Origin: Eledone cirrhosa
Taxonomy: Eukaryota
DNA length: 57,781 bases
Direction of reading: 5' to 3'
Assembly: GCA_964016885.1 (NCBI GenBank)
Contig: CAXHJY010000332.1
Location: 1-57,781 of the forward strand
Made by a program: the position numbers and the translations under genes. Positions 1 through 57,781 of this stretch are shown one piece after another. The notes beneath the pieces are model-generated. The model worked only from the letters and a program-made list of their open reading frames with translations. It was not told the DNA's origin and did not search any database. The number at the start of each line of letters is the position of its first letter. Within the stretch, counting starts at the first letter, position 1.

Positions 1-3
1 TGT

Positions 4-55
<52 letters not shown>

Positions 56-73
56 GTATATGTATATATGTAT

Positions 74-570
74 ATCATCATCATCATCAACGTTTAACGT
101 CCGTGTTCCACGCTTGCATGGGTTTGGACGGGGGTTTTTCCACTTGAGGCAAGAGTGATTGTCTTGCTCGCATAGGACCGTCTGGCAGGTTTTCTACAGT
201 TGGATGCTCTTCCTAACACCAACCACATTTACAGTGCGGGTCTGGGAGGTTTTCATTTGTTTCGGCCTGGATGGTGTGGCACCAACATAACTTTACATAG
301 AAGAGGGTGGTGTGGATGGCGTGGGGGTGGTGGGACGGGGGTGTATTTTGTTAGAGATGCCTACTGACTGTAGTTGGTTTTACTATGTATTTAGGTAAGG
401 CGGGTCTTCTCTATTACTGAGTACCGCCAAAGGTCTCGGTCCAGTGACATTGTCTTGGAGAGGTGTAAGTGTGTGAGGTCAGAGTTTATCAGCTCGTCCC
501 AGGTTTTTCTAGGTCTGCCTATTCCGTGGCTACCGTCTATCTTTATAGCCCTGCACTTTGTTATACAGCT
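74..570 (-). mobile_element. RTE LINE family B, 3' fragment (ORF end + 3'UTR + (GAT)n tail)
   Basis: Reverse complement matches the C-terminus and 3'UTR of the copies at 2749-5492 and 7445-8844. (CAT)n at 74-89 abuts a TA tract. Confidence 0.9.
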
Positions 571-1726
<1,156 letters not shown>

Positions 1727-1930
1727 GTATTAGTTATACTATTTATGGTTATGTAAACACAAAACCTTAAGCAGTTGTAAGTATTTTACACACATCCTAA
1801 ATAGTGGTAGGCAGTAATGTATTACTACCGTATTACCAGTAAGTTAAGTAGCTCAATGTAAAAACATCAGATGATTTACAGAGCAGTTATATGAAATATA
1901 AGAATCAAAGAACTGTTCAAAACATTATTG

Positions 1931-1977
1931 TGCTTACAGCTGTTTCCTCCAAACCGAGGTTTGGATTCTTCGGAGCA
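1931..1977 (-). ncRNA. Minimal type I hammerhead ribozyme (variant core CCGAAGA)
   Basis: Reverse complement of 2594-2640. Confidence 0.65.
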
Positions 1978-2593
1978 ATTTATTAATGCATGGACAGTTA
2001 TATGACCTCCTTTTCAGCCGAGAGACATACCAATACATATTCAAACATTGATACATATTCAAACATTGTGGGTCAACATTCATTACAGAATTTAGAGTGG
2101 CAGTACACACTTCGAGATTACATTTATATTAATAGGTACAATCAAAAATCAAAGATATAGGTTAAAGTACAACATGAAGATAAGTGGTTATATAGTGCAA
2201 ATGTTATATGTGTGGCACGCATGTGCGTCTTGTTTATATAGTGTGGCAGAGGGATATGTGTGGTAGAGGCACTTAGGTAGGTTATTTACCTACCTAAGTG
2301 CCTCTACCACACATATCTCTCTGCCACACTATATAAACAAGACGCACATGCGTGCCACACATATAACATTTGCACTATATAACCACTTATCTTCAGGTTG
2401 TACTTTAACCTATATCTTTGATTTTTAAATTTTACCTATTAATATAAATGTAATCTCGAAATGTGTACTGCCACTCTAAATTCTGTAATGAATGTTGACC
2501 CACAATGTTTGAATATGTATCAATGTTTGAATATGTATTGGTATGTCTCTCGGCTGAAAAGGAGGTCATATAACTGTCCATGCATTAATAAAT

Positions 2594-2640
2594 TGCTCCG
2601 AAGAATCCAAACCTCGGTTTGGAGGAAACAGCTGTAAGCA
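2594..2640 (+). ncRNA. Minimal type I hammerhead ribozyme (variant core CCGAAGA)
   Basis: TGCT-CCGAAGA-A-TCCAAACC-TC-GGTTTGGA-G-GAAA-CAGCTG-TA-AGCA. Stem I TGCT/AGCA, 8-bp stem II, palindromic stem III, GUA site. Deviations: U4C and an A.G pair at 10.1/11.1. Confidence 0.65.
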
Positions 2641-2701
2641 CAATAATGTTTTGAACAGTTCTTTGATTCTTATATTTCATATGTATATATATATATATAT
2701 G

Positions 2702-2748
<47 letters not shown>

Positions 2749-2750
<2 letters not shown>

Positions 2751-5489
2751 CATCATCATCATCATCATCATCAGGTCTAGCGTCCGTGTTCCACGCTTGC
2801 ATGGGTTTGGACGGGGGCTTTCCCACTTGAGGCAAGAGTGGTTGTCTTGCTCGCATAGGACTGTCTGGCGGGTTTTCTACAGTTGGATGCCCTTCCTAAC
2901 ACCAACCACATTTACAGTGTGGGGCTGTGAGGTTTTTACCGTGTTGCCTACATGGCCACATTACAGCGTGGACTGTCTGGCGGGTTTTCTACAGCTGGAT
3001 GCCCTTGCTAACACCAACCACATTTACAGTGTGGGGCTGGGAGGTTTTTACCGTGTTGCCTACACGGCCACATTTACAGCGTGGACTGTGTGTTTTTTGT
3101 CGTGACACCTACACGATATCATTTGTTTCGGCCTGGATGTTGTGGGACCAACATAACTTTACATTGAAAGGGGCGGTGTGGGTGGGGTTGAGGTGGTGGG
3201 ACGGGGGTGTGTTTTGATAGAGATGCCTACTGACTGTAGTAGGTTTTTACTTTGTATTTAAGTAAGGCGGGTCTTCTCTATTACTGAGTACCGCCAAAGG
3301 TCTCGGTCCAGTGACATTGTCTTGGAGAGGTGTAAGCGTGTGAGGTCGGAATTTATCAGCTCGTCCCATGTTTTTCTGGGTCTGCCTACTCCGTGGCTAC
3401 CGTCTATCTTTATTGCCCTGCACTTTGTTATACAGCTGTCGTCTTTCATGCGCATCACGTGACCGTACCAACGTAGCCTTCTCTCGAGTAAACAACATCT
3501 GATCCCTCTTATCTCTAATTTTTTCCTTAGTTCGTTTATGCTTTGCCGTTCACGTATATTACTATTGCACATCCAGCGGAGCATGCAAGCTTCGTTCCTC
3601 TCTAGTTTGCGTATATCCTCTGCACACAATGCCCAGGTCTCACTGCCATGCAGCATTGCTGTTCGTATGCAGGCATCGTATAACCTGCCTTTCATTTTTA
3701 GGGAGAACCCTCTAGCGGCTAATAGTGGTATAAGCTCTCTGAACTTTTTCCATCCAGTTCTGACTCTAGCTACTGTACTTTCAGAGCACCCTCCCCCACT
3801 GCTGATTTTGTCACCCAGATAACGGAAGCTGTCCACTATTTCTATAGAACCCTCTGCGCAGTTGAAGGAGCTAGTATTTTGTGGGCACTTGCTGCTACTT
3901 ATTGCACCAGAGCACCGGCCACATGTAAAATCTATGTTCTTAGTTAGCTTACCTGTGATCCCACTACATCTTTTATGCACCCATACTTTGCATTTGGGAC
4001 ATAAAATGGAGTTTCTACCTACGCCTTTCCTACACACTGAGCATGGCCATTTCCCAGATGGGACCGCTGCCTTATTTTCTTTCCTACAAACTATAACTTT
4101 AGTCTTAGCCAGGTTAATTTTAAGGCCTTTTGATTCTAGGCCGTGCTTCCATGTTTGGAATTTCTTCTCTAGTTCGGTCATTGATTCAGCTATGAGCGTT
4201 AGATCATCTGCGTATAGGAGTTCCCATGGGCAGCCTGTCTTGAACTCCTCTGTTATAGCCTGAAGGGCAATAATAAATAGTAGGGGGCTAAGAACAGAGC
4301 CCTGATGGACACCAACTTTTACACTAAACTCTTCACTATATTCGTTGTTAATTCTAACCTTACTGACTGTTTCTTTATACATGGCTTGTATAGCTCTCAC
4401 AAGCCATTCGTCAACACCTAGTTTTCTAAGAGACCACCAGATAATGGAACGGGGGACTCTGTCGGAGGCTTTCTCCAAGTCGACGAAAGCTAAGTATAGG
4501 GGTTTACTTTTAGCTAGGTACTTCTCCTGTAGTTGTCGTACAATGAAAAGAGCGTCTGTGGTACTTTTGCCTGACACAAACCCGAACTGCATTTCATCTA
4601 GATCAATTCTCTCTCTGATTAGTTGCGCTATTACTTTTTCCGTGACCTTCATGACCTGGTCGATTAATTTAATGCCTCTATAGTTACTCCTATCTAGGGC
4701 ATCTCCTTTTCCCTTATAGCAGTTAACGATGATGCTGCTACGCCATGCCTTCGGAACAACCCCATTCTGTACGACTTGGTTAACTATCCGGGTGACCATG
4801 GTGTGTCCCACCGAACCAGATGCCTTCAGCATCTCAGCAACTATTTCCGAAGGCCCAGCCGCCTTACCCGTCTTCATATCTTTGATTGCCTTACTTATTA
4901 TACTACCTTCAACTAAAACTGCTGGTCCCTCTATTGGATCGATCTGGGGGAGACTGTCTTTCTCCCATTTGTTCTCCTCATTTAGAAGCCTTTCGTAGTG
5001 ACACTTCCAAGCTACCTTCTTATCAGCGTCGGTGATGGCAAGTATGCCATCATCGTTAAGTACACACTTCTCCCCGACAATATCACGGTTTTCCTTGACA
5101 CATTGCCTGGCAATCCTGAACACCTCACGTTTTTGAACATGCTTGAACTTTCTTTCCTCTGCTTCCCTTCTTGCGAAGTACACTTGTCTCCTAGCTTCCC
5201 TCCTGGCCACTTGATAGTCTTCTCTACTTCCCCCATCCCGCCATACTTTCCAAGCCTGCTTTTTGGCCTTAATTGACTCCTCCACCTTACTGTTCCACCA
5301 CCATGTTACTCTCCTCCTACCTACAGGCCTGCTCCAGCCACAGACTTCGTCTGCCGCCGTCAGCAGGTTTGCTCTCAGGAATTCCCACTGTTCCTCTATA
5401 TTATACGACTCTAATTGCTCTTCCTTACTGTCGAAAGCGTCAAGTAATATGCTTTGAAATTTATTTCTGGCCATGGGGTCCTTTAGCTT

Positions 5490-5492
<3 letters not shown>
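2749..5492 (-). mobile_element. RTE LINE family B, 5'-truncated
   Basis: RT ORF, 3'UTR with a duplicated AGGAAGGGCATCCA-type module, (GAT)n tail. Both ends lie in TA tracts. Confidence 0.95.
3258..5492 (-). pseudogene. Truncated RTE ORF2 (RT + PHD-like finger; no APE)
   Basis: Motifs YRGIKL, QFGF, FVDLEKA(S)DRV, GVHQGSVLSPLLF, LYADD, RRLRWYGHVMR, GRPRKTW. The N-terminal YIYI of the predicted ORF is microsatellite. Confidence 0.92.
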
Positions 5493-5588
<96 letters not shown>

Positions 5589-5590
5589 CA

Positions 5591-8879
<3,289 letters not shown>

Positions 8880-8892
8880 GTATATATATATG

Positions 8893-9667
<775 letters not shown>

Positions 9668-9741
9668 TATACGTATATATGCATATATATATATGTATAT
9701 ATGTACAAGCTGACGCTTATATGTATATATATATATGTATA

Positions 9742-10044
9742 CATGGGTATAATCTGAAGCATATAGACAATATGCCCCCACACCCCCCACATCAAGGTGG
9801 TCATAGAGATACCACGGCAAAAAAGCACCCAGCCCACACTGTAAAGTGGACGTGTAGGCGCCACGAAAAAGCACCCAGCACTAACTGTAAATGAGGTTGG
9901 TGTTAGGAAGGGCATCCAGCTGTAGAAATCAAGCCAAATCAGTTCCTGTATGAGCAAGGCATGGTCAGCCGACCGGACACTGCCCACAACAGGACAACCC
10001 GTCTAACCCATGCTAGCGTGGAAGAACGAACGTAAAACGATGAT
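9742..10044 (+). mobile_element. RTE family A 3'UTR-only fragment
   Basis: Diverged match to 22367-22674. Confidence 0.88.
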
Positions 10045-10051
10045 ATATGTG

Positions 10052-10102
<51 letters not shown>

Positions 10103-10448
10103 GTGTATATCCATATATACATATATATACATATATACATATATATACATATATACATATATACATACATATATATACATATATGTATATATATATATAT
10201 ATGTATATATCCATATATACATATATATACATATATACATATATATACATATATACATATATACATACATATATATACATATATGTATATATATATATAT
10301 ATGTATATATCCATATATACATACATATATATACATATATACATACATATATATACATATATATATATATATATACATATATATATGTATATATCCATAT
10401 ATACATATATATACATATATACATATATATATATACATATATATATAC

Positions 10449-10511
<63 letters not shown>

Positions 10512-10687
10512 CATATATATATATATACATATATATATATACATATATACATATATATATATACATATATATATACACATATATACATATATATATATAC
10601 ATATATATATACATATATATATACATATATATATACATATATATATATACATATATACATATATATATATACATATATATATACATA
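10045..10687. repeat. Imperfect (TA)n/(TACA) microsatellite
   Basis: Directly visible. Confidence 0.97.
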
Positions 10688-11207
10688 TGAAACTTTTTCA
10701 TTATTTACTAAACCTTGTTTATATTTGTTCTGGCTCGTTAATTTATTAACCCGCCATTGAACCACACTGGCACTTGGTTGGACAATACATGCGTACCTTA
10801 GCGCCTTGTGCGTGAAAGGACGTATTTCATATTACTACTACCTCCACAAACGTTGAGAACAAACCGGGTCATTCCGACTGCTGCTGATAACAGCTGTGGC
10901 TAGTTTGACCTACCTCCTTTTGCCTCTATCTTTACTACGGCCCTTGATAATCCTGTTCTACATCATCCACTCTCATCCCAGGAACAGTCTTTGATAGCGC
11001 TAGTTTGTGATTTAAATTCAGGAATTTTATATTCTTTGAATGAAAAGAACCTTCTGACGAGAATCTCTCTTTGCAACGAAGGCCGTATGGCCTACGTTTT
11101 ATTTTTGGGATTCGAAACCGATCGGTAAAGGTAACTATAGTAGGTAAAGTCAATTTTTTAAAATTTATTTTGAAACTTTTTCATTATTTACTAAACCTTG
11201 TTTATAT
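10688..11207 (+). mobile_element. 483-bp non-coding unit with a 37-bp terminal direct repeat and a hammerhead (retrozyme or pLTR-like)
   Basis: TGAAACTTTTTCATTATTTACTAAACCTTGTTTATAT at 10688-10724 and 11171-11207. TA tracts on both sides. Confidence 0.75.
11049..11132 (+). ncRNA. Type I hammerhead ribozyme, canonical core
   Basis: ACCTT-CTGACGA-GAATCTC...(AACG-A-AGGCC-GTAT-GGCCT-A-CGTT)...GGGATTC-GAAA-CCGATCGG-TA-AAGGT. All three stems pair. Predicted cleavage after A11127. Confidence 0.9.
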
Positions 11208-11312
11208 ATATATACATATACATATGTATATATATACATATACATACGTATTATATATATACATACGTTTATATATATATACATATACATATGTATATAT
11301 ATATACATATAC

Positions 11313-14300
11313 ATACGTATTAGCGTTAAATTTAAGTATATGGATATTTACCATGCGACCCTCAGTTTCCCTGCTGTATTAGCGATAAATTTTCGAGGGT
11401 TTCTCTTAGTAGCTTTTTTCATGTCGTTAATATTATGATGTTCCCTGCTGTATTAGCGTTAAATTTTCCCTGCTGTATTAGCGATAAATTTTCGAGGGTT
11501 TCTCTTAGTAGCTTTTTCATGTCGTTAATATTATGATGTTCCCTGCTGTATTAGCGTTAAATTTTCCCTGCTGTATTAGCGATAAATTTTCGAGGGTTTC
11601 TCTTAGTAGCTTTTTTCATGACGTTATTATTGTTAATTTTACTGATGTAGTATTAACTTGGATATTTACCATGCGGTATTCTAATCCTATTGTATCTCTC
11701 TCAGTTATTTACCATGCGACCCTCAGTTCCTACCCCCCCCCCCCCTCTATGCACTTCTTTAAGGCTTACTACCCTGTCTTTAACCTAATTCATTCAATCT
11801 GAAAATATTGAAGAGATAAGACACTTTGCCATTCTTCTCTGCTAAAATGTACCACTGAGCTGATTCAAATTTTCCCAGCCAGCCATCCACCTAATCTACG
11901 AAGGTATTTTAGCCTACATATTGTCGTTAATATTATGATGTTCCCTGCTGTATTAGCGTTAAATTTTCCCTGCTGTATTAGCGATAAATTTTCGAGGGTT
12001 TCTCTTAGTAGCTTTTTCATGTCGTTAATATTATGATGTTCCCTGCTGTATTAGCGTTAAATTTTCCCTGCTGTATTAGCGATAAATTTTCGAGGGTTTC
12101 TCTTAGTAGCTTTTTCATGTCGTTAATATTATGATGTTCCCTGCTGTATTAGCGTTAAATTTTCCCTGCTGTATTAGCGATAAATTTTCGAGGGTTTCTC
12201 TTAGTAGCTTTTTTCATGTCGTTAATATTATGATGTTCCCTGCTGTATTAGCGTTAAATTTTCCCTGCTGTATTAGCGATAAATTTTCGAGGGTTTCTCT
12301 TAGTAGCTTTTTCATGTCGTTAATATTATGATGTTCCCTGCTGTATTAGCGTTAAATTTTCGTATATGGATATTTACGTATTAGCGTTAAATTTAAGTAT
12401 ATGGATATTTACCATGCGACCCTCAGTTTCCCTGCTGTATTAGCGATAAATTTTCGAGGGTTTCTCTTAGTAGCTTTTTTCATGTCGTTAATATTATGAT
12501 GTTCCCTGCTGTATTAGCGTTAAATTTTCCCTGCTGTATTAGCGATAAATTTTCGAGGGTTTCTCTTAGTAGCTTTTTCATGTCGTTAATATTATGATGT
12601 TCCCTGCTGTATTAGCGTTAAATTTTCCCTGCTGTATTAGCGATAAATTTTCGAGGGTTTCTCTTAGTAGCTTTTTTCATGACGTTATTATTGTTAATTT
12701 TACTGATGTAGTATTAACTTGGATATTTACCATGCGGTATTCTAATCCTATTGTATCTCTCTCAGTTATTTACCATGCGACCCTCAGTTCCTACCCCCCC
12801 CCCCCCCCCCTCTATGCACTTCTTTAAGGCTTACTACCCTGTCTTTAACCTAATTCATTCAATCTGAAAATATTGAAGAGATAAGACACTTTGCCATTCT
12901 TCTCTGCTAAAATGTACCACTGAGCTGATTCAAATTTTCCCAGCCAGCCATCCACCTAATCTACGAAGGTATTTTAGCCTACATATTGTCGTTAATATTA
13001 TGATGTTCCCTGCTGTATTAGCGTTAAATTTTCCCTGCTGTATTAGCGATAAATTTTCGAGGGTTTCTCTTAGTAGCTTTTTCATGTCGTTAATATTATG
13101 ATGTTCCCTGCTGTATTAGCGTTAAATTTTCCCTGCTGTATTAGCGATAAATTTTCGAGGGTTTCTCTTAGTAGCTTTTTCATGTCGTTAATATTATGAT
13201 GTTCCCTGCTGTATTAGCGTTAAATTTTCCCTGCTGTATTAGCGATAAATTTTCGAGGGTTTCTCTTAGTAGCTTTTTTCATGTCGTTAATATTATGATG
13301 TTCCCTGCTGTATTAGCGTTAAATTTTCCCTGCTGTATTAGCGATAAATTTTCGAGGGTTTCTCTTAGTAGCTTTTTCATGTCGTTAATATTATGATGTT
13401 CCCTGCTGTATTAGCGTTAAATTTTCGTATATGGATATTTACGTATTAGCGTTAAATTTAAGTATATGGATATTTACCATGCGACCCTCAGTTTCCCTGC
13501 TGTATTAGCGATAAATTTTCGAGGGTTTCTCTTAGTAGCTTTTTTCATGTCGTTAATATTATGATGTTCCCTGCTGTATTAGCGTTAAATTTTCCCTGCT
13601 GTATTAGCGATAAATTTTCGAGGGTTTCTCTTAGTAGCTTTTTCATGTCGTTAATATTATGATGTTCCCTGCTGTATTAGCGTTAAATTTTCCCTGCTGT
13701 ATTAGCGATAAATTTTCGAGGGTTTCTCTTAGTAGCTTTTTTCATGTCGTTAATATTATGATGTTCCCTGCTGTATTAGCGTTAAATTTTCCCTGCTGTA
13801 TTAGCGATAAATTTTCGAGGGTTTCTCTTAGTAGCTTTTTCATGTCGTTAATATTATGATGTTCCCTGCTGTATTAGCGTTAAATTTTCGTATATGGATA
13901 TTTACGTATTAGCGTTAAATTTAAGTATATGGATATTTACCATGCGACCCTCAGTTTCCCTGCTGTATTAGCGATAAATTTTCGAGGGTTTCTCTTAGTA
14001 GCTTTTTTCATGTCGTTAATATTATGATGTTCCCTGCTGTATTAGCGTTAAATTTTCCCTGCTGTATTAGCGATAAATTTTCGAGGGTTTCTCTTAGTAG
14101 CTTTTTCATGTCGTTAATATTATGATGTTCCCTGCTGTATTAGCGTTAAATTTTCCCTGCTGTATTAGCGATAAATTTTCGAGGGTTTCTCTTAGTAGCT
14201 TTTTTCATGTCGTTAATATTATGATGTTCCCTGCTGTATTAGCGTTAAATTTTCCCTGCTGTATTAGCGATAAATTTTCGAGGGTTTCTCTTAGTAGCTT

Positions 14301-17300
14301 TTTCATGTCGTTAATATTATGATGTTCCCTGCTGTATTAGCGTTAAATTTTCGTATATGGATATTTACGTATTAGCGTTAAATTTATGTATATGGATATT
14401 TACCATGCGACCCTCAGTTTCCCTGCTGTATTAGCGATAAATTTTCGAGGGTTTCTCTTAGTAGCTTTTTTCATGTCGTTAATATTATGATGTTCCCTGC
14501 TGTATTAGCGTTAAATTTTCCCTGCTGTATTAGCGATAAATTTTCGAGGGTTTCTCTTAGTAGCTTTTTCATGTCGTTAATATTATGATGTTCCCTGCTG
14601 TATTAGCGTTAAATTTTCCCTGCTGTATTAGCGATAAATTTTCGAGGGTTTCTCTTAGTAGCTTTTTCATGTCGTTAATATTATGATGTTCCCTGCTGTA
14701 TTAGCGTTAAATTTTCCCTGCTGTATTAGCGATAAATTTTCGAGGGTTTCTCTTAGTAGCTTTTTTCATGTCGTTAATATTATGATGTTCCCTGCTGTAT
14801 TAGCGTTAAATTTTCCCTGCTGTATTAGCGATAAATTTTCGAGGGTTTCTCTTAGTAGCTTTTTCATGTCGTTAATATTATGATGTTCCCTGCTGTATTA
14901 GCGTTAAATTTTCGTATATGGATATTTACGTATTAGCGTTAAATTTAAGTATATGGATATTTACCATGCGACCCTCAGTTTCCCTGCTGTATTAGCGATA
15001 AATTTTCGAGGGTTTCTCTTAGTAGCTTTTTTCATGTCGTTAATATTATGATGTTCCCTGCTGTATTAGCGTTAAATTTTCCCTGCTGTATTAGCGATAA
15101 ATTTTCGAGGGTTTCTCTTAGTAGCTTTTTTCATGTCGTTAATATTATGATGTTCCCTGCTGTATTAGCGTTAAATTTTCCCTGCTGTATTAGCGATAAA
15201 TTTTCGAGGGTTTCTCTTAGTAGCTTTTTCATGTCGTTAATATTATGATGTTCCCTGCTGTATTAGCGTTAAATTTTCGTATATGGATATTTACGTATCA
15301 GCGTTAAATTTAAGTATATGGATATTTACCATGCGACCCTCAGTTTCCCTGCTGTATTAGCGATAAATTTTCGAGGGTTTCTCTTAGTAGCTTTTTTCAT
15401 GTCGTTAATATTATGATGTTCCCTGCTGTATTAGCGTTAAATTTTCCCTGCTGTATTAGCGATAAATTTTCGAGGGTTTCTCTTAGTAGCTTTTTTCATG
15501 TCGTTAATATTATGATGTTCCCTGCTGTATTAGCGTTAAATTTTCCCTGCTGTATTAGCGATAAATTTTCGAGGGTTTCTCTTAGTAGCTTTTTCATGTC
15601 GTTAATATTATGATGTTCCCTGCTGTATTAGCGTTAAATTTTCCCTGCTGTATTAGCGATAAATTTTCGAGGGTTTCTCTTAGTAGCTTTTTCATGTCGT
15701 TAATATTATGATGTTCCCTGCTGTATTAGCGTTAAATTTTCGTATATGGATATTTACGTATTAGCGTTAAATTTAAGTATATGGATATTTACCATGCGAC
15801 CCTCAGTTTCCCTGCTGTATTAGCGATAAATTTTCGAGGGTTTCTCTTAGTAGCTTTTTTCATGTCGTTAATATTATGATGTTCCCTGCTGTATTAGCGT
15901 TAAATTTTCCCTGCTGTATTAGCGATAAATTTTCGAGGGTTTCTCTTAGTAGCTTTTTTCATGTCGTTAATATTATGATGTTCCCTGCTGTATTAGCGTT
16001 AAATTTTCCCTGCTGTATTAGCGATAAATTTTCGAGGGTTTCTCTTAGTAGCTTTTTCATGTCGTTAATATTATGATGTTCCCTGCTGTATTAGCGTTAA
16101 ATTTTCCCTGCTGTATTAGCGATAAATTTTCGAGGGTTTCTCTTAGTAGCTTTTTCATGTCGTTAATATTATGATGTTCCCTGCTGTATTAGCGTTAAAT
16201 TTTCGTATATGGATATTTACGTATTAGCGTTAAATTTAAGTATATGGATATTTACCATGCGACCCTCAGTTTCCCTGCTGTATTAGCGATAAATTTTCGA
16301 GGGTTTCTCTTAGTAGCTTTTTTCATGTCGTTAATATTATGATGTTCCCTGCTGTATTAGCGTTAAATTTTCCCTGCTGTATTAGCGATAAATTTTCGAG
16401 GGTTTCTCTTAGTAGCTTTTTTCATGTCGTTAATATTATGATGTTCCCTGCTGTATTAGCGTTAAATTTTCCCTGCTGTATTAGCGATAAATTTTCGAGG
16501 GTTTCTCTTAGTAGCTTTTTCATGTCGTTAATATTATGATGTTCCCTGCTGTATTAGCGTTAAATTTTCCCTGCTGTATTAGCGATAAATTTTCGAGGGT
16601 TTCTCTTAGTAGCTTTTTCATGTCGTTAATATTATGATGTTCCCTGCTGTATTAGCGTTAAATTTTCGTATATGGATATTTACGTATTAGCGTTAAATTT
16701 AAGTATATGGATATTTATTTACCATGCGACCCTCAGTTTCCCTGCTGTATTAGCGATAAATTTTCGACGGTTTCTCTTAGTAGCTTTTTTCATGTCGTTA
16801 ATATTATGATGTTCCCTGCTGTATTAGCGTTAAATTTTCCCTGCTGTATTAGCGATAAATTTTCGAGGGTTTCTCTTAGTAGCTTTTTTCATGTCGTTAA
16901 TATTATGATGTTCCCTGCTGTATTAGCGTTAAATTTTCCCTGCTGTATTAGCGATAAATTTTCGAGGGTTTCTCTTAGTAGCTTTTTCATGTCGTTAATA
17001 TTATGATGTTCCCTGCTGTATTAGCGTTAAATTTTCGTATATGGATATTTACGTATTAGCGTTAAATTTAAGTATATGGATATTTACCATGCGACCCTCA
17101 GTTTCCCTGCTGTATTAGCGATACATTTTCGAGGGTTTCTCTTAGTAGCTTTTTTCATGTCGTTAATATTATGATGTTCCCTGCTGTATTAGCGTTAAAT
17201 TTTCCCTGCTGTATTAGCGATAAATTTTCGAGGGTTTCTCTTAGTAGCTTTTTTCATGTCGTTAATATTATGATGTTCCCTGCTGTATTAGCGTTAAATT

Positions 17301-19014
17301 TTCCCTGCTGTATTAGCGATAAATTTTCGAGGGTTTCTCTTAGTAGCTTTTTCATGTCGTTAATATTATGATGTCCCCTGCTGTATTAGCGTTAAATTTT
17401 CCCTGCTGTATTAGCGATAAATTTTCGAGGGTTTCTCTTAGTAGCTTTTTCATGTCGTTAATATTATGATGTTCCCTGCTGTATTAGCGTTAAATTTTCG
17501 TATATGGATATTTACGTATTAGCGTTAAATTTAAGTATATGGATATTTACCATGCGACCCTCAGTTTCCCTGCTGTATTAGCGATAAATTTTCGAGGGTT
17601 TCTCTTAGTAGCTTTTTTCATGTCGTTAATATTATGATGTTCCCTGCTGTATTAGCGTTAAATTTTCCCTGCTGTATTAGCGATAAATTTTCGAGGGTTT
17701 CTCTTAGTAGCTTTTTTCATGTCGTTAATATTATGATGTTCCCTGCTGTATTAGCGTTAAATTTTCCCTGCTGTATTAGCGATAAATTTTCGAGGGTTTC
17801 TCTTAGTAGCTTTTTTCATGTCGTTAATATTATGATGTTCCCTGCTGTATTAGCGTTAAATTTTCCCTGCTGTATTAGCGATAAATTTTCGAGGGTTTCT
17901 CTTAGTAGCTTTTTTCATGTCGTTAATATTATGATGTTCCCTGCTGTATTAGCGTTAAATTTTCCCTGCTGTATTAGCGATAAATTTTCGAGGGTTTCTC
18001 TTAGTAGCTTTTTCATGTCGTTAATATTATGATGTTCCCTGCTGTATTAGCGTTAAATTTTCGTATATGGATATTTACGTATTAGCGTTAAATTTAAGTA
18101 TATGGATATTTACCATGCGACCCTCAGTTTCCCTGCTGTATTAGCGATACATTTTCGAGGGTTTCTCTTAGTAGCTTTTTTCATGTCGTTAATATTATGA
18201 TGTTCCCTGCTGTATTAGCGTTAAATTTTCCCTGCTGTATTAGCGATAAATTTTCGAGGGTTTCTCTTAGTAGCTTTTTTCATGTCGTTAATATTATGAT
18301 GTTCCCTGCTGTATTAGCGTTAAATTTTCCCTGCTGTATTAGCGATAAATTTTCGAGGGTTTCTCTTAGTAGCTTTTTCATGTCGTTAATATTATGATGT
18401 TCCCTGCTGTATTAGCGTTAAATTTTCCCTGCTGTATTAGCGATAAATTTTCGAGGGTTTCTCTTAGTAGCTTTTTCATGTCGTTAATATTATGATGTTC
18501 CCTGCTGTATTAGCGTTAAATTTTCGTATATGGATATTTACGTATTAGCGTTAAATTTAAGTATATGGATATTTACCATGCGACCCTCAGTTTCCCTGCT
18601 GTATTAGCGATAAATTTTCGAGGGTTTCTCTTAGTAGCTTTTTTCATGTCGTTAATATTATGATGTTCCCTGCTGTATTAGCGTTAAATTTTCCCTGCTG
18701 TATTAGCGATAAATTTTCGAGGGTTTCTCTTAGTAGCTTTTTTCATGTCGTTAATATTATGATGTTCCCTGCTGTATTAGCGTTAAATTTTCCCTGCTGT
18801 ATTAGCGATAAATTTTCGAGGGTTTCTCTTAGTAGCTTTTTTCATGTCGTTAATATTATGATGTTCCCTGCTGTATTAGCGTTAAATTTTCCCTGCTGTA
18901 TTAGCGATAAATTTTCGAGGGTTTCTCTTAGTAGCTTTTTTCATGACGTTATTATTGTTAATTTTACTGATGTAGTATTAACTTGGATATTTACCATGCG
19001 ACCCTCAGTTCCTA
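11313..19014. repeat. Satellite array: 98/99-bp monomer with ~463-bp higher-order repeat
   Basis: Each monomer contains CCCTGCTGTATTAGCG twice. A ~69-bp spacer starts at 12361, 13426, 13889, 14352, 14913, 15278, 15741, 16204, 16667, 17036, 17499, 18062 and 18525. A ~300-bp long spacer lies at ~11620-11920 and ~12681-12986. Confidence 0.97.
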
Positions 19015-22000
19015 CCTCACAATTTCCCTCCCCCCCCACCCCCACACACCACCATAGTCTATTCGACCAATCAAACCTAGCATGCCATTTCCACTGCTGC
19101 TGCTGCTACTACCTGCCTAACTAACTCTCTCCTCCTCTGGCGCATCCCAACACACCCTGCCATTACCCCACCACCACTGTCCTTCTAGCCCTCAATTTTC
19201 CCACCGTTAGGGATGGATGAGCTGGGAATACACGAGCAACTCTGAATCAATAGATGAAATATGAATCTGCGAGCTACCAAGCACCCACGTGAAGCGCCAA
19301 CCCAGAGACCCTCCCCTACGAGTGTCGACAAATGCCCAAAACTCCGAGTTGGTACCATCAATGTAGGCTCAATGAAAGGAAGAGCAGGAGAAATCGTAGA
19401 AATGCTAGAGCGAAAGGAAGTTGATGTATGCTGTGTGCAAGAGACTAGATGGAGAGGAGGGTCTGCTAGAGTCCTTGTAGGAAAAAGCCAGTGCTACAAA
19501 TTTTTCTGGGTGGGAAATGACGATGGGATGGGTGGTGTAGGTATACTATTAGCTGACAAGTGGGTAGATAAAGTAATCTCAGTGTACAGGGTAAATGCAA
19601 GAATCATTAAACTCAGACTAGTCCTGAATAAGACAATTACCACAATAATATCAGCTTACGCACCCCAATCGGGGCTGCCAGACGAACTTAAGGATAGGTT
19701 TTACGAGTCCCTAATACACACTACTGCTCTAACAGACGACAAGGACTTCCTAATCATTGCAGGAGATTTTAACGGACACGTAGGTAAACACTGCGACGGC
19801 TTCAATAGAGTACATGGAGGCCATGGAGTTGGCACAAGGAATGAGGAAGGATTCAGACTTCTAGAATTCTGCGACGCCAATGACATGTCGATATGTAACA
19901 CAAACTTTAAAAAACCCGACAACCACCTGATCACCTATAGATCAGGGGAGCACTCTAGTCAGTTAGATTTTATCCTCATCAGAGGACGTGACAGATGGAC
20001 GGTCGTAAACACAAAAGCCTTCCCTAGTGAGGAATGTACATCCCAACATAGCTTAGTTGTCAGCGACCTCACGGTCAGAACTAGACGAGCCCTGAAACAG
20101 AGGCCAACCTGGAGAAGAAAGATCTGGAAGCTGAAAGTCCCCTCAACCAGTAACAGATTTAAAGATATTTTACTCAACGCCTACGACAGTAAAGAAGAAC
20201 AGATAGAGACATTTAACGTAGAAGAGAACTGGGAGTTCCTAAAAAATAACTTACTAGAGGCGACGGATGAGGTTTGTGGTTGGAGTAAGACCTCAAGCAG
20301 GAGGAGAGTGACTTGGTGGTGGAACAATAAGGTAGATGAAGCAGTCAAGGCCAAGAGACAGGCATGGAAAGAATGGAAGAACGGGGGGAGCAGGGTACAT
20401 TACATAGAGACCAAGAGGGAAGCTAGGCGACAAGTATACTTAGCTAGGAGGGAAGGAGAGGATAGAAAATTCAAGCATGTTTTACAACGTGAGGACCAGA
20501 AACAGGAGGTATTCAAGATTGCGAGGCAGTGTGTCAGAGATAGTTGTGATGTCATTGGAGAGAAGTGTATCCGGAATGATAAAGGTGAGCTTGCCCTCAC
20601 AAGTGCTGAGAAGAAAGATGCATGGAAGAGTCATTATGATAGATTACTAAATGAGGAGAATGCATGGGAAGAAGAGACCCTACCCCACGTAGACCCTATA
20701 GAGGGACCAGCAGTACAAGTCAGCGGCAGCGTAGTAAGTAAGGCAATCAGAGATATGAAGATAGGGAAGGCAACCGGTCCATCGGGTATAGCTGCCGAGA
20801 TGCTGAAGGCATCTGGGTCTGTAGGTCACACTATAACCACACGTATCGTTAACCAGGTAATACTAGAGGGGGCCATACCAAAAGATTGGTGCAGTAGCAT
20901 CATTGTCAACTGCTACAAAGGTAAAGGCGATGCACTAGATAGAGGAAACTATAGAGGTATAAAGTTGATGGACCAGGTCATGAAAGTAACAGAAAGAGTT
21001 ATAGCACAGCTGATTAGGGACCGGGTGAATATAGACGAGATGCAATTTGGGTTTGTTCCAGGGAAAGGCACCACTGATGCGCTCTTCCTTGTGAGGCAAT
21101 TACAGGAAAAGTACCTAGCTAAAAGTAAGCCACTCTACTTGGCATTTGTCGACCTTGAGAAAGCCTTTGACAGAGTTCCACGTGCAGTAATCTGGTGGGC
21201 TCTTAGAAAACTAGGAGTAGATGAATGGCTTGTGAAAGCGGTACAAGCCATGTATAGGGGAGCAGTCAGCAAAGTTAGGATTGGCAATGAGTATAGCGAG
21301 GAATTTAGCGTACAGGTTGGGGTCCACCAGGGCTCTGTTCTTAGCCCTCTCCTGTTCATCATAGTCCTGCAGGCAATAACGGAGGAGTTTAAGACCGGAT
21401 GCCCATGGGAACTCCTGTATGCTGATGACCTCGCACTCATAGCTGAATCTATGGTAGAACTAGAGAATAAATTCCAAACCTGGAAGCAGGGACTAGAGAG
21501 AAAGGGCCTCAAAGTCAACATGACAAAGACTAAGGTCCTTATAAGTAGACGAGAAAACAGAACCCAGATCCCCTCAGGGAAATGGCCTTGCTCAGTATGT
21601 AGGAAAGGTGTAGGTAGGAACTCCATTCTTTGCCCCAAATGCAAACAATGGGTACACAAGAGATGTAGCGGGATCTCAGGAAGCTTAATTAAGAATGTAG
21701 GATTCACATGCAGCAGCTGTGCTGAAACAGCAAGCAAACAGCCACAGGAAACAAGTACCACCAATCTCTGGGAGGGCCCTGTAGAAACAGTAGACAGCTT
21801 CTGCTACCTAGGTGACCGAATTAGCAACGGAGGTGGGTGCTCAGAAAGTACAATAACTAGGGTAAGAACGGGATGGAAGAAGTTTAGGGAACTACTACCA
21901 CTGCTAGCTGCAAAAGGCTTCTCCCTCAGAATGAAAGGCAGACTGTATGATGCGTGTATCCGAACAGCGATGTTGCATGGTAGTGAGACCTGGGCGCTGA

Positions 22001-22674
22001 AGGTGGAAGACTTACGTAGATTAGAGAGAAACGAAGCCTGCATGCTCCGATGGATGTGTAACAGTAATATACGTGAACGACAAAGCATAAATGAATTGAG
22101 AGAGAGACTGAGCATAAGAGGAATCAAATGCTGCGTGCAGGAGAGGCGGTTACGCTGGTATGGACATGTGATGCGTATGAAGGATGACAGCTGCATAAAA
22201 AGGTGCAGAGCACTAGAAGTTGATGGAAACCGCGGAGTGGGGAGACCCAAGATGACTTGGGATGAGGTGATAAAAGCCGACCTTACCCAACTACACCTCT
22301 CAAAGTCAATGACACACGACCGTGACTTCTGGCGTCACGCAGTAATACAGGGTACCCGACCTCCCATGGGTACATGCTGAAGCATATAAACAATATGCCC
22401 CCCCCCCCCACCGCAAGGTGGTCGTGGAGGTGCCACGGCAAAAAAGCACCCAGCCCACACTGTAAAGTGGACGTGTAGGCGCCACGAAAAAGCACCCAGC
22501 ACTCACTGTAAATGAGGTTGGTGTTAGGAAGGGCATCCAGCTGTAGAAATCAAGCCAGATCAGTTCCTGTATGAGCAAGGCATGGTCAGCCGACCAGACA
22601 CTGCCCACAACAGGACAACCCGTCTAACCCATGCTAGCGTGGAAGAACGGACGTAAAACGGTGATGATGATGAT
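19015..22674 (+). mobile_element. Apparently full-length RTE-clade LINE (family A)
   Basis: C-rich 5' leader, single APE-RT ORF, ~290-bp 3'UTR, (GAT)n tail into a TA tract. The 5' boundary is approximate. Confidence 0.93.
19261..22380 (+). CDS. RTE ORF2: AP endonuclease + reverse transcriptase + PHD-type zinc finger, 1039 aa, uninterrupted
   Basis: APE motifs GTINVGSM, CVQETRW, SAYAPQ, GDFNGHVG, LDFIL, SQH. RT motifs FVDLEKAFDRV, QGSVLSPLLF, LYADD. Finger CSVC..CPKC..HKRC..CSSC. RTE C-terminal RLRWYGHVMR and GRPKMTW. Confidence 0.95.
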   Translation: MNLRATKHPREAPTQRPSPTSVDKCPKLRVGTINVGSMKGRAGEIVEMLERKEVDVCCVQETRWRGGSARVLVGKSQCYKFFWVGNDDGMGGVGILLADKWVDKVISVYRVNARIIKLRLVLNKTITTIISAYAPQSGLPDELKDRFYESLIHTTALTDDKDFLIIAGDFNGHVGKHCDGFNRVHGGHGVGTRNEEGFRLLEFCDANDMSICNTNFKKPDNHLITYRSGEHSSQLDFILIRGRDRWTVVNTKAFPSEECTSQHSLVVSDLTVRTRRALKQRPTWRRKIWKLKVPSTSNRFKDILLNAYDSKEEQIETFNVEENWEFLKNNLLEATDEVCGWSKTSSRRRVTWWWNNKVDEAVKAKRQAWKEWKNGGSRVHYIETKREARRQVYLARREGEDRKFKHVLQREDQKQEVFKIARQCVRDSCDVIGEKCIRNDKGELALTSAEKKDAWKSHYDRLLNEENAWEEETLPHVDPIEGPAVQVSGSVVSKAIRDMKIGKATGPSGIAAEMLKASGSVGHTITTRIVNQVILEGAIPKDWCSSIIVNCYKGKGDALDRGNYRGIKLMDQVMKVTERVIAQLIRDRVNIDEMQFGFVPGKGTTDALFLVRQLQEKYLAKSKPLYLAFVDLEKAFDRVPRAVIWWALRKLGVDEWLVKAVQAMYRGAVSKVRIGNEYSEEFSVQVGVHQGSVLSPLLFIIVLQAITEEFKTGCPWELLYADDLALIAESMVELENKFQTWKQGLERKGLKVNMTKTKVLISRRENRTQIPSGKWPCSVCRKGVGRNSILCPKCKQWVHKRCSGISGSLIKNVGFTCSSCAETASKQPQETSTTNLWEGPVETVDSFCYLGDRISNGGGCSESTITRVRTGWKKFRELLPLLAAKGFSLRMKGRLYDACIRTAMLHGSETWALKVEDLRRLERNEACMLRWMCNSNIRERQSINELRERLSIRGIKCCVQERRLRWYGHVMRMKDDSCIKRCRALEVDGNRGVGRPKMTWDEVIKADLTQLHLSKSMTHDRDFWRHAVIQGTRPPMGTC

Positions 22675-22880
22675 ATATACATATATACATATATATATAT
22701 ACATATATATATACATATATATATATACATATACATATATATATATACATATATATATACATATATATATATACATATATATATATACATATATATATAC
22801 ATATATATATATACATATATATATACATATATATATATACATATATATATATATACATATATATATACATATATATATAC

Positions 22881-22918
<38 letters not shown>

Positions 22919-22974
22919 TATAAAAATTATAAAAATAGACAAAGAAGCCTTCAATACATCAAAAGTCTTTATTA

Positions 22975-23015
22975 GCCTACAATGTTTCGTCCCATTAATA
23001 AGGACTCATCAGGGC
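22975..23015 (-). ncRNA. Minimal type I hammerhead ribozyme
   Basis: Reverse complement: GCC-CTGATGA-GTCC-TTATTAATG-GGAC-GAAA-CATTG-TA-GGC. Lies in a non-coding island at ~22920-23575. Confidence 0.85.
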
Positions 23016-23657
23016 AATTAAACAGATAAGGAGCATTAATGGCCAGAACAAGCAAAACTCAGAAGAATAGGGAATTCATAGCCATGAAAGCTTATGAGAG
23101 ATATGAAGGATATGAAGGAAAAGCATGCTAAAGCTAAAAGTTTGCAGTTATAAAAATAGATTATATGGCAAGAAATTGAGTAAAATGTCAAACCAACATT
23201 GAAATTACAGTATAATACAAATACATTAAATACAACATGGTAATATAATATGACAATTACAATACAATATAATGGATAATAAAGCATAATATATGTATAT
23301 ATATATACATCCATATATATACACATTTACACAAACACATACTAACACTTAATAAGTATAAATATACTCTTTATAATATAAAATAAAAACACCCTGACGG
23401 TGCGCATAAACTATACAAAAAATAAACTATACAAAAAATATGCTATACATGAAATAATATAATAATATACTGACATCAAAAATATACAAAATTACATTAT
23501 ACATATCACTTAATGTCAACAAGTTGAATATAAAGTTTTACACAGGACAAGAAAAAATATCTTAATAAAACTGGCATGTGTGTATATATATGTGTATATG
23601 TATATATATGTGTATATATGTGTATATATGTATGTATGTGTATATATGTGTATGTGT

Positions 23658-23713
<56 letters not shown>

Positions 23714-24416
23714 GTATATATATATATGTATATATATAATGTAGGAGGTGAGTTTTATTGTAGTACAATAAAGCAATGCAGATATCGGATAAGAAGCACT
23801 CTATTATCACTTCCCTTCCTTCTCTTCTAATATCTAACCCCTAATCTGTACCTTTTCTCACTCTTGCCTAACATAGAATCAATTATTACATAACACAACA
23901 CATTCTTACTCTACATCACCTTGTAAAAACCCTTCGTAAACATATACATTTTTTATTCATCCTCAATTCATTATTCTTTTCTCCCCTTCATCTAACTCAT
24001 TATTCTCAATACATATTAACTCTTTCTTTTTCTTCGCACATATTATCAAACCCCTCAATATACAAACCTTAACTTTACATTATTTTTCTCTTCGTTAATT
24101 TTCAAATTCTTTTAATTTATACATTATCTTCCAACGGTTTTCAACCTCTCTATGTAAAACAATATATCTTTCTCAGTTATAAAAGCTATCTCTCTCTCTC
24201 TATCACCCATCTCTCCTCCTATCTCATCCTTCCTCATTATACTCCTCCCTCTCCACCTTGACTCTCATCTCCTCCTTTCTTTCATCCTTGCCCTCCCCCC
24301 CTCTAAATAAAATATATTTCCCAATATCACACATCAATCTAAAACCACTTCTCATATGTTGATTTAAAACTGAACTATCCACAAGTGTTTTTTAACCTTC
24401 ATATCATGTCCTCCTG

Positions 24417-24483
24417 TTTTATCTGATGAAAACACAAATATTATTGCATGATGATATTTGTTTTTGAAATGCACATAATAAAA
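24417..24483 (+). ncRNA. Type I hammerhead ribozyme
   Basis: TTTTAT-CTGATGA-AAAC-ACAAATATTAT-TGCATG-ATGATATTTGT-TTTT-GAAA-TGCACA-TA-ATAAAA. Lies near the 3' end of a pyrimidine-rich island at ~23740-24515. Confidence 0.8.
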
Positions 24484-24781
24484 TACATGGAACTCTTTTA
24501 ACCATCTTTTGTTCTTATATATTATGTATATATATGTATATATATATGTGTATGTATATATATATATATATATATATGTGTGTATGCAGGTATGTATGTG
24601 TATGTATGTTTCTATATGTATGTGTATGTATGTATATGTGTATGTATGTGTATGTATGTATATGTGTATGTATATATATATATATATATATATTTGTATA
24701 TATATATATATATATATGTGTGTATATGTGTATGTGTCTTCGTATGTATATATATATGTATATATGTATGTATGTATGTGT

Positions 24782-24827
<46 letters not shown>

Positions 24828-24903
24828 GTGTGTTTGTATATATGCGTGTGTATATATATATATATGTATATGTGTATGTATATGTATATGTATGTATGTG
24901 TGT

Positions 24904-24942
<39 letters not shown>

Positions 24943-24945
<3 letters not shown>

Positions 24946-27375
24946 CTTTGAATAACTTTGAAATGTTTTGGCCAGTATTGGCCCAGGCCATGTCTAACTT
25001 AATAGCACCACCTGGCGAAGTCTTTCAATTCAGGATTTGGGCACCATGGCCCATTCGAGAAGAGAATTACTGTTTGCGGAGACATATCCGGGTGTGGGTG
25101 GTTTGTCCGGGATTACTTGGAGGAATTTGTCCAAAGACTTCTTGAATGTTGTGTGGTCAGTTTCTGTTTTGACGTGTCCTGGTGTGATGTTGAAGAGAGC
25201 AGGGCCGATTGAGGTGAAATAATTGTGCCGTATTGTTGTTATGAGTTGCGATTTAGATTTTTGAATGGGACGGATAGCACGGGGCCCAAGCCTTGGGTGT
25301 ATCTTGAAGGCGATGCCAACATCATTTGGGCAGTGATGATGGAACATTTTCCACATCATGCAGATAATATAACGCTCACGGCGACGTTGGAGTGAGTAAA
25401 GTTTCAGGTTTTCTAATCGACCCCAGTAGTCAAGGTCTGACATGCCATCTATCTTTTTCGTGATTGCCCTTTGAGGAGCTTCAAGTTTCATAATACTTTG
25501 TTTCGTGTGGGGAGACCACAGTGGACAACAGTATTCAAGGTGTGGTCGGGCAAAAGTAGAGAAGAGAAGGATAATGGTGCGGGAATCTCTCGACTGGAAG
25601 GTTCTGAGGATCCAGGAACACATTCTGCGGGCCATGTCAACTTTGCTGCTTATATGCGTGGTCCAGCTTATGTTGCTGTCCACGGTTACTCCCAAGTCTC
25701 TGATGTTGTTAGATGCCACGAGAGTTTCCCCGGAGGGAAGGGAGTACGGGAGTTTCAGAGCATCCTCTTTTCCAAAGTGGATCAGTTCGAATTTGTCTTC
25801 GTTCAGTAACATGTTGTTCTTTTCTGCCCATTGGGTAACAGCCAGTAGGTCTGACTGAAGGCTTATCCGGTCATCCACGCCATTGATGACCTTTTGGAGC
25901 TTGGAATCATCAGCGAAAATTTTAATGTTGCTGTGTTTGATGATGTCAGTGATGTCATTAATATAGATGATGAAGAGAAGTGGGCCCAACACAGTGCCTT
26001 GTGGGACCCCACTACTGACTTTGGCTGGGCTTGATTTGACTCCCTCAACTACAACATGTTGGGTTCTGTTTGACAGGAAGCTCTTGATCCACTGCAGCAG
26101 CTTTCCAGTGACACCAATATTGGACAGCTTTCTCAGTAGAATGTTATGATCAACCCTGTCAAAGGCCTTGCTGAAATCAAGGTAGATAACATCAGTGTTG
26201 GAACCCTCTCCCAAGGCTCTCAAAATGTCATCAAAGTGATGCAGTAGCTGCGTCAGGCAATCCCTTCCATTACGGAATCCATGCTGGTTGGAGTTCAGCA
26301 TATTGTTACCCTCAAGGAAGTGGGTCATTCGCGATCTCACCACTCTCTCAAATACCTTAATGATATGAGAGGTGAGTGAGATTGGACGGTAATTCACGGC
26401 AAGGGATTTGTTTCCCTTTTTGAAAACTGGGACAACAGACTGGGATAGAAGGTTTTCTGGCACATATCCAGCATCCAGTGAGTTCCGCCACAGATTGGCA
26501 AGAGGAGATGCAAGTTGGTGTTGACACGCCTTCAAGACACAAGCAGGGAACCTATTGGGACCTACTGCTGAATTATGCTTGATTTCCTTTATTGCCGCCA
26601 AGACATCAGGGGCGCCAAACGTTATGTCCGATAAGGTGTAATGGGGAGTAACATCGCCGATACAGCCCAGATCGGCCATATCAGGATTGCTGAAAACAGA
26701 GCAGTATTGTTTCTGCAGTATCTCACCCATGGTTTTAGCATTGTCTTGAAGAGTGCCATTTTCATCAATTAGAGGGCCAACAGTAGAGCCAGTGATTTTG
26801 TGTTTTTTTGCAAATGAAAAGAACACTTTGGGATTGAGTTTGATCTTCTCAATGGCCCAGGCCTCTTCAGCTCTTCTCTGATTGTTGATGAGGGACATTA
26901 TGTTGTTTTGGAGGTTATGTTTTTTAATCTCTAGTGATGAAATGGCAGTCAAGTTGATGTGTTGCTGCTGACAGTATTTCAGCTTGTTGATTTTTTTGTT
27001 CGTTCTCTTAATTTTTCTGATGAGCGTTTTTCTATTTCTAGGGATTCTGCTCTTAGATTTGTTTTTAGTTCTTAATGGGGTGTGTTTAGCACATATGTTT
27101 GTAACAGTGTCCACAAATGTCTGCCAGGACTTTTTGATGTTAGTGGGTGTATGAGTGTGCGTGAAGGACCAGTCGACATGTGCAAGATCATGACTGATCG
27201 CTTCCCAGTTTGCATTGTGGAAATCCATAGCGTCAAACGGATGGACAGGAGAGATGACATTGGGTTTGTATATTGGACGGTGGAATCTCAGATCACAGAG
27301 AACCATGTCATGATCAGAGAGTAGAGTTTTCTCCACTGCAATATTGTGGATATTGTCAGTGTGATTGCTGAAAAT
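24943..27375 (-). mobile_element. CR1-group LINE, 5'-truncated
   Basis: RT ORF, short 3'UTR ending in a tandem TCAAAGTTAT repeat next to a TA tract. Near-identical to 34318-36977. Confidence 0.9.
25030..27336 (-). CDS. CR1-group ORF2 remnant (end of APE + RT), 768 aa open frame
   Basis: [60 protein letters not shown]. Confidence 0.88.
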
Positions 27376-27390
27376 ATATATATATATATA

Positions 27391-27425
<35 letters not shown>

Positions 27426-27436
27426 GTATGTATTTG

Positions 27437-27475
<39 letters not shown>

Positions 27476-27521
27476 ATGTGTGTATGTATGTATGCATGTG
27501 TGTATATATATATATATATAT

Positions 27522-29361
27522 ATCAGAGAGAGAATTGATCTAGATGAAATGCAGTTCGGTTTTTCATTGTACGACAACTACAACAGAAGTACCTAGCTAA
27601 AAGTAAACCCCTATACTTAGCTTTTGTTGACATGGAGAAAGCCTTCGACAGAGTCCCCAGTTCCATTATCTGGTGGGCTCTTAGAAAACTAGGTGTTGAC
27701 GAATGGCTTGTGAGAGCTATACAAGCCATGTATAAAGAAACAGTCAGCAAGGTTAGAATTAACAACGAATATAGTGAAGAGTTTAGTGTAAAAGTTGGTG
27801 TACATCAGGGCTCTGTTCTTAGCCCCCTACTATTTATTATTGCTCTTCAGGCCATAACAGTGGAGTTCAAGACCGGCTGCCCATGGGAACTCCTATACGC
27901 AGATGATCTAACGCTCATAGCTGAATCAATGGCCGAGCTAGAGAAGAAATTCCAAACATGGAAGCACGGCCTAGAATCAAAAGGCCTTAAAATTAACCTG
28001 GCTAAGACTAAAGTTTTAGTTTGTCGGAAAGAAAATAAGGCTCCGGTCCCTTCCGGGAAATGGCCATGCTCAGTGTGTAGGAAAGGCGTAGGTAGAAACT
28101 CCATTTTATGTCCCAAATGCAAAGTATGGGTGCATAAAAGACGTAGTGGGATCACAGGTAAGCTAACTAAGAACATAGATTTTACATGTGGCCGGTGCTC
28201 TGGTGCAATAAGTAACAGCAAGTGCCCACAAAATACTAGCTCTTTCAATTGCGCAGAGGGTTCTATAGAAATAGTGGACAGCTTCCGTTACCTGAGTGAC
28301 AAAATCATCAGTGGGGGAGGGTGCTCTGAAAGTACAGTAGCTAGAGTCAGAACTGGATGGAAAAAGTTCAGAGAGCTTATACCACTATTAGCCACTAAAG
28401 GGTTCTTCCTAAAAATGAAAGGCAGGTTGTATGATGCCTGCATACGAACAGCAATGTTGCATGGCAGTGAGACCTGGGCATTGTGTGCAGAGGATATACG
28501 CAGACTAGAGAGGAATGAAGCTTGCATACTCCGCTGGATGTGCAATAGTAACATACGTGAATGGCAAAGCATAAGCGAACTAAGGAAAAAATTAGAAATA
28601 AGAGGGATCAGATGTTGTTTACTCGAGAGAAGGTTACGTTGGTATGGTCACGTGATGCGCATGAAAGACGACAGCTGTATAACAAAGTGCAGGGCAATAA
28701 AGATAGACGGTAGCTACGGAGTAGGCAGACCCAGAAAAACCTGGGACGAGCTGATAAATTCCGACCTCACACTCTTACACCTCTCCAAGACAATGTCACT
28801 GGACCGAGACCTTTGGCGGTACTCTGTAATAGAGAAGACCCGCCTTACCTAAATACAAAGTAAAACCTACTACAGTCAGTAGGCATCTCTAACAAAATAC
28901 ACCCCATCCCACCACCCCCACCCCATCCACACCGCCCCTTTCAATGTAAAGTTATGTTGGTGCCACAACATCCAGGCCAAAACAAATGAGATCGTGTAGG
29001 TGTCACGACAAAAAAAACACACAGTCCACGCTGTAATGTGGCCGTGTAGGCAACACAGTAAAAACCTCCCAGCCCCACACTGTAAATTTGGTTGGTGTTA
29101 GGAAGGGTATCCAGCTGTAGAAAACCCGCCAGACAGTCCATGCTGTAATGTGGCCGTGTAGGCAACACGGTAAAAACCTCCCAGCCCCACACTGTAAATG
29201 CGGTTGGTGTTAGGAAGGGCATCCAGCTGTAGAAAACCCGCCAGACAGTCCTATGCGAGCAAGACAATCACTCTTGCCTCAAGTGGGAAAACCCCCGTCC
29301 AAACCCATGCAAGCGTGGAACACGGACGTTAAACGATGATGATGATGATAATGATGATGAT
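27522..29361 (+). mobile_element. RTE family B, 5'-truncated (ORF remnant 27632-28852)
   Basis: Close match to 3258-4620 with a short deletion near 27560. Duplicated 3'UTR module and (GAT)n tail. Confidence 0.93.
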
Positions 29362-29474
29362 ATATATATATGTGTGTGTGTGTATATATGTGTGTGTGCG
29401 CCTGTGTACGTGTGTATATATATTTATATATATATATATATATATATGTGTATATATATGTGTATATGTATGTA

Positions 29475-29504
<30 letters not shown>

Positions 29505-29507
<3 letters not shown>

Positions 29508-31608
29508 GAAAAAAGTTTGTCCTTCATCAGTGATCTTCCAACTATCATAGGCATTTCATCGCTTTAAAGACCATATACCTCCGGTTGGTACGAGCAACGG
29601 CTAAAAAAAGTCGTTGGGACACGTAAATAAAGGGGACGCGAGGGTAAACAAACAAAATGGTGAAGAAAACGATGAAATGCCTATGATAATTGGAAGATCA
29701 CTGATGAAGGACAAACTTTTTTCATATGTAACCCATTTGTAACTCCGCAGCGCCCTTATTATCATATTTACACATATTTGTTCCTCTGCTGCTACACCGT
29801 CTTTTTCGTTCTCTGTATCTTTACCCTTTCTAGCAGTCTCTCTCTCTGTTAGCCTCTTCCTCACCCTTCACTCACTCATTCTCTGTCACTACCTCCCCTC
29901 CTCCTCTTTCTTCCCGTTTGACCTGTGAGTAATTCTTTTCTCTCACATTCTCGGCCAAGCTGGTCGGAATTGTTTCTCTCTCGTCTACGATTTCACAGAA
30001 CTTATGTTTACCGAATTCGCAGATCAGACCCCTTCTTCTTCCCGTTAGACCTGTGCGAAATTCCTTCCTTGCTCACATTTCAACCACGTTTGATGGTCTT
30101 TATTCTCTCGTTCACGATTTCACCGAACTTAAATTCATAGAAATCTGGGACTTGTGTCCTTCTTCCTCACTTTCTGTTGCTTCACCATTTTGTTTGTTTA
30201 CCCTCGCGTCCCCTTTATTTACGTGTCCCAACGACTTTTTTTAGCCGTTGCTCGTACCAACCGGAGGTATATGGTCTTTAAAGCGATGAAATGCCTATGA
30301 CAGTTGGAAGATCACTGATGAAGGACAAACTTTTTTCATATGTAACCCATTTGCAACTCTGCAGCACCCTTATTATCATATTTACACATATTTTTTCCTC
30401 TGCTGCTACACCGTCTTTTTCGTTCTCTGTATCTTTACCCTTTCTAGCAGTCTCTCTCTCTGTTAGCCTCTTCCTCACCCTTCACTCACTCATTCTCTGT
30501 CACTACCTCCCCTCCTCCTCTTTCTTCCCGTTTGACCTGTGAGTAATTCTTTTCTCTCACATTCTCGGCCAAGCTGGTCGGAATTGTTTCTCTCTCGTCT
30601 ACGATTTCACAGAACTTATGTTTACCGAATTCGCAGATCAGACCCCTTCTTCTTCCCGTTAGACCTGTGCGAAATTCCTTCCTTGCTCACATTTCAACCA
30701 CGTTTGATGGTCTTTATTCTCTCGTTCACGATTTCACCGAACTTAAATTCATAGAAATCTGGGACTTGTGTCCTTCTTCCTCACTTTCTGTTGCTTCACC
30801 ATTTTGTTTGTTTACCCTCGCGTCCCCTTTATTTACGTGTCCCAACGACTTTTTTTAGCCGTTGCTCGTACCAACCGGAGGTATATGGTCTTTAAAGCGA
30901 TGAAATGCCTATGACAGTTGGAAGATCACTGATGAAGGACAAACTTTTTTCATATGTAACCCATTTGCAACTCTGCAGCACCCTTATTATCATATTTACA
31001 CATATTTTTTCCTCTGCTGCTACACCGTCTTTTTCGTTCTATGTATCTTTACCCTTTCTAGCAGTCTCTCTCTCTGTTAGCCTCTTCCTCACCCTTCACT
31101 CACTCATTCTCTGCCACTACCTCTCCTCCTCCTCTTTCTTCCCGTTTGACCTGTGAGTAATTCTTTTCTCTCACATTCTCGGCCAAGCTGGTCGGAATTT
31201 TTTCTCTCTCGTCTACGATTTCACAGAACTTATGTTTACCAAATTCGCAGACCAGACCCCTTCTTCCTCCCGTTAGACCTGTGCGAAATTCCTTCCTTGC
31301 TCACATTTCAACCAGGTTTGATGGTCTTTATTCTCTCGTTCACGATTTCACCGAACTTAAATTCATAGAAATCTGGGACTTGTCTCCTTCTTCCTCACTT
31401 TCTGTTGCTTCACCATTTTGTTTGTTTACACTCGCGTCCCCTTTATTTACGTGTCCCAAAGACTTTTTTTAGCCGTTGCTTGCACCAACCGGAGGCATAT
31501 GGTCTTTAAAGCGATGAAATGCCTATGATAGTTGGAAGATCACTGATGAAGGACAAACTTTTTTCATATGTAACCCATTTGCAACTCCGCAGCGCCCTTA
31601 TTATCATA
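29505..31608. repeat. 614-bp tandem repeat (3 units + partial) preceded by an inverted ~160-bp copy of the unit junction
   Basis: CGATGAAATGCCTATGA recurs at 29670, 30284, 30898 and 31512. 29505-29665 is the reverse complement of the unit end and start. TA tracts on both sides. Confidence 0.93.
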
Positions 31609-31871
31609 TATACATATATATGTGTATATGTGTGTATGTGTGTGTATATATATATATGTGTGTATATACGCGTATATATATATATATAAGTTGTAATAAA
31701 ATGAAAACGAAATTTCATTTCTCACTCTTAGTACGGCACTATTACAACTTATCGTTTTCGGTATGCCTGACCGACTTAACTCACTCGATATGCAAATTAG
31801 GCTGCTCAGCCGTTAATTTTCATAAGGAAAGTATATACTTTCGAACGTTCAACTATCTGGCAGAAGGGTAT

Positions 31872-31914
31872 ACGGTGCTGATGATAGCTAAAAAGCTTGA
31901 AACTAGTACATCGT
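31872..31914 (+). ncRNA. Minimal type I hammerhead ribozyme
   Basis: ACGGTG-CTGATGA-T-AGCT-AAAA-AGCT-T-GAAA-CTAG-TA-CATCGT. Palindromic stem III ACTAGT. Lies in an island at ~31688-32047. Confidence 0.78.
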
Positions 31915-32145
31915 TCCTGTGTCAGTGTTGAACAAAAAGGTGACGTGGTTGCCTTAACACCGTACGGCATAAATTCAGGCTGTTCAGTTTGTTTACAAAC
32001 GAACAAAGCGGGCGTTATAATAAGCGTCCGCTAAACTGATACGGGCATATATGTATGTGTACCTGTATGTATATATATATATATATATATATGCATGCTA
32101 CTGTACGTCTGTATACATATATGTATGTACGTATACATACATACT

Positions 32146-32216
<71 letters not shown>

Positions 32217-32459
32217 GTGTATATATATATATGTGTGTATATATGTATGTGTGTGTGTGTGTATATGTGTATATGTGTGTATGTGTGTGTATATATGTAT
32301 GTGTGTATGTATGTATATGTATATGTATGTATGTGTGTGTGTGTATGTGCATGTATATGTATATATATATATATATATGTGTGTATATATATATATATAT
32401 ATGTATATACGTGTGTATATATGGTGTATACTTATATATGTATATGTATATATATATGT

Positions 32460-32490
<31 letters not shown>

Positions 32491-32994
32491 AATTTATATA
32501 TTTATTTTTTTATATATATATATATATGTGTGTATGTGGGTGTGTCTATGGGGTGCGCGCGAGTGTATGAGTGAGTGTGTTTTGTGAATGTGTCTGTTGA
32601 TTTTGGCATATAGTTGAATAGTTTAAGAGAAATTTGACAACAATAGTAAGATATGCACTCAACATTTTGAATTTGTCTACAGAATTCTCTAAACTTGTCA
32701 CTTAGTAAAGAATTTAGCTTTTAAGAATCTCCCTTTCCTTTAAATCTATCTACCATGACTGACCCCCACTGATTTTATAGACACCTGTTAGCTTAATAAG
32801 GATTGGCATGCCATCCTGAACCTGTTTATAGAATTCTTCCTGCCTTTGTTACTCTAAAAATAAAAATAAACTATAGCTTTGTTGATTTAGCTTCTAATGA
32901 ATTCTGTCAACCAATAACCTACACCCATCCCACTTCCCACCCTCTCCTACCACTTGTAGACACCTATATATACCATAATTATTTTTTGATACTC

Positions 32995-33045
32995 AGATGC
33001 CTGATGATTTCTGAAGAATGAAACAGTTCTAGTCCTGTAGAATCT
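32995..33045 (+). ncRNA. Degenerate type I hammerhead
   Basis: AGATGC-CTGATGA-T-TTC-TGAA-GAA-T-GAAA-CAG-TTCTAGTC-CTG-TA-GAATCT. One mismatch in stem I. Directly before a TA tract. Confidence 0.55.
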
Positions 33046-33048
33046 CAT

Positions 33049-34317
<1,269 letters not shown>

Positions 34318-34318
<1 letters not shown>

Positions 34319-36977
34319 TTGCCTCAACAGCATAAAGTGTTTCATCCAAGAGTGTCACCCTGACAACATCTTAATGATGGGGGACTTCAACCTCCCCGGA
34401 GTTGACTGGTCCACAAACACCCTGCCACCAGGTTCTTCTGCCTCAACCTCTGACAGGGAAGCTGTGGAATCGCTTCTTGACTTCATGGATGATTTCTTCC
34501 TATCCCAACTAGTGCTTGAACCAACGAGGTACCACAAAAACGTCCTAGACTTAATTTTCAGCAATCACACTGACAATATCCACAATATTGCAGTGGAGAA
34601 AACTCTACTCTCTGATCATGACATGGTTCTCTGTGATCTGAGATTCCACCGTCCAATATACAAACCCAATGTCATCTCTCCTGTCCATCCGTTTGACGCT
34701 ATGGATTTCCACAATGCAAACTGGGAAGCGATCAGTCATGATCTTGCACATGTCGACTGGTCCTTCACGCACACTCATACACCCACTAACATCAAAAAGT
34801 CCTGGCAGACATTTGTGGACACTGTTACAAACATATGTGCTAAACACACCCCATTAAGAACTATAAACAAATCTAAGAGCAGAATCCCTAGAAATAGAAA
34901 AACGCTCATCAGAAAAATTAAGAGAACGAACAAAAAAATCAACAAGCTGAAATACTGTCAGCAGCAACACATCAACTTGACTGCCATTTCATCACTAGAG
35001 ATTAAAAACATAACCTCCAAAACAACATAATGTCCCTCATCAACAATCAGAGAAGAGCTGAAGAGGCCTGGGCCATTGAGAAGATCAAACTCAATCCCAA
35101 AGTGTTCTTTTCATTTGCAAAAAAACACAAAATCACTGGCTCTACTGTTGGCCCTCTAATTGATGAAAATGGCACTCTTCAAGACAATGCTAAAACCATG
35201 GGTGAGATACTGCAGAAACAATACTGCTCTGTTTTCAGCAATCCTGATATGGCCGATCTGGGCTGTATCGGCGATGTTACTCCCCATTACACCTTATCGG
35301 ACATAACGTTTGGCGCCCCTGATGTCTTGGCGGCAATAAAGGAAATCAAGCATAATTCAGCAGTAGGTCCCGATAGGTTCCCTGCATGTGTCTTGAAGGC
35401 GTATCAACACCAACTTGCTTCTCCTCTTGCCAATCTGTGGCGGAACTCACTGGATGCTGGATATGTGCCAGAAAACCTTCTATCCCAGTCTGTTGTCCCA
35501 GTTTTCAAAAAGGGAAACAAATCCCTTGCCGTGAATTACCGTCCAATCTCACTCACCTCTCATATCATTAAGGTATTTGAGCGAGTGGTGAGATCGCGAA
35601 TGACCCACTTCCTTGAGAGTAACAATATGCTGAACTCCAACCAGCATGGATTCCGTAATGGAAGGGATTGCCTGACGCAACTACTGCATCACTTTGATGA
35701 CATTTTGAGAGCCTTGGGAGAGTGTTCCAACACTGATGTTATCTACCTTGATTTCAGCAAGGCCTTTGACAGGGTTGATCATAACATTCTACTGAGAAAG
35801 CTGTCCAATATTGGTGTCACTGGAAAGCTGCTGCAGTGGATCAAGAGCTTCCTGTCAAACAGAACCCAACATGTTGTAGTTGAGGGAGTCAAATCAAGCC
35901 CAGCCAAAGTCAGTAGTGGAGTCCCACAAGGCACTGTGTTGGGCCCACTTCTCTTCATCATCTATATTAATGACATCACTGACATCATCAAACACAGCAA
36001 CATTAAAATTTTCGCTGATGATTCCAAGCTCCAAAAGGTCATCAATGGCGTGGATGACCGGATAAGCCTTCAGTCAGACCTACTGGCTGTTACCCAATGG
36101 GCAGAAAAGAACAACATGTTACTGAACGAAGACAAATTCGAACTGATCCACTTTGGAAAAGAGGATGCTCTGAAACTCCCGTACTCCCTTCCCTCCGGGG
36201 AAACTCTCGTGGCATCTAACAACATCAGAGACTTGGGAGTAACCGTGGACAGCAACATAAGCTGGACCACGCATATAAGCAGCAAAGTTGACATGGCCCG
36301 CAGAATGTGTTCCTGGATCCTCAGAACCTTCCAGTCGAGAGATTCCCGCACCATTATCCTTCTCTTCTCTACTTTCGCCCGACCACACCTTGAATACTGT
36401 TGTCCACTGTGGTCTCCCCACACGAAACAAAGTATCATGAAACTTGAAGCTCCTCAAAGGGCAATCACGAAAAAGATAGATGGCATGTCAGACATTGACT
36501 ACTGGGGTCGATTGGAAAACCTGAAACTTTACTCACTCCAACGTCGCCGTGAGCGTTATATTATCTGCATGATGTGGAAAATGTTCCATCATCACTGCCC
36601 AAATGATGTTGGCATCGCCTTCAAGATACACCCAAGGCTTGGGCCCCGTGCTATCCGTCCCATTCAAAAATCTAAATCGCAACTCATAACAACAATATGG
36701 CACAATTATTTCACCTCAATCGGCCCTGCTCTCTTCAACATCACACCAGGACACGTCAAAACAGAAACTGACCACACAAAATTCAAGAAGTCTTTGGACA
36801 AATTCCTCCAAGTAATCCCGGACAAACCACCCACACCCGGATATGTCTCCGCAAACAGTAATTCTCTTCTCGAATGGGCCATGGTGCCCAAATCCTGAAT
36901 TGAAAGACTTCGCCAGGTGGTGCTATTAAGTTAGACATGGCCTGGGCCAATACTGGCCAAAACATTTCAAAGTTATT
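34318..36977 (+). mobile_element. CR1-group LINE, 5'-truncated, with a frameshift near 35005
   Basis: APE remnant (GDFNLP, LDLIF, SDH) and RT ORF 35030-36898. The A-run at ~35004 is one base shorter than in the 25030-27336 copy. Confidence 0.9.
35030..36898 (+). pseudogene. CR1-group RT, downstream part of the frameshifted ORF2
   Basis: Near-identical to the 25030-27336 protein. Confidence 0.88.
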
Positions 36978-37046
36978 ACATATATATATATATATATATA
37001 CAGATATATATATACATATATATATACATATATATATATACATATA

Positions 37047-37198
37047 TGTAGATAAATCTACCAAGAGTTTACGGTAGTGTCCAATCCGTATGAAGAACTC
37101 AATGTAGTCCGGATATCATGGAAAGAAGAGATGCAATGAAAAATCACTTTCGGTGAAAGATAAACGGAATACAGAGTCAAGATAAAATATTAAAAAAA
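37047..37198 (-). mobile_element. 3'-terminal fragment of PLE family 3
   Basis: Matches 9343-9494 and 50633-50785. Confidence 0.85.
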
Positions 37199-37224
37199 TA
37201 CATATATATATATATATATATTAC

Positions 37225-37279
<55 letters not shown>

Positions 37280-37328
37280 CATATATATATACACATATAT
37301 ATACATATATATATACACATATATATAC

Positions 37329-37363
<35 letters not shown>

Positions 37364-37377
37364 CATATATATACACA

Positions 37378-37432
<55 letters not shown>

Positions 37433-37498
37433 ACATATATATATATACATATATATACATATATATATATACATATATATATATATACATATATATAG

Positions 37499-37535
<37 letters not shown>

Positions 37536-37592
37536 CATATATATACCTATACATATATATATACATATATATACATATACATATATATATAG

Positions 37593-37653
<61 letters not shown>

Positions 37654-37655
<2 letters not shown>

Positions 37656-38503
37656 GCATAAGATGTACAGAGGGTACTTGCAGAAACATGACAACAACAT
37701 ACATAGGTGAGACAGCTCGTAGCATAGGTGAAAGGATAGACCAACACTGGGGGGAACTAAAAGGAAGAAAAAACGGGTCAGTACTATACGAACATGCTAG
37801 ACAACAACATGACGGTAACATAGACAACATAGAAATTAGAATAATATCTAAACATAGGAATGACCCAGCAGATAGGCAAATCAGAGAGGCCAGTGAAATA
37901 GAAATTAGAAGACCAAAGCTAAACAGAAAGAATGAGTGGAACAACAACAACACCCAAACAAACAACACTGACCTAAGAGAAGTATAAATAAGTAAATAAA
38001 ATAAAATGAAATAAGATAAATAAATACATACACAAGCACATAAACACACACTAGTCACCCACCAGACACAACACTATACACACTAGTCACACATGACACT
38101 ATACACACACGCAAACGCATGCGCAAAGAAGACAAAATAAAATGAGATAAACAAACAAGCAAATAAATAAATAAATATATAGACAGACTGAACAAAAAAA
38201 AATGGCGTAGACATACAACACAACAGGAGGAACAATGAATATAACACCACTGACGATGTTGCAGATGTGCAACGAAAGATTTATGTAAATTATGTAAACT
38301 ATATATATGTGTTTGTGTCTATATTGTATCTGTATTATTGTTGACCGCCGGTCAGTCAATGGCAACATTGAGGACCGAGTAAGTTAGATCGCAGATATAT
38401 ATATATAAAAGACAACGAGAAGCGAAAACCAACCAAACAGTGAGTGTGTTCTGTTATTAATTCTGGCAATATTACGCAAATATGACCCTCCCCAAATATA
38501 AAA
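37654..38503 (+). mobile_element. PLE family 2, 3' fragment: GIY-YIG endonuclease end (to 37987) + 3'UTR/pLTR
   Basis: [31 protein letters not shown]...RQIREASEI...LNRKNEW, homologous to the 45548-48241 C-terminus. Confidence 0.9.
38247..38286 (+). ncRNA. Degenerate hammerhead of PLE family 2
   Basis: CTGACGA-T-GTTGCA-GATG-TGCAAC-GAAA-GATT-TA-TG. Strong stem II, weak stem I. Same UTR position as the 48536 hammerhead. Confidence 0.6.
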
Positions 38504-42163
<3,660 letters not shown>

Positions 42164-42322
42164 ATATTGTTATACTTTGGGAGGGTCATGTTGCCAATAA
42201 GAAACACACGCACCAGTTGCTTTCACTTCAATTTAATTTAATATATATTTATAAATTTACAAATTTATAAATTTCTGGTTGGTTGGTTGGTTCCACAACC
42301 AGATAGTTGTTTATATATATAT

Positions 42323-42367
42323 AGTCATAGTTCTTTCGTCACACACTCTGTGACCTCTTCAGTGACT
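42323..42367 (-). ncRNA. Minimal type I hammerhead of PLE family 1
   Basis: Reverse complement of 48536-48580. Confidence 0.85.
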
Positions 42368-42661
42368 GGGGATTTCTTTCGTTTCTGTGCCTTTCCTTTC
42401 TTCTATCCTACGCCATTTTGTTTGTGTGTGGGTTGCGTGCTCAGTTTGCGCATGCGCCACATCCGGGTGTCTGTGTGTGTTTGTGTTCATTTTTCTATTT
42501 TTCTATTTATATTTGTTTGTTTATTTATTTATTTATTGTTGGTTGGTTGTTTGTTCTATGTGTGTGTGTGTTTTCATTTTGTCTTGTGTGTGTTTTCATT
42601 TTGTGTGTGTTTTCAATTGTAAGTTGTTTGTTCTATGTGTGTGTGTGTTTTCATTTTGTCC

Positions 42662-44965
42662 TTAATTGTAAGTTGTGATGTTGCTGTTCCACTCATATTT
42701 TCTATTTAATTTTGGTTTTAATTCTTTTATGCTTACTGCCTCTGTAATTTGCCTAAACATTGCGTCTTTCTTGTGTGTGGATTCTATTTTTATTTCTATG
42801 CTCTCTAATTTACCCCTGTGTTCTATCTTAGCATGTTGGTAGAGCACAGATGATTCTTTACTATCTTGGAGGTCTCGCCAGTGTTCATTTATTCGTTCCC
42901 CTATACTACGAGCTGTCTCACCTATGTACACTATATTTTTGTTTCTACATTGTCCTTCAGTACATCTTATGCTATATACTACATTTCTAGTTTTACAGTT
43001 AATATGGGGGCTTATTTTACAGGTTATACATTTCTTATCTATACATGAGGGTCTTTGGAACGGGTATGTCTTGCTAATAATACCAGGTCTTTCTACTATC
43101 TTAATATTGAGATTATGTTTCTTTAGGGCCCTTCTAAATTTGTAGGCTAGTTCGCCTCTAGGGGTTGTATTGATGAACATTACACTCTGGTATTTATTGC
43201 TATCATACCATGAGTTTATTCTATTGGCCTTGTTCTTAGTTCTTTCTATTCTATTCCAAAATTTGCTCCTATACAAGGGGCAGGTCCCATTTATGTCATT
43301 ATTTACCATTTTTTCCCATTTGGTTCTGGCTCCTTTATACACTCTGATTCTATCTCTCTGATTGTAGCCAGAGAACTGCATACGGTGGATGAAGTGTTGT
43401 ATGTGTCTCTCTAGTTCTTCGGGGTTGCACATGCGGAACACATTTCTCATCACCCGTATCAAATCCGCAATCAGTATGTTGATTTTGGTATGGTCCGAAA
43501 TGGCCGAGTTTCGGTGGATCAGATGTTTGGAAGTCATGGGTTTGGCATAATGGGAATGGAGGATTTGTTTTTGGTTGTTAATAGTATCTAACCAGAGCTC
43601 TGTGTCTAGTACAGGTAATCGATGGTTGGGGTGTTTACTTGGGTAGTCTATAGTAACTCTAATGCTCTGGTGGATGGAGTTTGCTATTTGCTGGATGCTT
43701 TCCATTGTGTTTTTCTCTGGTTCCTGACTGTTCTTTAGTGGGGGTGTCTTAACTACGATGTTTATATCATCTACGTAGCGGGAGTACATTATCAGGGTTA
43801 ATCTGTCTTCTAATTGTTCTTTAAGTTTTTGTTTAAGTCTACTGTCCCACCATACCATGAACAAGTTAGCTATGTCGCCTGCAATGCTAACACCAATGGC
43901 TGCTCCTTCCTCTTGGGCATATGTTTTACCATTAAATTTGAACATATGTTCCTTAAGGGTTAATTTTATGCTGGCCCCTACCGCATGTGCAATCATTTTC
44001 TTCAGTTCATCGTGGTTTTCGGGTGTCCGTATGGCTCTGGTCCACCCGTTCCATCTATCTGTGTGGGTTTTCTTGGCCATTGAGGTAATGGTAGGTGGTC
44101 TGCCTCTTGCTGGTCTTGTAGGGCACAGGTTGCTAAGGTCATAAGTGTCTAGGTAACTATTACTATGGGTAAGCTTAAGTAGAAGTCCCAGCTCACTGGT
44201 ATCAATCCCACGGAACTCAACCTTGCTCTCGCTGATCATTTCGACGCATTTCTCCACAGCAAAATCCACGTCAATAGATGGATACAGGGACACAACATCC
44301 ATACTGCCTATTATGCAGTTTGTTAGGTCCCCAGATCGGTTACCCGCGCCGATTCTGCTGAGGAGGTCCTCCGTGCTGTCACATACATCTGGGGACATCT
44401 CAATGATGGGGCGTATGATCAGGGAGAGGAAGTAGGACAGTCTGTAGTTACTAGCAATGTTAGCCCCACAGACTGGCCGTGTTGGTGGTCCCGCGACAGG
44501 GTCCCAGCCCGTTTTATGGTCTTTTCGAAGCCCATACAACGCCGGCACGTCATTGTTCCAGGCCTGGAAGTTGTTGGCAGTCCTTTTGTTGGGCTGCATT
44601 ATATTTGTCCACATCACCATATGGGCATTGAGGGTTTTTTCTCTATCCTCATGCTCCTGTGGTGTTACCTCTCTTGTGTTAGTGATGTGGGGTTGCATTG
44701 CCTGGATGTAGTTTGGCAGGCTGTCAACCGACATTCTGCCAGACTTGTCTGTTGGAAAGCATGCTATCTCTCCATTACGCGAGCGCTGCATGAGCTTACG
44801 CAAGCCATTTGCAGATTCTTCTCCCAGTTGCTGGGCCTCTATTCTATTATGCTTCTTGCTATACTGTTCTATAATATTTCTAAGTTCGGATTTAGCTATA
44901 CTAAATTGTGCTTCTGTTTGTTCATCGACCTGCGACGGCAACTGCGTGCGTTTGTTAAATGGCAA
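42662..44965 (-). CDS. Penelope-like RT + GIY-YIG, 767 aa open frame (inverted copy)
   Basis: Same motifs as 45548-48241. TSVKTL is replaced by I. Confidence 0.88.
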   Translation of the reverse strand: MPFNKRTQLPSQVDEQTEAQFSIAKSELRNIIEQYSKKHNRIEAQQLGEESANGLRKLMQRSRNGEIACFPTDKSGRMSVDSLPNYIQAMQPHITNTREVTPQEHEDREKTLNAHMVMWTNIMQPNKRTANNFQAWNNDVPALYGLRKDHKTGWDPVAGPPTRPVCGANIASNYRLSYFLSLIIRPIIEMSPDVCDSTEDLLSRIGAGNRSGDLTNCIIGSMDVVSLYPSIDVDFAVEKCVEMISESKVEFRGIDTSELGLLLKLTHSNSYLDTYDLSNLCPTRPARGRPPTITSMAKKTHTDRWNGWTRAIRTPENHDELKKMIAHAVGASIKLTLKEHMFKFNGKTYAQEEGAAIGVSIAGDIANLFMVWWDSRLKQKLKEQLEDRLTLIMYSRYVDDINIVVKTPPLKNSQEPEKNTMESIQQIANSIHQSIRVTIDYPSKHPNHRLPVLDTELWLDTINNQKQILHSHYAKPMTSKHLIHRNSAISDHTKINILIADLIRVMRNVFRMCNPEELERHIQHFIHRMQFSGYNQRDRIRVYKGARTKWEKMVNNDINGTCPLYRSKFWNRIERTKNKANRINSWYDSNKYQSVMFINTTPRGELAYKFRRALKKHNLNIKIVERPGIISKTYPFQRPSCIDKKCITCKISPHINCKTRNVVYSIRCTEGQCRNKNIVYIGETARSIGERINEHWRDLQDSKESSVLYQHAKIEHRGKLESIEIKIESTHKKDAMFRQITEAVSIKELKPKLNRKYEWNSNITTYN

Positions 44966-45547
44966 TGTATCTGGGTATGTTGCTATTGTTTTTGTTATTG
45001 TTGTTTGTGTCTGTGTGTCTGTTGTTGTTGGGATGTGTGTTGTATATGTGTGTGCGTATATTGTTGCTTTTGTTTTTGTTTTTGATGCTCCAGCGTAGTT
45101 TCGTAAATGATTTTTCTATTTCTGACAGGAAATAGAAAAATCATTTACGAAACTAGAAAAATCATTTACGAAACTACGCTGGAGCATCAAAAACAAAAAC
45201 AAAAGCAACAATATACGCACACACATATACAACACACATCCCAACAACAACAGACACACAGACACAAACAACAATAACAACAACAATAGCAACATACCCA
45301 GATACAACACCAACAATAGCAACATACCCAGATACAACAGACACGCAGACACAAACAACAATAACAACACACACGGAGACAACAATAACAACAACACACA
45401 CATCAACAACAACAACAGCAACATACCCAGATACAACAACAACAGACACGCAAACACAAACAACAATAACAACACACACACACACACGGAGACAACAACA
45501 CACATCAACAACAACACACATCAACAACAACAACACACACACATTCA

Positions 45548-48241
45548 ATGCCTCTCACCACCACTACAATCTTAACAAACACACAGACACAGAAAACAAG
45601 TAATGACAGTAGCACAGAAATCAGAGAAATAAGAGAAAGTAATAGGATTAAAAGGAGTAGGGAGACTAAGGACAAAGAGAATAACCAAGACGAACACACA
45701 GACACACAAAATAGGGTAGATAACATTGAGCCAGTGGAAAGAGACAGGAGTAATTATGAGAGACATAGAAACAACCATGAAGCTGAGGCTGCTGCTGTTG
45801 GTGGAAATAGAAACAACACAACTAACAATAGCACTAGTACACATAAAGCAGCAGCCTGGAACTCTCCGTTTTATAACCCCTCCGATAAATCATTCGACCT
45901 ACGACGAGTCCACGCCACGACATTGCCATTTAACAAACGCACGCAGTTGCCGTCGCAGGTCGATGAACAAACAGAAGCACAATTTAGTATAGCTAAATCC
46001 GAACTTAGAAATATTATAGAACAGTATAGCAAGAAGCATAATAGAATAGAGGCCCAGCAACTGGGAGAAGAATCTGCAAATGGCTTGCGTAAGCTCATGC
46101 AGCGCTCGCGTAATGGAGAGATAGCATGCTTTCCAACAGACAAGTCTGGCAGAATGTCGGTTGACAGCCTGCCAAACTACATCCAGGCAATGCAACCCCA
46201 CATCACTAACACAAGAGAGGTAACACCACAGGAGCATGAGGATAGAGAAAAAACCCTCAATGCCCATATGGTGATGTGGACAAATATAATGCAGCCCAAC
46301 AAAAGGACTGCCAACAACTTCCAGGCCTGGAACAATGACGTGCCGGCGTTGTATGGGCTTCGAAAAGACCATAAAACGGGCTGGGACCCTGTCGCGGGAC
46401 CACCAACACGGCCAGTCTGTGGGGCTAACATTGCTAGTAACTACAGACTGTCCTACTTCCTCTCCCTGATCATACGCCCCATCATTGAGATGTCCCCAGA
46501 TGTATGTGACAGCACGGAGGACCTCCTCAGCAGAATCGGCGCGGGTAACCGATCTGGGGACCTAACAAACTGCATAATAGGCAGTATGGATGTTGTGTCC
46601 CTGTATCCATCTATTGACGTGGATTTTGCTGTGGAGAAATGCGTCGAAATGATCAGCGAGAGCAAGGTTGAGTTCCGTGGGATTGATACCAGTGAGCTGG
46701 GACTTCTACTTAAGCTTACCCATAGTAATAGTTACCTAGACACTTATGACCTTAGCAACCTGTGCCCTACAAGACCAGCAAGAGGCAGACCACCTACCAT
46801 TACCTCAATGGCCAAGAAAACCCACACAGATAGATGGAACGGGTGGACCAGAGCCATACGGACACCCGAAAACCACGATGAACTGAAGAAAATGATTGCA
46901 CATGCGGTAGGGGCCAGCATAAAATTAACCCTTAAGGAACATATGTTCAAATTTAATGGTAAAACATATGCCCAAGAGGAAGGAGCAGCCATTGGTGTTA
47001 GCATTGCAGGCGACATAGCTAACTTGTTCATGGTATGGTGGGACAGTAGACTTAAACAAAAACTTAAAGAACAATTAGAAGACAGCTTAACCCTGATAAT
47101 GTACTCCCGCTACGTAGATGATATAAACATCGTAGTTAAGACACCCCCACTAAAGAACAGTCAGGAACCAGAGAAAAACACAATGGAAAGCATCCAGCAA
47201 ATAGCAAACTCCATCCACCAGAGCATTAGAGTTACTATAGACTACCCAAGTAGACACCCCAACCATCGATTACCTGTACTAGACACAGAGCTCTGGTTAG
47301 ATACTATTAACAACCAAAAACAAATCCTCCATTCCCATTATGCCAAACCCATGACTTCCAAACATCTGATCCACCGAAACTCGGCCATTTCGGACCATAC
47401 CAAAATCAACATACTGATTGCGGATTTGATACGGGTGATGAGAAATGTGTCCCGCATGTGCAACCCCGAAGAACTAGAGAGACACATACAACACTTCATC
47501 CACCGTATGCAGTTCTCTGGCTACAATCAGAGAGATAGAATCAGAGTGTATAAAGGAGCCAGAACCAAATGGGAAAAAATGGTAAATAATGACATAAATG
47601 GGACCTGCCCCTTGTATAGGAGCAAATTTTGGAATAGAATAGAAAGAACTAAGAACAAGGCCAATAGAATAAACTCATGGTATGATAGCAATAAATACCA
47701 GAGTGTAATGTTCATCAATACAACCCCTAGAGGCGAACTAGCCTACAAATTTAGAAGGGCCCTAAAGAAACATAATCTCAATATTAAGATAGTAGAAAGA
47801 CCTGGTACCTCCGTAAAAACACTTATTAGCAAGACATACCCGTTCCAAAGACCCTCATGTATAGATAAGAAATGTATAACCTGTAAAATAAGCCCCCATA
47901 TTAACTGTAAAACTAGAAATGTAGTATATAGCATAAGATGTACTGAAGGACAATGTAGAAACAAAAATATAGTGTACATAGGTGAGACAGCTCGTAGTAT
48001 AGGGGAACGAATAAATGAACACTGGCGAGACCTCCAAGATAGTAAAGAATCATCTGTGCTCTACCAACATGCTAAGATAGAACACAGGGGTAAATTAGAG
48101 AGCATAGAAATAAAAATAGAATCCACACACAAGAAAGACGCAATGTTTAGGCAAATTACAGAGGCAGTAAGCATAAAAGAATTAAAACCAAAATTAAATA
48201 GAAAATATGAGTGGAACAGCAACATCACAACTTACAATTAA
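45548..48241 (+). CDS. Penelope-like reverse transcriptase + GIY-YIG endonuclease, 897 aa
   Basis: PTDKSG, LYGLRKDHK, TRPV, SMDVVSLYPSI, QEEGAAIG, RYVDDI, LPVLD, YAKP. Linker C-x4-C-x2-C. NVVYSIRC...[16 protein letters not shown]. The true start is probably upstream. Confidence 0.92.
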   Translation: MPLTTTTILTNTQTQKTSNDSSTEIREIRESNRIKRSRETKDKENNQDEHTDTQNRVDNIEPVERDRSNYERHRNNHEAEAAAVGGNRNNTTNNSTSTHKAAAWNSPFYNPSDKSFDLRRVHATTLPFNKRTQLPSQVDEQTEAQFSIAKSELRNIIEQYSKKHNRIEAQQLGEESANGLRKLMQRSRNGEIACFPTDKSGRMSVDSLPNYIQAMQPHITNTREVTPQEHEDREKTLNAHMVMWTNIMQPNKRTANNFQAWNNDVPALYGLRKDHKTGWDPVAGPPTRPVCGANIASNYRLSYFLSLIIRPIIEMSPDVCDSTEDLLSRIGAGNRSGDLTNCIIGSMDVVSLYPSIDVDFAVEKCVEMISESKVEFRGIDTSELGLLLKLTHSNSYLDTYDLSNLCPTRPARGRPPTITSMAKKTHTDRWNGWTRAIRTPENHDELKKMIAHAVGASIKLTLKEHMFKFNGKTYAQEEGAAIGVSIAGDIANLFMVWWDSRLKQKLKEQLEDSLTLIMYSRYVDDINIVVKTPPLKNSQEPEKNTMESIQQIANSIHQSIRVTIDYPSRHPNHRLPVLDTELWLDTINNQKQILHSHYAKPMTSKHLIHRNSAISDHTKINILIADLIRVMRNVSRMCNPEELERHIQHFIHRMQFSGYNQRDRIRVYKGARTKWEKMVNNDINGTCPLYRSKFWNRIERTKNKANRINSWYDSNKYQSVMFINTTPRGELAYKFRRALKKHNLNIKIVERPGTSVKTLISKTYPFQRPSCIDKKCITCKISPHINCKTRNVVYSIRCTEGQCRNKNIVYIGETARSIGERINEHWRDLQDSKESSVLYQHAKIEHRGKLESIEIKIESTHKKDAMFRQITEAVSIKELKPKLNRKYEWNSNITTYN

Positions 48242-48436
48242 GGACAAAATGAAAACACACACACACATAGAACAAACAACTTACAATTGAAAACACACAC
48301 AAAATGAAAACACACACAAGACAAAATGAAAACACACACACACATAGAACAAACAACCAACCAACAATAAATAAATAAATAAACAAACAAATATAAATAG
48401 AAAAATAGAAAAATGAACACAAACACACACAGACAC

Positions 48437-48492
48437 CCGGATGTGGCGCATGCGCAAACTGAGCACGCAACCCACACACAAACAAAATGGCG
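48437..48492 (+). promoter_or_regulatory. Putative pLTR promoter motifs: ETS-like CCGGATGT, NRF1-like GCGCATGCGC, YY1-like CAAAATGGCG
   Basis: Consensus matches at 48437-48444, 48446-48455 and 48483-48492. The latter two are echoed at 38115-38124 and 38199-38207. Confidence 0.4.
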
Positions 48493-48535
48493 TAGGATAG
48501 AAGAAAGGAAAGGCACAGAAACGAAAGAAATCCCC

Positions 48536-48580
48536 AGTCACTGAAGAGGTCACAGAGTGTGTGACGAAAGAACTATGACT
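48536..48580 (+). ncRNA. Minimal type I hammerhead of PLE family 1
   Basis: AGTCA-CTGAAGA-G-GTCAC-AGAGTGT-GTGAC-GAAA-GAAC-TA-TGACT. Confidence 0.85.
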
Positions 48581-48795
48581 ATATATATATAAACAACTAT
48601 CTGGTTGTGGAACCAACCAACCAACCAGAAATTTATAAATTTGTAAATTTATAAATATATATTAAATTAAATTGAAGTGAAAGCAACTGGTGCGTGTGTT
48701 TCTTATTGGCAACATGACCCTCCCAAAGTATAACAATATCGGTTTCAACACACGATTTCAGATAAAGAATCTTGCTAAACAAATTCAGAAACGAC

Positions 48796-50632
<1,837 letters not shown>

Positions 50633-50831
50633 GTAGATAAATCTACCAAAAGTTTACGGTAGTGTCCAATCCGTATGAAGAACTCAATGTAATCCGGATA
50701 TCATGAAAAGAAGAGATGCCTTCAAAAATCACTTTCGGTGAAAGATAAACGGAATACAGAGTCAAGATAAAATATTTAAAAAATAATGAATAAAACAAAG
50801 AAACAGTTCCTTATATTAAACAAAAAAAGTT

Positions 50832-50970
50832 CATTATATTACGATCGTTTCTAGGACATATATGTGTTAGAATTGGTATGCATATTCAAAAGATCTATGT
50901 ACAAAATTATACAAACTATCAAGGAGAATATACATACCATCACATATATATGCTGTCTTCAGAAATGATG
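50832..50970 (-). ncRNA. Type I hammerhead with ~104-nt stem II
   Basis: Reverse complement: CATCATTT-CTGAAGA-[hairpin including TGGTATGTATATTC/GAATATGCATACCA]-GAAA-CGATCG-TA-ATATAATG. Confidence 0.65.
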
Positions 50971-51793
50971 ATGTATATTTATTGATAATAACAACAATTC
51001 AAAATTACAGGTCTGTTTGGGAACAGATTTTAAATAGACCAATGAAATACATAAAAATTCATCAAGAAAATACAGTTAGGTGTGTGTATATATGTAAGTA
51101 AATTTGCTCACAGATATGCATAAAAATGTATGTTCACATGCATACGCATGTTGAAAAAGTGTATGTAAATATAAAATATAAAAATTTAGGGCTAATGTAT
51201 CTGTATGTTTACAATCTACAGACAAAATATACATATATATACATATATATATATACATATATATATACACACATATACACACACACGTACACATACATAA
51301 ACACACACATACATACGAACACACATATACAAACACACATACGTATATATTATTATTATAACTATATGGATATTGAGGCGCTCACATAAACACGCCCACA
51401 CGCACTTACATTTAGATGCAGAAGTAAAGGAGGCAAGGGAGTAAGTAATTAAAGGAAAGTGTCAAACTCGACATATTTATAAAAATGTATCTATAAAGTT
51501 AGAAATAAAAAAAAAATTTTATAGAAGGAAAAAACTTAAAAACGGGGGAACAAAAAATAAGGGGGAGGGTTGTTACGTACATACACAGACGCGAATGTCT
51601 CACAAAAGAAATATAAAAAAACATAAAAAACATAAAAGAGAGACATAAAATATACATGCTTATATACATACGCACATTTACACATCCATACGTACGCACA
51701 CACACATACACATACTTAACCTCACACATATTAACCTGTTTGTATGCATATACATAAAAATAAGTAAAACAAATACCCATACATATAAATACA

Positions 51794-51845
<52 letters not shown>

Positions 51846-52046
51846 TACACACAACACACATATATACATATATATACACATACATATATATATATATATA
51901 CATATACACACAACATACATATATACATATATATACACATACATATATATACATATACATATATATACATATACATACATATATATATATATACACACAT
52001 ATATATATATATATATATATACATATACATACATATATATATATAT

Positions 52047-52103
<57 letters not shown>

Positions 52104-53219
52104 GTCAGTCATATGCACATATATACACATACATACACACATCTCTACAAATACATATACATACACATACATACATACACATATATATACATATACATAT
52201 ATATATATATATATATATACACTCATACACACATATTTACATGTGCACATATGTATTTTTATACTCACATACAAACACACAAACATACATACACACATAC
52301 ATACACATACATACATCCACGCTTACAAATACGAATAATTAATGGGGGGGAAAGGGGGATTAAAATTATTAGTGGGAAATAGTAAATATATAGGTTTCAA
52401 GGAACATAGAATATTAATCTGCAGTTAAATCATAATATGTGTTAACATAGTTGTGTCAGTATTAGGAAATGGTATTTGTAAGAAAGAAGGCTAAATTATG
52501 TATTTTAATATAAGTAGACTATTAATTATAGGTTAATTAAAGTAAAAATAGTTAATATATTAATTTCTAAGGTGTATACTACTTAGGTTTATAATATTTA
52601 AAGCGGAATTTTGAAGTTAAACAGTAGTAGAGTATTAATTATAGCATAACTAAATTTAAAATAATTACATATATTAACATGATGGTATCAATTTTAGGAA
52701 ATGAAATTTGTAATAGGGAAAGCCAAATTAAGTATTTCATCGGTAGTAGAATATTAATTATAGGTTAACTAAATTAAAAATTATATATTAATTTCTATAG
52801 TATATGTTAATTAGGTTTATAATAATTAAAGCAAAATTTTGTATTTTATCTATAGTAGAATATAATAATAGGTTAACTAAATTAAAATCAATCTATATAT
52901 TTATTTGTAAAGAGTATATTAATTAGGTATATATTTAAAAGTTTTTCTCAGTTTATGATTACACGATATTCTGCAATCCATCTGTATTAGAATTTTAATT
53001 ATAAGCTAACTAAATTAAAATTATAGGTTAACTAAATCAAAATTAATTTATAAATTAATTTCTAAATTGTATATTAATTAGGTTTATAATATTAAAAAGT
53101 ATTTCTCCATTATTAATTACACGATATTTTGTTGTATTTCATCTGTAAAGGCACTCGACAAATTTTTGGAGTAGATATACGATATTAATAAATGGAAACT
53201 ATATTTATAAAACCATATT

Positions 53220-53283
53220 TATTTCATTATACATATTTCAGGGATACCACATTAAATTATGGTATGCCTTCATCAGACAAATA
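53220..53283 (-). ncRNA. Type I hammerhead
   Basis: Reverse complement of 53345-53409, with one T fewer in stem I. Confidence 0.7.
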
Positions 53284-53344
53284 CAATATATAACAGTTTT
53301 ACAAATAGGTACGTCAAACCTATTTGTAAAACTGTTATATATTG

Positions 53345-53409
53345 TATTTTGTCTGATGAAGGCATACCATAATTTAATGTGGTATCCCTGAAATATGTAT
53401 AATGAAATA
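53345..53409 (+). ncRNA. Type I hammerhead
   Basis: TATTTTGT-CTGATGA-AGG-C-ATACCAT-AATTTAAT-GTGGTAT-C-CCT-GAAA-TATGTA-TA-ATGAAATA. Confidence 0.75.
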
Positions 53410-53585
53410 AATATGGTTTTATAAATATAGTTTCCATTTATTAATATCGTATATATATATATATATATATATAGAAAGATTTGAATGGATACAGTTTAGT
53501 TGAAAGGAATTTATTGACACGTGTTTTTATAACAGTTACATAACCTGAAAACGGCTGCTATCTACAAAGTTTTAGTTATGCAGAC

Positions 53586-53629
53586 ATTCAATATTTCAAT
53601 GTTATTATTTACTGTCATTTCATCAGAAT
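53586..53629 (-). ncRNA. Degenerate hammerhead (G at the cleavage position)
   Basis: Reverse complement: ATT-CTGATGA-AATG-...-CATT-GAAA-TAT-TG-AAT. Confidence 0.45.
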
Positions 53630-54661
53630 AATATTACTGAGGACCTATTTGGTTTTTATAGAGAATATTAGGAGGGAGGGGTGAAGTTGTTAGAAGAATA
53701 GTTGAGGGAGTGGTTTTTTGATAGCAGTGAGAATTTTTGGTGGCAGTGAGTAATTAGATTCCCATCTGTTGTTTTGACATTTTTATAGAATATATTATTG
53801 GTTATTTTTCTAAATTTATAGAAGGATTAGAGATAGTAAAGATATGCGTGGTTGGTTTTGTGTTTGCACTTAATTAACATTCAGACTTAAATTTTTCTTT
53901 CAAGTGTACGTATCCTTTCACCCACGTATTCACACACAAATATATTTGCACACCTCTACAAAATACATATACTCAGATTCACATATTCATACTTACATAG
54001 CTATACACATGCATACATATATATATATACACACATGTATTCATGTACATACATACGCGCTCATGTGTATACATTTTCATACTCAACTTATCTTTATATA
54101 CACACGTATAGACACACACATATATACATACATACTCTAGTCTATGTGTACACATATACACATACATACACATCTATATATATATACATATATACACATA
54201 TATATATATATATAAGCACTTTAATACATGAATACACTTACATCTAACTATACACATCAAACATATATATATATATTTACTTATTTATATACATTTTCAC
54301 ATATATATACATATTTATGGACGTTTTTAGACACATTCATTATCGCATATTTGCACCTATTCTCATCAGCATATCTTTCTATTATTAGTATATATATATA
54401 GGAGGAAGTTATAGTTCACTTGAAGCATTGTGTAATGTGGTATAAACGTTTGTATTTGTAAAGGTTAAATAAACTAAAATTAATCTATATATTAATTTCC
54501 AAAGTATATATTAATTATGTTAATAATATTTAAATGTTTTTCACAGTTTATGATTATACGATATTTTTTAATTTCATCTGTAGTAGAATTTTAATTAAAT
54601 TAAAATTATAGGTTAACTACATTAAAATTAATTTATATATTAATTTCTAAAATATATATTA

Positions 54662-55048
54662 TTAATTAGGTTTATAATATTTAAATGTTTTTCTCAGTTT
54701 ATGATTACACGATATAATTAATTCCTGTCGCTTATTTAATAGGATATCCTTAGATTTCATTATTTCAAATAGTTCTTGGGAACACAATCTACATTCATTT
54801 CTATTATTTTGATAAGGGGTGGCTCTTTTGAGTACACTCCAGGTCATATCATATTCTATATTCTTATTTCTATAACTATTAATTTTTTCTGCTAGAGATG
54901 TTGTATTAGCCAGTGCGGCATTTTTAAAACTATGTTTGTGGGTATTAAACCTTACCTTAAAATTGTTAGAAGTAGCTCCTATATATGAGCAAATAGAATC
55001 TTTAGTTTTAACTTTACATTTATAAACTTCTGCTTCATTTCTACAATT
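54662..55048 (-). pseudogene. GIY-YIG endonuclease domain of a Naiad-like PLE (extends upstream of the listed 61-aa ORF)
   Basis: Hand translation: NCRNEAEVYKCKVKTKDSICSYIGATSNNFKVRFNTHKHSFKN...TSLAEKI...TWSVLKRATPY...CRLCSQE...LLNKRQELIISCNH. Confidence 0.85.
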
Positions 55049-55085
55049 TGATATAGATAATTACTATTCTTCTATATCACCTATA

Positions 55086-55560
55086 CCTAAATTGATACCA
55101 TCATGTTAATATATGTAATTATTTTTAATTTAGTTATGCTATAATTAATACTCTACTACTGTTTAACTTCAAAATTCCGCTTTAAATATTATAAACCTAA
55201 GTAGTATACACCTTAGAAATTAATATATTAACTATTTTTACTTTAATTAACCTATAATTAATAGTCTACTTATATTAAAATACATAATTTAGCCTTCTTT
55301 CTTACAAATACCATTTCCTAATACTGACACAACTATGTTAACACATATTATGATTTAACTGCAGATTAATATTCTATGTTCCTTGAAACCTATATATGTA
55401 ATATTTCCCACTAATAATTTTAATCCCCCTTTCCCCCCCATTAATTATTCGTATTTGTAAGCGTGGATATATGTATGTGTATGTAAGTGTGTATGTATGT
55501 TTGTGTGTTTGTATGTGAGTATAAAAATACATATGTGCACATGTAAATATGTGTGTATGA

Positions 55561-55610
<50 letters not shown>

Positions 55611-55913
55611 GTGTATGTATGTATGTGTATGTATATGTATTTGTAGAGATGTGTGTATGTATGTGTATATATGTGCATATGTGTCTGACTGTGTGTATTT
55701 ATATATATATATATATGTGTGTATGTATGTCTCTATATATATGTATGTCTGAGTGTGTGTGTGTGTGTGTGGTTGTGTATATATACATGGGTATGTGTGT
55801 ATGTATGTATATATATATATATATGTGTGTATGTATATGTGTGTATATATATATATGTATGTATATGTATATATATGTGTATGTGTATATATATGTATAT
55901 ATGTGTGTTGTGT

Positions 55914-55945
<32 letters not shown>

Positions 55946-56996
55946 CGGTGTGTATTTATATGTATGGGTATTTGTTTTACTTATTTTTATGTAAATGCAT
56001 ACAAACAGGTTAATATGTGTGAGGTTAAGTATGTGTATGTGTGTGTGTGTACGTATGTATGTATCGAACGTATGGATGTGTAAATGTGCGTATGTATATA
56101 AGCATGTATATTTTATGTCTCTCTTTTATGTTTTTTTATGTTTTTTTATATTTCTTTTGTGAGACATTCGCGTCTGTGTATGTACGTAACAACACCCCCC
56201 CCCTTATTTTTTGTTCCCCCGTTTTTAAGTTTTTCCTTCTATAAAAATTTTTTGTTATTTCTAACTTTATCGATACGTTTTTATAAATATGTCGAGTTTG
56301 ACACTTTCCTTTAATTACTTACTCCCTTACCTCCTTTACTTCTGCATCTAAATGTAAGTGTGTGTGGGCGTGTTTATGTGAGCGCCTCAATATCCATATA
56401 GTTATAATAATAATATATACGTATGTGTGTGTGTGTGTTTGTATATGTGTGTTCGTATGTATGTGTACGTGTGTGTGTATGCATGTGTGTATATGTGTGT
56501 ATATATATATGTATATATATATATGTATATATATGTATATTTTGTCTGTAGATTGTAAACATACAGATACATTAGCCCTAAATTTTTATATTTTATATTT
56601 ACATACACTTTTTCAACATGCGTATTCATGTGAACATACATTTTTATGCATATCTGTGAGCGAATTTACTTACATATATACACACACCTAACTGTATTTT
56701 CTTGATGAATTTTTATGTATTTCATTGGTCTATTTAAAATCTGTTCCCAAACAGACCTGTAATTTTGAATTGTTGTTATTATCAATAAATATACATCATT
56801 ATTTCTGAAGACAGCATATATATGTGATGGTATGTATATTCTCCTTGATAGTTTGTATAATTTTGTACATAGATCTTTTGAATATGTATAACAATTCTAA
56901 CACATATGTCCTAGAAACGATCGTAAAATAATGAACTTTTTTTGTTTAATATAAGGAACTGTTTCTTTGTTTTATTCATTATTTTTTTATTTTAAA
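55086..56996 (+). mobile_element. Inverted duplicate of the PLE family 3 3'UTR
   Basis: Reverse complement of ~50770-52697, moderately diverged. It starts about 35 bp beyond the point where the GIY-YIG frame is truncated. Confidence 0.88.
56797..56933 (+). ncRNA. Type I hammerhead with 102-nt stem II
   Basis: CATTATTT-CTGAAGA-(56812-56913)-GAAA-CGATCG-TA-AAATAATG. Perfect 8-bp stem I and palindromic stem III. Confidence 0.75.
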
Positions 56997-57010
56997 TATA
57001 CATATACATA

Positions 57011-57042
<32 letters not shown>

Positions 57043-57235
57043 CATACATATATATATATATACATATATATATATACATACATATATATATACATATATA
57101 TATATACATACATATATATATACATATATATATACATATATACATATATATATATACATACATATATATATACATATATATATATACATACATATATATA
57201 TACATATATATATACATATATACATATATATATAT

Positions 57236-57278
<43 letters not shown>

Positions 57279-57781
57279 TATATACATATATATATATATA
57301 CATATATATATACATATATATACATATATATATACATATATATATACATATATATACATATATATACATATATATATATATACATATATATATACATATA
57401 TATATATATACATATATATACATATATATACATATATATATACATATATATATACATATATATACATATATATACATATATATATACATATATATATACA
57501 CATATATATACATATATATATACATATACATACATATATATATACACATATATATACATATATATATACACATATATATACATATATATACACATATATA
57601 TACACATATATATACACATATATATACACATATATATACATATATATATACATATATATATACATATATATATACATATATATATACATATATATATACA
57701 TATATATATACACATATATATACATATATATATACATATATATACACATATATATACACATATATATACACATATATATAC
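56997..57781. repeat. Imperfect (TA)n/(TACA) microsatellite
   Basis: Directly visible. Confidence 0.98.

Follow-up and report, generated by a model that had tools for sequence, protein, structure and literature searches.

For metazoan non-LTR retrozymes, a circular RNA template and a helper enzyme from Penelope-like elements (PLEs) have been proposed (Cervera and de la Peña, 2020, PMC7229834; Li et al., 2026, bioRxiv 10.64898/2026.07.22.740005), and both the retrozyme-PLE link and the rolling model are already in print as hypotheses. The hammerhead repeat family of Eledone cirrhosa described here shares with these elements its non-coding tandem units, a type I hammerhead motif (HHR), low GC content and co-existing PLEs, and its stem III of 2 bp plus a tetraloop is as described for invertebrate retrozymes. 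The unit of 483 bp lies above the 150-450 bp given in PMC7229834 and within the 51-972 bp of bioRxiv 10.64898/2026.07.22.740005. Circular RNA has been shown for coral, mussel and axolotl retrozymes; for the Eledone family it is a prediction. The parts of this literature drawn on here do not mention, for metazoan retrozymes, strict (TA)n targeting, a pair of fixed 3' ends, arms placed head-to-head or a single haplotype in each insertion, and in the openly accessible literature within our search we found no report of two-site ends or per-insertion haplotypes for a retrozyme.

The second close system is formed by the EN+ PLEs (PMC8557442, PMC3846280, PMC11167929), with which the family has in common a truncated 5' end, an arrangement in tandem and inverted copies, a pair of internal start sites, a tail at one end only and microsatellite targets. 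Unlike EN+ PLEs, the retrozyme has no ORF and its tail measures 108-113 nt instead of 30-40 bp; in addition, its inverted junctions are not the palindromic fold-backs proposed in PMC3846280. Non-autonomous Chlamys elements such as MRC1 are likewise non-autonomous PLE derivatives with multicopy head-to-tail insertions, but they generally resemble an autonomous family at their 3' end, and most Chlamys elements are described without HHRs (PMC8557442).

In this study, we analyzed a 520-nt element within a 57,781-nt stretch of E. cirrhosa DNA (contig CAXHJY010000332.1, hereafter the window). We propose, with a probability of roughly 0.65, that it is a 5'-truncated copy of a non-LTR retrozyme, here a non-coding hammerhead repeat of high abundance, laid down by a PLE enzyme that copied a predicted 483-nt RNA circle. 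The family as such is very probably a PLE-mobilised non-autonomous retrozyme. Judged by its sequence, it displays the testable features of a non-LTR retrozyme and appears to insert like a PLE. The feature in the window is real, yet its value rests in the family rather than in this copy.

The repeat unit and its hammerhead motif

An earlier note on this DNA had reported an exact 37-bp direct repeat with a period of 483. We re-found it at 10688-10724 and 11171-11207, where identity stops on both sides without extension and the final 4-5 nt (TATAT) are indistinguishable from the TA flank. The copy thus spans 1.08 units, and the TA flanks seen on either side are (TA)n-type microsatellites (Table 1). 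About 160 bp to the right of the element starts a satellite of 98/99-bp subunits with a ~463-bp higher-order repeat (window 11366-18956). The absence of a credible ORF holds as well, since the unit, when treated as circular, contains 8-14 stops per turn in each of its six frames and the longest Met-initiated frame is 24 aa; a rolling ORF on the circle was found in none of the frames.

Table 1. Coordinates of the element and its flanks in the window.
Feature	Position	Strand	Remark
Complete non-coding unit, 483 bp, unit positions 1-483	10688..11170	+	
Partial terminal unit, positions 1-37, stops at fixed 3' site A	11171..11207	+	
Type I hammerhead motif (HHR); stem II long, stem III formed by the palindrome CCGATCGG; cut predicted directly 3' of A11127	11049..11132	+	
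Predicted AU-rich hairpin 1, immediately 5' of site A; predicted in family 2 too	11139..11192	+	Not recovered by RNAalifold
Predicted hairpin 2 (GTTCTGG...CCATTGAAC), between both end sites	10727..10762	+	7 pairs, no covariation
Predicted hairpin 3, immediately 5' of site B	10785..10825	+	Some two-sided changes in the alignment
Site B, second fixed 3' end of the family, unit 143-150	10830..10837	+	Read through in the window copy
Left junction ATATGAAA, 8 nt of the site B reverse complement	10685..10692	-	
Left (TA)n-type microsatellite target	10043..10687 (TA-type tract 10043-10688)	.	
Right (TA)n-type microsatellite target	11208..11315 (TA-type tract 11203-11315)	.	

Stem I of the HHR is formed on the + strand by ACCTT (11049-11053) pairing with AAGGT (11128-11132), and the core consists of CTGACGA (11054-11060) and GAAA (11114-11117). 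Both the extended stem II (11061-11113, with 7 bp at its base) and the palindromic stem III (CCGATCGG, 11118-11125) noticed earlier are present, the latter followed by T11126-A11127, a layout from which the cut site is predicted. The motif had been called the best-formed hammerhead in the window, and it indeed has the most stem II and III base pairs among the five motifs of our motif scan, which missed a sixth near 48541.

Folding gives modest support to the HHR, and the comparison with a second family (see below) supports it better. The isolated 106-nt HHR region reaches a folding z of only -1.7, stem I has a pair probability of only 5-7% in the full-circle fold, and RNAalifold on 11 sequences yielded a weak consensus that missed hairpin 1. 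Rfam gave no hammerhead match for the unit at E<=10 and, among the 150 matches listed out of 376 for the window, microsatellite-driven miRNA matches only. This poor population of the HHR in the predicted circle fold and the lack of Rfam recognition speak against the circle-copying reading. The palindrome has a pairing energy of -18.6 kcal/mol between two molecules versus -1.9 within one, and cleavage is therefore likely to proceed as a dimer via the palindrome, as described for HHRs with a short stem III (PMC7229834). The sequence of hairpin 2 is almost invariant across both families, and the hairpin is a candidate recognition element.

Because the window copy carries a single HHR (a 'monomer' in the terms of Li et al., bioRxiv 10.64898/2026.07.22.740005), it is unable to release a circle itself by double cleavage. 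It is an ordinary short member of the family and a dead-end product. At its left junction, ATATGAAA is possibly a vestigial second arm joined via a TGAAA microhomology; such a match to site B is expected at 4 of 483 random breakpoints and was spotted post hoc.

Two fixed 3' ends in a dispersed family

The 29-nt HHR core has 1,129 exact matches in the 3.0-Gb genome (control: 0), in dispersed arrays of up to about 10 units, and the family is also contained in contigs of X1 and X4; no RNA dataset was among the sequencing runs listed as containing it. Searches with variant cores added 114 and 267 matches, of which 60 loci were read, mostly belonging to family 2. Our set of 86 family-1 insertions combines 49 from 48 successive loci along C1 (the first 100 of the exact core matches) with 37 from the best-scoring young copies of a search in which 40 of 1,773 candidates were scored; two family-2 matches in L105 and one arm truncated at the edge of L072 were dropped. 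The resulting 128 arms measure 0.09 to 10.1 units. Assignment of the unit to the non-LTR retrozyme type, as suggested before, agrees with the type I HHR with conserved core in each unit (Rfam: no match), the short tandem units with at least two HHRs per array in the family and the lack of coding capacity. An LTR organisation is not seen: 5' ends vary, units are in tandem and no internal region separates terminal repeats. Two loci (L057, L071) hold a subfamily about 11% from the window unit with arrays only 0.2% divergent internally, implying that several subfamilies were active recently.

Family 2, which was found by the stem III pattern alone, is 48% identical to family 1 and likewise keeps units of ~480 bp. 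It has CTGATGA upstream, and in most variants stems I and II are kept by different base pairs, while a T-T pair closing the foot of stem II, or a stem I that is short, occurs in some. The pattern GAAACCGATCGGTAB had 4 matches versus 3 in the control, three of them family variants and one unrelated. Sequences of both families are directly joined or adjacent at L111 and at L194. In the L114:1410-1517 region on C1, a family-2 arm stops at site A and joins a mid-ORF fragment of a Neptune-type PLE with no TA run between them, suggesting either a nested insertion or a template switch.

The 3' ends of the arms are fixed: 73 of the 128 stop at site A (unit position 30-41), 50 at site B (unit 126-153, mostly 145, 147 or 150, a spread to which a few alignments stopped early in diverged copies contribute) and 5 elsewhere. 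The two sites used by these 123 arms are 108-113 nt apart, and most ends at either site run into TA. Genome-wide, 584 matches reach the site A end and then TA, versus 865 that read through into the unit. The 5' ends are spread round the unit in a near-uniform way (KS p=0.06). As the 3' ends are fixed and the 5' ends alone vary, the '37 bp' is an accident of truncation: the window copy is an arm of the site-A kind, truncated at its 5' end 37 nt beyond a full turn. The fixed 3' ends also reject free circular permutation; the expectation that other copies would be multimeric was borne out, but that of circularly permuted copies was not. A 446-bp insert between the copies of a 37-bp target-site duplication would produce an exact direct repeat too, but this explanation, which the earlier note had raised against itself, has a negligible probability and was rejected, given that the 37-mer is unit sequence present in every unit and that the same end recurs at those 584 places. 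Within (TA)n a target-site duplication is unreadable.

Almost half of the insertions (42/86) are head-to-head, combining 5' truncation with an inverted 5' copy as in PLEs, and they obey a two-site rule: 38 have one A and one B end, one is A+A, none is B+B and three have one other end (p=7e-11). Accordingly, 38 of the 39 with both ends at these sites use one of each, leaving a tail at one end of the inverted insertion, another PLE-type trait. The walk along C1 alone gives 15/16 A+B (p=2.5e-4). Short inverted B-type arms spotted later in L015, L047, L065 and L099 are outside these counts. Family 2 has the same two ends, and its 7 resolved head-to-head copies are all A+B (the L114 arm reaching site A without a TA run). 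In both families a predicted hairpin directly precedes each end on the 5' side, and a near-invariant hairpin lies between the ends, while none of the other TA motifs (unit 57, 341 and 449) serves as an end in the analyzed insertions; the choice of site thus looks structural as well as TA-dependent. Fold-back self-priming of the second arm was considered and rejected, since arm lengths exclude it in 6 of 38 events and arm breakpoints are uncorrelated, the arms mostly abutting or overlapping by a few bases. Both arms are therefore best read as first-strand cDNAs primed at the two ends of a break.

One haplotype per insertion and the nature of the template

Among 42 young insertions, 47 haplotype markers are fixed over all covering units and 6 are mosaic. 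For long segments, 40/44 markers are fixed versus 5% (at most 14%) after shuffling, 22/27 markers hold in both arms, and six private variants are present in all covering units of the insertion that carries them. A looser pairwise measure that includes hotspot sites gives 119/154 concordant comparisons (shuffled: 10%), and 48/71 across arms. If one monomer, likely in circular form, was copied repeatedly, such a single haplotype per insertion would be expected.

One rival reading, unlikely but not negligible, retains two-site priming by a PLE but on linear RNA, either an uncleaved multimer transcribed from master arrays that are homogeneous or a chain of cleaved monomers linked by template jumps. 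It agrees with the Anolis PLE, for which unprocessed RNA is the main in vitro substrate (PMC11167929), and with the 8 of 9 Xenopus retrozyme dimers without cleavage (bioRxiv 10.64898/2026.07.22.740005). Near the cut site, 5' ends are mildly in excess (10 vs 4.8 expected, p=0.02; scan p=0.18), and cleaved linear RNA may therefore have served as template in some cases; a few arrays are mosaic (markers in 5 of the 42 young insertions, one of which, L089, probably reflects an alignment-edge effect). However, internal priming on a linear multimer only shortens arrays, and each new homogeneous haplotype therefore needs a monomer-to-multimer step; as the 37 multi-unit insertions display 25 fixed haplotypes, this step must have occurred many times. 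In addition, the cut site is crossed without any change within 5 nt in 140 of 141 cases, and template jumping in a mixed pool would leave mosaics switching at the cut site, of which none was seen.

Alternatively, short copies may insert and tandem arrays grow later by unequal crossing-over in the manner of minisatellites, a scenario of local growth favoured in bioRxiv 10.64898/2026.07.22.740005. Local expansion fixes private variants too, and in L041 and L080 variants are common to adjacent units, for which conversion, local duplication or a linear template is needed. Later growth is nevertheless quite improbable here: only 4 variants are partly shared, versus 74 singletons and 48 fixed ones, many young arrays have an internal divergence of 0-0.4%, and in 13 of 38 head-to-head insertions each of the two arms is longer than one unit, the arms mostly having markers in common. 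Fixed haplotypes, rare partly shared variants and clean crossings of the cut site would be explained most simply by a circle, and a circular template is, on balance, probable. Copying of a monomer circle, as in the earlier proposal that RT travelled slightly more than once round a 483-nt circle, is the best reading. The choice offered there between such a circle and a pLTR tandem is not exclusive: the insertions bear PLE signatures, yet no ORF is attached in the copies examined.

Candidate helpers and a possible mechanism

Two PLE families, termed Neptune-type and Hydra-type after the motifs given in PMC8557442 and not from a tree, are active here and serve as autonomous controls. In the Neptune-type PLE, all 7 resolved head-to-head insertions have one of each end, ~58 nt apart; in the Hydra-type PLE the same is true for 11/11 resolved among 15 regions, with ends ~115 nt apart. 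A young head-to-head PLE of Neptune/Nematis type is present in the window (42167-48794), with an N-rich ORF (a 1278-aa frame in full copies), an HHR-like motif near 48541, a one-sided tail of ~58 nt and 65 near-identical matches scored. Both autonomous PLE families also occur in multi-unit tandem arrays with periods of 4,286 bp (L166+L167, C1526) and ~3,600 bp (L260+L261, C22), in both arms of head-to-head insertions, as in the retrozyme. Elsewhere in the window, HHR-bearing ends and an endonuclease fragment resemble several Hydra-type PLE families (53475-53626 (-), 53276/53353, 24423, 54665-55048 (-)), the end at 53626 stopping at its own family's site A. LINE-type RT frames with a C-terminal PHD-finger match lie at 3258-5606 (-), 19258-22380 (+), which also has an AP endonuclease, and 27548-28852 (+), and two more RT frames at 25030-27522 (-) and 35006-36898 (+).

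The Hydra-clade PLE of this genome comprises a 785-aa frame in a ~3.6-kb unit (L249, L252) with RWK, DKT, CxCX5C, CxxC and CxH motifs; Pfam assigned no family to the 785-aa protein. It shares with the retrozyme the (TA)n target, an HHR-like motif, ends at a similar distance, one of each end per head-to-head insertion, and young near-identical copies. It differs in being autonomous, and its sequence similarity to the unit is marginal: its A-B region aligns with z=3.6 to family 1 and z=0.4 to family 2, with an offset of ~25 nt in the position of its B site. As parents, the Neptune-type PLE of the window (no blastn similarity between its pLTR and the unit, tail of 58 nt), a C-rich PLE family (30 loci) and a second Hydra-type family (one copy) were rejected, the own sequences of the latter two being without similarity to the unit. 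Tail length and target favour a Hydra-clade helper, and this PLE would be the likeliest candidate, at about even odds for a Hydra-type helper.

The unit might also be the pLTR of an unseen autonomous PLE, with the arrays as its truncated insertions. Every insertion signature is PLE-like (PMC8557442), and our searches covered a sample of copies. In that sample no RT plus GIY-YIG ORF, as in an autonomous EN+ PLE, was attached to the unit in register (86 family-1 insertions, 64 core-pattern loci), nearby PLE fragments are mid-ORF pieces mostly beyond a TA run, and wherever copies were examined, sequence that ran beyond site B went on into the unit. Moreover, two families only 48% identical both maintain their unit length. 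The pLTR explanation is improbable.

For the preferred reading, we envisage that arrays with at least two HHRs would be transcribed and the transcripts cleaved, probably as dimers via the palindrome, after which monomers would be ligated into circles. A PLE protein would cut (TA)n, and the two DNA ends would prime within the unit at A and B, both of which directly follow a predicted hairpin on its 3' side. Each cDNA would then travel round the template for a variable distance before both are joined at short microhomologies; in the window copy, the A-primed strand would have gone 520 nt and the B-primed strand almost nowhere. Against this preferred reading, the Anolis PLE displayed in vitro the same start-site behaviour on both strands and did without HHR cleavage (PMC11167929). 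More tentatively, and at less than even odds, a dimeric Hydra-clade enzyme may prime both ends of the break on one retrozyme RNA circle, with one subunit per structure-marked site and both polymerases rolling and displacing cDNA.

The spread of animal retrozymes is debated between rolling reverse transcription of circles by a PLE enzyme and local amplification (2026 preprint), and how PLEs come by their tail and inverted arms is likewise unsettled. This young family supplies quantitative genomic footprints in the form of the two-site rule and the single haplotype of each insertion, together with a minimal template of 483 nt and a candidate for an active helper. These make a direct in vitro test possible and bring the mechanistic question within reach of a concrete experiment. 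As a tool, too, a PLE enzyme able to write a small circle into (TA)n in tandem would be of interest. The footprints of the family are genomic evidence of unusual clarity for a rolling-circle mechanism of the kind proposed for PLE enzymes. If true, the single dimeric-enzyme mechanism would account for the arrays of retrozymes, for the PLE tail at one end only, for arms in head-to-head arrangement and for the multi-unit arrays that PLEs form themselves, and the intermediate of PLE transposition would be a ribozyme-made circle.

Follow-up and report, generated by a model that had tools for sequence, protein, structure and literature searches.

The right end of the stretch analysed (hereafter the window, the whole 57,781 nt of an Eledone cirrhosa contig) holds a single inverted insertion at 50630-56995, with its long end to the left and its short end to the right. 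The right arm of this inverted pair (55089..56995, plus strand) is a 5'-truncated Penelope-like retroelement (PLE) copy, consisting of 3' UTR and pseudo-LTR (pLTR) sequence with (TA)n closing its short side; the element's short 3' end lies at about 56995. The left arm, on the minus strand, carries a fragment from this PLE family's C-terminal GIY-YIG (54662..55060; PF01541, E 0.007) and a pLTR reaching the long 3' end, with a tail of about 140 nt (50630..53130, the inner boundary being approximate). At 52317-53130 and 54430-54660, the 3' UTR opens with several degenerate tandem copies of the element's own endonuclease (EN) coding end. Within the right-arm pLTR, the motif at 56797 is confirmed, by its anatomy and predicted fold, as a type I hammerhead, predicted to be self-cleaving.

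The 5' strand of stem I in this focal copy occupies 56796..56804 on the plus strand, within which the hot spot for SINE-like insertions of other copies falls, and is followed by the 5' half of the core, CUGAAGA (C3-A9, 56805..56811), both read from the motif itself. Stem II, placed by folding and by comparison of pairs, spans 102 nt (56812..56913) and is weakened in this copy. The next segment (56914..56925) contains G12-A13-A14 (56914-56916), stem III as an 8-nt palindrome (56917-56924) and H17 (A56925), after which cleavage is predicted, in agreement with the original prediction. The 3' strand of stem I (56926..56934, by anatomy and folding) forms nine pairs rather than the eight first proposed, and a second complement of this strand, the anti-stem-I (56975..56984), lies just inside the short 3' end and closes a predicted 3' hairpin. 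From base to tip, stem II consists of a C·A at the first position, two pairs, a C·C mismatch, a basal helix, an asymmetric loop, a 14-bp helix, a 3-bp helix and an apical 6-bp helix. The CUGANGA and GAAA core, the A15.1-U16.1 pair and an H17 other than G are those of a type I hammerhead, as are the three helices with an open stem I and the covariation between lineages in stems I and II. The R10.1-Y11.1 pair that closes stem II in a hammerhead is replaced by C·A in subfamilies A-E and H. An AATAAA at 56784-56789, about 10 nt 5' of stem I, also occurs in A-E and G and may be due to chance in this AT-rich DNA.

The motif had been proposed in three copies (9057, 50832 and 56797). All three were found; the first two lie on the minus strand and carry lesions, which fall outside stem II. 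The copy at 50831..50971 has a stem II of 104 nt and two mismatches in stem I, and that at 9056..9206 has a stem II of 116 nt with a 10-nt apical duplication and a stem I shortened to 7 pairs by an inversion junction. The palindromic stem III stands in the focal copy and is broken by one substitution in the 9057 copy. The arm quoted as GAATATGCATACCA occurs only in the 50832 copy, and the focal copy differs from it by two substitutions and has, in addition, a 2-nt deletion in the basal arm. These three lesions account for the weak stem II of the focal copy, which alone folds no better than shuffles (z -1.4), against z of -2.9 to -8.8 in 10 other A-E/H copies, both other window copies included. 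An inverted partner at 9218..9494 (plus strand) contains the 3' half of a hammerhead, the fourth copy in the window (9218-9299), and the tail. A relaxed descriptor matched the window 6 times, whereas none of 20 local shuffles gave any match. Because the three window copies are copies of one element, they are non-independent evidence, and the argument is carried by comparisons between lineages.

Other repeats share the window. A second, unrelated PLE with RT and GIY-YIG (42164-48739) forms a near-perfect inverted pair with an open frame of 923 codons at 45470-48241, and it yielded no hammerhead to the relaxed descriptor. ORFs for LINE-type RT, one of them 1,040 codons long and several lying in inverted pairs, and a satellite of ~99-nt units occupy 19258-22380, 3258-5606, 25030-27522, 35006-36898 and 11317-19000. 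Type I hammerheads with palindromic stem III and a stem II of 53 nt and 36 nt lie at 11054 and 24423 (both plus strand), each running into (TA)n some 70-90 nt downstream. A further family of type I hammerheads, with a 30-nt stem II and C·C at pair 4, is present as a fold-back pair nested in the focal element, at 53345-53410 (plus strand) with its mirror at about 53276 (minus strand).

The host element encodes a single ORF of about 817 aa combining RT with a GIY-YIG at the C terminus, as in PLEs, and full ORFs (789-866 codons) have the hammerhead motif both upstream and downstream. A Zn-finger linker, CxC..CPLxxxC, lies between RT and the endonuclease, as in the Neptune clade, a trait that is common to Nematis. 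The ORF protein matched 108 homologues; Pfam gave no match for the full-length protein, and the EN fragment alone gave the PF01541 match noted above. The hammerhead 5' 20-mer has 6,278 exact matches in the genome. A DNA search of the same genome returned 40 scored matches of 97-100% identity (the best 40 of 1,040 candidates), many of them inverted pairs a few kb apart, and the GIY-YIG fragment had 150 scored matching places, 13 of which were picked for long open frames and read. Those 13 loci contain the ORF, a long 3' region, the hammerhead and the tail, and in many of them the pLTR recurs upstream of the ORF; at L051, the ATG lies about 375 nt downstream of the predicted cut. The pLTR, the partial-tandem and inverted insertions, the tail at one end and the microsatellite targets are likewise those of a PLE. 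Among 130 copies, 63 meet a microsatellite 50-89 nt past the predicted cut and 49 at 180-219 nt, with 7 ending elsewhere and 11 having no microsatellite within 340 nt. Two 3' ends can be told apart, one roughly 65 and the other roughly 200 nt beyond the predicted cut, a pattern that the PLE tail shares. A metagenome scan found no related locus. DNA-type contigs aligned to L051 gave no information on expression, and low-depth pieces from three other organisms were set aside.

Copies of the element sort into six subfamilies, A, B, C, D, H and E. The imperfect hairpin of about 100 nt that had been proposed between the core halves is real and conserved; stem II measures 99-116 nt across the six, with proteins down to 59-76% identical. 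Subfamilies E and A have RT 72-76% and EN 59-66% identical. Between them, the 3' core and stem I are identical at 20 of 21 positions, against 52-60% in the flanks and 61-62% in stem II; the binomial chance of such identity is, roughly, 3e-4 at p = 0.6. As E was found through its 5' half, identity on that side is forced; the 3' half was required of each copy at extraction and was not forced at the family level. H17, a position not fixed by extraction, is never G in 193 copies. Mutation of core nucleotides at the background rate had been named, together with a lack of cleavage, as what would count against a ribozyme; between lineages, the core is kept above its flanks, while single copies mutate neutrally after insertion.

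An older group, G, was found with a pattern allowing a stem II of 39-130 nt (426 matches), and 31 regions were taken from the G-like rows among the 100 matches listed. Stem III is shared and the flanks are homologous, but the arm differs in sequence from the A-E arm; stem II peaks at 102 nt (11/30), most others being shorter. Of 33 G loci, 11 have PLE ORF remnants nearby, 4 of them in the expected geometry, which makes the link of G to a PLE ORF a partial one. Trees of ORF fragments did not date the long arm (4/20 EN branches supported; the RT tree was a quick one only).

Pairing is retained together with length. Among 17 copies of A-E, 4 of the 7 basal stem II pairs have substitutions in both partners and pairing is seen in 96% of cells, with a covariation score above 500/500 shuffles; since the rows are related, this covariation represents a few lineage events, and by the count of covarying pairs the alignment did not exceed shuffles (165/500). 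For 15 copies of G, a hand structure drawn from one member (L283) had 79% of cells paired versus 29-46% when the structure was slid (4/500 shuffles). In G, too, the count of covarying pairs did not exceed that of shuffles (158/500), and RNAalifold on G alone gave only -2.4 kcal/mol, with most of the arm not recovered. In stem I, the A-U that A-E/H have at pair 4 gives way to G-C in 22 of 28 G copies, and pair 5 is U-A, U·G or C-G among lineages; stem III is invariant and therefore gives no covariation signal. Because both length and pairing are conserved, the arm is likely a working part, more than filler.

It might be argued instead that a working hammerhead had its stem II lengthened neutrally, by duplication or fold-back, with selection acting only on the folding of the insert aside. 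Stem II lengths in the genome run from 13 to 116 nt, as such a history would predict, and the ~100-nt arm is the far end of a length continuum. Sister hammerheads with the same stem III have a 20-nt stem II (125 matches, with ORF remnants 49-58% identical), and further hammerheads have a stem II of 26-53, 62, 82 and 96 nt. The 10-nt apical duplication in B/D and the distal arm sequence of G, unlike that of A-E, would also suit neutral growth. However, even as the sequence turns over, A, C, E, H and G keep to a stem II length of around 102-105 nt (102-104 nt in 22/22 E copies), and A and E share an apical motif. Deletion derivatives do occur, each of them once: of the 100 rows listed in the search that gave the 125 sister matches, five are internal deletions of the long arm, and, as each is different, they seem not to have been amplified. 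Taken as a whole, neutral extension appears to us rather unlikely. Single hammerhead-like motifs of other families with different palindromes and stem II hairpins of 96, 82 and 62 nt were also noted (L155:667, L226:4101 and L218:7078, respectively), and long arms may have arisen more than once.

Two positions of stem II depart from regular pairing. At 10.1-11.1, C·A is present in 31/31 A, 36/36 B/D, 47/47 C, 10/12 H and 18/21 E copies, and G has A-U or G·U there in 23/28. C·A in place of G-C may impair catalysis; it can also be read as one extra nucleotide per side, which is permitted by the descriptor in the available part of PMC4209133. At pair 4, C·C is found in 30/31 A, 36/36 B/D, 45/47 C, 12/12 H and 19/21 E copies, counts to be read with the family rules in mind, which fixed the 5' letters of the positions beside pair 4 and, in E, also the last two 3' letters. 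The C·C mismatch recurs in other hammerhead families of the genome: in 52 motifs with the AT-type palindrome, pair 4 is paired in 2, and positions 1-3 and 5-7 are paired in 43-52. A C·Y mismatch at pair 4 points to a candidate tertiary or protein contact, of which the literature searched describes none. An A-to-I editing signature was sought among variants shared by 126 copies and rejected (13 A/G versus 10 C/T columns).

The first-position C·A could also mean that the motif is catalytically dead and has been selected for its structure, as a promoter, RT or protein element acting in RNA or DNA without cutting. An alternative helix that joins the core halves, with a predicted probability of up to 0.99 in some copies, would be in line with this, and so would the genomic 5' ends, which show no clear excess at the predicted cut among 33 hand-read loci (the cut, where microhomology is present, accounts for 7, the stem II arm for 10 and a further microhomology site for about 5). 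In addition, cleavage is dispensable in vitro for another PLE, whose insertion was unaffected by hammerhead mutants in the portion of that study available (PMC11167929). Yet the nucleotides kept are exactly the catalytic ones, H17 and the palindrome; sister families likewise tolerate mismatches at the first stem II position, and active natural ribozymes carry U·U there, according to PMC3088659. We consider a dead catalyst improbable.

Genome-wide, 66 candidate matches lack the two upstream core letters, many of them inversions or point variants; among the 30 that were read are several stem I fold-backs and point or length variants, as well as 3 with a direct junction to (TA)n. Fold-back insertions with their junction in stem I were seen at L298, L300, L307, L308, L317, L319 and L323, and stem I fold-backs are consistent with template switching between the two complementary stem I strands. 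Stem I also receives insertions. An element of about 180 nt, which we take to be a SINE, joins it 7 nt upstream of C3 at 534 exact junctions, mostly in subfamily C and sometimes stacked (e.g., L005:2345-2525, L052, L035 and L064-L093). The 30 junction loci read include stacked insertions and have differing 5' truncations and duplication lengths, which indicates independent events; ARAGORN found no tRNA in three loci holding the insert. Of 93 SINE ends unselected for the junction, 3 map to the element, all at the stem I site, and one more is a nested SINE. About 64,000 SINE ends in the genome begin with the same five target letters. The SINE control gave 1 match; it is imperfect, and unfair to subfamily C because the downstream sequence of that subfamily differs. 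The enrichment at the stem I site is real but moderate. The inversion junction of the 9057 copy coincides with this site.

The pre-miRNA-like role first suggested for the arm, in which Drosha or Dicer would cut it into a defined small RNA, is highly improbable, for although intact A-D/H arms have an 11-17 bp helix with an energy index of -1.0 to -1.5 (overstated owing to low GC), a regular stem of conserved sequence is not kept across lineages, as E and G have other arm sequences, helices of 5-9 bp, large asymmetric internal loops and an index of -0.5 to -0.7, and Rfam miRNA matches on an intact copy reach 18.7 against a gathering threshold of 75 bits.

We therefore return to the reading that we hold to be the probable one, with some reserve: the ~100-nt stem II is a hairpin whose length and pairing are conserved, a putative protein handle on a hammerhead for which cleavage likely requires both dimer formation and the assistance of protein. 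Folding predictions bear on the dimer. The second partner of the stem I 3' strand lies about 50 nt downstream. When 75 nt of downstream RNA are included in the fold, stem I drops, in those A-E/H copies able to form it, from a predicted probability of 0.7-0.95 to one of 0-0.5; of two G copies, one is predicted to show the same drop. Folding predicts the 3' hairpin in 137 of 147 A-E/H copies (31/31 A, 35/36 B/D, 42/47 C, 12/12 H and 17/21 E) and in 13/28 of G. The stem I 3' strand is predicted to pair preferentially within the anti-stem-I hairpin, which would leave the monomer off. The palindrome is predicted to form a duplex of -10.0 kcal/mol and no hairpin in the monomer. The model predicts a ribozyme that is off by default and whose palindromic stem III needs a dimer. 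In the available parts of earlier reports, PLE hammerheads have weak activity and act as dimers (PMC4209133), and a PLE hammerhead is protein-assisted in vitro (PMC11167929).

From PLE biology and these predicted folds, the following course may be proposed. Transcription would run through tandem pLTRs, and once about 75 nt of downstream RNA had been made, the anti-stem-I hairpin would take the stem I 3' strand and keep the monomer off. Two palindromes could then pair to give a dimer, and the ORF protein would bind and refold the region, after which cleavage would trim the transcript. The basal three pairs and the C·C mismatch might replace loop 2, and the distal arm might serve as a protein-binding scaffold; these last two are the weakest steps of the proposal. 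RT binding by the long arm is plausible, and a more general role in protein binding or positioning may be envisaged.

Hammerheads in pLTRs with palindromic helix III are already known, and the ~100-nt stem II is the apparently new part. The PLE min-hammerheads and palindromic-helix-III variants of PMC4209133, in the part of that paper available, are also of type I, lie in pLTRs, have a palindromic helix III, are predicted to act as dimers and share optional extra nucleotides beside stem II. Their stem II region is about 10-25 nt in the rows examined, whereas that of the E. cirrhosa element is 99-116 nt, with C·A replacing G10.1-C11.1, a stem I of 9 bp and C·C at pair 4. In PMC11167929, the hammerhead of PAc (Poseidon, Anolis) also lies in the pLTR, is inactive alone and shares two downstream RT start sites that define a tail; however, its ORF begins within stem II, whereas the ATG here lies far past the cut, the protein here has a Zn-finger linker, and the tail is 30-40 bp in Penelope as against ~140 nt here. 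Neptune- and Nematis-type C-terminal EN+ PLEs, as described in the accessible text of PMC8557442, have the same RT, CxC..C linker and GIY-YIG with a C-terminal C/H motif, as well as (TA)n targets and inverted and partial-tandem insertions, a likeness by features and not by tree.

Widely separated core halves have been described elsewhere. The discontinuous Clec2 hammerheads have them, but the search in the consulted part of PMC2950038 allowed insertions in loops 1 or 3 and not in stem II, and the host is an mRNA without a pLTR. They are also far apart in ASBVd, a dimeric type I motif in which, in the excerpt of PMC6155905 available, helices I and II are not clearly delimited; ASBVd is a viroid, unlike the retroelement pLTR here. 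The claim that length-limited searches would overlook such a motif holds, as it is missed both by the PLE descriptor in the available part of PMC4209133 (stem II 3-7 bp, loop 3-10 nt) and by Rfam, in which no hammerhead appeared among the best 150 of 539 rows or in two further searches. The Rfam miss says little, because the short-stem sister at L204 was missed as well. The core search of PMC8557442 used spacers of 7-17 nt, with Naiads half-cores at 35-50 nt and none near 100 nt in the portion available. Within the literature searched, whose coverage is incomplete and does not establish priority, no PLE hammerhead with such a stem II was found.

The role of the hammerhead in PLEs is described as an open question in both PMC8557442 and PMC11167929. 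It could be tested in the E. cirrhosa family, which provides full-length copies that are young, a graded series of subfamilies showing compensatory changes, naturally occurring deletions that shorten the arm, and sister families whose arms measure 20-50 nt. Length-capped searches undercount hammerheads: by the descriptor, 16 of 72 other-family motifs in the examined loci have a stem II of at least 46 nt, at least 2 of these looking mis-parsed. More tentatively, and as a possibility that we would not yet favour, this may be a PLE lineage in which a length-conserved, RT-binding 100-nt stem II controls cleavage by way of a switch in which stem I alternates with the 3' hairpin at the RT start, with a three-pair and C·Y motif replacing loop 2 across a class of long-armed hammerheads that descriptors miss. 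If that were true, PLEs reported to be without a hammerhead may in part have one.
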